This document shows positions 1 through 57,922 of a stretch of DNA of 57,922 nt, piece by piece. The notes under the pieces were generated by a model that worked only from the letters and a program-made list of their open reading frames with translations, ran no database searches and had not been told where the DNA came from. The stretch is from a virus (Duplodnaviria > Caudoviricetes), in IMG/VR virus record IMGVR_UViG_3300042834_000003, positions 1 to 57,922 of that record, one strand, 5' to 3'. Every line of letters starts with the position of its first letter. The stretch's first letter is position 1. A program made the position numbers and the translations under genes.

Positions 1-86
1 GACGTAGATCATGGGCATGGTTTCACGTGAAACACCAATGCCCCCGCTGCGTGGTACTGGGGGCAGCGGGGGCGGTGGGGTTGTGG
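1..86. repeat. 86-bp inverted repeat, left copy (hairpin + parS)
   Basis: 1-86 is the exact reverse complement of 4915-5000; contains a CCCCCGCTGC/GCAGCGGGGG stem and GTTTCACGTGAAAC. Confidence 0.95.
20..33. promoter_or_regulatory. parS: parS-type palindrome 1
   Basis: GTTTCACGTGAAAC, the actinobacterial ParB-binding consensus. Confidence 0.85.
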
Positions 87-87
87 G

Positions 88-306
88 CTAGTCCGGATCC
101 TGGAACCGCCATTGATCCACGGCGGCCATCAGGGCGGTGGCGGTGCGGTTCACCGGGGCCGGGATGGCGTCCCCGGTGAGGTGGAACGTGAGCCGATCGC
201 CGTCGTGGCCGATGCGGCTCACGGCCACGAACTCCTCACCGTCCCACGTATACAGGTGCCCGTCCCCCGGGCTGTACCGGAACGCTGGGACGTGTGGCCC
301 GCTCAC
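88..306 (-). CDS. hypothetical phage protein
   Basis: 72-aa ORF overlapping the stop of 303-581; ends directly at the inverted repeat. Confidence 0.6.
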   Translation of the reverse strand: MSGPHVPAFRYSPGDGHLYTWDGEEFVAVSRIGHDGDRLTFHLTGDAIPAPVNRTATALMAAVDQWRFQDPD

Positions 307-581
307 GCGGTGGCCTCGACGAACGCCTGAGTCAGCGCCTCGGCCAGCGTGTCGTACGCCCAGAACTCGCCCACGGTGTGGATGTAGGCATCGTCCCCGG
401 TGACCTCGCGGACGCTGTAGCGGCGCTGGCCTTCCCTCTCCTCACTGGTGACGAACCAACGCCCGTTGATCAACTCAGACTCGATCTTGGACTTGAAGAA
501 CGCCATGGTCCTGTCGCTGAACCAGTGCTGGCCAGCCTCACGGTTGGCCTTGATCACTTCCGCCATGGTCGAAAACTCCAT
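303..581 (-). CDS. conserved small phage early protein
   Basis: Start MEFSTM after a GGGAGAGATCCACATG leader; N..AG.HWF...TM.FF.S motif typical of small phage proteins. Confidence 0.75.
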   Translation of the reverse strand: MEFSTMAEVIKANREAGQHWFSDRTMAFFKSKIESELINGRWFVTSEEREGQRRYSVREVTGDDAYIHTVGEFWAYDTLAEALTQAFVEATA

Positions 582-611
582 GTGGATCTCTCCCATCCTC
601 TTCCCGTCGAT

Positions 612-625
612 GTTTCACGTGAAAC
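612..625. promoter_or_regulatory. parS: parS-type palindrome 2 (extends to a 24-bp palindrome, 607-630)
   Basis: TCGATGTTTCACGTGAAACATCGA. Confidence 0.85.
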
Positions 626-931
626 ATCGATCCGTGCCCACGGGCCGGAGTCGAACCGGCTACCAGGCGCGCACCCACCCCGAGGCGGTACCGGGGGGTT
701 GGCCCCGTGAGTCGACCGGGGCTGTCGCTGGCCGCACACCTACGTGCGCAGGGGCCTGTCGCGGCGTGAACCGCTAGGTCAATTCTATCACACAGAGATC
801 GGGAATACTGTGACCTACATCACACGGATTCAGGTGGGCAGGGGGGGGTGGGACTGGTAGTGTTGGGGTTGCAACGGAGAGTTCTGCCCACCGCGACGGG
901 GGCCGGTCCTCCTCTGGCATTCGGGATCGAT

Positions 932-945
932 GTTTCACGTGAAAC
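932..945. promoter_or_regulatory. parS: parS-type palindrome 3
   Basis: GTTTCACGTGAAAC, intergenic. Confidence 0.85.
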
Positions 946-1042
946 CTACACAGTGGCTAGGCAAGCGCCCGGGGCGGGTTCGACTCCCTACCCGGGCACG
1001 ACACGGGGCACGTGACTCCGTGCGGATCGAAGGGTGTCCACC

Positions 1043-1381
1043 ATGGACGTCAACCAGAACCCGTTCCAGCTCAGCTTGGTCTCCGTGTGGGAGTCACTGG
1101 GCCTGGACGATGAGGCCGGATTCATCGGTCCGGGTACCGGCGACCCCCTGATGTTGGGGGTCAAGGGTCTGATGGTCCTGAAGCTCACCGGGGGTGGGCT
1201 TGAGATGATCGAGCACGCGACGCCGGAACTCGCGGCGGAGTGTTTCGTGACGCTCAGGCGCCACGTCGAGGGCGTCATGGCCCTCCGCCAGCACATCGGA
1301 CAGATGTTCGATGACTTGGCACAGCCGAACGCCGGGGGCGACACCATCCCGGCCGACGGCTGGAACCCTTACTCGGTGTGA
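1043..1381 (+). CDS. hypothetical protein
   Basis: ORF with GC3-biased codons and GAAGGG upstream. Confidence 0.7.
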   Translation: MDVNQNPFQLSLVSVWESLGLDDEAGFIGPGTGDPLMLGVKGLMVLKLTGGGLEMIEHATPELAAECFVTLRRHVEGVMALRQHIGQMFDDLAQPNAGGDTIPADGWNPYSV

Positions 1382-1463
1382 CCGAGAGCCCTGGCGAGCC
1401 GTTGGACGGTTCGCCAGGGCACGCCACAAGATCACGTGGGTGATCTTGGCAGAGAGGTACCAA

Positions 1464-1607
1464 ATGTCCGAAAAGACCAGAACCGACGAAGTCGTCTGGG
1501 GAGCATGGGCTCCGGACAGCCCGCTCCCGTCACTCCCTGTGAAGTTCGGGGACGGACGGATCGTCACGGTGGGTGATCTCACGGCACTCACCAGCAGCGA
1601 GTCGTAA
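1464..1607 (+). CDS. small hypothetical protein
   Basis: AGAGG RBS before MSEKTRTD. Confidence 0.5.
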   Translation: MSEKTRTDEVVWGAWAPDSPLPSLPVKFGDGRIVTVGDLTALTSSES

Positions 1608-1738
1608 GCTGGCCCGCTGCCCTGCCCGGCCCCCTCACTGTCCGGGGCCGGGCAGGCTTGGCCCCGGGGCCGTTGAGCCTGTCCCGGGGCCGCACAACCG
1701 CCGACGGCGAGTGACCGTCGGGGGAGAGAGGCAAGACC

Positions 1739-2035
1739 ATGACCATCCAAGAGACTGGCGCCGCGTACGTGGGCGTCGACGTCGACGTCACCGACGAGCG
1801 CGTGGCGGACCTGGCCGACTTCTTGGGGGAGACCCCGGAGGAGGTTCTTGTCCAGGCGGGGCAGTTCGCCAGCGAGAACGGCGACACCGTCTCCGAGGAG
1901 CTTGACGCGGGCGAGGACATGATCGCTCTCGTTGGCACCGAAGACGCCACGGAGAGCGACGACGACGACGACGACGAAGACGAAGACGAAGACGAGCTTG
2001 AGGCTCTGGCGGAAGCTATGGAGTCTGAGTTCTAG
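1739..2035 (+). CDS. highly acidic small protein
   Basis: 98 aa with ~37 D/E, one Arg and no Lys; GAGAGG RBS. Confidence 0.75.
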   Translation: MTIQETGAAYVGVDVDVTDERVADLADFLGETPEEVLVQAGQFASENGDTVSEELDAGEDMIALVGTEDATESDDDDDDEDEDEDELEALAEAMESEF

Positions 2036-2103
2036 ATCGTCTTCGCCCAGCTCAGGTCAGGAGGTGTCCCGGGGTTCGACTCCCCGGGGCACCGCTCCCC
2101 GTT

Positions 2104-2117
2104 GTTTCACGTGAAAC
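2104..2117. promoter_or_regulatory. parS: parS-type palindrome 4
   Basis: GTTGTTTCACGTGAAACAAC (2101-2120). Confidence 0.85.
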
Positions 2118-2395
2118 AACGATGATCGACAAGGGAGATCCACATGTACGGACACGGAGAGCTACCGGCCCGGTACATCGGCCGGCGGCGTCGCCCCACC
2201 CGCAGGGACAGGCTTGGAGCCTGGCTCCGCAAGGTCGGCCGCCAGCAGTGGCACTGGTGGGGCCTCGACATCGACGACACACCGTGAGCGGCGCAGAAGC
2301 GGCGGTATACATCGTCCTGATCTTGGCGGTCACCGCCGCGATTGTCTGCATGGTCATTCACAGACCGTGATCAACCCATGCCGCCCGGGATCGAT

Positions 2396-2409
2396 GTTTC
2401 ACGTGAAAC
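2396..2409. promoter_or_regulatory. parS: parS-type palindrome 5
   Basis: GATGTTTCACGTGAAACATC. Confidence 0.85.
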
Positions 2410-2458
2410 ATCACCGGGCGGTGTGGAAGCGCCACGGTGGCGCGGGAAGGAGCAACAC

Positions 2459-2791
2459 ATGTGTGTCATGGAGGTGCGCCCGTCACAGCGGGCGAGCACC
2501 ATCGCCCAGGCACTGGCCCACAACGCCAGCACTCTGGATCGAGACCTGGACATGTTCATTGAGGTGTTGAGCGTCCGCAAGGACTTCGAGACCCTCGCCA
2601 GTGTCCAAGCCGCGCAGGCCGAAGTGCACCGCGCGTACGCGAACCTGCTGGAGATCTTCGGTGAGGAGGTCGCTGGCGAGGTAGCCGACAGTGACGGGCA
2701 CCTACCGGCTGACGATCATGGCCATGAGCGGACGTTCGTGGGGCAGGCACACCACGACGCCGGACTGGCGCGCCGCTTCGAGACGCGCTAG
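2459..2791 (+). CDS. hypothetical protein
   Basis: AAGGAG RBS before MCVMEV. Confidence 0.65.
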   Translation: MCVMEVRPSQRASTIAQALAHNASTLDRDLDMFIEVLSVRKDFETLASVQAAQAEVHRAYANLLEIFGEEVAGEVADSDGHLPADDHGHERTFVGQAHHDAGLARRFETR

Positions 2792-2817
2792 CCCCCAAGG
2801 GGGGGCCGGGCACCGAT

Positions 2818-2831
2818 GTTTCACGTGAAAC
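2818..2831. promoter_or_regulatory. parS: parS-type palindrome 6
   Basis: GTTTCACGTGAAAC, intergenic. Confidence 0.85.
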
Positions 2832-3188
2832 GGTGCCCGGCCCGGGAGGGTCGCAGGGTGGGAACCCTCCCGCCGATCCCTGCAAGACCGACGGAGAGGT
2901 TCGCCGGATGAGCGTCGAACTGTTGTCCACATTGGCTCTCACGTACGTGACTGGGCACGCCACGTACGTCACTCAGGTACCGCCGCACCGCAGGCGCCAG
3001 CACGCCGAGTATCTGCGGTCAGTGCCCAGCACGGTTTGGATCTTCTGCCTACACAACGGCAGATGGATCTTGTGGCAGGTCACCACGTACCTGCCACGCA
3101 AGCGCGGCTGAGCCCGCGCACCCGGCGGGGAGCTGTCGTGGCCCCCGCCGGGACGGAGGCTGTCACCAGGCAGCCGGGAAGGGTCGTC

Positions 3189-3527
3189 ATGACCTACGAA
3201 GAGGCGGTTGCCGCCGGGGTGTCCTGGCTCGACCAGGAGGTTCCCAACTGGCGTCAGTTGATCGACGTCGGCTCGCTGAGCCTGTACAGCCCGTACCTGT
3301 GTGTGCTCGGCCAGTTGGCCGGCGGCCAGAGTTGGGCGGTGGAGACCAACGAGTACAGCGCGTGGCCGTACCACAACGCCTTGATCCACGTTCTGCCCAC
3401 GGGTACGTGGGAGGAACGGAAGGCGTGGGCAGTTGCCCACGGGTTCGCAGTGGCGGCGTCGTTCATGGACGTCACGCCGCTGCGTGACCTCTGGGTCAAG
3501 GAGATCAACAAGTCCACGGTGGTCTGA
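3189..3527 (+). CDS. hypothetical protein, paralogue A (GVxWLD...CVLxQ...HGF family)
   Basis: Shares GV.WLD, CVL.Q, HGFA and W..EINKSTV with 3605-3946. Confidence 0.75.
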   Translation: MTYEEAVAAGVSWLDQEVPNWRQLIDVGSLSLYSPYLCVLGQLAGGQSWAVETNEYSAWPYHNALIHVLPTGTWEERKAWAVAHGFAVAASFMDVTPLRDLWVKEINKSTVV

Positions 3528-3604
3528 CCGTGGCAGCCTCCCGGCGCTGTCGTGGCGTCGGGGGGCACGAGGGGGGCCGTCGGTTCCCCAGATTGGAGAT
3601 CAAC

Positions 3605-3946
3605 ATGTGCGAGGAATGCCGCGACGAACCCCGTACGTTCACCGACGACGAGCGCGCTCAGGTTGCCCGTGGGGTGGCCTGGCTCGACGTTCAGGCGCCT
3701 GGGTGGCGCACCTACGTCCGGAACTTCAACGTGTCTAACCCGTACAACTGTGTCCTGGCACAGGTAGCCAAGACGGAGGGGTGGAACCAGGAATACGGCT
3801 CTCCGTACACGGCTGGCCTGCAGCACGCCGTGCCGATGGTGAACGACGATTGGGGCCCGGCCGCTGATTGGTCGCACACCCACGGGTTTGCCGGGGGCAA
3901 TCAGGGGTTGTGGGAGGAAGAGATCAACAAGTCCACGGTCAGCTGA
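3605..3946 (+). CDS. hypothetical protein, paralogue B
   Basis: Paralogous to 3189-3527; GGAGATCAACATG leader. Confidence 0.75.
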   Translation: MCEECRDEPRTFTDDERAQVARGVAWLDVQAPGWRTYVRNFNVSNPYNCVLAQVAKTEGWNQEYGSPYTAGLQHAVPMVNDDWGPAADWSHTHGFAGGNQGLWEEEINKSTVS

Positions 3947-4025
3947 CTGTGGCAGCCTGGCCGTGCTGTCGTGGCGCGGCCAGGCACGCGGACACCTACC
4001 AGGGTGGCCGAGATGGGAGATCAAC

Positions 4026-4352
4026 ATGAACCAAGATCAGGCTAGGACCAACTGGGCGGCGTGGGGGTTCACGTGGCTGATCGTCGTGACGATGCTGGTC
4101 ACGTTCGCTCTGTCCGCGTGCGGACCCACCGCGCCGGTAGCGTCTCGTGCGCCCGCATGTGCCTCGGAGGATGGGGCCGGTCCTGACCAGGGCTACCCGT
4201 GTCAGTGGGACTGCCGGGTGCAGGGTAACCGCCTGTGCGGACGTCGGGGTCACCCCGTGATCCTGTACGTTGACGGGCCGTGCCCGACCGCGCTACCCGA
4301 CGACACCACGTGTATCAACATCAACACGTGGTCCACGCCCGGAGCGAGCTAG
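4026..4352 (+). CDS. putative Cys-rich lipoprotein
   Basis: Hydrophobic N-terminus followed by lipobox LSAC; several further Cys. Confidence 0.65.
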   Translation: MNQDQARTNWAAWGFTWLIVVTMLVTFALSACGPTAPVASRAPACASEDGAGPDQGYPCQWDCRVQGNRLCGRRGHPVILYVDGPCPTALPDDTTCININTWSTPGAS

Positions 4353-4595
4353 CTCATGATGCCGTCCATGCGGCGCCGCGTGTACCGACGCGCGGCGCTC
4401 GCGTGGCTGGCGTCCAGGCCTCACCAGGCTCTGGAGATCCTGACCGCTGCTGGGCTGGCTCGGGAGTGGCCCACGTTCCAACGGGTCGCGTTCCGGCTAG
4501 CTCGGGAGCGGTTCCTCCGGCGCATGCCGCCGGTCGCCTAGCCACGCCCACCACTGCGAGCCTCCGCCCCGTGACCCGGGTCGGGGGCTCGCTGT

Positions 4596-4609
4596 GTTTC
4601 ACGTGAAAC
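4596..4609. promoter_or_regulatory. parS: parS-type palindrome 7
   Basis: GTTTCACGTGAAAC, intergenic. Confidence 0.85.
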
Positions 4610-4710
4610 GCCCTGAGAGCCACGCTGAGCCAAGATCCGGGGCGGGTCCTACCCCCACCCACCCCTGGGGTGTGGTAGGCTAGGGGCAGCCTCACAGAGA
4701 GGAGTTCCCC

Positions 4711-4914
4711 ATGGAACTCGACTACAGCCTGATCACGCCTGAGCTGGAAAGCCTCACCACCCAGCTAGGCAACGCCGGGCAGGAAGACACGGCCGCCCCC
4801 ATGGTCCTGATCCTCATGGCCCTGGACCGGCTACCGGAGGATGTGGCCACCCAGCTCCTCCCCATGCTGGCCACGGTCGCCACCGAGGCAGGGATCTCGA
4901 CCGAGGAGGTGTAA
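4711..4914 (+). CDS. small hypothetical protein
   Basis: GAGGAG RBS; TAGGCT -10-like box upstream; stop abuts the inverted repeat. Confidence 0.7.
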   Translation: MELDYSLITPELESLTTQLGNAGQEDTAAPMVLILMALDRLPEDVATQLLPMLATVATEAGISTEEV

Positions 4915-5000
4915 CCACAACCCCACCGCCCCCGCTGCCCCCAGTACCACGCAGCGGGGGCATTGGTGTTTCACGTGAAACCATGCCCATGATCTACGTC
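4915..5000. repeat. 86-bp inverted repeat, right copy (terminator-like hairpin + parS 8 at 4968-4981)
   Basis: Exact reverse complement of 1-86. Confidence 0.95.
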
Positions 5001-5448
5001 ACACCACGCTGCGTAGCCGTACCAGGGGTGGGAGGGGTATAGTTGATGACACAGGGGTCACCCTGTCCCCTGACTGTCCACATTGGAGTGATCCACTCTA
5101 CCCTACCAAGCGCTTGCTTGATCAAGTTGCCCTGAGCTGGGCCATAGCCTAGTGTCAGGTGGCCGACACAGGGGCAGCCGGTCGCACACATGTGCCAGGC
5201 AGCGGGGCAGGCAGCGGGGGTTTCGGATCTTGGGAGGTGGGGGCTTATGCATAGCCACCTGCCCCGACCCTGCTACTCTAAGCTACATGACTCCCAGTCG
5301 ATATGATGAGACTCGATGCCTGGGATTCTGAGGCCACGTGACGGGACGTGTCCGGGGTGCTGCCAGTATTCAACACTGCATGATCAAATGCATCTTTGGT
5401 AACACTGCATGATTGCCGAGTCAACGATCCGTAGCTGATCCTGAGGCC

Positions 5449-5769
5449 ATGACAGACCTCACCCCCACCGGGGGTATCTACGAAGACGACGTCATCGAGG
5501 CCCAGCCCCGCGTCCGGGCCCAGACGATCCGCCGCCTGGAGCTGATCTGGGAGGCGTGCGCGCCACACATCACCGGGGACGGGGGGAAACCTGATCCGCG
5601 CTTCATCGAGGCCGGGATCAGGTGCCTGGACCGGGAGATCAAGCTGTATCGCCTCGATCAGCCTCATGTGGCCGGCTCCACAGCACCAACACCCTCCGTA
5701 GAGGCTCAGCGACAGGCTGCTATCGCGGCGGTGGTCGAGTTGGAGGCCAGGATGGGTCGAGCGGACTAA
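5449..5769 (+). CDS. possible terminase small subunit-like protein
   Basis: RLELIW...IRCLDREIKLYRLDQP resembles the helical C-terminal motif of actinophage small-terminase-like proteins. Confidence 0.4.
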   Translation: MTDLTPTGGIYEDDVIEAQPRVRAQTIRRLELIWEACAPHITGDGGKPDPRFIEAGIRCLDREIKLYRLDQPHVAGSTAPTPSVEAQRQAAIAAVVELEARMGRAD

Positions 5770-6158
5770 CGGAGCTGTTGTTCCACTACGACATCGACTG
5801 TGATCCTTGAATCTTGGTGCCTGGCCTGCACAGATGGTGTTTCGGTGGAATAAGCGCTTCTGGAACAGCCTCCGGAAGTTCTCCTTTCGTATACACACGT
5901 ATCATGATCACCTTCTCCCTCTCTCTATGGCTACTTACGGAACTACTTCCAATGTTCCAAAGAGAAAAAAAAGAGAGAAAAAGAGGGGGTGACCAGCGTA
6001 TATAGATGCTGATAGTTATTCCGGGATCTGGAACAGTGTTGTTCCGCGTTGTTCCGGGCGCCCGATATGTGTCGTATCTGGGGTGGGGTAGCCCCCGGGG
6101 AGGGGTGGGTATCCGGGAGGGGTAGCCCCGGGGAGGGGTGGGTAGTAGAATTGGGGGT

Positions 6159-6413
6159 GTGAACTGGAGAGAGTGTCGTGCTCGTCTACGCGACGAGCGG
6201 CTTGCCCAGGGACTGACCCAGTGGCAGCTGTCGCAAAAGGTGGGAGTTGTCCAGTCCATGGTGTCTGACTGGGAGTATGGGCGATTTCAGCCGAAACTGG
6301 ATGTTGTGTCCCGTTGGATCGAGGCTCTAGAAACAGAGCTGACCGTCAATGTCAAGGACGGCAACATCAACTACAAGATCCACCACCGAAGGGATGGAGC
6401 AGTATGGGAGTGA
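6159..6413 (+). CDS. XRE-family HTH transcriptional regulator
   Basis: LRDERLAQGLTQWQLSQKVGVVQSMVSDWEYGRFQP. Confidence 0.85.
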   Translation: MNWRECRARLRDERLAQGLTQWQLSQKVGVVQSMVSDWEYGRFQPKLDVVSRWIEALETELTVNVKDGNINYKIHHRRDGAVWE

Positions 6414-6883
6414 ATGAGGCGCGTATGGCCCTGTGGGCCGACGCACTGGAATCGGGGGAGTACGAGCAGGGGCCGGGCCGCCTGTGTAGTTGGCGTTTGC
6501 CTGACCCCCGGAAGTACTGCTGCCTCGGCGTGGCCGTGATGGTCGCGTACAAGAACGGCTTCCGGATCACTGAGGACCTGCTCAGGGACCGGGAGATTCA
6601 ATTGGAGCCGTGGGAGATGGCCCTCGTCACCAATCCTGAGTCGGATGTACCTAATGATCTGCTTTGGCAGGTTATCGGCAACGGCACTCTCCACGAGTGG
6701 TACGAGGTCGCGGCCTGGTATGGCGTGGAACTCGAAGACGACCGGGCCTTCATCCTCAGCGAGGAATCGGACGCGGACGGTTACCCGATCGCGGCCGTGG
6801 AGGCCAACGACAAGCTCGGCTGGGACTTCCCCCGGATCGCGCAGGCGCTCAGGGCCCGATACATCGCAGGAGGCCAGTCATGA
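6404..6883 (+). CDS. CCLGV-motif phage protein, copy 1
   Basis: W.DALESG.Y.QG.G.L...YCCLGVA...ANDK..W.F..IA. Confidence 0.8.
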   Translation: MGVNEARMALWADALESGEYEQGPGRLCSWRLPDPRKYCCLGVAVMVAYKNGFRITEDLLRDREIQLEPWEMALVTNPESDVPNDLLWQVIGNGTLHEWYEVAAWYGVELEDDRAFILSEESDADGYPIAAVEANDKLGWDFPRIAQALRARYIAGGQS

Positions 6884-7299
6884 GCCCCCAGGACCCGGAG
6901 TACCCGTACAAGGCCAGGGTCCGGATGTGGCGGGATGCCCTGCTCTCGGGGGACTACCCCCAGGGGCAGGGATACCTCCGTATAGAACGCTGTGTCAGCG
7001 ATCAGGACCCGACACGGGAATGGAAGTACTGCTGTCTGGGCGTCGCTACAGATGTTGCGTTGAAGAACGGGCTCACGAGCTTCGGCTTCGTAGACGAGCG
7101 CGGGGCGCAGAACCCTGCCGGCAACAGTGTCCTGTGGCCTGAGGTGGCCGAGTGGTACGGATTTGAGAGTTCCAACCCTGAAGTAGCGTCCGGTCTCACC
7201 GCCTGTTCCGCCAACGACAACTCCATGTGGACCTTCACCATGATCGCCGCAAGTCTGAGTATCCATTACCGCCTCGACGAGCCTGAGGAGAACGAATGA
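6880..7299 (+). CDS. CCLGV-motif phage protein, copy 2
   Basis: WRDALLSGDYPQGQGYL...YCCLGVA...ANDN..WTF..IA; ATGA overlap. Confidence 0.8.
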   Translation: MSPQDPEYPYKARVRMWRDALLSGDYPQGQGYLRIERCVSDQDPTREWKYCCLGVATDVALKNGLTSFGFVDERGAQNPAGNSVLWPEVAEWYGFESSNPEVASGLTACSANDNSMWTFTMIAASLSIHYRLDEPEENE

Positions 7300-7805
7300 C
7301 TGTGAACGTGGAGCGGGTCTGGCTCTGGGCGGAGGCCCTGGAGTCAGAAAAGTATCGGGACAAGCAGGGATACGGGGCCCTCTGGCGCATATACCCGCCC
7401 GGTATTGGATACAGCTACTGCTGCCTCGGTGTAGCCATCGAGGTGGCCTTCGCCAACGGGGTCCGTTACACCAACGAGGATCTAGACGACCTAGAGGAAA
7501 TGGTCCGCCTAGATATTGGAACGGACTACAGCCAAGTAAGTGATCCCTGGGAACTTCCCACTCGCGAGAATGCCACCCTGGGCGGCTGGTCCAAGGTCAG
7601 GGAATGGTATGGATTCGATAATTCGGATCCATATGTTGGATACATACCTTGCGCAGACGCTGAATGCTCCAATGCAGATTGCACCGGTGGCGTAGACGCT
7701 AACCCAATCTGCGCCACGGGAGCTAACGACGACGCTTTCTGTACCTTCCCTCAAATCGCCGCAATGCTTCGGAAGCACTACCCTAAGGAGTCCACTAGTG
7801 AGTGA
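7296..7805 (+). CDS. CCLGV-motif phage protein, copy 3
   Basis: WAEALESEKY..KQGYGAL...YCCLGVA...ANDD..CTF..IA. Confidence 0.8.
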   Translation: MTVNVERVWLWAEALESEKYRDKQGYGALWRIYPPGIGYSYCCLGVAIEVAFANGVRYTNEDLDDLEEMVRLDIGTDYSQVSDPWELPTRENATLGGWSKVREWYGFDNSDPYVGYIPCADAECSNADCTGGVDANPICATGANDDAFCTFPQIAAMLRKHYPKESTSE

Positions 7806-8718
7806 ACCGAATAAGCAACGTCTCGGTCTGTGGGCCGACGCCTTGGAGTCGAAGCAATACGCCCAAGGTGCTGCTCAATTGCAGATCGAGGACTGCACCC
7901 CCATCGACGATCCCGCCGAACTCAAAGACCCCACCAAGCGGTACTGCTGTCTTGGCGTTGCCATCCTTGTGGCGCTGGATAACGGGTTCGTCTTCACGGA
8001 TGATGCCTTGGCCCTCATGGGGATCATTGACGTAGCAGCTGAAGACCTTCCAGAGACTGGCGATGAGATCCTCAGCCATCTCCGGGGGCAAGGTGCCGGT
8101 GAGGATCTCTGGAGGCCGGTGGCGCAATGGTATGGGTTTGGTTTTGTACCCAGCACCAACGGTAACGGAGAAGACAGCGGGGTGAATCCTGTGATTGGTG
8201 TCAGCGAAGAAGGTGCCCCCGTCAAGGCCATAGAAGCCAACGATGACCGTAACTGGACGTTCCCGATGATCGCCAAGGGAATCCGCAAGCAGTACCTGGA
8301 GCTGTCAGTCTTCGACAAGGAGAACCGGATGAGGGTCATCGTCACCGGGTCATCCAACTGGGAAGGCGTCTACGCAGAGGGCCGCGTCTACCGGGCCCTG
8401 GACCTCCTGGAGGCCCTCATGGAGCTGTCTGAGGGGGCACTGACCATCGTGCACCGTGGTCGGCCCAGAGGCGTTGACGCCATCGCGGACACGTGGGCGC
8501 GGCGGCGGGGGATCGAGCCGGTGATCTACGAGACCGACTGGGAAAGGTACGGGATCACGGCCAACACGGTCAGCAACGGCGAGATGTTGAACTCGGGGGC
8601 TGATCTGATCCTGGCGTTCGTCCGCGAGGAGGCAGCCGAGCCGGCCACCAGCGACCTGATCCTGGCAGCCCGCAACGAGGGGATCACCACCGTCGTCACG
8701 AAGTGGGTGGATGTGTGA
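7798..8718 (+). CDS. CCLGV-motif protein copy 4, in frame with a C-terminal SLOG/DUF2493-like domain (internal start 8329)
   Basis: N-terminal CCLGVA family motifs; from MRVIVTGSSNW..IVHRG..RGVDAIA..W..NGEML...ADLILAF a DUF2493/YspA SLOG-like domain; AAGGAG before ATG 8329. Confidence 0.75.
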   Translation: MSEPNKQRLGLWADALESKQYAQGAAQLQIEDCTPIDDPAELKDPTKRYCCLGVAILVALDNGFVFTDDALALMGIIDVAAEDLPETGDEILSHLRGQGAGEDLWRPVAQWYGFGFVPSTNGNGEDSGVNPVIGVSEEGAPVKAIEANDDRNWTFPMIAKGIRKQYLELSVFDKENRMRVIVTGSSNWEGVYAEGRVYRALDLLEALMELSEGALTIVHRGRPRGVDAIADTWARRRGIEPVIYETDWERYGITANTVSNGEMLNSGADLILAFVREEAAEPATSDLILAARNEGITTVVTKWVDV

Positions 8719-8868
8719 ACTCTGACTACAACCGGAACCGTCCTGTTAGGAACGGAAGCGATTGGCCAATGGCCACGTTCCTGAGCGTCCTGGCCATCTG
8801 TATGACGGTGTGCTGTGGGGGCGGTCTCTGGATCGCATTGGTGTACCAACGATGAGTTGGAGGTAAGT

Positions 8869-9435
8869 ATGTGCACGGTCGAGGTCCATATAGTGCGGTC
8901 ACCGGAAGAGGACGAGATCATTGGCCCGTCGCCTGATGGTCACCTGAGAGGTGCATGGCACGGGGATCCTGACCTGAAGGCCCTCGTCGGGGCCAAGCTG
9001 AAAGAGCATCAGGCTCAGGACCAGTTCGCCTTCGGCGAGTACCAGAGGTGGGGAACCCATGGCGACAATTTCGTCTTCAAGGGCTGCGCCATTGGCTGCA
9101 CTCTGCCGAAGCTGAAGGCTCAAGAATGGGGTCAATTCCTTGATGAACAAGGAGACTTCTGCTGGCATGTCGCAGTCCAGGAATACTACGGGATCCCAAT
9201 CTGGGTCGGCGCCAAGATTGACTACATGTTCGAGCGAGCATCCAATCTCGAAGACGCCAGTAACTTCGCCATAGACATCTTCGGAGCCATTCCAGTGGGT
9301 GCGGATCTTTCGCTCCGTCACGACTGCCTATTTACTAACTGCCCGGCCTGCAGATTCAATGATTTTGACGGAGGCGACACGTTCAGGATCATGGAGTGGG
9401 TAGCGGACGCTCCGATAATTGGGCAGGACTCTTGA
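8869..9435 (+). CDS. hypothetical protein
   Basis: GGAGG RBS; KGCAIGCTL motif. Confidence 0.7.
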   Translation: MCTVEVHIVRSPEEDEIIGPSPDGHLRGAWHGDPDLKALVGAKLKEHQAQDQFAFGEYQRWGTHGDNFVFKGCAIGCTLPKLKAQEWGQFLDEQGDFCWHVAVQEYYGIPIWVGAKIDYMFERASNLEDASNFAIDIFGAIPVGADLSLRHDCLFTNCPACRFNDFDGGDTFRIMEWVADAPIIGQDS

Positions 9436-9506
9436 TCAAGCGGGATCCCCGACTTATTCTTAAGTCACCCAGGGATACCTGGGTCAGACGTTAAGGAGTT
9501 GGAAAA

Positions 9507-9785
9507 ATGAGCTGGGAGGAGACGTTCTGGGCCGAACTAGAGGCCCTCACAGACACCGAGCAGATAGTGGTCACCGGGGAACTCATCGACACCCTCAACC
9601 ACCGGATCGTGCCCGAACTGGCCAGGATCAGACGACGTAAGGCAGCCGAGGTCGTGGCCCAGTCCGACTGGGACGCCACCCGCCTGGCGGAGACGATCGG
9701 GGCTCGGCGCACCACGATCACCCGCCTGGCCGAGGAGGGTCGAGCACTCACCCGGGAGGAAACGATCCGAGCCATCCTCCGGTAG
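9507..9785 (+). CDS. putative HTH DNA-binding protein
   Basis: WDATRLAETIGARRTTITRL; AAGGAG RBS. Confidence 0.6.
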   Translation: MSWEETFWAELEALTDTEQIVVTGELIDTLNHRIVPELARIRRRKAAEVVAQSDWDATRLAETIGARRTTITRLAEEGRALTREETIRAILR

Positions 9786-9884
9786 ACACACCCACCCCTC
9801 CCCGGGTAACCTGGGGGTAGGTACCACAAGACCTGGAGTCCCCTGGTGTGAGCCTCCTGGGGGATTGCATCCGCGAAGCGGACG

Positions 9885-9923
9885 AACTGGCTCGGCCCTT
9901 CTGCTAAAGGGGCCGAGCCAGTT
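9885..9923. terminator. intergenic hairpin, terminator-like
   Basis: AACTGGCTCGGCCC...GGGCCGAGCCAGTT stem. Confidence 0.55.
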
Positions 9924-9941
9924 TGGGATTGAAGGGAAGGT

Positions 9942-10091
9942 ATGAAGATCAAACCTGGTACCACAGCCCAGACCAGCTACACAACGCTGATCGTCCTGGC
10001 CGTCCTCGTGGCACTCTGCGGGGGCGGCTGCTTGTTCTTCACGGTCCTGGGCTACGTGACCTACCACGCGACAGACAGGAGCATGCCGTGA
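9942..10091 (+). CDS. small membrane protein
   Basis: 49-aa ORF MKIKPG... with a hydrophobic segment; overlaps the start of the next gene. Confidence 0.5.
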   Translation: MKIKPGTTAQTSYTTLIVLAVLVALCGGGCLFFTVLGYVTYHATDRSMP

Positions 10092-10414
10092 ACTTTGCCG
10101 AGAGGGCCCTGGAACACGCTCGTAAGGCCATGAAGTGGCAGGAGAAGGTGGCCCAGATGGAGGATGACACCCTGGATCGGGTCAGGGCCCGCAAGAGGAG
10201 GAGCAGGCAGTACTCCGATGCCTACTACCAGGCCCAGGACCTGAGGCTGGACTTCGAGTACAAGCAGGCGGTCGCCAACCGTAACGCCCAAGAGGCTCAG
10301 GTTCAGCTCTACGGCATGGCCGCCATCATGGCCAAGATCCTCGAACAGGATCAGCCCGACCGGGGTGAACCGTACCCCCACGGTAAGTCGATCCCGAAGC
10401 CCGAGTCGGAATGA
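10088..10414 (+). CDS. hypothetical coiled-coil protein
   Basis: AGGAG RBS, GTG start, coupled overlaps on both sides. Confidence 0.65.
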   Translation: MNFAERALEHARKAMKWQEKVAQMEDDTLDRVRARKRRSRQYSDAYYQAQDLRLDFEYKQAVANRNAQEAQVQLYGMAAIMAKILEQDQPDRGEPYPHGKSIPKPESE

Positions 10415-10617
10415 AACTCACGCCGGCACAGGTGGCCGTGTTGAGGGAGGTCGGCTACGGGGAAGTCTTCTTCCATGGCAGGCGGTGGCGTAATGGTATC
10501 GGCATCAGTGTGATGAGCCATGTAGCCCACCTTGAATCGCACGGTCTCTGTGTCCCTAAGAAGAACCAGATGGTGCTCACCGAGAAGGGGGCCAGGACGG
10601 TGGAGGAGCTGTGGTGA
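10411..10617 (+). CDS. small winged-helix-like protein
   Basis: MKLTPAQVAVL...LESHGL...LTEKG pattern. Confidence 0.55.
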   Translation: MKLTPAQVAVLREVGYGEVFFHGRRWRNGIGISVMSHVAHLESHGLCVPKKNQMVLTEKGARTVEELW

Positions 10618-10886
10618 CCTTCGAAGAGTCGGAAAGTATTCGAGCCGACGAACGGGCCAGGATCCTGTACTGGTTGCAGCGCAGAGTCCGGATCATGGAC
10701 CACGTCAGAGGAGTAGATGAGTCTCTCCAGCAAGCACTTGATATCACTGGCTGGCTTGCCGAGACCGTTGAGGAACTCAACGCTGGTACCGAACACGTCA
10801 CACATAACTATGAACTCCACGTTCCAGCCAACGACGTTGAGCCTCGTGCCGTGGTGCGCAACATCTGGCGTATCGAATGGCAGTGA
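10611..10886 (+). CDS. hypothetical protein
   Basis: ORF in a tightly packed operon. Confidence 0.6.
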   Translation: MVTFEESESIRADERARILYWLQRRVRIMDHVRGVDESLQQALDITGWLAETVEELNAGTEHVTHNYELHVPANDVEPRAVVRNIWRIEWQ

Positions 10887-11185
10887 CGCCGATCGATCCG
10901 GAGTCTTACCAGACAGTGAAAGGGCTCCTCGCCTGGTCCCAGACATCTGGTCAGGACCCGGTAGAGGTGCTCCACCGCAACGGCCTGGTCATGACTCCAG
11001 ACCTGGCCCACAGGCTCAAGGTTGAGGCTCTGGAGGGTCTACACAAGGAGATGGTGTCGTGGCGGCCGGCGGAGTTCCTGAGGAGCAAGTACCCGCCGTC
11101 ACACACCGCCTCACCTAAGGATATGTACATTTGCATAGTTGAATGGCTTGAGAAGGTCATCTCTGTGACGAAGGAGCAAACGTGA
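10877..11185 (+). CDS. hypothetical protein
   Basis: ORF in a tightly packed operon. Confidence 0.6.
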   Translation: MAVTPIDPESYQTVKGLLAWSQTSGQDPVEVLHRNGLVMTPDLAHRLKVEALEGLHKEMVSWRPAEFLRSKYPPSHTASPKDMYICIVEWLEKVISVTKEQT

Positions 11186-11469
11186 CGCATAGCAGGTGGG
11201 AAATCAGTATCGGAAATGTAATAGGTTCCACAAGGAACAGACAGCTCTTCTACACCAATGGCTACATGCTGGGTGTGGAGGACTGCCTCAAAGATCTTGA
11301 CGCTGCTTACAAGACCGGGGAGGGAGGTGAGCTACATAGTGACTACTTCGAGGCTCTGGATCTGCTTCGCCACACCATGAGTGAGACCCTGAAGTCCGCT
11401 CGACGTACTTGGGAGCATCTGAATGATCTGCGAGACCTGCAGGAAGAAGAACCACGCGACGTGCCGTAA
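11182..11469 (+). CDS. hypothetical protein
   Basis: AAGGAG RBS, GTGA overlap. Confidence 0.6.
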   Translation: MTHSRWEISIGNVIGSTRNRQLFYTNGYMLGVEDCLKDLDAAYKTGEGGELHSDYFEALDLLRHTMSETLKSARRTWEHLNDLRDLQEEEPRDVP

Positions 11470-11614
11470 TGGCACCTGGTGCGACTGTCAGCATCGAGTG
11501 AATCCGTACGAGGCTGCTGAGGAGTTGACCGTGCTGGCCCAGGAGATGAGGACCGAAACTGACTGCTGTGTCCCCGGTTGCTCAGGAAACTATCCAGATT
11601 GTCCTTCGGCCTAG
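11423..11614 (+). CDS. small Cys-rich (Zn-binding?) protein
   Basis: CETC..H..C...CDCQH. Confidence 0.5.
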   Translation: MICETCRKKNHATCRNGTWCDCQHRVNPYEAAEELTVLAQEMRTETDCCVPGCSGNYPDCPSA

Positions 11615-11616
11615 GA

Positions 11617-11853
11617 ATGAAGCTCTACTGCGACAATTACTCAACGTGCGGCGGCTGGTTTCACGACCGGGGGGACCTGAAGATCACCGAGACTTGGGCT
11701 CGGGCCAAGGGGTGGCACATCTATCACGGCCTCACCCAGGAGGGGGTACCACACGACGCGGTCCTCTGCGAAGCCTGTTCAGGCTCACGTCGTAGGGCGT
11801 TGCCTCGACCACCACCGACGCTGACGGAGCAGGAACAGCTGTTCGAACTGTGA
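11617..11853 (+). CDS. small Zn-finger-like protein
   Basis: CD...CG...ARAKGW...LCEAC. Confidence 0.6.
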   Translation: MKLYCDNYSTCGGWFHDRGDLKITETWARAKGWHIYHGLTQEGVPHDAVLCEACSGSRRRALPRPPPTLTEQEQLFEL

Positions 11854-11929
11854 GAGGGCTCTGGAGCGATCCAGGGCCCTCTTCTCGTCTCCGTTGACCA
11901 ACCGGGGGAGGGGTGGGTACGCTGGGAAC

Positions 11930-12118
11930 ATGATTGAAGTCTGGAACAACGAGTGGAACGCCGGAAACGACTGCAAGGGCTGGGTCGTAGACACGGTGGT
12001 AGCCGAGGGTATGAGCGTTGGCGAGGTCGGGGAGCTATACCTCACCGACGATGACGGCGTCACCGTGGCCGTCTACTCCATCTGGAACGCGGCGTTCAAG
12101 GTCGCTGACAGTGAGTGA
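11930..12118 (+). CDS. small hypothetical protein (possibly leaderless)
   Basis: ATG ~7 nt after a TACGCT -10-like box. Confidence 0.55.
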   Translation: MIEVWNNEWNAGNDCKGWVVDTVVAEGMSVGEVGELYLTDDDGVTVAVYSIWNAAFKVADSE

Positions 12119-12425
12119 CAACCGGGCAGCTCTCGTAGGGTTCTCGGCTCAGGAGCAAGTCGAACTGGGCGCCAGGATGGCCGGTGCCGGCCTGGACTCG
12201 GCCGAGGTGCGCAGCCTCGTCAGCATCATGGAGGCCGCCGCAAAGCAGCTGGCCCTGTCGATGGTCCCCACGTTCATGCAGCTCACCCAAGACACGCACA
12301 GATCGGCCTGTATGGCCGTGGAGAAGGCGATCTACGAGCTGCCCAGCAAGCTCAGCTACATCGACCGGTCCGAAGCCATCAGGGCGGTCCGTCGGGTCGC
12401 TCAGGCCACCCCGAAGCACGAGTAG
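12111..12425 (+). CDS. hypothetical protein
   Basis: ORF coupled to its neighbours. Confidence 0.6.
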   Translation: MSDNRAALVGFSAQEQVELGARMAGAGLDSAEVRSLVSIMEAAAKQLALSMVPTFMQLTQDTHRSACMAVEKAIYELPSKLSYIDRSEAIRAVRRVAQATPKHE

Positions 12426-12427
12426 CC

Positions 12428-12943
12428 ATGCGCGACTTCGCCACCGAGATGCGAGCCCTCATCGACGCCGAGACAAGCGCCGGGCCGTACGTGTCCCGGC
12501 ACATTGCTCGGGACATCGTAGACAAGTTGGAGACAGCTGACCCTGAGCTGCTGGCCGGCTGGTTGCACGAGCAGGCCGAGCAGCTGGTGTGGGGGGCGAT
12601 CAACTACCGGGATCGCTCCCGTCGGGCCCACGCCCGCACGACTGGGCCACGATCAGCCTTCGCAGAGGCTGCGGTTCGGCACGACGAAGGCGACCCTCGG
12701 GCCATGACCGGGTGGCTCGGGTGTCGGTACGTGGTGGCGCCGGAGGGCACCCGGAAGGTGCTGGCGGACCTGAACCGGGACGAGCTGATCTACGTCGCCA
12801 GAGGGTACGAGAAGGACTCGCGCTCCCTGGCAATGGAGGCGGCTTTCTTCCGGGCGTTGGCTCGGAAAGTGAAGGATGGCCCCGTTTCTGAGTACTTCAC
12901 CGAAGATCAACTACTCCGACTTCGCGAGTCGCTTCTCTCCTGA
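12428..12943 (+). CDS. hypothetical protein immediately upstream of the repeat array
   Basis: 171 aa; its TGA stop overlaps the first array anchor (TGACAAACC). Confidence 0.75.
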   Translation: MRDFATEMRALIDAETSAGPYVSRHIARDIVDKLETADPELLAGWLHEQAEQLVWGAINYRDRSRRAHARTTGPRSAFAEAAVRHDEGDPRAMTGWLGCRYVVAPEGTRKVLADLNRDELIYVARGYEKDSRSLAMEAAFFRALARKVKDGPVSEYFTEDQLLRLRESLLS

Positions 12944-13800
12944 CAAACCTACCCCTCCCAGCCCCACCCCGTTCCGAGCCCGACTACCCGAGCCTTGTCA
13001 TGCCTAGGCCGTCCCACCTCGATCCCGACAAACCTGCCCCTCCCCTCCCATATCCACCCCAATCTGACTTGCCACGTCTCTCCTTCCCCACCCGGCCCTA
13101 TCCGACTACCCGCTCCCCCCCTGTGCTTCCCAGCTCCGACAGCCCCTTCCCTGCCTGCCCGCTCCCGATCCGACTACCCGCTCCAACCCCCTCCGGCCCC
13201 GGCCCCGGCTCCCCCACCCCGACTGAGCGCACCACTCCTCGCCTACCCACACCTATCCGACAATCCATGCCAGACCACACCTCACCAGTCCTATCCGACT
13301 AACCTGCCCGCACCCGATCCAGTCCGATCCATTCCGACAGATCTTTCCAGTCCGATCCAGTCCACCCCATTCCGACCTCCCCCTTCCTCCCACGCCCTCC
13401 CAGACCGACCCGACTACCCAGTCCGCCCCCTTCCCCGTCAACCCAAATCGACAGCCCACACCTTCCCAAGCCAGACCAGTCCGACTTCCTTCCCCTTTCC
13501 CCGCCCCGTCAACCCGACTACCCCAGTGCGATCCAGTCCATCCCATTCCGACTACCCGCCCCACTCCTCCCCGCACCATTCCGACAACCCTCGACTACCC
13601 GCCCCACCCCGTCCCGAGCCCGACTACCCGGTTCCACCCGACCCGCTCCATTCCGACAGCCCAACCCAACCCAATCCATCTCGACTATTCGTACCGCTCC
13701 ACCCCAACCCCATTCCGACTATCCAGACCAGTTCTGCTCACCCCTTCCCATCCGACGATCCGACCCTTGCCGCCGCCGGCCAACCCCAATCCGACAACCC
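12941..13800 (+). repeat. C-rich modular repeat array: ~25 units with a (C)CGAC(T/A) anchor and 5-nt NNN-CC modules; candidate guide-RNA array
   Basis: Anchors at 12941, 12981, 13026, 13065, 13103, 13137, 13171, 13220, 13258, 13296, 13335, 13373, 13411, 13449, 13482, 13515, 13549, 13582, 13592, 13621, 13654, 13682, 13716, 13753, 13761, 13792; spacings cluster at 28-29, 33-34, 38-40, 45 and 49. Confidence 0.85.
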
Positions 13801-13813
13801 GAAAGAGAAACTA

Positions 13814-14491
13814 ATGCCCGCCTTTGATCAGTACCGTGCAGCTTCGTACCCATACCGTTTCGCTGGAACACTCAACGTTGGAACCATTGCCGGTGGAATC
13901 CCCACCGATCCGAAGGTTGCGGAGGCTTGGCTTCGCACGAAGCTCGGCGTCACTAGTGATGACCTCATCCGAAATGCTGTCGCCGAGACGATGGTGGAAC
14001 GCGGCGTTGGCGCCGACGAAGCAGTTGAGGTCGTCAACGCCCAGAAGAACCTGAACGGGTTCAAACGAGACGACGGGGGCCTTTACATCGAGGGCCGACA
14101 GCTCAAGGCTGCCTTGAAGGAGGCGACCTCCGTCGCCGTCGCAGCAGACAAGCTGAAGAAGCAAGGCTGGGGGAAGACCAACAAGGGTCTCCTCGGCTTC
14201 CTCTCCGAACATGTCTTCGTCATGGAGGATCGCCTACACCTGGGCGTCAGTGAGCCGACCGGGGTCAACCAGCGGTTCGTGCACACGTGGCGCGGTACCG
14301 GTATCCAGTATGAGGAGTACGTGGACGACGCGAACATCGACTTCACTGTCCACGCGGACTGGAACTTCTCGGAGGAGGAGTGGGCCACGATCTGGCTGTG
14401 CGGGGAGCAGCAAGGTATCGGTGCTACCCGGTCACAGGGTTACGGCCGGTACACGGTCACCAAGTGGGAACCGATCAAGAAGGGAAAGTAA
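13814..14491 (+). CDS. stand-alone Cas7/RAMP-superfamily-like protein (225 aa)
   Basis: GLYIEGRQLKAALKEA resembles the RAMP P.IPGSS.KG.LR helix motif; C-terminal Gly-rich loop GIGATRSQGYGRYTV; AG-rich leader GAAAGAGAAA before ATG. Confidence 0.75.
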   Translation: MPAFDQYRAASYPYRFAGTLNVGTIAGGIPTDPKVAEAWLRTKLGVTSDDLIRNAVAETMVERGVGADEAVEVVNAQKNLNGFKRDDGGLYIEGRQLKAALKEATSVAVAADKLKKQGWGKTNKGLLGFLSEHVFVMEDRLHLGVSEPTGVNQRFVHTWRGTGIQYEEYVDDANIDFTVHADWNFSEEEWATIWLCGEQQGIGATRSQGYGRYTVTKWEPIKKGK

Positions 14492-14607
14492 TGGACATCG
14501 GTGAGGAGATCAAGGAAGTCGAGTTCGTTCCGCTGGAGGAACCAGCCGTGGTGCCAACCCCTGAGCCTCAACCAGTGGAGCCGGTGAAGGAGCCGGCCCA
14601 TGTCTGA
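14491..14607 (+). CDS. 38-aa acidic Pro/Glu-rich peptide
   Basis: TAATG coupling to the RAMP gene; MDIGEEIKEVEFVPLEEP... Confidence 0.55.
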   Translation: MDIGEEIKEVEFVPLEEPAVVPTPEPQPVEPVKEPAHV

Positions 14608-15256
14608 GGATTATGGGCCCTTTGAGCACCAGATGGTCCCAGGGACTCTCAGAGGCTTTAGGTCGTGGAGAGTCGATCCGATGGGATTTCAACTTCAGGC
14701 TACTAATTGGCCGGTCGTTTGGCATCCTGGAGAGTTAGTAGCTGAATGTCAGACTGATCGTTTGAGGCTCTTAGCTATGGCTTCTCTCATTTCCTACGAT
14801 GTGCAAATAGACCCCCATGTCGCCCCGGTAAAGGGCTGTACCTGCGGGATCTATGCGACACATGAACCCGGCAGTCGCGACACGACAGGAATAATCCTGG
14901 GCTCTATCAAAGCGTACGGGAGAATCATTCTAGGAACAGAGGGATTCAGGGCCGAGAAAGCGCAGATAGAAGCTCTGGCCTTTCGTGACATGGATCCGTG
15001 GATCCCTCAACCGTACACAAAGACACTTGACCTGGCCTTCCAGGCCAGGGTACAGGAGGGGGCACTTGCAGATAATATTCCGCTTTATCCGACAATGGAT
15101 ACCCTTCTCAGAGACTTCCCCGTAGTACCGGTGGATCACCTTCTGCCTCCTTCTGTAGCTGAAATGCGGCGTGTCCAACGCAAACTAATGAAAAACTTCT
15201 GGACCGCATTCACATCAATGACAACTAGAAAGGTTTTCGGTTCCTATGAAGATTAA
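14600..15256 (+). CDS. hypothetical phage protein (H.AP..CTCGIYA motif)
   Basis: AAGGAG RBS; conserved-looking GFRSW, CTCGIYA and GFRAEKA motifs. Confidence 0.7.
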   Translation: MSEDYGPFEHQMVPGTLRGFRSWRVDPMGFQLQATNWPVVWHPGELVAECQTDRLRLLAMASLISYDVQIDPHVAPVKGCTCGIYATHEPGSRDTTGIILGSIKAYGRIILGTEGFRAEKAQIEALAFRDMDPWIPQPYTKTLDLAFQARVQEGALADNIPLYPTMDTLLRDFPVVPVDHLLPPSVAEMRRVQRKLMKNFWTAFTSMTTRKVFGSYED

Positions 15257-15458
15257 GTTAGCAATCGCCGCACTCATCGGCGTAGCGGCAGCGGTTGCCA
15301 TCTACGCGGTGGCCCAGATTGTCGTACCCGTCCTGGAGGATGAGGACGAGGAAGACGACGAGGACCTGGTGGAGGTGCCGGACGATGCGTCTGCCTTCCT
15401 CAACGAGAACGAGGTGAGGAAGCCAAGGTTGGGGGACTTCGACCCAGAGAACGAGTAA
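15246..15458 (+). CDS. small membrane protein with acidic tail
   Basis: N-terminal hydrophobic helix, D/E-rich C-terminus. Confidence 0.55.
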   Translation: MKIKLAIAALIGVAAAVAIYAVAQIVVPVLEDEDEEDDEDLVEVPDDASAFLNENEVRKPRLGDFDPENE

Positions 15459-15512
15459 CACATGTACATGTATCGATAGAACCTTGAGAAGGATCCTGTG
15501 AGAGGAGACGAA

Positions 15513-15875
15513 ATGGCACTACCAGAACCGAAGCCCGGTGAACTAACCGTGGAGGCCGATCGTGACTTGGCCAAGCTCCTGAAGGAGGCCGCCGCCGCTG
15601 AGAAGGCGTGGCGGGAGAGGAAGGAGCAACTCAGGAAGAAGATCCAAGAGTCCATGGGTGAAGCCACGGCGGCCCTGGTCGATGGTGAGTTGGCGTTCAC
15701 TAATCGTTACAAGAACACCTACCGGGAGAAGGATCTCCGCACCGACTACCCGGACCTGACCGACCACTACGTCCATGACGTGGTGGTGCCGACGTTCGAC
15801 ATGGCCCAGTTCGCAGCGGTGCACCCGGACATCGCGAAGCATTACCAGACCCGGGCCTTCATCGAGGTTAAGTGA
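15513..15875 (+). CDS. hypothetical phage protein
   Basis: GAGGAG RBS; coiled-coil followed by a beta-rich region. Confidence 0.7.
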   Translation: MALPEPKPGELTVEADRDLAKLLKEAAAAEKAWRERKEQLRKKIQESMGEATAALVDGELAFTNRYKNTYREKDLRTDYPDLTDHYVHDVVVPTFDMAQFAAVHPDIAKHYQTRAFIEVK

Positions 15876-16231
15876 ACGCATCCAAGCAGAAGGGGACCCG
15901 GTGGGAGTCAGCCATCGTCGACTACCTCCTTCAGTGCGGTGTTCCCGGAGCTGAACGTCGAGCCCTGTCTGGGTCCGAGGACCGAGGGGACATTGCCGGT
16001 ATAGCTCGCGTTGTCATTGAGGCGAAGAACGCCAGGACGATGTTGCTGGCGAGCTGGGTCGACGAGGTTGAAACTGAGAGGAAGAACGCGAACGCAGAGA
16101 TAGGGGTGATATGGCACCACCGCCGGGGGAAAGGATCCCCCGGCGACGGGTACGTGACCATGACGGGCGATACGTTCATGCGACTGCTCATGATCGCCGG
16201 TTACATCGATCCACCGGAGCCGAAGGAGTAA
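15872..16231 (+). CDS. Holliday junction resolvase (Hjc-like PD-(D/E)xK)
   Basis: SKQKGTRWES...DRGDIAG...VIEAKN. Confidence 0.85.
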   Translation: MNASKQKGTRWESAIVDYLLQCGVPGAERRALSGSEDRGDIAGIARVVIEAKNARTMLLASWVDEVETERKNANAEIGVIWHHRRGKGSPGDGYVTMTGDTFMRLLMIAGYIDPPEPKE

Positions 16232-16233
16232 CC

Positions 16234-16530
16234 ATGAACATCGGGATCGGGTACCAAGACGACGACACTCTCGTGTTGGCACAGGCAGCCCAGCGGGTGA
16301 TGAAGATGGCCCATGATCCTCTAGCCGAGGCTGGCATCGTGGAGCGTCCCTGGGAAGAGCCGGTGACGCCAGTGGACCACCTCCTCTTGCTCCGGGACAC
16401 CCTGGACCTGGTGAAGGACCTGTGGCCGTCGCCGGCCGCCGCCACGGTGACCCTGGAGACGCACCAGTGGGTGAAGCTCCGACGGGTCCTCCTCGCCATC
16501 CCTGACCTCCTGGCCGAGGCGGAGAAGTGA
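16234..16530 (+). CDS. hypothetical protein
   Basis: AAGGAG RBS. Confidence 0.6.
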   Translation: MNIGIGYQDDDTLVLAQAAQRVMKMAHDPLAEAGIVERPWEEPVTPVDHLLLLRDTLDLVKDLWPSPAAATVTLETHQWVKLRRVLLAIPDLLAEAEK

Positions 16531-16832
16531 GCGGCTACAGCGGCCGTCACCGGAAGGAGGACCGATTAAGCAGGGCCGACTCGGGTGAGATTGACCGGAT
16601 CTTGGCCATGAAGGCGGCCCCGCTGAGGACAATAGAGGAGATCGCGGCCGACGTTGAGCAGCCTGGATGGGTGAAGCCGATCGAGGAGCACGGGAAGTAC
16701 AACCCGGTACCTCCGCCGCCGTTGCTCACGTTCCGTGGGCCGCCGGTCTGGCGGATCCGAGACTGGGTGCAGTGGATCAAGAGTTGGAGACTGTATGAAC
16801 AAAATGATGAGGACCGCTATCGGTTGGTGTGA
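16527..16832 (+). CDS. hypothetical protein
   Basis: GTGA overlap. Confidence 0.5.
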   Translation: MSGYSGRHRKEDRLSRADSGEIDRILAMKAAPLRTIEEIAADVEQPGWVKPIEEHGKYNPVPPPPLLTFRGPPVWRIRDWVQWIKSWRLYEQNDEDRYRLV

Positions 16833-17031
16833 AGTGCACGGAAAGCTCATGTACCCCTCACGTAAGGCGGCCCGGGAGGCGGCCAGGCGCACGTACGACA
16901 TCCACCACAAGAACGCCTTCCGGTGTGATCCTGACGCGGTGTTCGTGTTCTGGCACATCGGGGCGCTACCCGCAGAGGTGCGCCACGGGCACATGTCCCG
17001 GGAAGACTTCTTCGAGCGGGAGGTGTCGTGA
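16795..17031 (+). CDS. small Cys/His phage protein
   Basis: C...GK..Y.SRK.A...A...FRC......WHIG motif. Confidence 0.65.
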   Translation: MNKMMRTAIGWCEVHGKLMYPSRKAAREAARRTYDIHHKNAFRCDPDAVFVFWHIGALPAEVRHGHMSREDFFEREVS

Positions 17032-17396
17032 GCCAGCTGCGCTGCTACAACTGTGGACTTCCCGGACATAAGACACAGATCTGTCCCCGGTATGGGCCTC
17101 GATACCCCGAGCCGGGGAAGACCGTCACCGACTACGCGGAAGAGAACCAGCGGATCCTGAACCTGTTCGCTGCGGACATCGTGGAAGAGCACGACGAGGG
17201 TGACATGCTCACCAGACCTCGCAGGATCGGTCCTCGAACCCCCGGTGACAAAGAGGCTCACCTGAGGCAGTTCTACTGCACCTACTGTGGGGCTCAGCCT
17301 GGTAGGAGGTGTCAGACGAAGGCCGGGCAGCCAGTCGCGGCCCATCTGGCCCGGGCCAACGCCTCCAAGGAGGCTGGCGTCGACATACCAGCATGA
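17028..17396 (+). CDS. zinc-knuckle + zinc-finger protein
   Basis: CYNCGLPGHKTQICP (CCHC) and CTYCGAQPGRRC...H..R. Confidence 0.75.
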   Translation: MSQLRCYNCGLPGHKTQICPRYGPRYPEPGKTVTDYAEENQRILNLFAADIVEEHDEGDMLTRPRRIGPRTPGDKEAHLRQFYCTYCGAQPGRRCQTKAGQPVAAHLARANASKEAGVDIPA

Positions 17397-17404
17397 GGAG
17401 AGTC

Positions 17405-17614
17405 ATGGGTACTCAGCAGGATCTGATGAAGAAGCAGATGGCCGAGGCCGACGCGATCAAGGAGAGGCGCCGGCAGGCTGCTCGGAAGGTCGTCACCATC
17501 ACGGCCCGGCTCGACAAGTGGCCGGAGGGAGACGAGGCTGAGGTCATCGGGGCCCTCGGCCTGGACCAGGAGACAGACAAGCTCCTGGATGTCCGGACTC
17601 TGGACTTCACCTGA
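17405..17614 (+). CDS. hypothetical protein
   Basis: GAGGAG RBS. Confidence 0.6.
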   Translation: MGTQQDLMKKQMAEADAIKERRRQAARKVVTITARLDKWPEGDEAEVIGALGLDQETDKLLDVRTLDFT

Positions 17615-17674
17615 TTTCCGGGGTAGGGTAGGGATATGAGTGCGGCAGTTTTCGAGGTCTGTCGCACTCACCAG

Positions 17675-17746
17675 CGCGGGTTGGCGCAGCGGTAGCGTGC
17701 CGGGCTCATAACCCGGAAGTCACCGGTTCGAATCCGGTACCCGCCA
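17675..17746 (+). tRNA. tRNA-Met(CAT), initiator (fMet) type
   Basis: Cloverleaf; C1:C72 mismatch; anticodon stem CCGGG/CCCGG with loop CTCATAA; GGTTCGAATCC T arm; no encoded CCA. Confidence 0.9.
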
Positions 17747-17806
17747 CGGTGAACGTCTCCGAGGGGAGTCGCCACAACCCTGGCCCGGGGTCACCAAAGG
17801 GCACCT

Positions 17807-17877
17807 GGGTTGTTAGCTCAGCGGATGAGCCCGGCACTTTAGCCGGAGGCAGGTGGGTTCGAGTCCCACACAATCCA
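17807..17877 (+). tRNA. atypical tRNA-like element (6-nt anticodon loop ACTTTA)
   Basis: Acceptor GGGTTGT/ACAATCC, D arm GCTC/GAGC, T arm GTGGG-TTCGAGT-CCCAC; non-canonical anticodon arm CCGGC-ACTTTA-GCCGG. Confidence 0.65.
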
Positions 17878-17938
17878 CGAGGAGGTTGTGGGTGACTACC
17901 GTCTTAATTTGGAACCCTCACTCAACGGAGAGGAACTC

Positions 17939-18301
17939 ATGAAGAAGCTTGCCCTCGGTGCCGCGATGGCCATGGTGGCAATCGCGGCATCCCTGTTCAT
18001 AGCCAGCCCAGCCTCAGCGGATGCTGGCTCCCAGTGCGGAGCCAACCGGTTCTGTGTGTACACGAACTCCAACGGTGGCGGAGCTCAGTACTTCTGGACC
18101 GATCCACATGGCTGTATCCCAACGCAGGGACAGTTCAATGACAGCATCACGTCGTTCAGCAACCACACCGGTCGCGCGCTGGTCATGTTCAAGGACGGTG
18201 GGTGTAGCGGTGGTGCCTGGTTCGTCGGCAGTGCCGAGACGACCAACCATCTGGAATGGACCACGTTCAACGACGTGGCTTCATCGTTCCAGATAAGTTA
18301 A
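17939..18301 (+). CDS. secreted peptidase inhibitor I36 / beta-gamma-crystallin-like protein
   Basis: Signal peptide ending ASPASA; C...FCVY.NSN..G, FNDSITSF.N, FNDVASSF. Confidence 0.8.
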   Translation: MKKLALGAAMAMVAIAASLFIASPASADAGSQCGANRFCVYTNSNGGGAQYFWTDPHGCIPTQGQFNDSITSFSNHTGRALVMFKDGGCSGGAWFVGSAETTNHLEWTTFNDVASSFQIS

Positions 18302-18321
18302 CACTGACGGCCCTGTGTCCA

Positions 18322-18360
18322 GGGAGGTACCGGCTTAGGCTGGTACCTCCCCTTCCGTTT
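18322..18360 (+). terminator. intrinsic terminator
   Basis: GGGAGGTACC...GGTACCTCCC stem followed by a pyrimidine run. Confidence 0.6.
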
Positions 18361-18371
18361 GGAGTACCAAA

Positions 18372-18680
18372 ATGACAGCCACAATGATCACTCTCGTTCC
18401 CAAACTGCAAGCCTGGCTTTATGACGGCACCAACTTCGCCGAGATCTTCGACCAGCTACCCGATCCCCTGCCGGCCAACGGGCCCGCCAACTCTACCAGC
18501 GTGGAAGAGGTCGGGGACCAGATCGTCATCACCTTCCACTGGACGGGGTACGGCGACTACACGAGCTTTGTCGAGATTGGACAGTACCTTCTTCTAATAG
18601 ATACTGCGTCAGATCATCAGGTCAGGCCACTGAGTGCAGCTGATCTTGACAAGAACTACTCAGCGGTGACCCCCGCTTAG
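18372..18680 (+). CDS. hypothetical protein
   Basis: GGAG RBS; last gene of the + arm, converging on the lysis genes. Confidence 0.65.
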   Translation: MTATMITLVPKLQAWLYDGTNFAEIFDQLPDPLPANGPANSTSVEEVGDQIVITFHWTGYGDYTSFVEIGQYLLLIDTASDHQVRPLSAADLDKNYSAVTPA

Positions 18681-18997
18681 TCGATCGGCGCGCGCCACTT
18701 GAGCCCGTCTGGGCCGAGCGTCTCCCAGATGGGCTCAGGTACGTCGTTCTCCCGTCTCCCGATGACGTACATACAGTCCACCGCCAGCGACATGGCCCGC
18801 TTGTGGGTGAACCACTGATCCCGGCCAGAGACGGTGTAGGAGAACGCGATCCGGTCGAAGGGTTGACCCTCCACCTTGGGCTCGTTGTACCACCAGCGGC
18901 TCTCACAGGTGTGACGGAGGAACTCCAGGAGCTTCTGGTGGCCACCGGTCTTCCACTCCCCCGGCACCTCGAAGTAGTAGCGCCGGTGGGTGGTCAT
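18677..18997 (-). CDS. hypothetical protein
   Basis: Coupled to the holin-like gene. Confidence 0.65.
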   Translation of the reverse strand: MTTHRRYYFEVPGEWKTGGHQKLLEFLRHTCESRWWYNEPKVEGQPFDRIAFSYTVSGRDQWFTHKRAMSLAVDCMYVIGRRENDVPEPIWETLGPDGLKWRAPID

Positions 18998-19224
18998 GCG
19001 GAAGGTATCGAGTCGTCGGTGGGAATCTCAATGCCGTGTGACCGCAGCGACTCAGTCAGTTTGAGTTGGTAGGCAGTCATGTCGGTACGTTGCTGGTTAA
19101 CGATCGTATGCACCTTCCGAATCTCCTTGAGTAACAAGATCAGGACAGGGGTGAGAGCTGAGGCAGCCACCAAGAGAGCACTAAGGGCAGTGATAAGGGC
19201 AGTTGCTCCGCTCATTGCGGTCAT
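18994..19224 (-). CDS. holin-like membrane protein
   Basis: One TM helix plus a VHTIVNQQRT coiled region; follows the endolysin. Confidence 0.55.
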   Translation of the reverse strand: MTAMSGATALITALSALLVAASALTPVLILLLKEIRKVHTIVNQQRTDMTAYQLKLTESLRSHGIEIPTDDSIPSA

Positions 19225-19248
19225 GCCCTCATTCTGAACCAAAGATGA

Positions 19249-20010
19249 TCAAGCGCCTAGGCGTTGGTGCTCTTCATCAACTACAGCATCTGCGATTTCG
19301 GACATCTTGGCTGCCAGTGCAGCCTCGAACGCAGTCTGGAGTGCAGCTGGGTCCAAGCCACTCGCGAGCGAGAGGTCCTTGAGCATGTTGGTGACCAGGT
19401 CGAGCTTGGCCTCCATAGTGACCAGGCGGGTGTGGAGAAGGTTCTCCTGGCCGGTGAGAGGACCCCAGACAACCTTCGGCTTGTCGTAGATCATGGCGTC
19501 GACCTCGCCCACCATGCCGTTGAAGGTGGTGCTGAACCCGTCGGGAAGTGTCATGGGTGGCTCCGGTGATGTAGGGGCATGGATACCGATAGACCAATCC
19601 TGGGTCTGGTCGTGGGTGCTGTCGCGTACCGAAACGTGCATATGGTTCGTGTGGGGGTCTGTACCTGAGTACGGACGCCACACCCACGGCTGTGGCCCAT
19701 CGAGGCCAGAGAAGATCCGACGGTTGAAGATAACGTACGAGACTCGACGATCATGGGACTGGCGGATCGCTTCTGACACCACACCCATGTCCGCGTTGTG
19801 GGCCGGGTCCTGGGTGAAGTCCCTGGCGTCTACCTGGAAGTCAGGGTTGCCGGACGGCGGCGGGTGCTCCGGGTTGTGGTCAGACTCGGTAGCCTGGTGC
19901 GCAGGGTCACCGATAGAACCATCCGAAACCTTGCTCCGGCCCGGTGCGGCAGCGTTAATCTGCTCAAGGAGCTTGTTCAGCCCACGATCAACTACCCATG
20001 GGACAGCCAT
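19249..20010 (-). CDS. endolysin (Zn-peptidase, M15-like)
   Basis: DGSIGDPAH...SDHNP...ARDF...HTNHMHVS. Confidence 0.8.
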   Translation of the reverse strand: MAVPWVVDRGLNKLLEQINAAAPGRSKVSDGSIGDPAHQATESDHNPEHPPPSGNPDFQVDARDFTQDPAHNADMGVVSEAIRQSHDRRVSYVIFNRRIFSGLDGPQPWVWRPYSGTDPHTNHMHVSVRDSTHDQTQDWSIGIHAPTSPEPPMTLPDGFSTTFNGMVGEVDAMIYDKPKVVWGPLTGQENLLHTRLVTMEAKLDLVTNMLKDLSLASGLDPAALQTAFEAALAAKMSEIADAVVDEEHQRLGA

Positions 20011-20024
20011 AGGCTCAGTATGAC

Positions 20025-20603
20025 CTAGGCTGCGTCGCCTTGTCCGGGCTGACCGGAAGAATTCCCGTGGCCGCTATGGTATGTCCACGTCTTTTCTGCT
20101 AGGTGAGTCATCTTCAGGCCCCTCTCGCAGCAGATCTGGGCGAAGGTCGTGATGTGGGCCCAGTCCTCATTGGAGAATTGGCCCGGCGCCGATGCTGGGA
20201 AGCCAGCCTCCCGGGCGATGTCGGCCCTCTCCAGGATCCCCATGGTGGTGTGATGGGGGGTGCAGGGGTTGAACGGAAGTCCGAAGTGTCCAAGGGGGTC
20301 ACCGCCATGGAACCAGGAGTACACGTACACGGAGTCTGTGGATTCTGCTACGGCCATGAGCTTGGCAAGGTGCTCCGGCATCCACTCGTCGTCGCTGTCA
20401 ATCCATGCGATCCACCGTGTCTGCACGAGGCTGAGCAAGGTCTGACGTGTCCAGCCGGCACCTTGGCGATCAGTGTCATTCACAACGAAGACAGCCTGTG
20501 GTTGCTTCGTCTGTGCCATCACGGAACCCAATGCACGTGCCAGGAGGCCATTGCGTAGCCGGGCCGGGTGCGCGGCCACGAGAACAGTGACGTCATTCTC
20601 CAT
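20025..20603 (-). CDS. glycosyltransferase family 2
   Basis: RALGSV..QT...GAGWTR...WIAWIDSDDEW.P.HL; NEDW. Confidence 0.85.
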   Translation of the reverse strand: MENDVTVLVAAHPARLRNGLLARALGSVMAQTKQPQAVFVVNDTDRQGAGWTRQTLLSLVQTRWIAWIDSDDEWMPEHLAKLMAVAESTDSVYVYSWFHGGDPLGHFGLPFNPCTPHHTTMGILERADIAREAGFPASAPGQFSNEDWAHITTFAQICCERGLKMTHLAEKTWTYHSGHGNSSGQPGQGDAA

Positions 20604-20743
20604 ACTTGGCCTCCATCGCGAGGTAACACTCCCTGCACAGGATCACCCCGAACGGGAGGATGAACTTCTTGTACAGCCTCCCAGGTTTACCGCACTTGAT
20701 CACAGTGGGACCTATGCCAGGACGAGCCCTTCGCAAGGACCTT

Positions 20744-21427
20744 TCACCGTTGGCCGTGCTGGTACAGCTTCCACCATGTGTGCCACGGCAGGTTGTAGTT
20801 GTACTTGACCTTGTAGTCGGCCAGCCGCATCAGGACCGGAAGCGAGAGCTGATCCTGGTGGCTCCAGTTCAGGCACTCGTCCCACCACTGGTGGCCAAGC
20901 TCAATCACCTCAGGAGTGTGCCGGCGGACGTTGTGCCCGGTAGCGAACAGCCCCCAGTCCCGAGGGTGGAAGGAGCTGTAGAACTTCGACTGGGCCAGGA
21001 TGGAGGGGCTGTCGTAGCGCCACTTCAGGGTCGCGGAGTACTCCGCCTCCGGGTAGATACAGTTCCGGGCCGGGTGACGCACACAGGCCCAGTCATCGGT
21101 GCCGAGGGCAGTCAGGCACGCCAGGATGAAGTCACTGGCCAGTACCTCCATGGAGCCGTCGATCCAGATGGAAATGTCTGCGTCGGGGCACGCCAGCTCC
21201 GGGTGAGTTTTCCAGAACTTGTGGGCCATCATCGGTGCCGTGAGCTTCGGATCGCCTTTCAGGGTGGCGATGCTATGCGGCACGACACGTGTCTCCCAGC
21301 CTGCCATCTGCGCCATCATGGCCGTATCTCTGGCTTCTGTATACAGGTAACAGGGAACGTCGATGTCTGGGACCGGCTTCACCCAGTCAGAGTCCCCATA
21401 GATCGCTGTGTACAGCGCCGCTCTCAT
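20744..21427 (-). CDS. DUF616/TOD1-like glycosyltransferase
   Basis: YTAIYGD.D, SIWIDGS, HPARNCIY.EA, DQLSLP. Confidence 0.8.
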   Translation of the reverse strand: MRAALYTAIYGDSDWVKPVPDIDVPCYLYTEARDTAMMAQMAGWETRVVPHSIATLKGDPKLTAPMMAHKFWKTHPELACPDADISIWIDGSMEVLASDFILACLTALGTDDWACVRHPARNCIYPEAEYSATLKWRYDSPSILAQSKFYSSFHPRDWGLFATGHNVRRHTPEVIELGHQWWDECLNWSHQDQLSLPVLMRLADYKVKYNYNLPWHTWWKLYQHGQR

Positions 21428-22242
21428 GGTTTATAGAATCGGACGGTTGCGATGAGATCTTCCTTCTCAAACTCGGGCCCCCAGCCCAACAGCTCCCAGC
21501 CCTCACCTTTCGCCACGATGTCCGACTCGGGTGTTTCCCCCTTCCGCATCGGAAGGTAGTGGAAAGAGTCCTGTGGCTGACCACAGATCCGGTTGACCGT
21601 CGCAGCCACCTGGCGGACCGTCTGGGACTCCCCAGTGCCGGCATCGAAGACCTGGTCGTCACCCCACTCGGTGGCCTCCACCAGCATCCGGGCGATGTCG
21701 CTGACGTGGACCAGGTCCACGGTTTGGAGACCGGATCCCCAGATCGGGATGGGCTTCTCGGCCCAGGCGTAGGTGGCGAACGTGGGGATGATCTTCTGTG
21801 GGTGCCCCGGTCCGTGCTTCTGTCCAGGCCCGAAGGCATTGAAGGCCCGTACGTGGGAGACCGGTATCCCGTAGCTGCGGTGCCAGGCCGAGGCAAGCCT
21901 CATGGCGCAGAGCTTGGTGGCCTGATAGATGTTCGCCCAGTCGCTGTCCGGCATCGTGATTCCGACGTACCCGGCGCCGATCTCCCGACACCACTCCAGG
22001 ATCCGCAGAGTTCCCGTCACGTTGGCCTCGATGGCCTGCTCGGGGGTGTCGAACAGCTCCGAGGTGCCCAACATCCCGGCCAGGTGGATGATGTGGGTGG
22101 CGTCCCGTAGGGACTCCAGGCTCCCGAGAATGTCGTCACCGTTGGACCGGTCGAAGGCCCACGCCTGGTGTCCCTCGTCGTGGGCGTACGCGATGGTGGC
22201 GGCCCCGATGAAGCCGCCACCCCCTGTCACTGCGATCTTCAC
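21424..22242 (-). CDS. NAD-dependent nucleotide-sugar epimerase/dehydratase
   Basis: TGGGGFIG, HLAG, NVTGT, YxxxK (YQATK), FNAFGPGQ. Confidence 0.9.
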   Translation of the reverse strand: MKIAVTGGGGFIGAATIAYAHDEGHQAWAFDRSNGDDILGSLESLRDATHIIHLAGMLGTSELFDTPEQAIEANVTGTLRILEWCREIGAGYVGITMPDSDWANIYQATKLCAMRLASAWHRSYGIPVSHVRAFNAFGPGQKHGPGHPQKIIPTFATYAWAEKPIPIWGSGLQTVDLVHVSDIARMLVEATEWGDDQVFDAGTGESQTVRQVAATVNRICGQPQDSFHYLPMRKGETPESDIVAKGEGWELLGWGPEFEKEDLIATVRFYKP

Positions 22243-22478
22243 GCGGGGAATTCTCCATCCTCTACGCCGGCAAGGAACGCTGCCCACTCGTTGAGCGTGA
22301 AGGTCAGGACCGTGTCCGGGTCCTCACTGTTACGCATCTCGATCGTGTCCTCCACGCGCCGCACCTCGACGCAGGAGTTATCGGAGCAGAAGCTGCTCCG
22401 GCTCCAGTCCCAGTACCCGTTGGCCACCGTGACACAGCTACCAGCGTCGCAGTGGCTACTCCTTCGGAACTTCGTCAT
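22239..22478 (-). CDS. DUF397 protein (duplicated motif)
   Basis: FRRSSHC..SCV and WSRSSFC..SCVEV...RNSEDP...F...EWAAFLAGV. Confidence 0.85.
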   Translation of the reverse strand: MTKFRRSSHCDAGSCVTVANGYWDWSRSSFCSDNSCVEVRRVEDTIEMRNSEDPDTVLTFTLNEWAAFLAGVEDGEFPA

Positions 22479-23119
22479 CGCATGCTCCTCAACTCTTCCA
22501 GGGCGGACAGGGGCTCCCAGGCGTCTTCACGGTTCAGTATCTCGGGTGGAACCGGTAGATAGCCCTGCCAGGCGCCCGTGAGCATCGGGAGTTTCTCCCA
22601 CAGATAGTCCAAGACCCGGTGGGTGGCTCCCGTAACCACCAGGACTCCGGTGGGCTGAGTGTTGACGTAGAGGGACTCGACCTCCGACTGTCGGTGCAGG
22701 ACGTGAGCCATCTTCCACACATCTCCGGTCCAGTCGCCAGGACACTGGAACCGATCCGCCTCTATCTCGTTACGGGGCAGGACATCGTCGATGACGATGA
22801 CACCAGTGTCCGAGAGGTAGCTGCAGATGTTCAGGAAGTCCCGCATCGCCTGTTCGGCGTGATGGAGACCGTCCACAAAGGCCAGATCGACATGGTCGAT
22901 GACTCCGTGGGACATGACTGGGTCAAAGTACGTGTCGGAGGTCATCGTGAAGATCTCTTGGTTCCCAGTGGCCTTGGTAAGGGGCTGAGGATCAATCCCT
23001 ATCGCGATGTCGGCAGCGTGAGCCTGGTTCAGGGAGTAGCCATGCTGTACCCCGATCTCCAGGTAAGTCTTCGGCTTAACGATCTCGTTGACGTGTCCAA
23101 GGAACTCATGCAGGTGCAT
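22475..23119 (-). CDS. class I SAM-dependent methyltransferase (Methyltransf_24-like)
   Basis: YLEIGVQHG, FVDGLH, GVIVIDD, WTGDVWK. Confidence 0.85.
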   Translation of the reverse strand: MHLHEFLGHVNEIVKPKTYLEIGVQHGYSLNQAHAADIAIGIDPQPLTKATGNQEIFTMTSDTYFDPVMSHGVIDHVDLAFVDGLHHAEQAMRDFLNICSYLSDTGVIVIDDVLPRNEIEADRFQCPGDWTGDVWKMAHVLHRQSEVESLYVNTQPTGVLVVTGATHRVLDYLWEKLPMLTGAWQGYLPVPPEILNREDAWEPLSALEELRSMR

Positions 23120-23757
23120 TACCACGGCCTCATTCCGTAGATGTCCACGAACGTCTGGGCGTCCCGGGCGCACTGCTCGTTCAGCTCAGGTGTCATTTGT
23201 CCATTCGGGTAGAGATGCTGGACGTGGAACCCCGGGACCATGACCATCCCCCCGAGCTTCCGTGACTCCCAATCCAGGTAGTCGTCGGTGAAGTACCAGT
23301 GGAGGTCTTCGTTAGCTCGGAGATCAAGCTCGCCCCGTAGAACGAACGCATACCCTTGCATGCGAGTAGCCAGCCCAACCGGGCCAGGGCGTGTGTGCAG
23401 GACTGGCATGGTGTAGCCGCCTGAGCAAGCCGCAGCCGCCTGCATTTCCCGCATCTTCGTGGCAACAGCATCGAACCAGCCCTCCGGCACGATCGCATCG
23501 TCGTTGAGGATGGCCACATCCCACTTCGGCTCACCCATGATGGTGGCGGCCGTGAGACCCAAGTTCCAGAGCCGGGAAAGGTTCGGCGGTTGCTGAGGAT
23601 CCCGGATCACTGCGGTTTCATGGTCGATGACTGGATCAACGTCACCGTTGTCGATCACGATGACACAGTCGACCTGGCCACTGATGGCCATGACGCACTG
23701 GCTCAACACATCGGTGCGGTTACGGGTCGGGATCACGGCTACACGGAACGGTTTCAC
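23119..23757 (-). CDS. glycosyltransferase family 2
   Basis: VIPTRNR, VIVIDNG, WNLG, ILNDD, DDYL. Confidence 0.85.
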   Translation of the reverse strand: MKPFRVAVIPTRNRTDVLSQCVMAISGQVDCVIVIDNGDVDPVIDHETAVIRDPQQPPNLSRLWNLGLTAATIMGEPKWDVAILNDDAIVPEGWFDAVATKMREMQAAAACSGGYTMPVLHTRPGPVGLATRMQGYAFVLRGELDLRANEDLHWYFTDDYLDWESRKLGGMVMVPGFHVQHLYPNGQMTPELNEQCARDAQTFVDIYGMRPW

Positions 23758-24095
23758 TGGTTGCTCCGGTGGTGAGGGTTGCTGCAGTTGTGGTTGATGC
23801 AGTACAGAAACCCGGTTGCGTAGCGACAGTTGTTCTCGTGCACCTCGTCCATCAATGTTGAGCTGTTCACGTATGAGAGTGCTGGTAGCCCGTGGGCTTT
23901 CCGGGCGCAGTTGTTGCATCGAGTCGGAACTCCTCCTCCTGTGTCCTCTTTCAGGCCCCACTGGTTGTAACGGTCCGTGTGACCAACCTCCATAGCTCGT
24001 GCTCCGCAATCTACGCAGGTGCCAGCGACCATCGGACCGTGCAGGGTCTCGTACCAGGAGTAGTTCCTGAAGGTGTGCTTATCCCCCACGGCCAT
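23754..24095 (-). CDS. Cys-rich hypothetical protein
   Basis: CVDC, CNNC, C...C..PHH. Confidence 0.55.
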   Translation of the reverse strand: MAVGDKHTFRNYSWYETLHGPMVAGTCVDCGARAMEVGHTDRYNQWGLKEDTGGGVPTRCNNCARKAHGLPALSYVNSSTLMDEVHENNCRYATGFLYCINHNCSNPHHRSNQ

Positions 24096-24104
24096 GGCGA
24101 CATC

Positions 24105-25199
24105 CTACCCAGGGGAGGGGTGGGACGGAAGGGTCCCGTGCTGAATGTCGTAGGCCCTCGCCCACGCCTCCATCCAACGCCAGGCATTTGCCTGAAATGT
24201 CTGTCCCTGCATGTAGGCGGTGCCGGCCTCGACCTGCTCCTTGTACAGCACGTCATCGGTGAGGAGACGCTTCGTCTGGCTGTACCACTCCTTCGGCGTG
24301 TCCGCCAGGAGGCCAGCACCGGACTCCCTGACCAGCTTGCGGTACTCATCCCGGGGGGATGCCACCCAGGGCACCTTGGCCGCGAAGTGCTCGATCCCTT
24401 TGAGCCTGGACTTGGCTGTGTTGAACGAGGTCGGGGCCAGCGGGATCAGACCCACGTCATAGGTTTTGGCGATGGTTTCCACCCATACGTCTAGGCCCAC
24501 GGTACCGGTACAGGGAGGATCTTGCTTCAGCCTGGCTGCCTGGCGCACCTTGGAGGGACCACCCACGACGCGGAACTCGTGGCCGTCGTTGATGAGGCGT
24601 TGGATCGACGGAGCTGTGGTCTGCAAGTCGTTTGGGTGGGACTGGGTAGTCCCGGCCCACCCAAACGAGCCCCCTGCAACGGCGGTAGGCGCACCATACT
24701 TCAGTGTCGCCTCGGGGAGGTAGTTGTCCACGAGGACGCCACGGCCGTGACGGGCGTAGGTGCGTAGGAGTGCCGACGTGGAGGCTGTTACGAGGGTGGC
24801 GAGCTTGCAGGACTCGGCGGCGTTGCGCCAGTTGAACGGGGTGTTCGAGCGGGTGCTGTAGGTCCGGAAGGCGATGTTGTCTGGGTGGATGGTGGACATG
24901 TCATCGTCCATGTCCACGACAACGGTGACTCCATGATCCCGTAGCATCTTGATCAACTGGGGTTGTAGAGGGTGTGCCGGTCGCTGGAGCACGATGACAT
25001 CCGCGCCGGTGGGGATCTTGACGTCGATGAGTCTCTGGTTGCCCTGATCATCTTCCTCAGTCTTCACCAGGAATCCGGTTTCATCTGAGGGGGGAATGAT
25101 TGTGACGTCGTAGCCTTGCCGGCGCAACGTGTCGGCAGGCCAGATCATTCGATAGTGTCCACACGCCCAAGCGTCAGCGGGGATGACGTATATCTTCAC
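24105..25199 (-). CDS. glycosyltransferase (GT-B/GT4-like)
   Basis: CGHYR, VVDMDDD, FGWAG, DVGLIPL...FN.AKS.LK..E. Confidence 0.85.
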   Translation of the reverse strand: MKIYVIPADAWACGHYRMIWPADTLRRQGYDVTIIPPSDETGFLVKTEEDDQGNQRLIDVKIPTGADVIVLQRPAHPLQPQLIKMLRDHGVTVVVDMDDDMSTIHPDNIAFRTYSTRSNTPFNWRNAAESCKLATLVTASTSALLRTYARHGRGVLVDNYLPEATLKYGAPTAVAGGSFGWAGTTQSHPNDLQTTAPSIQRLINDGHEFRVVGGPSKVRQAARLKQDPPCTGTVGLDVWVETIAKTYDVGLIPLAPTSFNTAKSRLKGIEHFAAKVPWVASPRDEYRKLVRESGAGLLADTPKEWYSQTKRLLTDDVLYKEQVEAGTAYMQGQTFQANAWRWMEAWARAYDIQHGTLPSHPSPG

Positions 25200-25207
25200 A
25201 AGCCTCC

Positions 25208-25921
25208 TTAGATGGAAACAAGATCCGTGAAGTCGGCAGAAGAGCCAACGTCACGGACCTCTATGGTTCGTGGAGTAGCGGTGAAAGGGGAGTCGATAAT
25301 CTGATTAGCGGTCTCAGATTGCAGAGTCTTAACTAGAACCACTTGCTCAGCAGCAAGAACCTGGAATTTATTACTGACATACACGCTTGAGTTGTGACCG
25401 AATCCAGTGACCAGACCGGTCCCCCACAGGGCTGCGATAGTGCCGGTAAGAGAGGTTTTTCTAATCCGTATAAACGCTGTATCAGAGATACCCCCCATGG
25501 TGTAGTGACCCAGTACCCGTACCTCATAAGCCCTGTTCGGAATCAGATTCATGGCTGGCGTGGTTTGCACCACCGCCTCGGCCACAGTTCCTGCTGAGTT
25601 AGACGTTGAACTAACGAACCCCATGAGTTGGGGGGATGTGTTGGCCACATAACCGATGATGAACTTCCCACCCGGCGGTACGTCCATCCCCATGATTCGA
25701 TCATTGATCCGTACAGAACCGATCAAGCTGGTGGTCCCGATCGAGACTGTGTCGCCATCGAAGGTGACCATCGCCGTGTTGGTCAGGGCCACGTAGGAGT
25801 TCACCGTGCCGGGTCGCAGGGACCAGGTGAGGCCCAGACGGGCTGCGTTGTCTTTGATGGCCTGGGTGCCCACACCAAAGATTTCTGGCGCCATCTGCTC
25901 AGGCCTGAGTGGTCCTGTCAC
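25208..25921 (-). CDS. minor tail / receptor-binding protein
   Basis: End of the tail module; beta-rich, lower-GC C-terminus. Confidence 0.6.
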   Translation of the reverse strand: MTGPLRPEQMAPEIFGVGTQAIKDNAARLGLTWSLRPGTVNSYVALTNTAMVTFDGDTVSIGTTSLIGSVRINDRIMGMDVPPGGKFIIGYVANTSPQLMGFVSSTSNSAGTVAEAVVQTTPAMNLIPNRAYEVRVLGHYTMGGISDTAFIRIRKTSLTGTIAALWGTGLVTGFGHNSSVYVSNKFQVLAAEQVVLVKTLQSETANQIIDSPFTATPRTIEVRDVGSSADFTDLVSI

Positions 25922-26976
25922 TGGGGGTACGCCTTCCTGAGTAGATGGCCCATCGTTCCGCCCTCTATCAGGGCCATGGACCAGCCCAACTCCAGCCACA
26001 GGTCACCCTGCCAGTGGATGACATTGTAGGAGTCATGACGAGGATCTGGAGCGGTGTTAAGAGCGACCTGTTCGAAGATGGTGAACCGGTTAGCGAGATT
26101 CTGTGCCACCGCCTGTGCCTGACCCTGAGTGCTGACCTGAAGGTCTGTTACGAGAGGAATGCGGAATCCCCGATTCGCCTCAGAGTGTGGCGCCGTAGGG
26201 GGTACCAAGGCGGTACCCACCACCTCGATGGAGGGATCGTCAGGAACGTTGGAGATCACCACGAAGACGTTGGGGGCCGTGATGAGGTCATCGGTTTCAT
26301 TGATCGAGTCCCGCATGACGCTGTTGCCAGCATCGAAGTCGAAGTCAGGGATCCTGGTGGCCGGGTTGAAGGAGCGGATGAATCGCAGCTCCCCCGTGTT
26401 GTCGAACCAGGGTGAGAAGTAGTCCCCTACCAGGGACAGGGACTGGAGGATCTGGCCCCGGTTGGTGCCGACACTGAACGATTCCTGGGACGAGAAGGAG
26501 GACTGCTCCATTCGGTAGTGGATCGGGAGCGGGTCCAGAACGCTGGCCAGGACGTTGTCGACGCTCTTGTCTTTGGCGTTGATACCGGAGGTGATCTGTT
26601 GATCAACGAGGAACATTTCATCGTTCATCACCACGTTGGACAGCCGTCCCGAGGTGAAGAACTGCCGAGACGAGTCGGTGAACATGTACCGGCCCAGCGG
26701 GTACTGGGCCCCATTCGGGAAGGTCATGTATACAAGGACCCGGTCCCGGACCGTGTTGACCCGCAGGGTGTCGGTCACCCCCAGCTCCATGGAGAGCTGG
26801 CGCTTGATGGTCCGGTTCGTGTCGTGGGTGAGGCGAGCTCCCCGGATCGGGGTGATGTCCCCCTTCTGCTCACCAGAGACGCCATCCAGCAGCTGTAACC
26901 GGAACGTGCACTGACGCTGCCCGACCCAGGGATCCAGGTCAAGCAACGGGTCGTGGGGAAAGTTGGTCAACATCAC
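25918..26976 (-). CDS. minor tail (baseplate hub-like) protein
   Basis: Position after the large tail protein; YPLGRY, WFD..G motifs. Confidence 0.7.
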   Translation of the reverse strand: MMLTNFPHDPLLDLDPWVGQRQCTFRLQLLDGVSGEQKGDITPIRGARLTHDTNRTIKRQLSMELGVTDTLRVNTVRDRVLVYMTFPNGAQYPLGRYMFTDSSRQFFTSGRLSNVVMNDEMFLVDQQITSGINAKDKSVDNVLASVLDPLPIHYRMEQSSFSSQESFSVGTNRGQILQSLSLVGDYFSPWFDNTGELRFIRSFNPATRIPDFDFDAGNSVMRDSINETDDLITAPNVFVVISNVPDDPSIEVVGTALVPPTAPHSEANRGFRIPLVTDLQVSTQGQAQAVAQNLANRFTIFEQVALNTAPDPRHDSYNVIHWQGDLWLELGWSMALIEGGTMGHLLRKAYPQ

Positions 26977-29900
26977 GGATCCACAGGGGACGGAGTATCA
27001 GTGACCTCGATGATGTCCACGTCGGCCAGGTAGAGCTTGCGGAACCGACGTACGTTGCCGCTCGGGACCAGGACAGTGGCGAACCACCGGTTTCCGTCCT
27101 CATCCCGGACACAGATGTAGGGCACGTCAGCCCACGCCATGTCCCGCAGGGATGTGAAGTCCGCCAGCGTGGGCGCGGAGATGGCGGCGGCCTGGACTAG
27201 GAGAGTCCGACTGAACCTCTCCCCGCCCCGCTCCGTGGGGTGGAACGCCGTGAAGAAGTCCTTGTTGTACATGGCCTGCAGCTGTACGAAGCCAGCCTCA
27301 GGGAAGTTGAACTGCTCGTCGACGCGCCCCTCCCAGGCGTTGGAGTAGGCGAGGTTGATAGCTCCACTCTGGACTTCATTCGAGGTGAAGATCATGACGT
27401 GGTCATCCGCGCCCATGCCCAGTGCCGTGATGCCGGGGGCCGGGATAGTGGAGGTGATCGTCGAAGACCAGGGACCGGGGAAGTTGAGAACGTTGGTGGC
27501 CCGGATCCGGTAGGAGGACAGGATCCCTACCCGGGCCTCGTAGTCGTTGAACCCAGACACGGTAGGGGACGTGGCTTCCATGATCGTCTGCCAGGTGGTG
27601 TCGATCGTGTCCTGGCGCTGGAGCTCAAACGCGCCGAAGCTGGCCTCAGTGACGATGATGTTGTCGATGGACAGGACCGGCTGGGTGGGGCCACCGTTGA
27701 AGGCTCGGACCCCGACCGTGCCGGCGGCCAGGTTCGCCGGTAGGGCGGCGTCCAGCATCCAGTCAGGCGGCTCCGGATCAGCGTCTATCCAGGCCTTGGC
27801 CACGAAGGTGTTATTGATGACCTCGAATTTGACGTTGATCCATGTGTTCGGTGCGTAGGTGGCCATGAACGGGATGTTGGCCAACGTCTGGTGCAGAGAC
27901 GTCAGCTCTGAGACCAGGTACAGGCTCACACTGCCGGCAGCGTCGAAGTTGACCCTGGTGTACACCTGGCTGGCCGTACCCCCTGTACCTCGTACCCACA
28001 GGCCGCCCCAGTGCTCCCCTGAGGCCGCGACCGTGGAGGACGAGATGCGGTAGGACCCCTTCACGTCCAGGAACGTGGTAGCCCCCATGATGGCGGTGTG
28101 AGGGATGCCGAAGGCGCCGGAGAAGCTGACCAAACCCTCGTTGCCATTGACGGAGAAGTCCGCTGGGGGGTTCACCGTCCACGCCTGGTTGGTGGTGGAG
28201 GTTCCCCAACCGCCGGCCGCCACCGTGCGAGTGAAGAAGTCCAGGCCCACATCTGTGCTCTGGAAGGGCCACGTGAGGCGGTTGTACTGGATCTGGGACG
28301 GGATGAAGATGGGGTTGATCCCACAGTTCTGACCGATCCCGGTGACTGCCTGGCTCAGCACCGTTACGGCCATGCCGGTGACGGTGGGCATGTTCTGGGA
28401 GAAGATGATCACCGCGTCGGACGAGTCATCGTCGGTGCCGTTGCCGGACACCCACGGTGAGCCCACACCTTGCGGCACCCACTCCAGCTCCGCCGCTGAA
28501 CCGGTCGGGGCCAGGTATGTCGACTCATACAGCTGGGCGTTGGCCGGCGCCAGGTTCAGCATGTTCCCTGGGATGCCAGACAGTGCTGGCGCCACCGCAC
28601 CGAGGATCTCCCACCGGTTGCCAGCGGTCTCACCGGTGGCGCTCCAGGTGAACTTGGCCGCCGTGCTGCCGAACGTGGGGGCGATGGGGAAGGTGAGCGT
28701 CACCTCCTTCCAGCCATCCACGATCTCGTCGAGCTGGTCATGCTCGATGGGGGTGATGGACACGATGCTGGTGGGGAACGTGGTGGAGGTGAGCTTCAGT
28801 GGCACCACCGTGTTGCCGAACCGTCGAGCGTAGAACCGGACCTGTGGGTAGCTGGCCGCCGTGATGGTGCCGTCAGCTATCTCCTGCGTCGCTGTGACCA
28901 GACCGTAGACCTGAGCGACGGCTTGGCGTCCGTATACGTGGACCTCGGGCATCACGGCCGGGACGCTGGTGTGCAGTGACAGCTGGGGGAGAGTGTCGAC
29001 CTCAGCGGCCTGGAACACCTCCCCGTCGGTGATGGGCGTTGGGATCCGAAGCTCAACACCCTTGTGCGGCGGTATCGGGTACAGCTGGCGGATCGAGTTC
29101 AGCAGCGGTTGCCGGCCCAGGTTGATCTGACTCTGGATCAAGTCACCTGTGCTGCTCTCAGCCAGGGTCAGGTAGTAGTCCCCAGACGGCAGGGACGGCA
29201 CTGTGACACCAGTGAGGCTCCTCATCGTGATGCCGTTCTGGCCCATGGTGAAGAAGCGTTCGGCTGTCGAGATGCTGTTGACCATCAACGAGCCGTAGCT
29301 AACTCGCTGCTCATCGCAGAAGAAGACCTGGAGGGCCACGTAGTCCAGGGTGTAGTCCCGGTCGTTGGCGGCACTGCTCAGCGAGCGGATGTGGAAGAAG
29401 ATCCGGCTAGCGGCTGAAGCTTCGAAGCGCTGCAGCTGGGTGTAGGTCCACGGGATCGTCTCGTTCATCGTCGTTGGGGACGTGAAGAAGAGGTTCGTGT
29501 CACCGATCTTGATGGTGTTGTAGGAGTCAGACTCGAAGTTGTGGCCAGGACCTAGCGGGTTGTCGTTGAACGGTGACGGATAGAACCAGCGGTTCGGATC
29601 GGTGTCCTCACCGATTGCGGAGGTGAACCTGTTCTCTGAGGTCTCGGCTTGGCCTGGAACCAGGCCCGCCGAGTAGAGGATGTTGACCGCCAGGATCCGT
29701 TTGCCGTTGAGCAGCTGGGCGTACTGGTTGAGAGCAAAGAACATGGAGATGTCATCCTGGACGCCGCTACCAGGTGCCCAAGACACGAACTTGTCGTCAG
29801 AGCCGTCAGCCAGAGCCTCCGCCACCGTGGTGGCATTGACCAGGCTGATACCCGAACCGGTGATCCCACCGTTGTTGCAGGGGATCAGGACACTCCTGAT

Positions 29901-30155
29901 GGGCCCGGACTTGTCGATCCGGTCAGCCGGGTACACAGCGGCCGTGTAGACCTGACAGGCCACGAAGCCGGGCGGGAACTTGTGAAGGTAGAACTTCGCT
30001 TCACCAAGGTTCACTGCGGCCCCGGTGGTGAACCGGTGGCCACGCTCCACGTTGTTCACGGCCTGGGAGTAGGTCAGGTCTTCGTCCCGGATCGGCACCC
30101 ATTCCTGGCCCAGGATGCGAGGAAGGTGGGGGTTGTAGTTACCGATGACGTCCAC
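26973..30155 (-). CDS. large minor tail protein
   Basis: 1060 aa, beta-rich, DYEA...YRIR motif, follows the tape measure gene. Confidence 0.75.
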   Translation of the reverse strand: MDVIGNYNPHLPRILGQEWVPIRDEDLTYSQAVNNVERGHRFTTGAAVNLGEAKFYLHKFPPGFVACQVYTAAVYPADRIDKSGPIRSVLIPCNNGGITGSGISLVNATTVAEALADGSDDKFVSWAPGSGVQDDISMFFALNQYAQLLNGKRILAVNILYSAGLVPGQAETSENRFTSAIGEDTDPNRWFYPSPFNDNPLGPGHNFESDSYNTIKIGDTNLFFTSPTTMNETIPWTYTQLQRFEASAASRIFFHIRSLSSAANDRDYTLDYVALQVFFCDEQRVSYGSLMVNSISTAERFFTMGQNGITMRSLTGVTVPSLPSGDYYLTLAESSTGDLIQSQINLGRQPLLNSIRQLYPIPPHKGVELRIPTPITDGEVFQAAEVDTLPQLSLHTSVPAVMPEVHVYGRQAVAQVYGLVTATQEIADGTITAASYPQVRFYARRFGNTVVPLKLTSTTFPTSIVSITPIEHDQLDEIVDGWKEVTLTFPIAPTFGSTAAKFTWSATGETAGNRWEILGAVAPALSGIPGNMLNLAPANAQLYESTYLAPTGSAAELEWVPQGVGSPWVSGNGTDDDSSDAVIIFSQNMPTVTGMAVTVLSQAVTGIGQNCGINPIFIPSQIQYNRLTWPFQSTDVGLDFFTRTVAAGGWGTSTTNQAWTVNPPADFSVNGNEGLVSFSGAFGIPHTAIMGATTFLDVKGSYRISSSTVAASGEHWGGLWVRGTGGTASQVYTRVNFDAAGSVSLYLVSELTSLHQTLANIPFMATYAPNTWINVKFEVINNTFVAKAWIDADPEPPDWMLDAALPANLAAGTVGVRAFNGGPTQPVLSIDNIIVTEASFGAFELQRQDTIDTTWQTIMEATSPTVSGFNDYEARVGILSSYRIRATNVLNFPGPWSSTITSTIPAPGITALGMGADDHVMIFTSNEVQSGAINLAYSNAWEGRVDEQFNFPEAGFVQLQAMYNKDFFTAFHPTERGGERFSRTLLVQAAAISAPTLADFTSLRDMAWADVPYICVRDEDGNRWFATVLVPSGNVRRFRKLYLADVDIIEVTDTPSPVDP

Positions 30156-30597
30156 CCCTCTTCAGGGAACGTCGACGAACCTCTCTAGCCGCATGACAGG
30201 CTCGGCAATTACGAGATCCATTTTTCATTAAGGTATTCTTCTCATCATAAAGATGTCCCCGTGGACAATGAGTCTTGACTGCGTTAACCCTGCCACTACC
30301 ACTTCGACCGCGAGATTCTCTGTCTCGAATGTTGTCTTGAGCCGAACCGATATAAAGATGGCTCGGGTTACAACAGGGCGGGTTGTCACATTTATGGCAA
30401 ACGAAATCGGATCTCTCTAACTTCTCATTGGCTAGCTTTGCCATCAACCAACGATGGGACGACCAGATCTTATCGATTCCAGATCCAAAACGTCCATGTC
30501 CAGAAATAGCTCTCGATGCAATCCAAGGCCAGCACTCTTCCGGACCTGCTGAAGAATCCACATTGGCCCAGAATCGTTCAGCAATGTGCTGCTCCAT
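30139..30597 (-). CDS. HNH homing endonuclease
   Basis: VCHKCDNPPCCNPSHL...DN; C-terminal KTHCPRGH...CRAC; lower GC. Confidence 0.9.
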   Translation of the reverse strand: MEQHIAERFWANVDSSAGPEECWPWIASRAISGHGRFGSGIDKIWSSHRWLMAKLANEKLERSDFVCHKCDNPPCCNPSHLYIGSAQDNIRDRESRGRSGSGRVNAVKTHCPRGHLYDEKNTLMKNGSRNCRACHAAREVRRRSLKRGGRHR

Positions 30598-32654
30598 CAG
30601 ATAGTCCTCACTGCCAGGCGGGTGTCACGAGCGAGCAGGCCACCAGTGATGCCACTGGCCACTGCTGATCCGGTGGTCTGGGCCTGCTGGGTGGTCGGTA
30701 GAGCACCTTGGAAACCAACCTGGATCGAGTTGGCCCCGAACACGATGTTGGAGACCGCGTCGTTGGACACAGACTGCAACGTGGGTGCCTCCATCGCGAT
30801 ACCTCGGGCGAAGTCTCGGATCAGGTTCTGTCCCCGGTAGAGGCTGTACCCCTTACCGGATAGGGGTCCGTCCTCGGCAGGTGATCCGGGCAGGAACTGA
30901 GTGATCTTGTGGATCATCTCGCTCCCTGTGTTGGCCAGGAAGCCGAACATGGAACGGATGCCGTTGATGAACCCCTGGATCAGGTTCTGACCGGCACGAA
31001 ACAGCAGACCAGCCAGGTTCCCGAGGGCCGCCGTGATCTGGGCCGGGAGCTGGGTGACCAGGAGGAGGAAACGTCCCTTCCCGTTGTTCAGGGACTCCCA
31101 CAGGTGGATGAAGAAGTTGGCGATCGCATGCCAGGCGTCTGCGATACCGGTCCCCAGCGCGAAGACGAAGTCCCGGATAGCCCCACCAGCCACATCTAGC
31201 CAGTGCCACACCGTCTCGGCCGCGAAGCCGATAGCTGGAATGATTCCATTCTTGATGAACTCGGCTGTGGTCTCCAGTAGCCCGAACAACAGGAAGATCA
31301 GGGCGATGAGGCCGGTGGTCACTTCGAGGGCGATGATCACAAAGTGGACGAGACCCTCAAAAGCCTTCCGCCCGAAGTCACTGCCCAGCAGGAAGGTGAG
31401 TAGCTCGACGTCTTTGACGATCTCGTCAAGGACCTTCTGGCCACCGGCTTTGTTGAGCTGGTCAGCGAAGACGAAGATGAAGTCGATCAGGGCCCCGACG
31501 AGTTCGATGAGGGACTGGAAGGACTTCTGCATATCCATCAACCACTTGGTGGTCGCTGGATCCTTGGAGACGTTGGTGAAGAACACCCCGAGCTGGAACA
31601 GGATGCCCCCGAGGATCTTCCCCAGCACAGTGAGAAACGGAATCATCGCTGTGGCGAACTGGATCAGACCGGTCAGGAATGTGACCAGGGAGTCGCCAAA
31701 CGTTCGCAGGAAGTTCCGGGTGGCCGGGATGATCTCTTTGACGAAGGTGACAAACGTCGACGAGGCGAAGAACAGCCCGATCTTCTCGAACAAGTCACCC
31801 AGTGATGTAGCGATACTGGCCAGGCGTCCATCGGTCAGCCATGCGAAAGACTTAGCGATCTTGGGAACCGTGTCCCCGAACGCCTTGAAGAACGACTCCT
31901 GGAGCTGTGCCTTCAACACACTGAAGAAGTCCCGCAGCGGTAGCAGAGTCTTCACGAACGCCTGAGCGGACGGTGTGAGCCCAGCTATAGCCGTCTGGAG
32001 TTCCTTGGCATTCTTGGCTGCGAACGCTCCCTGGATAGCGGTGCCGACACCCTTAAAGGCCAGGAACAACACGCCGGCCTGGAGTGCTATGGCCCCGATC
32101 AGGGTTGGGATGGTGGCGATGACAGCTACCAGAGAGTTGGCAGCTTGGATGGCACCAACGATCAGACCGATGAGCGCTGTAATGGCCGGGATGAGGACAG
32201 CGATCAGGGGGGACTTGCCGGAGACGTTGAAGATGGATCCAACGGCGTCAGCGATGCCCTGCCCGACCTTGCCGAATAGGCCACCACTGCTGGAGGCGGC
32301 CTGCTCGAAGGCGGTACCAATGTCTTCTTCGATGTCATGGGCGACTCGACTGATGAACCGACCGTTGCGCCCCCGTCGGTTCCAGCGGAGGTTGGGAACG
32401 AAGTCCAACGGTCGCCGGTTCACTTCACGGGTCAAAGTGCGCCCGATGTCCCGGCCCACTGTGGGCCCGTTCTTGTCTACCTCTTTGGCGATAGAAGTGG
32501 AGAGGGTATCCCCGATGTCCTTGCCGGCCTTATCGACTTCCTTCTCTACGTCCTTGAGTTCTTTACGGATCCCGCTGGCGACTTCCTCGTCGAAGTCCTT
32601 GTCTACGCGGCCATGGACATCTACCCATGCCTCGCCCAGACTGTCCATCGCCAT
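30597..32654 (-). CDS. tape measure protein
   Basis: 685 aa helical, Ala/Gly/hydrophobic; C-terminal LPGSPAEDGPLSG. Confidence 0.85.
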   Translation of the reverse strand: MAMDSLGEAWVDVHGRVDKDFDEEVASGIRKELKDVEKEVDKAGKDIGDTLSTSIAKEVDKNGPTVGRDIGRTLTREVNRRPLDFVPNLRWNRRGRNGRFISRVAHDIEEDIGTAFEQAASSSGGLFGKVGQGIADAVGSIFNVSGKSPLIAVLIPAITALIGLIVGAIQAANSLVAVIATIPTLIGAIALQAGVLFLAFKGVGTAIQGAFAAKNAKELQTAIAGLTPSAQAFVKTLLPLRDFFSVLKAQLQESFFKAFGDTVPKIAKSFAWLTDGRLASIATSLGDLFEKIGLFFASSTFVTFVKEIIPATRNFLRTFGDSLVTFLTGLIQFATAMIPFLTVLGKILGGILFQLGVFFTNVSKDPATTKWLMDMQKSFQSLIELVGALIDFIFVFADQLNKAGGQKVLDEIVKDVELLTFLLGSDFGRKAFEGLVHFVIIALEVTTGLIALIFLLFGLLETTAEFIKNGIIPAIGFAAETVWHWLDVAGGAIRDFVFALGTGIADAWHAIANFFIHLWESLNNGKGRFLLLVTQLPAQITAALGNLAGLLFRAGQNLIQGFINGIRSMFGFLANTGSEMIHKITQFLPGSPAEDGPLSGKGYSLYRGQNLIRDFARGIAMEAPTLQSVSNDAVSNIVFGANSIQVGFQGALPTTQQAQTTGSAVASGITGGLLARDTRLAVRTI

Positions 32655-32695
32655 GAGGTCATCGTACGGATCATGCGGGGCCGGGCATAGTACAG

Positions 32696-33274
32696 CTACC
32701 CGGCCATCGAGAGGAAGGCTTCAGGGGTCATTTCCATGGACTCCTCAGTCACCTGATCGGCGAACTGCGGTGGGATCATCTCCAACCGGATAGTGAACAT
32801 GGAGACCTCTTTCGGGTCCATCATCCGAATCATCGTCAGCAGAGCCACATCCAGCCATGCCGACAGAGACAGTTTGTTGGCGTCCACGCCACGCAGCATC
32901 AGTTCAGCCCCGAGGGAATCCCAGTGCTGCTGCATAACTACAACCAGCCGCATGGTTATCCACCACGGCCGGGCCCCGACGGTGGTAAGGAGTTGCATCG
33001 TAGTGTCGAACAGGAAGTCGGGCTCCACTCCACCCTTGAACATGATGTCGGTGAGACGGTCCATGTCCTCATCGGTCAGAACGCTGTTGAGTAGTCCCAG
33101 GACGTCCTTGTCCATGCCCAGAATGCCGACGATCCAGTCTGTGGCCGGCAGCGGTGGCACCTCGAACTCCTGCCCGCCCAGGTAGATGTGGGCGGGCCAG
33201 GACCGCAGGGACCAGATGAAGTCAGTGTTGAGCTTCGGGACCTGGACCTTAACGGACGGCTGGTCGACGGCCAC
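32696..33274 (-). CDS. tail assembly chaperone (second ORF)
   Basis: Directly before the tape measure gene. Confidence 0.6.
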   Translation of the reverse strand: MAVDQPSVKVQVPKLNTDFIWSLRSWPAHIYLGGQEFEVPPLPATDWIVGILGMDKDVLGLLNSVLTDEDMDRLTDIMFKGGVEPDFLFDTTMQLLTTVGARPWWITMRLVVVMQQHWDSLGAELMLRGVDANKLSLSAWLDVALLTMIRMMDPKEVSMFTIRLEMIPPQFADQVTEESMEMTPEAFLSMAG

Positions 33275-33611
33275 GGCGAACCTTCGGCTTCTCCACCTCG
33301 TCCTGGTCGACGAAGGCGGACACGAAACTCATTAGATCCTTGAGTTCAAGATTCCCGGTTGAGATCAGGTCCATGAGGTACTCGCGGTCCTCATCCTGTA
33401 CAACCTGTGACTCCAAGGCGTCGAAGAGTCGCCGCATCCCCTTCATCTTGCGCGCGATGGGAACGTCAGGATCCTGGAGAACTTCACCTTCACGAGCCAT
33501 GAACAACATCTGGGCGTCGAGAAGTTGCCGAACGACAATGCTGCGACCCTTGACATCGACGATGCGGGTCTCGCGTCCTTTGTCCTCGGAGGCGGGGGTG
33601 GGTTGTGTCAT
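33249..33611 (-). CDS. tail assembly chaperone
   Basis: Synteny; overlaps the next ORF by 26 nt. Confidence 0.6.
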   Translation of the reverse strand: MTQPTPASEDKGRETRIVDVKGRSIVVRQLLDAQMLFMAREGEVLQDPDVPIARKMKGMRRLFDALESQVVQDEDREYLMDLISTGNLELKDLMSFVSAFVDQDEVEKPKVRRGRRPAVR

Positions 33612-33621
33612 GGGAGTGATC

Positions 33622-34113
33622 TTAGAGGTTAATCGTCTCGACGCGCATGCCATGGAGACGGGCAGAACGGTGCAGTGGTTCGGTCAGGAAGTGCTTACCT
33701 CTCTGACCGGGGTGTGAACGTCCAAGTTTCGATGGACTACCTGGGATGTGTGGCAAGTAAACAATCTTGCCAATTTTCCGCCAGAAGAATTTCAGCTGTG
33801 GTTTCCGATGAGAGCCGAAACGGAAGACTCCTCCAACCCCCTTCGGGAAAATCCAGTGGACCTTTGCGCCACGCTCTACGGAGAGGGCGTACTTCAGTGA
33901 GGTCCCCACGCGGCCAGTCACACCTATCGCCGTGAACTCCGGGCCGATGGAGTGGATGCTGTTGGAGAGCTTCCCCGTCGAGTAGGGACCGCCCAGGGTC
34001 TTGGCCTTCGCCTGGGCCTCAACTTCGCGGAGGACTTCCCGCACCAGTCGGGCGGCGGCTTCACGGGACTGAACCCACGTCGACGCTCGGTTGATCACCA
34101 CTCTGACTGCCAC
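33622..34113 (-). CDS. HK97 gp10-like tail completion protein
   Basis: TGKLSNSI...YA..VE.G...HPG...HFL..PL. Confidence 0.75.
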   Translation of the reverse strand: MAVRVVINRASTWVQSREAAARLVREVLREVEAQAKAKTLGGPYSTGKLSNSIHSIGPEFTAIGVTGRVGTSLKYALSVERGAKVHWIFPKGVGGVFRFGSHRKPQLKFFWRKIGKIVYLPHIPGSPSKLGRSHPGQRGKHFLTEPLHRSARLHGMRVETINL

Positions 34114-34261
34114 TGGTCCCCCAGGCTGGATCCTCCAAGAGTTGGAGGTATCCGTTCACGATCAAGTGTGCGACCTGCTCAGTCATGAGCACCAGACCTA
34201 TGTAGCCTTCCCTGAAGTTGCCGAAAGACTTCAGGGCCCGGATCTTGACGAATCTAGTCAC
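34061..34261 (-). CDS. small virion-associated protein
   Basis: Short ORF in the neck/tail module. Confidence 0.45.
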   Translation of the reverse strand: MTRFVKIRALKSFGNFREGYIGLVLMTEQVAHLIVNGYLQLLEDPAWGTSGSQSGDQPSVDVGSVP

Positions 34262-34808
34262 AGTCACAGTTCGGGAATTGGACAGTGACAGTGACATAAC
34301 GTTCCACACAGCCACCGTTGGGATTCACCTGGATCTGCCGGTCAATCACCAGGGACATGCCGAGGAAGAACCCGGTCTGGGCCCGGAGCCAGTTCCGGAA
34401 GCAGCACACAGCCCGACGCAGTGAGGCCGAGTCGTACATGTTCTGGATGGCCGCCGCTGTCCACTGGGTACAGGTGGGTGGCTCGAACAGGGTGTCATCA
34501 CTAGCGGCCACCGGTACGCAGCGCACGATGCCGAGCTTGAACTGTTGAGCCCACGATGGTGGCGCACAGACGGTGTTGGCCTGACGCACAATGTCCTGCT
34601 CCGGGAACGAGTCGGAGGAGGGGAACGTGTCCCCCATCGATACGTAGGCCAGACCTCTACAGCACAGGTCCTCGAACTGCCCCATGTCGTGAGCGACCTC
34701 GCTACCGACCCGGAGGCAGATCTGCTGGGGTACACCCGGACTGCCGGAGACAGCCACTGCGAGGCAGGCCAGGAGCTGACTGGATAGCTCGATGGTGGGC
34801 TCGGTCAT
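34254..34808 (-). CDS. tail terminator-like protein
   Basis: Cys-rich, GIVRC and GGC motifs; synteny. Confidence 0.6.
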   Translation of the reverse strand: MTEPTIELSSQLLACLAVAVSGSPGVPQQICLRVGSEVAHDMGQFEDLCCRGLAYVSMGDTFPSSDSFPEQDIVRQANTVCAPPSWAQQFKLGIVRCVPVAASDDTLFEPPTCTQWTAAAIQNMYDSASLRRAVCCFRNWLRAQTGFFLGMSLVIDRQIQVNPNGGCVERYVTVTVQFPNCDCD

Positions 34809-35671
34809 GGCCAGGTCTGTTCCCTGATCGGACTGATGTCGGGGCTGACGACTTTCATCCTGGAGGTGAGCCGGTAGGGGTTGAACCGTTGGATGATCGA
34901 GTCCACCGTTACGAGACCGGTGAGGCCATTTTGGAGTAGTTGATCAACGTCGGCCAGCGTCACCGACACACCTTGTCGAGAGATAGACGTAACCCGCTGT
35001 GGGAGCGCACATGCCTGGCCCAGACAAGCCTTGGCGAACTCGCAGGCGTACATCCCGGCCGCCCGCTGGAGTACCGCAGGGACCGGGAGACCCCACAGGT
35101 AGGTGACGGACCAGGCCGAGTCGTCAGCGGGCGCCAGGGGGCCCAGGACCGGCTCGTTGAAGTTGTTCTGGATCGGCCAGCAGTCGGTGGCCCCACCACC
35201 AGTGACAGCTGGGCCTTGACGGACCAGCCACTGCCAGTTGTCGACCCGGTAGGTTGACGGATCAACCACCCCGGTGCCACTGAACCGGACCTCCACGATC
35301 CCTGAGACCGGCGGGACCAGGTACACCTGGCACTGTGGCTGGCAGGACCGGCAGCTCGACCCGTTGCCGCACCAGCAGTTGCGCCACAGGCCGTTGAGGA
35401 TGTACGGGAACCAGGTTCCGTCAGCCCAGTACCAGCCGCCGCCCCATCCGTATCCCCAGTCGTAGTCACGGTGACAGGGACGCACAGTTCTTGTGCAGGC
35501 CCCGTACTTGCGACCGGTGGCGGCCCAGATGGAGAAGGCGGCGAACTCGGCAGCCGAGGTCTGGAGCTCGGGGGAGTAGGTGTCCCACTCGGGGCAACAG
35601 GCTGTGTCGACGGTCCAGTTGCAGGGCATGCCGGGGACCGAGTTGTCAGTGAACACCGTGATGGTGGACAA
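34805..35671 (-). CDS. head-to-tail adaptor
   Basis: WAATGR.YG.C, LPQRVTSISRQGVS, GLTGL..VD..I...NP. Confidence 0.75.
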   Translation of the reverse strand: MSTITVFTDNSVPGMPCNWTVDTACCPEWDTYSPELQTSAAEFAAFSIWAATGRKYGACTRTVRPCHRDYDWGYGWGGGWYWADGTWFPYILNGLWRNCWCGNGSSCRSCQPQCQVYLVPPVSGIVEVRFSGTGVVDPSTYRVDNWQWLVRQGPAVTGGGATDCWPIQNNFNEPVLGPLAPADDSAWSVTYLWGLPVPAVLQRAAGMYACEFAKACLGQACALPQRVTSISRQGVSVTLADVDQLLQNGLTGLVTVDSIIQRFNPYRLTSRMKVVSPDISPIREQTWP

Positions 35672-35697
35672 CCCGGCCCCCTTTCCTCGCCGTCAGC

Positions 35698-36411
35698 CTA
35701 ACCGGGTGTGAGGCTGGAGAGGGTAGTACAACCACACGCTGCCGTAGGTGGTGCGAGTCGAGTCAGGAACATTCGACTGTGCTGAGTGGACGTGATCGGA
35801 GTAAGCAGACGGATCGGAGTCGTGGACCCAGCCGGGTTATCGGAGTAGTCCACGAAGTATGGGCCAAGACCCCACAGCGACTGTCCGCGCGTGCGGGCGT
35901 TGAGTACGAAGTTGGCCGCACCGTTCTCGTAGGTGATGTCACCGACGGTCCCCTCAACAATCCAGGGGAACAGGGTGTACCCGAACTCAGTGCCACCCGT
36001 GCAGGCGACGCCCCCATTGTTGGCCAGCCGCGTCCAACCTTCCAGAGCGAAGTTGGCGGCCCCGGCGGAGAGTTCGTCGGTGCTGTAACCGGTAGCCACG
36101 GGAGCGACCGCATCGTTGAGTACCAGGGGTTCAGCACTCATGATGTTGACCAGCTCGGGGTCAACGTTGCAGAACGTCAGGACCAGGTTGAGCCACTTCA
36201 GGATCGGAGGGTTGGTCTCCTTCACGCAGAAGGTGCCGTCACCGTTCTTGACGAAGAACTCCTCCCGAGCCTCGTACTCTTTCGTCATCTCGACGGAGAT
36301 GATCCCGTCCGACACGACAGTGGAGCAGCCCGTCAGTGGAACACCACAGGAGCTGAGCTTGGTGACACGTACCCGTGGGATCTTCCACGGGGTGAAGCAC
36401 GTCGACGTCAT
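35698..36411 (-). CDS. major tail protein
   Basis: RVTKLSSCG, KNGDG..CV, TFCNVDP, FALEGW. Confidence 0.8.
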   Translation of the reverse strand: MTSTCFTPWKIPRVRVTKLSSCGVPLTGCSTVVSDGIISVEMTKEYEAREEFFVKNGDGTFCVKETNPPILKWLNLVLTFCNVDPELVNIMSAEPLVLNDAVAPVATGYSTDELSAGAANFALEGWTRLANNGGVACTGGTEFGYTLFPWIVEGTVGDITYENGAANFVLNARTRGQSLWGLGPYFVDYSDNPAGSTTPIRLLTPITSTQHSRMFLTRLAPPTAACGCTTLSSLTPG

Positions 36412-36611
36412 TTCTTTGCTCCACTCTTCTTCGGCTCTCTAGGCGGCGAAGAATCGATGGCCAGGTACTGCTGGTAGCGCTCGTACAGGTAGTCAGGTAC
36501 GACCACAGCAAGCTGTGGGTAGTCCGTCGTCGTGGCTACATCCCGTTTCCGGTCGGCCAGGTCCAGCAGGGCACGGATGACCTGTGGAGTCGCGGCCTCT
36601 ATGACAATCAC
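36408..36611 (-). CDS. small hypothetical protein
   Basis: Coupled ORF between capsid and tail genes. Confidence 0.55.
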   Translation of the reverse strand: MIVIEAATPQVIRALLDLADRKRDVATTTDYPQLAVVVPDYLYERYQQYLAIDSSPPREPKKSGAKK

Positions 36612-37468
36612 GTGCCACCACCGGCGGTGGTGCAGTTACGGGTCACCTGGATCGACCAGACACCACACTCGATGGCCACCGCGTAGATACGCTCGGCCAG
36701 GGTGAGGATCTGGTTGCCGGCCCGGTCGAAGGTCTGCCGGATCGGTGGGACCTCAACATCGCTCTGCCAGATCAGGACCCGGCCGGAGGCGTACATGAAC
36801 TCCGTGTTGGTGTCCACTGGCGTACCGGTGGGGCCGACGCCGTTGTAGCCCTGACCGAACACCACAGGAGTCCCGACCCAGGTGTTGATCTGGCGCCCCG
36901 ATCCCTTCTCCAACAGGTGACTCTGTGCCAGGTGAGCTGCCATGCCAGGACGGGCGTGGATGATGCCCCCCACAACGCCGTTGTCGGCCAAGGTCTGCTC
37001 CAGCACCTCTACCGCCTCGGTGACACAGCCGGCCGCGCCCAGTGGGGTGGCGGACTGAAAGAGGCCGGGGATGAGACCCAGGTTGGACCCGCCCAGTGAC
37101 TGTCCCTGCCAGATACGGCGCTCCACGGCCCGCTGCTCGCGCAGGGTCATGCGGGTGCGGACCTTCTGCTCCGACTCCTCGAACGAGTAGCCGAGAGCCC
37201 CACAGGTGTATGAGGTGATCACGGCGAACGGGGCCCCGGAGACGGGGGACTCGTTGAGCGAGAAGGTCTTGGAGCCGCTCACCGGGGGACAGTTCATGGC
37301 GTACAGGAAGACGTCGTCCTCGCACGTGTCGGGCACGTAGAGGATGCCACCGCCTTGGGCTTCCGGTACCGGGAACGGCATCGGGCCCAGCGCCACGTCG
37401 AAGATCCCGTACTGGCGCGGCGGTGGTGTTGGTGTCGGCGCCAGGAACGGCGCGTTGATGGTGGCCAC
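36608..37468 (-). CDS. minor capsid / capsid-associated protein
   Basis: Follows the major capsid gene; GGAGG RBS. Confidence 0.7.
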   Translation of the reverse strand: MATINAPFLAPTPTPPPRQYGIFDVALGPMPFPVPEAQGGGILYVPDTCEDDVFLYAMNCPPVSGSKTFSLNESPVSGAPFAVITSYTCGALGYSFEESEQKVRTRMTLREQRAVERRIWQGQSLGGSNLGLIPGLFQSATPLGAAGCVTEAVEVLEQTLADNGVVGGIIHARPGMAAHLAQSHLLEKGSGRQINTWVGTPVVFGQGYNGVGPTGTPVDTNTEFMYASGRVLIWQSDVEVPPIRQTFDRAGNQILTLAERIYAVAIECGVWSIQVTRNCTTAGGGT

Positions 37469-37526
37469 GTCTCACCTCCCTTCTGGTAGTGGCTGAAGGG
37501 GGCCGGTTACCCGACCCCCGCAACCG

Positions 37527-39251
37527 CTACGGGCAGGTGAGAGTGCCTTGGCTAGTGGTCTTACCACTCGGGCAGATCGGCACCGTGTACACACGGGAGA
37601 CAGGACACATCTGGACCATCGCCCAGCCGGTCTCCGTGAACAGGTGCGTGACCTGGTTGGTGGCCAGCTTCGTCGAGTCGTAGACCGAGTTGAGAGTGAT
37701 CACGTCGTTGACCGCCCGGATCCAGGTGCCGGCCGGGTAGACCAGGAACTGGAGGCTGGACGGCAGCGAGCTGATCGGGGTGTCGGCACCGGGAACACCA
37801 GACGCGGCACAGGTCGCGAAGGCGTCCTGCCAGTCGTAGATGTACTGGACCCGAGCACCACGAGCCGTGAACGCGGCCGTGATAGCCGAGTCCGCCAGGG
37901 TGATGGCCTCCGGACCACTGCCTGTGGCGTTGCGTCGGATCCAGTCCGCCCGCATCTGGGCACCGATCCAGAACGGCATGATCACTTCGAGGGTGGCGCT
38001 GCGTTGCATACGCAGCCGGTACTTGATGTCCACAATGGCCATCTCGACCGCACTCAGGACCTGGCTGACGGTTGAACCATCAGTAGCCCATGGGGCAGCA
38101 GCGGTCAGTGACACCGCCGTAGAGCCGGCCACAACATCGGCGACCTGCTCACGGTTGATCTGGTGCGCCGACGCGGCCAGAGCACCACGGGTGAAGGTGG
38201 CCGTGAACTCCGGGTAGCCCCGGATGGCCAGGATGTTGCCGGTCAGGCAGAGACCCGTGACACCCAGCCGGGTGTCAATGAAGCTCGGGCACGGGATCTC
38301 CAGGCAGGTCTTGACTGTGCCGGCCGCAACTTGGGCCTCAGTCAGGTCGAAGAAGCCCGACGGGCTCACACAGTTGCCGCCACCGAAGATCGAGTCGAAC
38401 TCGATACCAGTGTTGTGCCGGATGCCACCACGACGGGCCTGGACCTCAGGGAAGTCCGCGAGACCGTCGGTGGTGATCTGGAGACAGATGTCGTAGTCCG
38501 TCTCCGACGGGGCACACCATCCCTGCGCCGCGACGAGGGCATCCCGCTCCGGGTGCTGAGTGGCCAGCTCCTTGGTGCGCAGCTCCACCGACCGGATCAG
38601 GGACCCACCCGGGAGGCGGCTCTCGTCAGCAACGTGGAGGAGCTTGGCGTAGTCGGTGGAGTCACCCTGACACGAGAACTCGTCCGGGTAGTTGCGGACC
38701 AGTTGAGCCACCGGGTAGGAAACCGGACCCGACGTGGCACCACGAGACATGGCATTGTGACTGGCCGAACGGGACTCGAACGCCTTCGCCACGTCCAGCA
38801 TGGTCGGCAGAGCCTGGCCGGCCTCGTAGTTGGGTACCCCAGCCGAGGCGACCAGAGCCGAGTACACAGGGCGGGTGTTCTGCTGGTTGACCGGCACCGG
38901 GTTGGCCCCGGTGACGATGTCGGAGACGCTGACGGTGATGGTCTCCGTAGCTGGGGTCGTTGACGCGGAGGCCACGACAGCTTCAGGCTCAGCGGGAGGG
39001 GTGACTGGCTCCGGCTCAGCGGTGGCAGCAGCGAAGCGAGCTGCTCGATCCTCCCGGGCCGAGATGATGGCGGGAACGGTCTCGCGGGTGAAGAGCTGCA
39101 GGGCTTCCAGCTGGTCAATCTCGTCGTCGGTGACAGACTCGACGGTGACTGTGGACTGCAGTTCAGCGAACTCCGCCGCCGCAATGTTGGCAAGGTCCTG
39201 GAGACCTGCGACTGAGAACTGATCAAGGTTCTCAGGGATCTGAAAAGGCAT
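37527..39251 (-). CDS. major capsid protein
   Basis: 574 aa; LVAAQGWCAPSETDYD, RGGI, GNIL..RGYPE, YPAGTW typical of actinophage capsids. Confidence 0.85.
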   Translation of the reverse strand: MPFQIPENLDQFSVAGLQDLANIAAAEFAELQSTVTVESVTDDEIDQLEALQLFTRETVPAIISAREDRAARFAAATAEPEPVTPPAEPEAVVASASTTPATETITVSVSDIVTGANPVPVNQQNTRPVYSALVASAGVPNYEAGQALPTMLDVAKAFESRSASHNAMSRGATSGPVSYPVAQLVRNYPDEFSCQGDSTDYAKLLHVADESRLPGGSLIRSVELRTKELATQHPERDALVAAQGWCAPSETDYDICLQITTDGLADFPEVQARRGGIRHNTGIEFDSIFGGGNCVSPSGFFDLTEAQVAAGTVKTCLEIPCPSFIDTRLGVTGLCLTGNILAIRGYPEFTATFTRGALAASAHQINREQVADVVAGSTAVSLTAAAPWATDGSTVSQVLSAVEMAIVDIKYRLRMQRSATLEVIMPFWIGAQMRADWIRRNATGSGPEAITLADSAITAAFTARGARVQYIYDWQDAFATCAASGVPGADTPISSLPSSLQFLVYPAGTWIRAVNDVITLNSVYDSTKLATNQVTHLFTETGWAMVQMCPVSRVYTVPICPSGKTTSQGTLTCP

Positions 39252-39390
39252 GTGAACCTCTCGGGATACGAGTTAACGTCTCCCGGTGCGGCTCAAAGTC
39301 TCAGGCCACCGGTAGTGGTTGGGGCGTGGCACAGAGCAAACAGCGCCCGATAATCCGCATACTAGATCATCAGGCGCTGTATGTGAAGTG

Positions 39391-39552
39391 CTACTTGGCG
39401 ACTGCCCGGCGTTCCCCACCGCCGGCCATGGTCATGGCCACCCGCGAATCATGATCGTTGAGGACCTTGACCTCCCCGTTGGGCAGCGTCACCTCATACA
39501 TCTGTTCCGGGACGGTGGGGATCTGTCCACCGCCACACGAGGCACACGGCAT
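39391..39552 (-). CDS. small CxxC protein
   Basis: MPCASCGG...YEVTLPNG. Confidence 0.55.
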   Translation of the reverse strand: MPCASCGGGQIPTVPEQMYEVTLPNGEVKVLNDHDSRVAMTMAGGGERRAVAK

Positions 39553-39554
39553 AC

Positions 39555-39770
39555 CTACTCCTCTTCTGCTAGGTAGAGGTAGCCATTGGACCATCCGTTG
39601 GCCAGCAGGTCTTTGATCGTCGCGGCTTCCCCTTTACGACGGATCATGCCAGCAAAGGTTCCGTCCGCGCCACTAGCCATCCCAGTGAAGAATGGCTTGC
39701 CGTCGTCTTTGATCCCTACCGTGCCGGTTGTCTTCTTGGTCCTGACATCCTGGAGCTTCCTCAGCCTCAT
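39555..39770 (-). CDS. hypothetical protein
   Basis: Coupled to the 1963-aa gene; GWSNGY motif. Confidence 0.6.
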   Translation of the reverse strand: MRLRKLQDVRTKKTTGTVGIKDDGKPFFTGMASGADGTFAGMIRRKGEAATIKDLLANGWSNGYLYLAEEE

Positions 39771-42700
39771 GTCTTCCCTCCTAGTCTGGACCTAGTCCCC
39801 TTGGCCGCTGCTGTCAGGATGTCCATCCGCTCCATCATGGCATTGAACCAGTCGAGTCTCTTAAGACGCGCGAACTCAGGACGTAGGGCCTCCAGACGCC
39901 TACGGACGATCGCCATGTCTCCAGGACTCATGTCATTGCTTTCGGCCCATTTTGACTCTTTTGTGTCTATCGCCGCTTTTACGAAGTTACGTCCAAAGAC
40001 ACTGGTAGCAGCAGCAAAAGCTCCGTTCTGTGGACTAACGGCAAATGCAAATCCTTGATCGATTCCTACAATCTCTGGATCCTCATCGGGTCCGTCAATG
40101 AGAAAGTTCCCATCACCTCGGTCTGGGTTAGCCATTAGTGCGTCAGCCAGACCGAGGAGCCAGCCTTTGTCAGTTGCCCGTAAATCGTCGAAGGACAAAC
40201 TGTCTCTCCAGAGATCTCCTCGCATGTCTTGGAGGTAGATCTTGCGGGGGCCATCCCGAGACGTTCCAGGGGCTAGAGCGCCAGCAGCACTGACGACTAG
40301 CGCACCAAGCTCCTCAGAGTCGGTGAGCTGTTCGGCAGTTGCCTTGTCAGGAAAACGTTCCTGGTCTTTAAGGACAAGCGTCTTGCCACCTTCGTAGTGA
40401 TGTCGTGTGACGAAACTAGTTCCCCCACCAAGACGATCAGGTTCTCTCGTCTGCTTCTGCTGGGACAGCTTCTTTACTGTCGCTGAACGTTCCATGTGAT
40501 CGCCTGGCGACCCCTGGCCGCCGCTAGCTTTTGGGCGGGCCTTCTCCTGTTCTGCTTCTAGGAGTCTCTTTTTCTTATTGGCTTCACGTATCTCTTTGAG
40601 TTCCTTGGTCGCCTTCGAGACGGCCCGATCCAGGTTGGACTTACCCTCCAGGCTCTCGTGGCGTCGATTTCCCAATTCTCCGACCATCGCTCCCAGCTTC
40701 AGCTCACTGATCTCACCCCTGTCGAATCTCTCAGCAATCTTGGCCAGAAGATCCATCTCAGACTCTCTGTCACCACCCATCCGGACACCACCACGAGCCA
40801 GAGGGTTCTGACTGAAAGCCTTCATGAGATCAATGACCGGCTGTGGGGTACCATCCGGAAGTTTCAGAGGGGAACGAGACGGAGAATCTATCTCCTCGAT
40901 AGCCTCTGCCAGAGCTGAATGAGCCTTGGTCCCAGCCGGGATCCTGGTGTTCAGTTTCTTCAAAGAGTCGACTAGCTCCTGCGGGGATATCTCACCTCTC
41001 ATCTCCCTGGTCGTTATCCGACCAACCACATTGGCAAGAGCGTCATCATCTACCGCAAGCTTCTTGTCTTCGCCCATGTCTCTGAGTGCGCGCCCTATGG
41101 CACCACTGCCATGGAAGTTGATCTCTCCTCCACCGGTACTTCTATCCCAGTGGTTCTCCAGGATCGGTTTCGTGGAGAACTTACCCGCCTGGATACCTGG
41201 CACATTGTTACCTGGAGTCCCTGGTAGAGGAACTCTCTGGATGGCGTCCGAATCCAGTCGACGACTGACATGGTGATTGACCAAGTCATCGATCAGCTTG
41301 GCCTTGGTCAGCTTCGTTCCAGGTTCAACACCAGTCACCCGTGAAACCGCCTGAAGATCCTGCTTGGTCAGGTTCTTCAAGGCGTCACGACCCTGCTGCT
41401 CGGTCTTGGCCTCTTTCAGTCTCTGGAAGGCATCGGTGGCGATACGGTCCTGGAGCTTCTCGACCTTCGCCTCAGGAGTACCAGGAGCGGCGGCCTTCTT
41501 AACCGGGGGTCGACGCATCTTCTTAAGGCGGTCGGCCAGTTCCTGCCACCGATGACCCTGCTCGACCAGCTTCGCTGCGTCAGGTTCTGAACCTCCAGCT
41601 GCACGAAGAGTGGCCGCTCGGTATGCCGGACCACCAGCACCATTGGCACGACCCTCGACGTAACGACCTACCTCCGCTAGCGATGGCCTCTTCTCGTCAT
41701 CGAGCATCTTCTGTACGGTGCCGAGGAGTTCCTCGTCTTCAGGTGTGAAGTCGATCCCGGAACCAACGATGCGGGCATCGACCTTCTGCGGATCACTGAA
41801 CGGCTTGATCTCTGGAGGTTTGGCCGGCTCTGCTTTCTTGACAGCCTTCTTGGTTGCCTTCTCAGCACGCTTCTGGTCCACAATCTTGCGTGCCAGGTCA
41901 GTGACTATCTCTTCGTTGGTGTCACCCTTGACGTCAGCGAAACCGGCCTCTCTAGCCTGCCTCTTCAGTTCTTCCGGAGCGGTATCCTGCAGTTCCTTAA
42001 AATGCTTCGGATCAAGCTCAAGTTTGATTTCTTTAACCGAAACAGGAGCCTCTTCGCTGAAGTGCTGGCGCAGGAACTTGGAGGCCTTCTCCTGGGCGTC
42101 GATGCCCTCCTGGAGAACCTCAAGACGTTCCCTGGTGGCCCGACGCTTGATGGGTTCCATCGGCTCGCGGAGGGTAGCCTCGTACTGACCAGCCTCGATC
42201 TTGTGGAAGGCGATCCGGTCTTCCAGGAAGGTGACAGCCTCGTCAGGCGACATCCGGCCAGCACGGAGATCGGTGAAGGCCTTGTTCAGGTCAGCGTTCT
42301 GCTGTCCTTTCGGAGCATGGATCCCAGCATCGATCCAGGCCTTCTTAAACTCACTGGACCGCTCGTTGTCCAGGGGAACGTTTGACTTCGGAGCCTCGGC
42401 GATCTTTATTCGCGGCTCAGCCTTCTTGGCCGGCGCCGGCTTCTCTGCCCCGATGACCTTCGCCTTGGTCAGCTGGATCTTCTCGCCGTCGTGCTCGAAG
42501 CTGTAGCCAGGACGGAGGACATCCACCTGATCCCCGGGGGCGATACCACCACCAGCGGCTTCGTGCTCAGAGCCTTTGAACCCCTGGGCTCCGGTGCTCG
42601 ACCGCTGCAGGCCGAGCTTCTTCTCCGTCTTGGTCAGCTCAGCGTTGATCCTGGCGTGGTCACCAGACCGGACCGCATCGAGGAGGTCAGGCTCATCACT

Positions 42701-45658
42701 GAGGATCTTGCCTGCCGCGTCGGCGCGGTGCTGGAAGACCGCCGGGTCGTCCTGGCCGTCATTGAGGAGCTGGTGGATCTGGCCCAGGACATCGGCCTTC
42801 TGCCGAGTATCGTCGATGACTTTCTGCCGAGCTCGGGCAGCATCTTCAGGGTTGGCTGGAGCGGCCTTCTTAGCCGGAGCGGCTTTCTTGGCTGGAGTAG
42901 CAGCTTTGGCCGCTTTCTTTGCGGCTATCCCCTCCATCCGGGCCTTGTGTCGAACCTCAGCTTCCTCGATGAGCTTGCGGTCCTCGGGAGAGACATCTTT
43001 GAGGACGTCTTCCCGTAGACCTGGGAACCGCTCGGTCTTCTGGAGGAGCATCGTGACTACTGCGTCCTCAGTGACGTTCGGCTTCCCAACCTTCAGTGGT
43101 GCGGCAGCCTTCTTGACTGCTGTGACTGAAGGTGCGGCAGCTTTGGCCACCTTGGCCGGCTCAGGCGTTGGTGCCTTACGACCCTCCAGGATCGCATCGA
43201 CGAGGTCAGCCTTCAGGGGCCGAGCCTTGCCCACATGGATGTCATGGTCCTTGGCGTACTGCTTCAGGTCCGCGACGGTGGGGTTCTTGCCGATCAGCTC
43301 CTGTATGCGCTGCTCTTTGCCGAGTGGGGACCCAGCCTCTACCGGACCAGCCTTCTCGGCCTGCTGGATCGCAGCCTTGATCTTGTCCTTGGTCCACGAG
43401 CCACGAACGTCAGCCTGGACAGTCTTGGCGTGCTCCAGGAGTTGAGCCTTCGTCATCTTGTCGATGTCAGCGGCCCCACCCGCCTCTGGAGTAGGAGCGC
43501 CTGGTGCGGCGGCCTTCTTGACGGCAGCCTTACGAGGAGCCCGCGCCTTCTTCGCCTCAGGGCCAGCCTCGATGATGTCCGCGACCTTGCGAAGGAAGTC
43601 ATCGGCGGGAGTGCTGCGGTCTTTGGCCAGATCCCGGAGCTGTTGGGCACCCTCCTGCTTGCTGATCTCCTTCTTACGTACCTGCTCCGCCGTCATGTCG
43701 AGCATGGTCTTGTGGAGATCAGGCAACGACGGGTTATCCCCGGTGGCATCCTTCCACCGCTGAATCTGGTCGTCGTTCAGCTTGTCGTCGGTGATGTTGG
43801 CCGGGACCTGGGCGATGGCGGCACCAGGTGGCAGTTCCTTGGCCCCCGCCTTCTTCGCGACTGTCTTCTTCGGCGCGGCGGCCTTAACCGCTGGTGCGGC
43901 AGCCTTCTTAACCGCCGGCTCTGCGGTCCTCTTCATCACCGCAGGGGGTGCGGTCTTCTTAGCGAAAGACTGTTCTCCGACTGCGACCCTGCCTGGACCT
44001 GGAGTTGCGGTCTTCTCAGCTGTTGACGGTGCCACCTTCTTCACGGCAGGTGCGGACGGTGCCTTCCCGGCGGCCTTCTTTGCGATAGCCCCGGTTACCT
44101 GCGCCTTCTCCAGCACCACCTGGTTGTCTACGGCATTGGGGCCGGGACCGTTGGGGTGGTACACCACTGCTGGCCGGATGACCTGAACCTTCCCACTCTC
44201 CGGGATGTCTCCCACCGGATCCATGAGGGTCTCGTCGAACTGCACCACCTTCCCGGCGCGCTGCTCCCGGTGAGTGAGCTTGCCTTCCCGTGGACCTCCA
44301 ACCAGCTCGATATTGGACTGGTCCAGGGAACGGGCCATCCGCTGCTTACCCAGGGTCGGCTTGTCTGCCTCGAACGCCTCAGCGACCCGTTCAAGCTCAT
44401 GCCGTACGCGGTCTTTCTGATCCTTATGGACCTCATCCATAGAGGGGTGACTGGCCCAGGCCCGGATGTGCTCAGCGATGGTCTTATTGTCGGCACCCTT
44501 GTGGACCAGCTCAGCCAGCTCCGCACCAGCGTTGCCTTGAGGGACCCGGTCAGCGATGGCCTGGAACCGGGCCCGGGCCTCGCGCCGGCCCCGGAGCTTG
44601 GCCACATCCGCGTCTTCGGGAGATGGCCCCACACCAGGGACCTGGGGAGTTGGTGGCGCCGGGGCAGCCTCCGGTACGTTGCCCTGGGGGGCCGGAGGTG
44701 CTCCAGCAGGCGCAGGTGCTGCCGGCCCCCCTCCAATAGACTCAGCCGCCACCGGTTCGTTGCGGGGCTGGGTGCCATCGGGGAGGGTCTGCTGGGCCTG
44801 CGGGGTGTTGTCGGCCTGAGGCTGGCCACCGTCACCCACTGGCGTCGGAGCCGCTGACGGCTGATCGCCTTCAGCCTTCATCGACTTGGCCTGGCCACGC
44901 TGGGCCTCTTGTACGACGCTCTCTCGGTTCTTGGGCCGCCCTGCCCCTACGTGCCCACCAAGAGGTTGCGGAGTCTGACCGGCGGTGTGAGGCTCAGCCA
45001 CGGCCAGGACGTAGAAGCCACCACGGCCATCCTCTTTGACCTTGGTGATCCGGTATGGCTGGTCCCGCTGCAGGTACATGGTCCGGTCGTTGCCACCCTG
45101 ACCGGGGATGGTGGCCTTGGTGCCTTTCGGTACAGCAATGGACATGGTGATCTGGCCGGAGCCACCACCGAGGGGGGTGCCCAGGTTGACAGCCGAGTAC
45201 CCACGGTCCGCAATGAGCTTCCCGGTGAAGTCAGTCAGACCACCGTCTTCGGCGTGCATCGTCTCGGGGGTGAGACCGAACGCATCGGGGCCAACGACAC
45301 GGGACACGATGACATCGTCAGGTAGGTCAACGGCATGACTGTCCATCATGGCCACGAACTTCTTCGTCGACGGCTCATCGATGATGCCGTCACGTAGATC
45401 TTCTTCAGCCGGTCCGTAGTCTGCGTGGAGACGGGCCAGCTCACCAAGACTCAGACGCTTTTTGGTGGCCAGGTTCTGGTTGTATTGAGAAGCCTGGTTG
45501 TCGGACTGAAAGGTACGTGGCCGGAAGCCAGCCAGGAATGAGGTGATCCGGTTGACCACCCCTTCTGGCATCTTCCATTTCGTACGGAAGCGACCATGCT
45601 TGTCACGAGGGTGGAGTAGTTCCTCCCTCGTTCCCCATGCGTCACCGATACCGGCCAC
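39767..45658 (-). CDS. 1963-aa polyvalent head-associated protein (ART-like, GrpE-like, HeH/Rho-N-like and kinase-like domains)
   Basis: HPRDKHGRF; DRGYSA..IAVPKGTKA; VQVIRP / VDVLRPGY; MTKAQL..K repeats; ALMANPDRGDGNFL...IDQGFAF. Confidence 0.8.
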   Translation of the reverse strand: MAGIGDAWGTREELLHPRDKHGRFRTKWKMPEGVVNRITSFLAGFRPRTFQSDNQASQYNQNLATKKRLSLGELARLHADYGPAEEDLRDGIIDEPSTKKFVAMMDSHAVDLPDDVIVSRVVGPDAFGLTPETMHAEDGGLTDFTGKLIADRGYSAVNLGTPLGGGSGQITMSIAVPKGTKATIPGQGGNDRTMYLQRDQPYRITKVKEDGRGGFYVLAVAEPHTAGQTPQPLGGHVGAGRPKNRESVVQEAQRGQAKSMKAEGDQPSAAPTPVGDGGQPQADNTPQAQQTLPDGTQPRNEPVAAESIGGGPAAPAPAGAPPAPQGNVPEAAPAPPTPQVPGVGPSPEDADVAKLRGRREARARFQAIADRVPQGNAGAELAELVHKGADNKTIAEHIRAWASHPSMDEVHKDQKDRVRHELERVAEAFEADKPTLGKQRMARSLDQSNIELVGGPREGKLTHREQRAGKVVQFDETLMDPVGDIPESGKVQVIRPAVVYHPNGPGPNAVDNQVVLEKAQVTGAIAKKAAGKAPSAPAVKKVAPSTAEKTATPGPGRVAVGEQSFAKKTAPPAVMKRTAEPAVKKAAAPAVKAAAPKKTVAKKAGAKELPPGAAIAQVPANITDDKLNDDQIQRWKDATGDNPSLPDLHKTMLDMTAEQVRKKEISKQEGAQQLRDLAKDRSTPADDFLRKVADIIEAGPEAKKARAPRKAAVKKAAAPGAPTPEAGGAADIDKMTKAQLLEHAKTVQADVRGSWTKDKIKAAIQQAEKAGPVEAGSPLGKEQRIQELIGKNPTVADLKQYAKDHDIHVGKARPLKADLVDAILEGRKAPTPEPAKVAKAAAPSVTAVKKAAAPLKVGKPNVTEDAVVTMLLQKTERFPGLREDVLKDVSPEDRKLIEEAEVRHKARMEGIAAKKAAKAATPAKKAAPAKKAAPANPEDAARARQKVIDDTRQKADVLGQIHQLLNDGQDDPAVFQHRADAAGKILSDEPDLLDAVRSGDHARINAELTKTEKKLGLQRSSTGAQGFKGSEHEAAGGGIAPGDQVDVLRPGYSFEHDGEKIQLTKAKVIGAEKPAPAKKAEPRIKIAEAPKSNVPLDNERSSEFKKAWIDAGIHAPKGQQNADLNKAFTDLRAGRMSPDEAVTFLEDRIAFHKIEAGQYEATLREPMEPIKRRATRERLEVLQEGIDAQEKASKFLRQHFSEEAPVSVKEIKLELDPKHFKELQDTAPEELKRQAREAGFADVKGDTNEEIVTDLARKIVDQKRAEKATKKAVKKAEPAKPPEIKPFSDPQKVDARIVGSGIDFTPEDEELLGTVQKMLDDEKRPSLAEVGRYVEGRANGAGGPAYRAATLRAAGGSEPDAAKLVEQGHRWQELADRLKKMRRPPVKKAAAPGTPEAKVEKLQDRIATDAFQRLKEAKTEQQGRDALKNLTKQDLQAVSRVTGVEPGTKLTKAKLIDDLVNHHVSRRLDSDAIQRVPLPGTPGNNVPGIQAGKFSTKPILENHWDRSTGGGEINFHGSGAIGRALRDMGEDKKLAVDDDALANVVGRITTREMRGEISPQELVDSLKKLNTRIPAGTKAHSALAEAIEEIDSPSRSPLKLPDGTPQPVIDLMKAFSQNPLARGGVRMGGDRESEMDLLAKIAERFDRGEISELKLGAMVGELGNRRHESLEGKSNLDRAVSKATKELKEIREANKKKRLLEAEQEKARPKASGGQGSPGDHMERSATVKKLSQQKQTREPDRLGGGTSFVTRHHYEGGKTLVLKDQERFPDKATAEQLTDSEELGALVVSAAGALAPGTSRDGPRKIYLQDMRGDLWRDSLSFDDLRATDKGWLLGLADALMANPDRGDGNFLIDGPDEDPEIVGIDQGFAFAVSPQNGAFAAATSVFGRNFVKAAIDTKESKWAESNDMSPGDMAIVRRRLEALRPEFARLKRLDWFNAMMERMDILTAAAKGTRSRLGGKT

Positions 45659-45667
45659 GTGTCATCC

Positions 45668-48274
45668 CTACTGCGTCGGTGGTGGAGCGGCGGCTGGCGC
45701 TGGTGCGGCAGGAGCAGCAGGGGCCGGCGCGGTGACGGGAGCCTCAGTGGCTGGCTGTACCGGCTCGGTGCCGGCCTCAGGGACCACCGCGAACCGGGCA
45801 TTCATCTGCTCAGCCAGCGCTACGGCGGTGGGGTCTTCGGCCGGTTGGGCTGCCATGGCCGGTGCGGCGGCTCCTGAGACTGGCGGAGCAGCTGGAACTA
45901 GAGCAACCGCCGCAGCGGCAGGCGCTGGTGTAGGTGCGGGAGCGGCAGCAGGGTCCATGGCGAATAGCCGCTGGAGTCGGTCTGCCCGGGTTCGGGACGC
46001 ATAGATCTCCTCATCTTCCAGCAGCTCCGAAAGACGCTGGGCCCGGTCGTTGTTCTCGTACTCCTCCACTGCCCGAGCCACGGCCGCCACAATCCCGGTC
46101 GGTGGAGGCTCGACCGGGGCAGTGAAGACCTCGTCCGGGTCGTCATCCCACACCGACCCAGCCGCCACCAGGGCCAGGCGCTCCTCGTTCTCCATTGCAT
46201 ACACCGGGAACGCGGGGGCGTTGACAGCCAGGGCGGCGGTCAGCTCCAGGGAGCCCTTCTCCCGACGCCAGTCCCCTGATAGTGGCGAGCGACGCAGCTT
46301 GGCCACTCTCTTCTTGGTGGCCTCCGGGACCACGGAGCCGGCCACCCAGATGCCGAACTGGTCTTCCCCGGCCCGGACCACTGCGATCTCGTCCCCGGTG
46401 TTGTCGTAGTGAAGGGCCGCCGCCGCATACCCGAGGTTGATCGAGGCGTGGCGCGTGTCCTGGACGATCTTGCCAACGTCGATGAGGTCACCCTCAGCGG
46501 TGTATACAGCACCCAGGTGGAACGGTGCGTAGTCCTGCTCCGAGTGCGGGGCCATCACACACTCCCGCATGGTGACGTCGCGGTGGCACTCGTTCCAGGC
46601 CGCCAGGTGGCCGTAGACGCGACCCTCTTCGGTGACGGTGAGTTTGGTCTTGCGGTCCAGGCCAGGGTCGCTGAACCAAGCGGCTGGAGGCTCCAGCGGG
46701 TAGCCCTCACCGGTGGTGGCGTACTCGATGGATGCCTGGGGGTTTTCGGTGCCCTGGATCTCCACACCGTTCTTCTTGGCAGCAGCCATGATCCGAGCCT
46801 TTATCTTGGCGAGCTGGGTCGAGTCGTACTCCCCAGCGTTCTTCGGGACATTGATGTACGCCCACGCCGCCCGGATGTGCTCTGGCGTGTCGATGGGGTA
46901 GCGCTTCTTGCTGTCTCGGTAGCCCGGGTCCGCGTAGGCCACGTCCCCGTACGGCTCCTGTGTCGCCATAGCGAGCTGTACTCCCTCCTGTGCGGACCGG
47001 TCCCACGGGGCCCGGATAGTGCTGTCACCGTATGCGGTGGCCATCTCCGGGTAAATAGAGGAGATGACGTTCCGCAGTTCCCCCCGGTCCTTTTCGTCGA
47101 TGCCAGGGAGACCACCGTGGGCACCAGAAAGCAGCGCCGCCGCCGCATAGATGGCGTGGTACACCATCGTGAGGCGGCCGTTGATGACGTCCCCTACCGG
47201 TAGCCGATACGAGGTCGGGTCTGTCGCCGAGAGCTGGGGGTTGTACCACATGAAGGCCCGGCGAAGCTTATTGACATCCGGACCTTGTCCACCCGCATTG
47301 GCCCAGGCAGCGATCCTTTTGACCGCGTCATCATTGTCGAAAAGCGCGTCACGAGGAGCGAGGGGTAGTCCGCGCCACCCCGTGGAGTTAACCGCGAACG
47401 TCTCTGTCTCCGCACCCAGTGCCATGTAGCCACCCAGGGGCTTGCTTCCTCCGGCGGAACCCGCACAGCCACAGTCGTCATCGGTTGGGAGGGCCATATC
47501 CGGGTCGTCATCAGGCCAGTCTCCATCGTTGTTGAACACGGTCTGGCGCAGGGCCGCGAACGCTGGGATCGACACCAGGGTGGCGCCACCGATGGCGTAC
47601 AGGGTCATGTGCTCGAAGCCGGTCTCGGGGTTGACCGTGACGTTGACCTTGCCACCGGGGTCCAGGGACGGCCCGGCCACACCACCTTCAGCCAGGATCC
47701 TGGCCTTCTTGGCGTCGTTGAAGGTCTCTTCGTCGAGATAGTCTCCCCACCCCCAGGCATAGTCCTGGCCGGTGTGGTCTGGTCCGTAGGTCAGGCCGAG
47801 GATCCGCCCCACGGTGACCGCCCCGTCGTGGCCCTGACCGGTCTTCTCCCGCCAGTCCAGGGGCAACGGCAGCATTCGATGGGTGAGGGCTCCAGGCTCG
47901 AACACCCGGGTGCGGCGCGGCTCCCCAGTCGGTTTCCCAATCGGTGCTAGCGGTCCGGCCCACAGGTACGCACCCAGATATGGCTGCTTGTCGATGAGTT
48001 CCTGGGCAGCGGTCAGAGCCTCCAGCTCATCAGTGGCCACCATCGAGGCGGTCAGGCTGTGCCCGTGACCTTTGCCGGGGGGGGCCCCGACTGCCTTCTG
48101 GTGCAGGATGTTGCACAGACCCTGTGGGTTCTTGGGGAAGTACTTGCGGAGGTTGCGCACGCACCGATCGAAGTCGTGGGGCAGACCCCACCGAATCTTG
48201 GCAGCACCTTTACCGGCCAACCAGTAACGTTGGAGCTGGAGCGGCATGCCCCGCCCGGGGTTCGGATCGACCAT
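45668..48274 (-). CDS. prohead protease/scaffold-like multidomain protein with DUF6582-like domain
   Basis: GHDGAVTVG, GATLVSIPAF, YPIDTPEHIRAAWAYI, GHLAAW..CH, LSGDWR, LAVNAPAFP. Confidence 0.75.
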   Translation of the reverse strand: MVDPNPGRGMPLQLQRYWLAGKGAAKIRWGLPHDFDRCVRNLRKYFPKNPQGLCNILHQKAVGAPPGKGHGHSLTASMVATDELEALTAAQELIDKQPYLGAYLWAGPLAPIGKPTGEPRRTRVFEPGALTHRMLPLPLDWREKTGQGHDGAVTVGRILGLTYGPDHTGQDYAWGWGDYLDEETFNDAKKARILAEGGVAGPSLDPGGKVNVTVNPETGFEHMTLYAIGGATLVSIPAFAALRQTVFNNDGDWPDDDPDMALPTDDDCGCAGSAGGSKPLGGYMALGAETETFAVNSTGWRGLPLAPRDALFDNDDAVKRIAAWANAGGQGPDVNKLRRAFMWYNPQLSATDPTSYRLPVGDVINGRLTMVYHAIYAAAALLSGAHGGLPGIDEKDRGELRNVISSIYPEMATAYGDSTIRAPWDRSAQEGVQLAMATQEPYGDVAYADPGYRDSKKRYPIDTPEHIRAAWAYINVPKNAGEYDSTQLAKIKARIMAAAKKNGVEIQGTENPQASIEYATTGEGYPLEPPAAWFSDPGLDRKTKLTVTEEGRVYGHLAAWNECHRDVTMRECVMAPHSEQDYAPFHLGAVYTAEGDLIDVGKIVQDTRHASINLGYAAAALHYDNTGDEIAVVRAGEDQFGIWVAGSVVPEATKKRVAKLRRSPLSGDWRREKGSLELTAALAVNAPAFPVYAMENEERLALVAAGSVWDDDPDEVFTAPVEPPPTGIVAAVARAVEEYENNDRAQRLSELLEDEEIYASRTRADRLQRLFAMDPAAAPAPTPAPAAAAVALVPAAPPVSGAAAPAMAAQPAEDPTAVALAEQMNARFAVVPEAGTEPVQPATEAPVTAPAPAAPAAPAPAAAPPPTQ

Positions 48275-49002
48275 TAGCGCCCCTCCTCGTTTCTGATGGC
48301 CACATCGCACCGACAGCCGATGACATTGTCTGGGCTCCCGCTCGGGTCTCCCGGGAACATGAGCGGCTCATCGCAGACCTGGAACGGCATAAAGATGGGG
48401 ACGGTCTGGTTGTTGGCAGCCTGGTGACATGGACGTACACGCTGATCTTGCTCCGTACGCCAGGTCTTGTTCAAGACCCTTCCGGTGATTCGAGACTGTT
48501 CGATACCGGCGGCCATAGTCCCGGCCCCATAGGCTCGGGTTACCTCAGTGACAGCGATGGTGTGCGCCCGTCCCGGCCACCGATCGCTACCCGTGTAGGA
48601 CAAGACACGATCGACTCTGTCAGCGAGCTGATCTAGAGACTCACCAGCGTTGATACCGTCGGTCAGCTCAGCAAAGATCAGGTTGGCCACTTCATCCGGG
48701 ATCCGCACCAACAGGTTCCGGACGTCAGCCAGGTAGGCCACGACGAAGGCATGCCGGGACACTGGCGGCACATCGGTGGCCTCCGACCAGGCGCCCAGCG
48801 CAATCTCCCCGATGGTGGTGAGGATCGTGTCCACCTCCCGGTCCCACATCGGCTGCGTGGCGTAGACAGCGGTCGGGTCAGGGACCATCTTGTGACTGCG
48901 GAACGGGGCCATCACCGCCTCCCGGGCACGGTCAAGCCACCGCCGGAGTGCGCTCGATACGACGCTTTCCAGGCGGGACTCATCGGATGCCCTACTCCCC
49001 AT
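48274..49002 (-). CDS. MuF-like minor head (morphogenesis) protein
   Basis: RA.TIAVTE..KTW...D.RVR..H...FPGDP..SPDNVIGCRC. Confidence 0.85.
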   Translation of the reverse strand: MGSRASDESRLESVVSSALRRWLDRAREAVMAPFRSHKMVPDPTAVYATQPMWDREVDTILTTIGEIALGAWSEATDVPPVSRHAFVVAYLADVRNLLVRIPDEVANLIFAELTDGINAGESLDQLADRVDRVLSYTGSDRWPGRAHTIAVTEVTRAYGAGTMAAGIEQSRITGRVLNKTWRTEQDQRVRPCHQAANNQTVPIFMPFQVCDEPLMFPGDPSGSPDNVIGCRCDVAIRNEEGR

Positions 49003-50899
49003 CCAGCAGTCCCATTCGACGCAGGTACTCGGCCAGAAGCTCAGGGTGGTGAGGCTTCTCCCGTACCAGGAGCGTGGTGCAGTACCCATCCAGTGCGGTG
49101 CGTAGCGCGGTCGTGTCCATGTCTGGGTCCACATGGGCGGCCAGGAGTGAGAGGTGATCCCAGGCTCCGGCCAGGAGCTTGTGGGCGTGCTCCTCGTCGT
49201 TGACATGGATCTTGGTGTGTAGCTCGTGCGGCTGGATGTTGAACTGAGTGCACAGCGACCGGTTCACATTGCCGGCCAGCTTCTTGCCAGCCAGCTCCAT
49301 GGCTCGCAGGACCGTGGCGTTGGCGAGGAAGAACCTGCTCACCGTGCTGGCCGACGCGGTAACGGCGGCTGGCGCTGCTGGTGGCCCACCGGGGGCGTTG
49401 ATGGCCGAGGTCTCCTGCGGGATCGGAGCTCCCGGGGTGGCACTGATCCCGGTGGGCGGTGCCGGCGGAGGCGGCGGACCGGCTCCGCCCATGCCAGGGG
49501 CAGGTGTCTGGGGGGTGACGACAGTGCCAGCGGGGAGGATCTCCTCGGTGAAGCCAGCCACCTTCCGGACTGCCGCGATCTGGAAGAGGTTCGGGTCGCG
49601 GAGCATCAGTTCCCGGGTGAAGCGAAGTAGGTCTTCGGTGTCGTCGGGGGCGTCGGAGATCTTGTAGTCACCGGACAGGAGAACGGTGGCCTTAGAGACC
49701 AGACCCGCGTCGTACATCTCCCGGGTGTCTTTGAGACGCTCTGGCCGCACCGTCAGTGGTGCGGTGTCGTACCAGAAGACGTAGCGATCCGGGTCTTCCT
49801 TGATCGCCTTCAGCGCCGGCTGGAGATAGGCAGTCGTCAGGGCGTCACAGATCCGAACCATCAACGGTACAATGTGGACGTTGATCTGTCCTTCCATGAT
49901 CTGCCACGCTCCCCAGTGATTGGCTTCCCCGGCTCCTGTCAGGATCGACGGGTCGATGTCCATGGCGAGGGCGAACCGTCTCAACGCCTCAGCCCGCAGA
50001 TCCATGGCCTGCTTCGACAGGTCAGAGCCGAACGTGACCAGCTCGATCTTCCCGAGAGCTTCGGTCGGCATCTCCACGATGGTGGGCATGACCCCGGCCG
50101 CCGTGCCCTCACCTTTCAGGCCGGTGGATCCGACCTTCATCAGAAGACTGGTCAGCCCCTCAGCACCCGGGATCTCTGTGTCGTCGTCCGGGAAAGAAGT
50201 CTCTTTGGGGATGGGCAGGAGGCCGGCACTGAACAGCCGGGAGTCAATCTGGGCGAACACATATCGGGTGAGGCGTTCAATCTCCCACAGCATCGGCATC
50301 GCGGCCCGGGTCGGGGAGTCAGCCCAGAGTCCTCGCCGGGGATGGGGAGTCCACATCCGGATGATGATGTCCGTCTCTGGGTTCAGCTTCTCCGGTGTTC
50401 CGTCGTAGGTCGTCATCTCTACGACACCGGTCCGGGCGTACCGTTTCAACTCCGAGCAGGACAGCACGAACCATTCGTCAGACTCATAGTCGGTGCCCCG
50501 ACCGATGACGTAGGCGTCACCAGCGATGGTGAGGTTGATCCCCAGAGCTCGGAGAGCCTCCGCCTTGTGGGGTGGACCACCGAAGAGAGAGTCAGCGAGG
50601 CCGGCGATCTTCTTGTTGGTGACCTCTTTCTGGACCCGGCCGTTCTCATCCACCTGGGCGACATAGATACGGACCCGGGAGCAGGCTGAACCGATCCAGT
50701 TGGCGACAAACCGAAGCTCACCGATGATGTCGTAGAGTCGCCACGCCTCCGTCTGCCACGTGTCATCACCGAACTTGTAACTACGCCATCCCATCCCATC
50801 GAGGGAACGAATCCGGGCGGCCGAGGCTACGAGACTGGGTGGTGAATCGTGGGGGGCCGGTGAGGCGACTGTGTTGGCCTTCTGCCTGCCCAGACGCAT
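48992..50899 (-). CDS. portal protein
   Basis: WQTEAWRLYD..GELRF, ADSP.RA, NHWGAW; between terminase and MuF genes. Confidence 0.85.
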   Translation of the reverse strand: MRLGRQKANTVASPAPHDSPPSLVASAARIRSLDGMGWRSYKFGDDTWQTEAWRLYDIIGELRFVANWIGSACSRVRIYVAQVDENGRVQKEVTNKKIAGLADSLFGGPPHKAEALRALGINLTIAGDAYVIGRGTDYESDEWFVLSCSELKRYARTGVVEMTTYDGTPEKLNPETDIIIRMWTPHPRRGLWADSPTRAAMPMLWEIERLTRYVFAQIDSRLFSAGLLPIPKETSFPDDDTEIPGAEGLTSLLMKVGSTGLKGEGTAAGVMPTIVEMPTEALGKIELVTFGSDLSKQAMDLRAEALRRFALAMDIDPSILTGAGEANHWGAWQIMEGQINVHIVPLMVRICDALTTAYLQPALKAIKEDPDRYVFWYDTAPLTVRPERLKDTREMYDAGLVSKATVLLSGDYKISDAPDDTEDLLRFTRELMLRDPNLFQIAAVRKVAGFTEEILPAGTVVTPQTPAPGMGGAGPPPPPAPPTGISATPGAPIPQETSAINAPGGPPAAPAAVTASASTVSRFFLANATVLRAMELAGKKLAGNVNRSLCTQFNIQPHELHTKIHVNDEEHAHKLLAGAWDHLSLLAAHVDPDMDTTALRTALDGYCTTLLVREKPHHPELLAEYLRRMGLLDGE

Positions 50900-50902
50900 G
50901 GG

Positions 50903-51193
50903 CTACTCCTTCCGGTCCGCGAATAGACCGGTCACGTGCGAGGCGGCAGGGATAGCCAAGACGGCGATCACCCATTGGTTAGGAAACAGGACGGCGACCG
51001 GCATTACCGGGACAGCCACCCAGACAGAGGTACACCAAGGACAATGAGCAAGGTAGGCAGCCATCGACTTCTCGCCCCACTTGTTCACCACCCAGCGTCG
51101 GTAGCCGACCGTGAGCTGATCCTCCACGAGGAGGCGCGTCAGTCGCGCGACCGCAAGGGCACTAACGACTAAAGCGATGATCAGCATGGACAT
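50903..51193 (-). CDS. DUF1360-like membrane protein
   Basis: ARLTRLLVED...CPWCTSVW. Confidence 0.75.
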   Translation of the reverse strand: MSMLIIALVVSALAVARLTRLLVEDQLTVGYRRWVVNKWGEKSMAAYLAHCPWCTSVWVAVPVMPVAVLFPNQWVIAVLAIPAASHVTGLFADRKE

Positions 51194-51227
51194 AGCATAT
51201 GGTCCAGCTGGTATCAAGGGATAGTTC

Positions 51228-52655
51228 TCAGATCAGGTTGGCGATCCCGTAGACGCCCTGATCCCACCCGAGGTTGTACTTCGACGGGTCCCCAGCACCC
51301 ATTCTCCGACGCTCCCCAGCCATGAGGTGAAGGCAGGCATGAACGAGGGCATCCATCCGGTCCGGGGATTCTCGGGTGCTCTCCGGGTCGAACATCACCA
51401 TCTCGTTTTCCAGCTCTTCAAACGTGCCCACCATGTGGAGGCGTCCCTGCTCTCCACGTAGGGCCACAGGCTCCGCACGAGTTTTCTTACCGTGCTTCGC
51501 GTGCACTGCTTTCATGGGGGGAGACGTGTGCCGTGGGAACAGTCCTATATCTATCGAGTCCTGGTAGGTGTCACGGAGCACCTCGAACAAGTACCGCTTC
51601 CCCAGGTTCTCCTCGTATACGACCAGGTCAGCTTTGAAGTCTGCGCAGGCCCGCCAAATAGCCATGGCGGCTTGGCGACCAGTGAAGTTCACCGACGAGT
51701 CGGACAGCACGTACATCTCGTTCTTGGTTGTCCGGGCGGCCACAATGATCCCGAAGGTGGCGTCTTCCCCGGTCAGGTTAGGGTCACAGCCCACCACAGT
51801 GGAGATGATCTCGTCTGGAACCTCCGTGACCCGGTTGCGTTCAATGTCCCCGCGCTTGAACAGCGCACCAGAGCCGATCTCCAGCATCTTCCCGTACAGC
51901 TCCTGCTGGCCCAGGTCGGTGCCGGCGTAGCGGAGCTTCAGCTCCCGCAGAACGTGCGCGGACAGGTTGGTTGCGTTGTCGAAGGTCGACCCACCCATCA
52001 GGTGGATGGTCCCGTCGGCTCTCTTCAGCCACTCCTGGAGGAGCTTGATCGGCTTCGGGGTGGTGGTGGCGAAGCACCGGGGGTGATCATCTATGAGGTC
52101 TGTACGTAGAGAGGGGAGGATCCCCTCATACCAGGACTCATAGGGCTTAGGCCACTTACAGATCTCATCGACCCAGGCTCCGGCGGCGTTGTAGCCACGA
52201 CCAACGTCCTCGTCGTCCGCTCCCTCGGCATAGATCTTGGCGCCGTCCGGGAACAGGATCATGGGACGGGGTGACTGTTTGTACCGGTGGTTGACACCCT
52301 TTCGGTTGAGTACCCGCAGCAGTCCGGCCGGTCCCTCCAGGCAGATCGTCCGGGTGTCCGCCAACGTTTCACCGATGAGTAGCCATTCGGTTGGCTGGCC
52401 GGACCGGTCGAACGGGTGCTTCAGTACCTGCTCCGTCAACCACTCCGACCCGGCCCGGGACTTCCCCCAGCCACGACCGGCCAGGGCCAGGGCTACCAGC
52501 CAGTCACCCTTGGGTGGCATCTGTTCGGGCCGGGCGACATACCACCACTCGTTGCGGAGCATCTCCCCGACGATCTCTGAGGGCAGGGTCGCGATCCACT
52601 CGTCCCGGAGGTTTCTTGGGAGAGCGGCGACACGTTCCGCTAGGGAATGTCCCAC
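51228..52655 (-). CDS. terminase large subunit
   Basis: Walker A AGRGWGKSR, Walker B AWVDE, TTTP, VGCDP nuclease, SPDRMDA. Confidence 0.95.
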   Translation of the reverse strand: MGHSLAERVAALPRNLRDEWIATLPSEIVGEMLRNEWWYVARPEQMPPKGDWLVALALAGRGWGKSRAGSEWLTEQVLKHPFDRSGQPTEWLLIGETLADTRTICLEGPAGLLRVLNRKGVNHRYKQSPRPMILFPDGAKIYAEGADDEDVGRGYNAAGAWVDEICKWPKPYESWYEGILPSLRTDLIDDHPRCFATTTPKPIKLLQEWLKRADGTIHLMGGSTFDNATNLSAHVLRELKLRYAGTDLGQQELYGKMLEIGSGALFKRGDIERNRVTEVPDEIISTVVGCDPNLTGEDATFGIIVAARTTKNEMYVLSDSSVNFTGRQAAMAIWRACADFKADLVVYEENLGKRYLFEVLRDTYQDSIDIGLFPRHTSPPMKAVHAKHGKKTRAEPVALRGEQGRLHMVGTFEELENEMVMFDPESTRESPDRMDALVHACLHLMAGERRRMGAGDPSKYNLGWDQGVYGIANLI

Positions 52656-52829
52656 ATGATCACAGTACGGGCGTTCTACTGGTGGACGCAAGACTGAGCT
52701 GGTATCCCAGGGGTGGGTGGGGGTAGCATGGGCTTCTCACACACAGCTCGCTGGTCCGAGTGGGTGAGAGAACAGGGGATCGGGTCCCTCCGTGCCCGGT
52801 CCCCTGTTTCCATCGGAGAGGAAACGGAT

Positions 52830-53354
52830 ATGGCGATACCGATGCAGAAGCTGGGCTGGATGGCCGGCATCATCGACTTCAAGGGACGTGTTGTATACAA
52901 AAACAATAAGACTCGTAAGACCCTCCAGATTGTCCTCATCGTGGAGACCAAGGAAATGGCCATCATCCGAGGACTATCTGAACTAACCGGTACCAGTCCG
53001 GAACTCCAGTCGGCACAGGTGAAGCCAGAGTTCATGCGACGTAGTTGCCACGAGCACTGTCCCGAGGCCCACATCCATGTGGGTGACCAGGATCTTGTAA
53101 TGCCTGAGATCGCCCGCTGGACCATCACCGGAGCCGCGATGGTTGTGGTCCTGTCGAGCCTCCTCCCATTCCTCAGGACGGATCGAGGATGGACGGAAGC
53201 TATCGAGTCTGCTACCAACCAAACGGTCTTCTGGGGTCGTGGCGCCACGGCTGTCCGGGCATCCCTGCGACGTCTCCAGGAGATCGGGTGGGACATGCCC
53301 ATCCTCTACAGCCAGGCGCTACTGGAAGACGACAACGAAGACGAAGAGGAGTAG
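52830..53354 (+). CDS. LAGLIDADG-like (probably degenerate) protein
   Basis: LGWMAGIIDFKG...LLPFL. Confidence 0.55.
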   Translation: MAIPMQKLGWMAGIIDFKGRVVYKNNKTRKTLQIVLIVETKEMAIIRGLSELTGTSPELQSAQVKPEFMRRSCHEHCPEAHIHVGDQDLVMPEIARWTITGAAMVVVLSSLLPFLRTDRGWTEAIESATNQTVFWGRGATAVRASLRRLQEIGWDMPILYSQALLEDDNEDEEE

Positions 53355-53377
53355 ATTAGACAAGACATGGTTCCCCG

Positions 53378-53418
53378 GGAAGATCCCCTCCGTTGTTGGC
53401 GGAGGGGATCTTCCTTTT
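53378..53418 (+). terminator. intrinsic terminator
   Basis: GGAAGATCCCCTCCG/CGGAGGGGATCTTCC stem + TTTT. Confidence 0.8.
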
Positions 53419-53637
53419 GTCGTAGAGTCGATGATAATTGGTCCGTAGACACGTTAGGAGGGACCAGCCATCGATGTAGACCTGGGCGATGCAGTCCTGT
53501 CCGTTAACCTCCACGTCAAGGGACTCCGTCGTTTCCGCATCAAGTGGCACATCGGCGTCGCCACGGATACCACACCAGCGGACAGGGTAATCAAACCCCC
53601 ACCGTACTTTGCCTCAACAGGAAGGTTTGATGTTGCC

Positions 53638-53961
53638 ATGGATCTCCAGGCAGACAAGCAAATTCCTCTATCCCTCCAGTTCACCGACGAGATGGACAAC
53701 CCGGTTCCGACGCCAGCCGGTACCACGGCCGTATACACGGTTGACGACCCGACCGTCATCAACCTGACTGACAACGGTGACGGCACCGCCGTGGCGGCAG
53801 CGGTGGGTGTGCTCGGTACCGCGACGGTCCATGTTGCGGTCTCGGTCGATGGTGTCCCCGTCATCACCGGAGACCTCCAGATCATCGTCATGGCAGGTCT
53901 CGCGGAGCGGGTCACGATCGTGGCTGGTCCTCCGGTTGAGGTCACGCCCGACACCCCCTGA
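53638..53961 (+). CDS. Ig-like beta-sandwich protein
   Basis: FTDEMDNP...VDDPTV..LTDNGDGTA...G.ATV; the frame is open upstream to 53470. Confidence 0.65.
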   Translation: MDLQADKQIPLSLQFTDEMDNPVPTPAGTTAVYTVDDPTVINLTDNGDGTAVAAAVGVLGTATVHVAVSVDGVPVITGDLQIIVMAGLAERVTIVAGPPVEVTPDTP

Positions 53962-53972
53962 GCGACGGTTCC

Positions 53973-54012
53973 AAGAAGCACCCCCAGGACGTCCCCGGGG
54001 GTGCTTCTTTTT
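53973..54012 (+). terminator. intrinsic terminator
   Basis: AAGAAGCACCCCC/GGGGGTGCTTCTT stem + T run. Confidence 0.8.
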
Positions 54013-54074
54013 GTCGTACCTCCCCGCTAGAGTGATCACACCCCACCGTGGGGTGGGAAGAGGGGAGGGTCCAG

Positions 54075-54488
54075 TTGACTGCCAAAGAGGAGCAGCTCGG
54101 CCGCGACATCGTGGCTAGCGGGCGCCTCAAACAGCTCCGGGAGGAGCTTGGCCTGACCCGGTCAGCCATGGCGGAACTGCTACACACGTCACCGATCACT
54201 TACACCTCCTGGGAGAAGAAACCGGAGGTGAACCTGTGGGCGGAGACCGCGACCAGGCTCGGCCGGTTCTACAGCAACTCTGTGGCGGAGCTTGACTACG
54301 TTCGGTCAGTCCTGAAGATCGACATGACGGACCTGGTTCCCCTGTACATCGCCTCGACCATGATGGGGATCTCCCAGGAGCTGCTCCTGAAGCAGTACCG
54401 CGACGAGAAGTTCAATGCCGTGGATCTTGGCATCCTCGGCCTGTGGGTGGAGAAGAAGGTCCTCAACGTCCTTAGGCAGGGCGAATGA
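54075..54488 (+). CDS. HTH DNA-binding protein
   Basis: LKQLREELGLTRSAMAELLHTSPITYTSWE. Confidence 0.8.
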   Translation: MTAKEEQLGRDIVASGRLKQLREELGLTRSAMAELLHTSPITYTSWEKKPEVNLWAETATRLGRFYSNSVAELDYVRSVLKIDMTDLVPLYIASTMMGISQELLLKQYRDEKFNAVDLGILGLWVEKKVLNVLRQGE

Positions 54489-55330
54489 TCGCGTGCGTCT
54501 ACTGCGGTCAGGAGATGACCCCGCTCATCGAGGAGGGACAGACCTCGCACCCCTCGTGCGCCCCACCGTTCGAACCTCTCGGGAATGAGTACGACCCGTT
54601 CGCCGCGATGCTCAAGCACCAACTCACCGAGATCATCCGCTGGGCTGACTCATGGAATCCTCGGGCCAAGCAGGTCGAGATCGGACCGTCGGAGATCGGT
54701 GACCCCTGCGACCGGCGCATCGGCTACCGGCTCGGGGAGGTGCCACCTGTCAACACCCAGTTCGATCCGTGGGCCGCGATTGTGGGGACAGCTGTCCACT
54801 CCTGGCTGGACCAGAGCGTGAGGCTGTGGATGGACTGCCACAACTCTGAGGACTGGTCCACCGAGACGAAGTTGTCCATCAACAAGTTCGTCCAGGGTCA
54901 CTCGGATCTGTTCTGGCACGAGCAACACACTGTGATCGACTGGAAGACCGCCGGCCCCACAGTCATGAAGAAGCTACGGGATGGGGGACCCTCCGACGGA
55001 TACATCATCCAGACCCAGATCTACGGCTACGGGTATGAACGTGCCGGCTGGCCGGTGAAGAGGGTGGCGTTAGTCTTCCTTCCGAGGGCCGGTCGCCTGA
55101 AAGACATGTACGTATGGACTGGGCAGTACGACAGATCCGTAGCTGAGCACGCACTGGGGAGGATGTACAACATTGCCCGTAAAGTTGTCTCCCTGGAGAC
55201 ATCGATACATCCACATAAATGGGAACAGATTGATGCTGTTCCCTCCAATAGTTGCGGGTTTTGCCCGTGGTACAACTCCATGAAACCAAAGGAAGAAGGA
55301 GCGAATGACCGAGGATGTCCTGGCCGCTGA
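54485..55330 (+). CDS. Cas4/RecB-like PD-(D/E)xK exonuclease
   Basis: PSEIGDPCDRR, GTAVH, GHSDL..VIDWKT, QxxxY, CGFCPW...C. Confidence 0.85.
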   Translation: MIACVYCGQEMTPLIEEGQTSHPSCAPPFEPLGNEYDPFAAMLKHQLTEIIRWADSWNPRAKQVEIGPSEIGDPCDRRIGYRLGEVPPVNTQFDPWAAIVGTAVHSWLDQSVRLWMDCHNSEDWSTETKLSINKFVQGHSDLFWHEQHTVIDWKTAGPTVMKKLRDGGPSDGYIIQTQIYGYGYERAGWPVKRVALVFLPRAGRLKDMYVWTGQYDRSVAEHALGRMYNIARKVVSLETSIHPHKWEQIDAVPSNSCGFCPWYNSMKPKEEGANDRGCPGR

Positions 55331-55541
55331 GGGTATCGAGCCTCAGGATCTTGACGAGGCGAAAGAACTCGACGAGGAGGAGACGCTACCAGAGAAGGGA
55401 ACCGCCGAGTGGTACAACATGGTGGCCCGGCTCATGCAGTACCGCGACCACTGCGGGAAGATGATTACCAAGTGGCAGAGCAAGACCGTCGAGACTGAGC
55501 GGCTGATTCATGAACTCACCGGAGAGCCTCAGTCCTACTGA
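55305..55541 (+). CDS. hypothetical protein
   Basis: AAGGAG RBS. Confidence 0.55.
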   Translation: MTEDVLAAEGIEPQDLDEAKELDEEETLPEKGTAEWYNMVARLMQYRDHCGKMITKWQSKTVETERLIHELTGEPQSY

Positions 55542-55632
55542 GATCGGTGACCGGCTCCTCAGGTCTCAGAAACAGGAAAACCCGGCCCCTGGGGGACCGG
55601 GTGGTAACAACCGGAACAGTACAGGAGCAGAG

Positions 55633-56277
55633 ATGGAATTCGAAACCTTCGTTGGTGGTGGCGCAGGACTGAACCCGGACAAGCTGATTGGTCACCTCCT
55701 CCTGGTGTGGGCGATCAGCTACATTCCGAACAGCCCGACTCAGTACAGTCGCCCGGATCGTCCCTCCGATGTGATCATCGTGGACGTGGTGGACCTCGAC
55801 ACTGGTGCGATCGGACGCGAGTCGTGGTGGCGCCAGGCTCGGCTCATCCGGGACTTGAAGCCCAAGATCGGTAAGAAGCTCCCCATCCTGGTGGCCATGA
55901 CCACGGACGTGGCCACCCAGGGGGGCAAGCCTCCGTATCAGTTGATCGACATGATGAGTAACCCGCAAGCTGTTGCGAAAGCAAATGGTTGGTTCATGGC
56001 GAACCCAGACTTCGTCGTGTCGGAACCGTCACCGGTAGTAGTACCGGTGACGGTGTCGACCCCCCAGCCTCAGCAACAGGTTTCCCAAGGGCCACCACCG
56101 GCCTGGGCAACACCTCTGCCGTCACAGCCACAGCAACCTGCCTGGATGCCGGCGGAAGAGTACTGGCCAGCCCAGGAGCCCCGGAGCGCCCCGCCGGTGC
56201 AGTACCCGCCAGCGCCACCCCGGCCGATGACCCAGGCCGAACAGATGGCTCAGGAGAAGGAGACGTACGGGTACTGA
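55633..56277 (+). CDS. putative ssDNA-binding/recombination protein
   Basis: AGGAG RBS; beta-rich N-terminus with a Pro/Gln tail, between exonuclease and primase genes. Confidence 0.5.
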   Translation: MEFETFVGGGAGLNPDKLIGHLLLVWAISYIPNSPTQYSRPDRPSDVIIVDVVDLDTGAIGRESWWRQARLIRDLKPKIGKKLPILVAMTTDVATQGGKPPYQLIDMMSNPQAVAKANGWFMANPDFVVSEPSPVVVPVTVSTPQPQQQVSQGPPPAWATPLPSQPQQPAWMPAEEYWPAQEPRSAPPVQYPPAPPRPMTQAEQMAQEKETYGY

Positions 56278-56465
56278 GTTGCGCGATACGCAACAAAATG
56301 GCTTCACAGACACATCTAAATATGGGACTTAGTCAATGTCTTCGTGGGGTGTAGCGCCAGGAAGGTCTGATGGAGGAGGATGACCTCCACCGGGGATCTT
56401 CGGGCATTGAAAAGGGGGCCTCGCGGGCCGAAAACTGCCGAGGCCCCCCTAGGAAAGGAACTGGC

Positions 56466-57922
56466 GTGAGCGTAGCCCAAGTGGCCCAAAGTTGGCAACA
56501 GGCTGGAGTCAGTGTCCTACCGATTCCCGCCAATCAATCCAAGCGTCCCGACCGTAGCTGGGCTCAGTACCAGGTCAAGGCCCCGACGCTGCGGGAGGTC
56601 AACGAATGGTGGGGCAACGGTCGCTCACAGTACGGAATCGCCCTGATCTGCGGGTCTGTGTCGGGCAATCTGGAGATGACCGAGCTGGAGGGCCGGGCCA
56701 CCCACGGCGCCACCCTGACGGAGATCCTGAACCACTGTGATCGTCTTGGCATCCGACATGTGTGGGAATTCCTGACAAGTCACAACGGATTCACCGAGAT
56801 GTCACCTACCGGTGGTATTCACCTCCTCTACCGCATCTCCGACCACCCAGTCCCTGGCAACACCAAGATTGCCCGCCGGCCGGCCACCGCTGAGGAACTG
56901 ATCGAACGCCCTGGTGACACTGTCAAGGTCTTGGCCGAGACACGGGGTGAGGGTGGCTACGTCATCACAGCACCGAGCCCTGGAGGCTGTCACCCTTCGG
57001 GTGAGCCCTGGGTAAGGATCGCAGGAGAGTATGGTGTTCTCCCGTTTATCACCTGGGAGGAACGGTGCACACTCCACCAGGCCCTATACGATGCCCTGGA
57101 CGAGATGCCCTCAGTTCTGCCTCCCCAACAGCTACCAGCCGCGCTCCCCTCCTCCCCCGTTGGGTCGAGCGCGGCTGGTGCTCTTGACCTGAGACCTGGT
57201 GACCGCTGGGCGGACACGATCACGTTCGGCGAGCTGCTCTCCGCCAAGGGCTGGGTCATGTCCCACCGGATGGGTGAGGAGGAGTATTGGGTTCGTCCCG
57301 GCAAGCACCCTCGGGATGGCCACTCCGCCACGGTGAACTACAAAGGCTCTGGGCTCCTGTACGTGTTCTCCACAGCGGTGGAGGGTTTGGAGGCCGAGAC
57401 CTCGTACACCAAGTTCGGGGCCTACGCCTACCTGTTCCACAACGGGGACATGAAGGCCGCCGCGTCGGAACTGGCCGGGCGCTGGGGGACGCCACGGGTA
57501 GAGATCGCTGACTTCGAACCAGAACCGATCCCGAGTAACGTATCTGAACCGCTAGATGTGACGTTCACGTGCGACGACGTTGGGAATGCGATGCGCCTGG
57601 CTTACAACATTGAAGGAAGATTTAGATATCTTTATGAAGAGAAGAAATGGTATGTCTGGAAAGATACGTGTTGGAAACTAGATCGGTCCGATGAACTGGC
57701 TCAAGCCTGGATAGCGTGCACCGACGAGATGCGGAAATCTCAGGACGAAACGGTACGTAAATGGGCAGCCAAGAGTCGTAGCGCTCCACGCCTGAGAGCA
57801 GCAATCGATCTACTACGCTCCCTGCCAGGCATCACTGTGTTCGCTGAAGACTTCGACTCGCACCGTCATCTAGTCAACCTTGGCAACGGTGTCCTAGATC
57901 TCCAGGACGGAACGCTCCTACC
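56466..57922 (+). CDS. bifunctional primase-polymerase / P4-type helicase (truncated at window end)
   Basis: Read by hand: SVLPI....KRP...W..YQ, GIALICGSVSG, SPTGGIHLLY, ETRGEGGYVITAPS, then D5-N DDVGNA..WYVW and FD...HLVNLGNGVLDL. Confidence 0.9.
   Translation, partial: MSVAQVAQSWQQAGVSVLPIPANQSKRPDRSWAQYQVKAPTLREVNEWWGNGRSQYGIALICGSVSGNLEMTELEGRATHGATLTEILNHCDRLGIRHVWEFLTSHNGFTEMSPTGGIHLLYRISDHPVPGNTKIARRPATAEELIERPGDTVKVLAETRGEGGYVITAPSPGGCHPSGEPWVRIAGEYGVLPFITWEERCTLHQALYDALDEMPSVLPPQQLPAALPSSPVGSSAAGALDLRPGDRWADTITFGELLSAKGWVMSHRMGEEEYWVRPGKHPRDGHSATVNYKGSGLLYVFSTAVEGLEAETSYTKFGAYAYLFHNGDMKAAASELAGRWGTPRVEIADFEPEPIPSNVSEPLDVTFTCDDVGNAMRLAYNIEGRFRYLYEEKKWYVWKDTCWKLDRSDELAQAWIACTDEMRKSQDETVRKWAAKSRSAPRLRAAIDLLRSLPGITVFAEDFDSHRHLVNLGNGVLDLQDGTLL

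Follow-up and report, generated by a model that had tools for sequence, protein, structure and literature searches.

An array of eight actinobacterial parS sites in a soil actinophage as a possible mimic of the host centromere

The DNA analyzed here raises the question of which protein, of the host or of the phage, reads an array of chromosome-type parS sites on a viral genome, and what the phage gains from it. The window (57,922 bases) takes in a whole IMG/VR record of a soil actinophage of siphovirus-like type, with a completeness of 89%; the full genome is ~64 kb, and roughly 6 kb (about 10-11%) is absent from the contig. The 14-mer GTTTCACGTGAAAC is the chromosomal parS of actinobacteria (table of the review PMC7022226), and the window holds eight exact copies, all within positions 1-4981 (starts at 20, 612, 932, 2104, 2396, 2818, 4596, and 4968). 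An answer that we consider quite possible, if somewhat short of probable, is that these palindromes mimic the host centromere and would load host ParB onto the phage DNA.

The parS array and the cassette that carries it

The array is real and is over-represented far beyond chance. None of 100 dinucleotide-preserving shuffles of the window gave an exact match (mean 0.00, maximum 0), base composition predicts ~1e-4 exact sites per window, and a search of all 57,922 bases with up to two mismatches returned the same eight sites only, with no degenerate copies (shuffle mean 0.10). The first-pass annotation had reported eight perfect sites at these positions and none in the remaining ~53 kb, and both statements are borne out by our scans, the second even at two mismatches. 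With each site oriented by its neighboring gene, the T preceding the 14-mer is invariant at 8/8 sites; because the 14-mer is exact and this T invariant, every site matches the 16-bp parS consensus tGTTtCACGTGAAAca (from the table of PMC7022226) at 15 or more of its 16 positions, with a full 16/16 match at three (612, 2104, and 2396). Among the parS arrays compared, that of the window is the densest seen in the analysis.

The features are as follows (no strand is assigned unless one is given):
1..86, left inverted-repeat copy, inner 86 nt, so read by analogy with the related records G027, G013, and G014; the contig stops here
20..33, parS copy 1, in the left repeat arm, identical in sequence to copy 8
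87..4914, single-copy cassette enclosed by the two repeat copies, with 65.6% G+C vs. ~60% elsewhere in the window
88-306, minus strand, gene b, leftward from the divergent region, with homologs in related phages' cassettes
303-596, minus strand, gene a, leftward from the divergent region (DUF7447, phrog_4655)
612..625, parS copy 2, at the middle of a perfect palindrome of 24 bp and 15 nt 5' of gene a, which starts with the ATG at 596
932..945, parS copy 3, 5' of gene c, within the region 597-1042 that separates the divergent genes
1043..4914, plus strand, genes c-n, twelve small genes, rightward
2104..2117, parS copy 4, a 22-bp palindrome directly 3' of a GC-rich hairpin; the gene f ATG begins 26 nt further on
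2396..2409, parS copy 5, a 20-bp palindrome between genes g and h
2818..2831, parS copy 6, within a longer GC-rich inverted repeat in the gap between genes h and i
4596..4609, parS copy 7, directly 3' of a hairpin in the gap between genes m and n
4915..5956 (putative, approximate end), right inverted-repeat copy, including a gene at 5413-5769
4968..4981, parS copy 8, in the right inverted-repeat copy, 3' of a terminator-like hairpin
56466..57922, plus strand, Prim-Pol/D5_N primase-helicase gene, truncated where the contig stops

None of the eight sites overlaps any of the 14 gene calls in 1-5000, which are our own and rest on GC content at third codon positions, on ribosome-binding sites, and on inspection of the sequence. 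The earlier description of the sites as all intergenic agrees with this, although site 2396 hinges on the start of gene h, taken as the ATG at 2459; the TTG at 2342 would instead make that site coding. Non-coding DNA accounts for 1,549 of the 5,000 bases and, as the two repeat arms carry the same sequence at sites 20 and 4968, there are seven independent sequences (0.31^7, ~3e-4, for all sites being non-coding). Most sites have a hairpin before and a ribosome-binding site after them, a placement that would also suit a transcriptional role.

It is from this placement that a different reading arises, in which another regulator of the phage binds the palindromes as operators, or they work at the level of RNA or as terminators, their identity with parS being incidental. 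The hairpins concerned are GC-rich, at several sites the palindrome continues into the flanks, differently in each, to reach 20-24 bp, and the order of terminator then site is repeated in G027, G013, and the Arthrobacter phage Emotion. We nevertheless find an operator or RNA element very unlikely, as a phage-private site would match the universal parS at 15/16 positions with a probability of ~4^-7, and the exact 14-mer occurs in unrelated phages at unrelated places, including within structural genes. In the more distant relative G006 three parS sites lie within coding sequence, which argues against a promoter-bound operator. In addition, no other 12- or 14-nt palindrome recurs in seven relatives scanned, none of their 10-nt palindromes clusters in a cassette, a search of 1-8000 against Rfam matched no family, and no DNA-binding domain was found in the 14 cassette proteins.

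The cassette genes themselves are mostly orphans: the family search of genes c-n gave no match above the cut-off, though gene m has homologs in related phages' cassettes. Genes j and k are paralogs, the gene l product has a signal peptide and a lipobox-like LSAC (by reading of the sequence), and that of gene e is very acidic. ParA and ParB domains were not found in the cassette proteins.

The cassette lies between inverted repeats, of which 86 nt (1-86 vs. 4915-5000, containing sites 20 and 4968) are perfect. That the contig begins with an inverted copy of 4915-5000, and that the cassette has a G+C content ~5% above the rest of the window, could point to an artefact, such that the assembly had either fused phage DNA to a host origin region or folded back on itself where the contig ends. 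We find this hardly credible. No origin-region genes are present, the genes being small phage-type orphans of which b and m are homologous to relatives' cassette genes; both the cassette and its overlap with the repeat are found again in contigs of four runs, of which three belong to further soil studies, whose contigs show four single-base differences over 6 kb; and a repeat-flanked cassette recurs in G027, G013/G017, and G014. Contigs of 3/4 runs are unbroken across 4914/4915-5956 and the fourth reaches 5656, while the depth of the right repeat is ~2x that of the cassette in 4/4 runs. Both repeat-arm copies of the site (20 and 4968) are probably real, and a chimera with a host oriC region is ruled out by the phage-type genes, the relatives' homologs, and the contigs of other studies. 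The invertible G segment of Mu and C segment of P1 are likewise flanked by inverted repeats, but have a serine invertase (Gin/Cin type) beside the segment; none was found in the 89%-complete window, the whole of which gave no match in a search for Resolvase and Phage_integrase domains.

parS sites in actinobacterial chromosomes and other phages

Five genomes of actinobacteria, the likely host group, were scanned for the exact 14-mer, four of them from genera in whose prophages the nearest capsid relatives are found, namely Streptomyces, Micromonospora, Nonomuraea, and Streptosporangium. The Streptomyces sp. has 18 copies at 4.41-4.63 Mb of its 9.03-Mb chromosome, Micromonospora and Nonomuraea have four each in 3 kb, Streptosporangium has four in 2.3 kb, and the fifth genome, of Tsukamurella, has one. 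Together with the table of PMC7022226, this clustering wherever there is more than one copy upholds the first-pass identification of the motif as the actinobacterial chromosomal parS. The phage shares the identical 14-mer of chromosomal clusters (Streptomyces, Mycobacterium, Corynebacterium) at a local density similar to that of Micromonospora, Nonomuraea, and Streptosporangium, where four sites fall within 2.3-3 kb, but its sites have no parAB, dnaA, or origin-region genes nearby and occupy the gaps between small orphan genes.

A motif count across related phages had been proposed with the first annotation, and among 78 IMG/VR relatives (3.23 Mb) it gave seven exact sites in five records vs. 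0.006 expected. They occur at positions unrelated to those of the window, some of them coding: G027 and G055 have theirs 3' of the large terminase gene, and G013 has its own within the cassette. Because the sites are absent from the records of 73/78 of these closest relatives, and from the nearest named phage, phiAsp2, the trait is dispensable. Among complete isolates, Arthrobacter phages Emotion and VroomVroom have seven and six sites, respectively, and Gordonia phage Woes has two. Emotion and VroomVroom share 75-83% DNA identity, and at four homologous positions both retain the exact 14-mer between flanks that have changed. Phages of the non-sporulating Arthrobacter and Gordonia have sites just as often; since multi-site phages infect non-sporulating hosts, spore entrapment cannot be the general explanation, and the analogy with spores is weakened.

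Candidate readers of the sites

A search of all six frames of the window for ParB_N, HTH_ParB, and AAA_31 gave no match at E <= 1. The earlier statement that parA and parB are lacking therefore holds for the window but should not be extended to the whole phage, because the contig ends in the primase gene and the relatives' ParB_N gene follows the primase region. This gap gives room to a further reading, which we rate as rather doubtful, that the reader is a phage-encoded ParB-like protein from the missing ~6 kb and that the array is an orphan phage ParB loading zone. A ParB_N match was found in 14/50 relatives searched, with a weak ParB_N gene in seven close ones (G012, G013, G014, G017, G021, G024, and G027). 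Where placed, this gene follows the primase region (G013, G014, G024, and G027), in the stretch absent from the window's contig, and in G017 it adjoins the primase-helicase gene directly 3'; in the window, a metagenome contig adds 805 nt to the primase gene and still leaves its frame open. The two relatives with both the ParB_N gene and the cassette captured, G013 and G027, have one parS each. Furthermore, the unrelated complete viral record G009 has one canonical parS, and ~150 nt downstream of this site lies a ParB_N match whose open frame we read as a ParB with the GxxRxxA motif and a helix-turn-helix.

Against a phage-encoded reader stands the character of the relatives' protein, which at 26.3 bits is barely at the ParB_N cut-off, has no HTH_ParB, shows no similarity to the G009 ParB and, as a four-sequence profile, matches solved structures of ParB, Noc, and KorB at positions 4-121 only. 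Sites also occur apart from any such gene: the complete phages Emotion, VroomVroom, and Woes gave no match in the ParB_N search (the two annotated "DNA binding proteins" of Emotion are sigma-factor-like), nor did the contigs of G055 and G006, which have three sites each. An HTH_3 regulator in the window (54048-54488) is kept in 6/6 relatives compared over their full records, three of which have no parS in their contig, and we count this in favor of the use of host ParB.

Centromere mimicry is suggested by the identity of the sites with the chromosomal site, their over-representation, their recurrence at unrelated positions in phages both related and unrelated, their conservation while flanks diverge, and the absence of ParB_N from several complete phages that carry them. 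The first-pass proposal that the phage uses host ParB is supported in part, a host reader being made likely by complete phages with 6-7 exact sites and no ParB_N domain; the binding itself, and every downstream effect including the phage's gain, we infer. After infection, host ParB dimers would nucleate on the eight phage sites, close as CTP-bound clamps, and spread across the cassette and its surroundings, and the spread ParB would form an assembly on the phage DNA resembling a partition complex. The host ParA/SMC machinery may then handle this assembly like a chromosome origin, so that phage genomes would be positioned or distributed into daughter cells, hyphal compartments, or spores.

It is also conceivable, although we think it unlikely, that host ParB binds but that the payoff is manipulation. 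The array may be a ParB sponge that strips ParB from the host origin and disturbs segregation, SMC loading, division, or sporulation, or it may acquire a ParB coat that silences or insulates the cassette, presumably much as KorB does on plasmid RK2. Eight sites multiplied by phage copy number would compare with 1-18 exact sites per chromosome in the five scanned, and the phage's eight alone exceed those of the whole Micromonospora, Nonomuraea, or Streptosporangium genome (four each). The gathering of the sites at one cassette's gene boundaries, their flanking of the cassette in both repeat arms, and the infection of non-sporulating Arthrobacter by many-site phages are consistent with manipulation as well, but regulation of one cassette does not fit the other phages, whose sites are dispersed and in part lie within coding sequence.

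Comparison with known systems and implications

KorB of plasmid RK2 is a plasmid-encoded ParB-family CTP clamp with an operator unlike parS; RK2 resembles the window in that a single palindrome is repeated many times where operons meet, but encodes its regulator, and none such was found in the window. Dedrick and colleagues reportedly described, in 2016, parABS cassettes of extrachromosomal prophages in actinobacteriophages, with their own ParA and ParB and phage-specific parS repeats. These are likewise partition-type cis sites on actinophages, but in the window neither domain was found and the site is of the host's own type; in parABS modules of the P1 or RedRock type, parA and parB adjoin parS.

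A close likeness is to Bacillus phage phi29 and its relatives; in phi29, host Spo0J acts on five parS sites so that the phage genome is trapped in spores (PMC2731898, as excerpted). Our scan of phi29 found four one-mismatch sites and no ParB_N match. Both phages thus carry several host-type parS with no ParB in the sequence examined, and by this analogy we regard the array as a variant of the phi29 parS/Spo0J case, and a new one. The two differ in that host Spo0J is the documented reader for phi29 (PMC2731898, as excerpted), whereas the host reader here is a proposed one. Moreover, phi29 is a 19-kb protein-primed podovirus with sites spread along its genome, while the phage of the window is a terminase-packaged actinophage of ~64 kb with eight perfect sites packed into 5 kb, and no counterpart of the phi29 Spo0A-box is known for it. 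Alphaproteobacterial phages with CtrA boxes, sites of a host cell-cycle regulator, likewise read host state through a host DNA-binding protein (PMC9437464, as excerpted), but by the logic of a transcription factor rather than, as parS here, a segregation clamp.

So far, published cases of a phage that exploits host ParB are confined to phi29-like Bacillus phages, where this is tied to endospore formation. The distribution of the sites suggests that actinobacterial phages commonly do likewise, those of non-sporulating hosts among them. If so, the roles of ParABS would widen to that of a host factor exploited by viruses, the sites would be a sequence-only marker of phage-host interaction, and SEA-PHAGES isolates on laboratory strains of Arthrobacter, Gordonia, and Microbacterium would be tractable test systems. 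A bolder version, which we consider fairly improbable, is that centromere mimicry is widespread, though so far unrecognized, in actinophages and independent of sporulation, and that the eight-site array in its repeat-flanked cassette, outnumbering the host's own centromere, would take over the pool of ParB-CTP clamps, transport phage DNA to poles, hyphal tips, or prespore compartments, and collapse host origins. Were this version true, ParB would serve this group of phages as a host-dependency factor and equally as a point of attack.

Sequence and setting of the parS sites

An exact-match scan located the 14-mer parS palindrome, GTTTCACGTGAAAC, at eight positions in the window (20, 612, 932, 2104, 2396, 2818, 4596, and 4968), and a scan of all 57,922 bases that tolerated up to two mismatches added no copies. 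The chance expectation for the exact site, estimated from base composition, is ~1e-4 per window, and no match occurred in 100 dinucleotide-preserving shuffles, so that the first-pass claim of eight perfect sites confined to 1-4981 is upheld. The T preceding the 14-mer is also invariant at all eight sites once these are oriented by the neighboring gene, and consequently each matches at least 15 of the 16 positions of canonical parS, with those at 612, 2104, and 2396 matching all 16. Several palindromes extend into their flanks, as follows.

Site 612: palindrome of 24 bp
Site 2104: palindrome of 22 bp
Site 2396: palindrome of 20 bp
Sites 2818 and 4968: outer GGGCA...TGCCC arms

None of the eight sites overlaps the 14 genes that we called in 1-5000, where the non-coding share is 31%, which agrees with their earlier description as intergenic, although an alternative TTG start at 2342 would make site 2396 coding. 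They lie in gaps between genes, usually just 3′ of a GC-rich hairpin, with the next ribosome-binding site 12-110 nt further on. The flank GGATCGAT is common to sites 612, 932, and 2396, and segments 922-969 and 2386-2433 are 77% alike, showing that some of the parS copies arose by local duplication.

Other structured elements were observed in this region. Genes i, j, and k are each followed by a GC-rich hairpin with a conserved loop, CTGTCGTGG (3118-3155, 3535-3570, and 3955-3990), and a hairpin with the same loop precedes the lone parS of the IMG/VR relative G013 (about 18030-18060); this looks like a lineage-specific intergenic element, either a terminator or a processing site. A tRNA T-arm-like sequence, GGTTCGACTCC, is present in three hairpins near parS (640-660 on the minus strand, 975-995, and 2062-2082), none of which was called by ARAGORN or Rfam. 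The Rfam search of 1-8000 had no match, and ARAGORN placed tRNAs in the window at 17.7 kb only. A sigma-70 promoter scan of 1-6400, which is ill-suited to actinobacterial promoters, returned no sites.

The identification of the motif as the actinobacterial chromosomal parS was borne out by its clustering in the genomes of candidate hosts and by a review table that gives the same parS for M. smegmatis, S. coelicolor, and C. glutamicum (PMC7022226). The eight exact sites of the window exceed the four in each of three whole actinomycete genomes.

Exact 14-mer parS sites in actinobacterial genomes
Streptomyces sp.: 18, at 4.41-4.63 Mb of the 9.03-Mb chromosome
Micromonospora: 4, within 3 kb
Nonomuraea: 4, within 3 kb
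Streptosporangium: 4, within 2.3 kb
Tsukamurella: 1

The phage and its repeat-flanked cassette

The window, an entire IMG/VR record that is classed as linear and estimated by CheckV as 89% complete, represents a siphovirus-like phage with the following recognizable genes.

51228-52691, minus strand: large terminase
48992-50899, minus strand: portal
37527-39251, minus strand: major head protein
30597-32654, minus strand: tape measure
54048-54488, plus strand: HTH_3 regulator
54485-55330, plus strand: PD-(D/E)XK exonuclease
15872-16231, plus strand: RusA-like resolvase

Its nearest named phage is Actinoplanes phage phiAsp2 (head-protein identity 45%), and the other matches were to phages of Gordonia, Mycobacterium, Microbacterium, Arthrobacter, and Streptomyces. 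Bacterial genomes contain head-protein relatives at 38 loci (30-40% identity); Streptomyces and Micromonospora account for most of these, with others in Nonomuraea, Streptosporangium, Gordonia, and Tsukamurella. Together with the occurrence of near-identical cassette DNA in soil metagenome runs of several studies, these relatives place the host in the actinobacteria, probably as a soil actinomycete.

The cassette (4.8 kb) has 65.6% G+C vs. ~60% in the remaining window and consists of two divergent units, with genes a and b running leftwards from the 597-1042 gap and twelve small genes, c-n, running rightwards. Among its 14 proteins only that of gene a had a family match above the cut-off (DUF7447, 2e-19; phrog_4655). 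Genes j and k (3189-3527 and 3605-3946) are paralogs whose products both end in EINKSTV. Outside the cassette there are three to four tandem paralogs at 6314-8718, the last with a YAcAr (SLOG) domain, a tRNA-Met with an odd tRNA-like gene that has a two-base anticodon call (17675-17878), and, after these, a homolog of peptidase inhibitor family I36 (17888-18301; 2e-11). A megablast of 1-6000 against the phage collection had no match, and single-protein IMG/VR searches with 7798-8718 and gene a confirmed no relatives.

Positions 1-86 of the window are a perfect inverted copy of 4915-5000, and the cassette occupies the interval between these arms. A contig from the soil metagenome run X1 spans 57-4944, thereby overlapping each repeat arm by 30 nt, and a second contig piece is unbroken from 4914/4915 to 5956 in three of four runs (to 5656 in run X3). 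No branch at 5000 was present in the contigs of any of the four runs. Read depth over 5001-5600 was about twice that of the cassette in each (22 vs. 12.6, 8.0 vs. ~4, 10.5 vs. 5-8, and 10.9 vs. 4-6). As the four runs differ from the window by only four single bases over 6 kb, none inside a parS site, the cassette is not chimeric, and the possibility raised beforehand that its sites derive from a host oriC region joined to the phage is excluded.

Similar structures were found in relatives from IMG/VR. In G027, 1-103 and 4360-4462 are inverse copies, as are the right contig end (59120-59237) and 5768-5885; these two pairs bracket a repeat of ~1.5 kb. The 113-nt arm at the end of G013 has its partner 3.3 kb inward, G014 begins with a repeat arm, and the terminal inverted repeats measure 123 nt in G017 and G024 and 127 nt in G055; these are probably assembler word lengths. 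We conclude that the lineage carries a unique 3-5 kb cassette between inverted repeats of ~1-1.5 kb at which assemblies break, and that both copies of site 20/4968 exist. Contigs of this lineage therefore begin or terminate within a repeat arm, or show 123/127-nt "inverted terminal repeats," and records scored as 100% complete on the basis of such repeats probably lack the cassette.

Genes b and m of G013 and G027 are reversed relative to the gene after the repeat when compared with the window; we did not count this as cassette inversion, because an assembler cannot fix orientation between identical arms. A six-frame search of the window (E ≤ 1) found no match to an invertase, Phage_integrase, or Resolvase. 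The 43-nt repeat-arm sequence had no matches among metagenome contigs, a set from which the record's own contig may be absent, and contigs that touch only 19-41 nt around sites (the joints 628->2817 and 629->2395, and most loose ends) were set aside as other parS-bearing DNA in the samples.

Recurrence of parS in other phages

The comparison of motif count with expectation in related phages, suggested by the first-pass annotation, showed the motif in excess: seven exact sites were present in five of 78 IMG/VR relatives, which had been collected with the head protein as query (36-77% identity), against 0.006 expected in their 3.23 Mb. The 73 relatives with no site are an upper bound on true absence, since many of their contigs lack the cassette by construction. 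In seven relatives examined in more detail (six whole, G013 in part) there were no copies with one or two mismatches and no other repeated 12/14-nt palindromes.

Exact parS sites in IMG/VR relatives
G013: 1 site, in the cassette, after a hairpin sharing the CTGTCGTGG loop with three window hairpins
G027: 1 site, at the center of a 28-bp palindrome, 1 nt past the large terminase stop codon
G055: 3 sites in 90 bp, between the gene for the large terminase and the one after it
G062: 1 site
G084: 1 site

A more distant relative, G006 (identity 36% in the head protein, 29% in the portal, and 35% in the large terminase), has three canonical 16-mers (7146, 7669, and 8257), each of them coding and translated in the frame that gives DVSRET; it has no ParB_N match. 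One of these sites ends a small gene and two are inside the next gene, a 380-residue gene in the head region. The 20-nt extended site had seven single-copy matches in IMG/VR, with no close relative among them. Low-G+C IMG/VR contigs of 12-18 kb, one of them with relatives among small Clostridium and Bacillus phages, have four to six exact sites and no ParB_N match.

A 31-nt query around site 612 matched 447 of 50,697 isolate-collection records, which is no census as the query favors sites with similar flanks; by host genus, the phages matched were, among others, those of Listeria (87), Microbacterium (67), Clostridium (67), Arthrobacter (49), Bacillus (44), and Gordonia (26).

Exact parS sites and ParB_N matches in isolate phages (whole-record scans)
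Arthrobacter phage Emotion (45 kb): 7 sites; no ParB_N
Arthrobacter phage VroomVroom (43 kb): 6 sites; no ParB_N
Arthrobacter phage Ranunculus (70 kb): 3 sites; ParB_N 18 bits, below cut-off
Gordonia phage Woes (74 kb): 2 sites; no ParB_N
Microbacterium phage OneinaGillian (62 kb): 1 site; no ParB_N
Microbacterium phage Metamorphoo (54 kb): 1 site; ParB_N 37.9 bits
Bacillus phage phi29 (19 kb): 0 sites, 4 with one mismatch; no ParB_N

The aligned DNA of Emotion and VroomVroom is 75-83% identical, and the 14-mer is intact at four homologous positions with its flanks changed. The two annotated "DNA binding proteins" of Emotion are sigma-factor-like. At Emotion 19680 and 20042 and VroomVroom 19115, parS is directly 3′ of a hairpin with a T run resembling an intrinsic terminator; the flanks of the two Emotion copies are shared over 30 nt in both directions, indicating duplication as a unit. 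Very small genomes also had many matches to the 31-nt query: 12 places in the 6.2-kb microvirus "bajarodino virus 3," which we take as both strands of ~6 sites, two places in Tortoise microvirus 39, and seven in an unannotated 8-kb phage contig from human feces.

Candidate readers of the sites

No match to ParB_N, HTH_ParB, or AAA_31 (ParA) was obtained in a six-frame search of the window (E ≤ 1). The earlier statement that parA and parB are absent is therefore correct for the window and does not extend to the whole phage, as ~6 kb is missing at the place where relatives have ParB_N. The window ends at residue 485 of a Prim-Pol/D5_N primase-helicase (56466-57922), and a metagenome contig of 4,122 nt (99.97% identity over 3,317 nt) adds 805 nt that pass the P-loop with the frame still open. 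In the close relative G017 (large terminase 74% identical) an 804-residue primase-helicase is followed immediately by a 260-residue ParB_N protein and, after it, a DUF6551 protein. ParB_N matches were found in 14 of 50 relatives, the close ones being G012, G013, G014, G017, G021, G024, and G027, and the match follows the primase region in those with gene placement (G013, G014, G017, G024, and G027). Given this and the truncation within the primase gene, the stretch that is missing may well contain a gene for a ParB-fold protein.

Such a gene is what would favor a phage-encoded reader of parS, which we rank behind a ParB sponge or silencing function among the alternatives to transport by host ParB. 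The relatives' protein, however, scores 26.3 bits, exactly the Pfam cut-off, and lacks an HTH_ParB match; four homologs combined into a profile aligned with solved ParB, Noc, KorB, and archaeal ParB-nuclease chains over positions 4-121 only, and there was no similarity to the ParB of G009. For these reasons it appears a poor candidate for reading parS. G009, a complete 60-kb viral record, has a 347-residue open frame that matches ParB_N and whose start is overlapped by one canonical parS (2198-3248). We read this frame as a probable canonical ParB with a GxxRxxA motif and helix-turn-helix, which would make it an orphan ParB of a phage, accompanied by a host-type site.

In the more economical interpretation, the sites would be read by chromosomal ParB, the one protein common to all these hosts, because a regulator's private palindrome is not expected to equal universal parS at 15 of 16 positions and because the site recurs unchanged at unrelated places, some in structural genes, in unrelated phages with no ParB-fold gene. 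The first-pass proposal that the phage exploits host ParB is partly supported: phages without ParB_N make a host reader likely, but the absence of parB is no argument beyond the window. Host ParB loading on the phage sites would couple phage DNA to ParA/SMC-driven positioning and distribution, and we infer this to be the payoff. Such coupling has been shown for phi29 and Spo0J (PMC2731898). The main alternative to transport is the sponge or silencing function, in which ParB binding would serve titration or repression. A terminator followed by a site was seen in the window, G027, G013, and Emotion; this arrangement may keep transcription away from the nucleation site, or it may reflect a transcriptional function.

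The principle of a phage parS read by a host protein is already known from the phi29 family. We found no reports of host-type parS in an actinobacterial phage in the openly available article texts searched; among the listed papers that contain the 14-mer, none has a title on such phages. What is new relative to the phi29 family is the actinophage lineage, the restriction to perfect sites, the highest density seen in this analysis (eight in 5 kb), and the location of the sites within and beside a repeat-flanked cassette.
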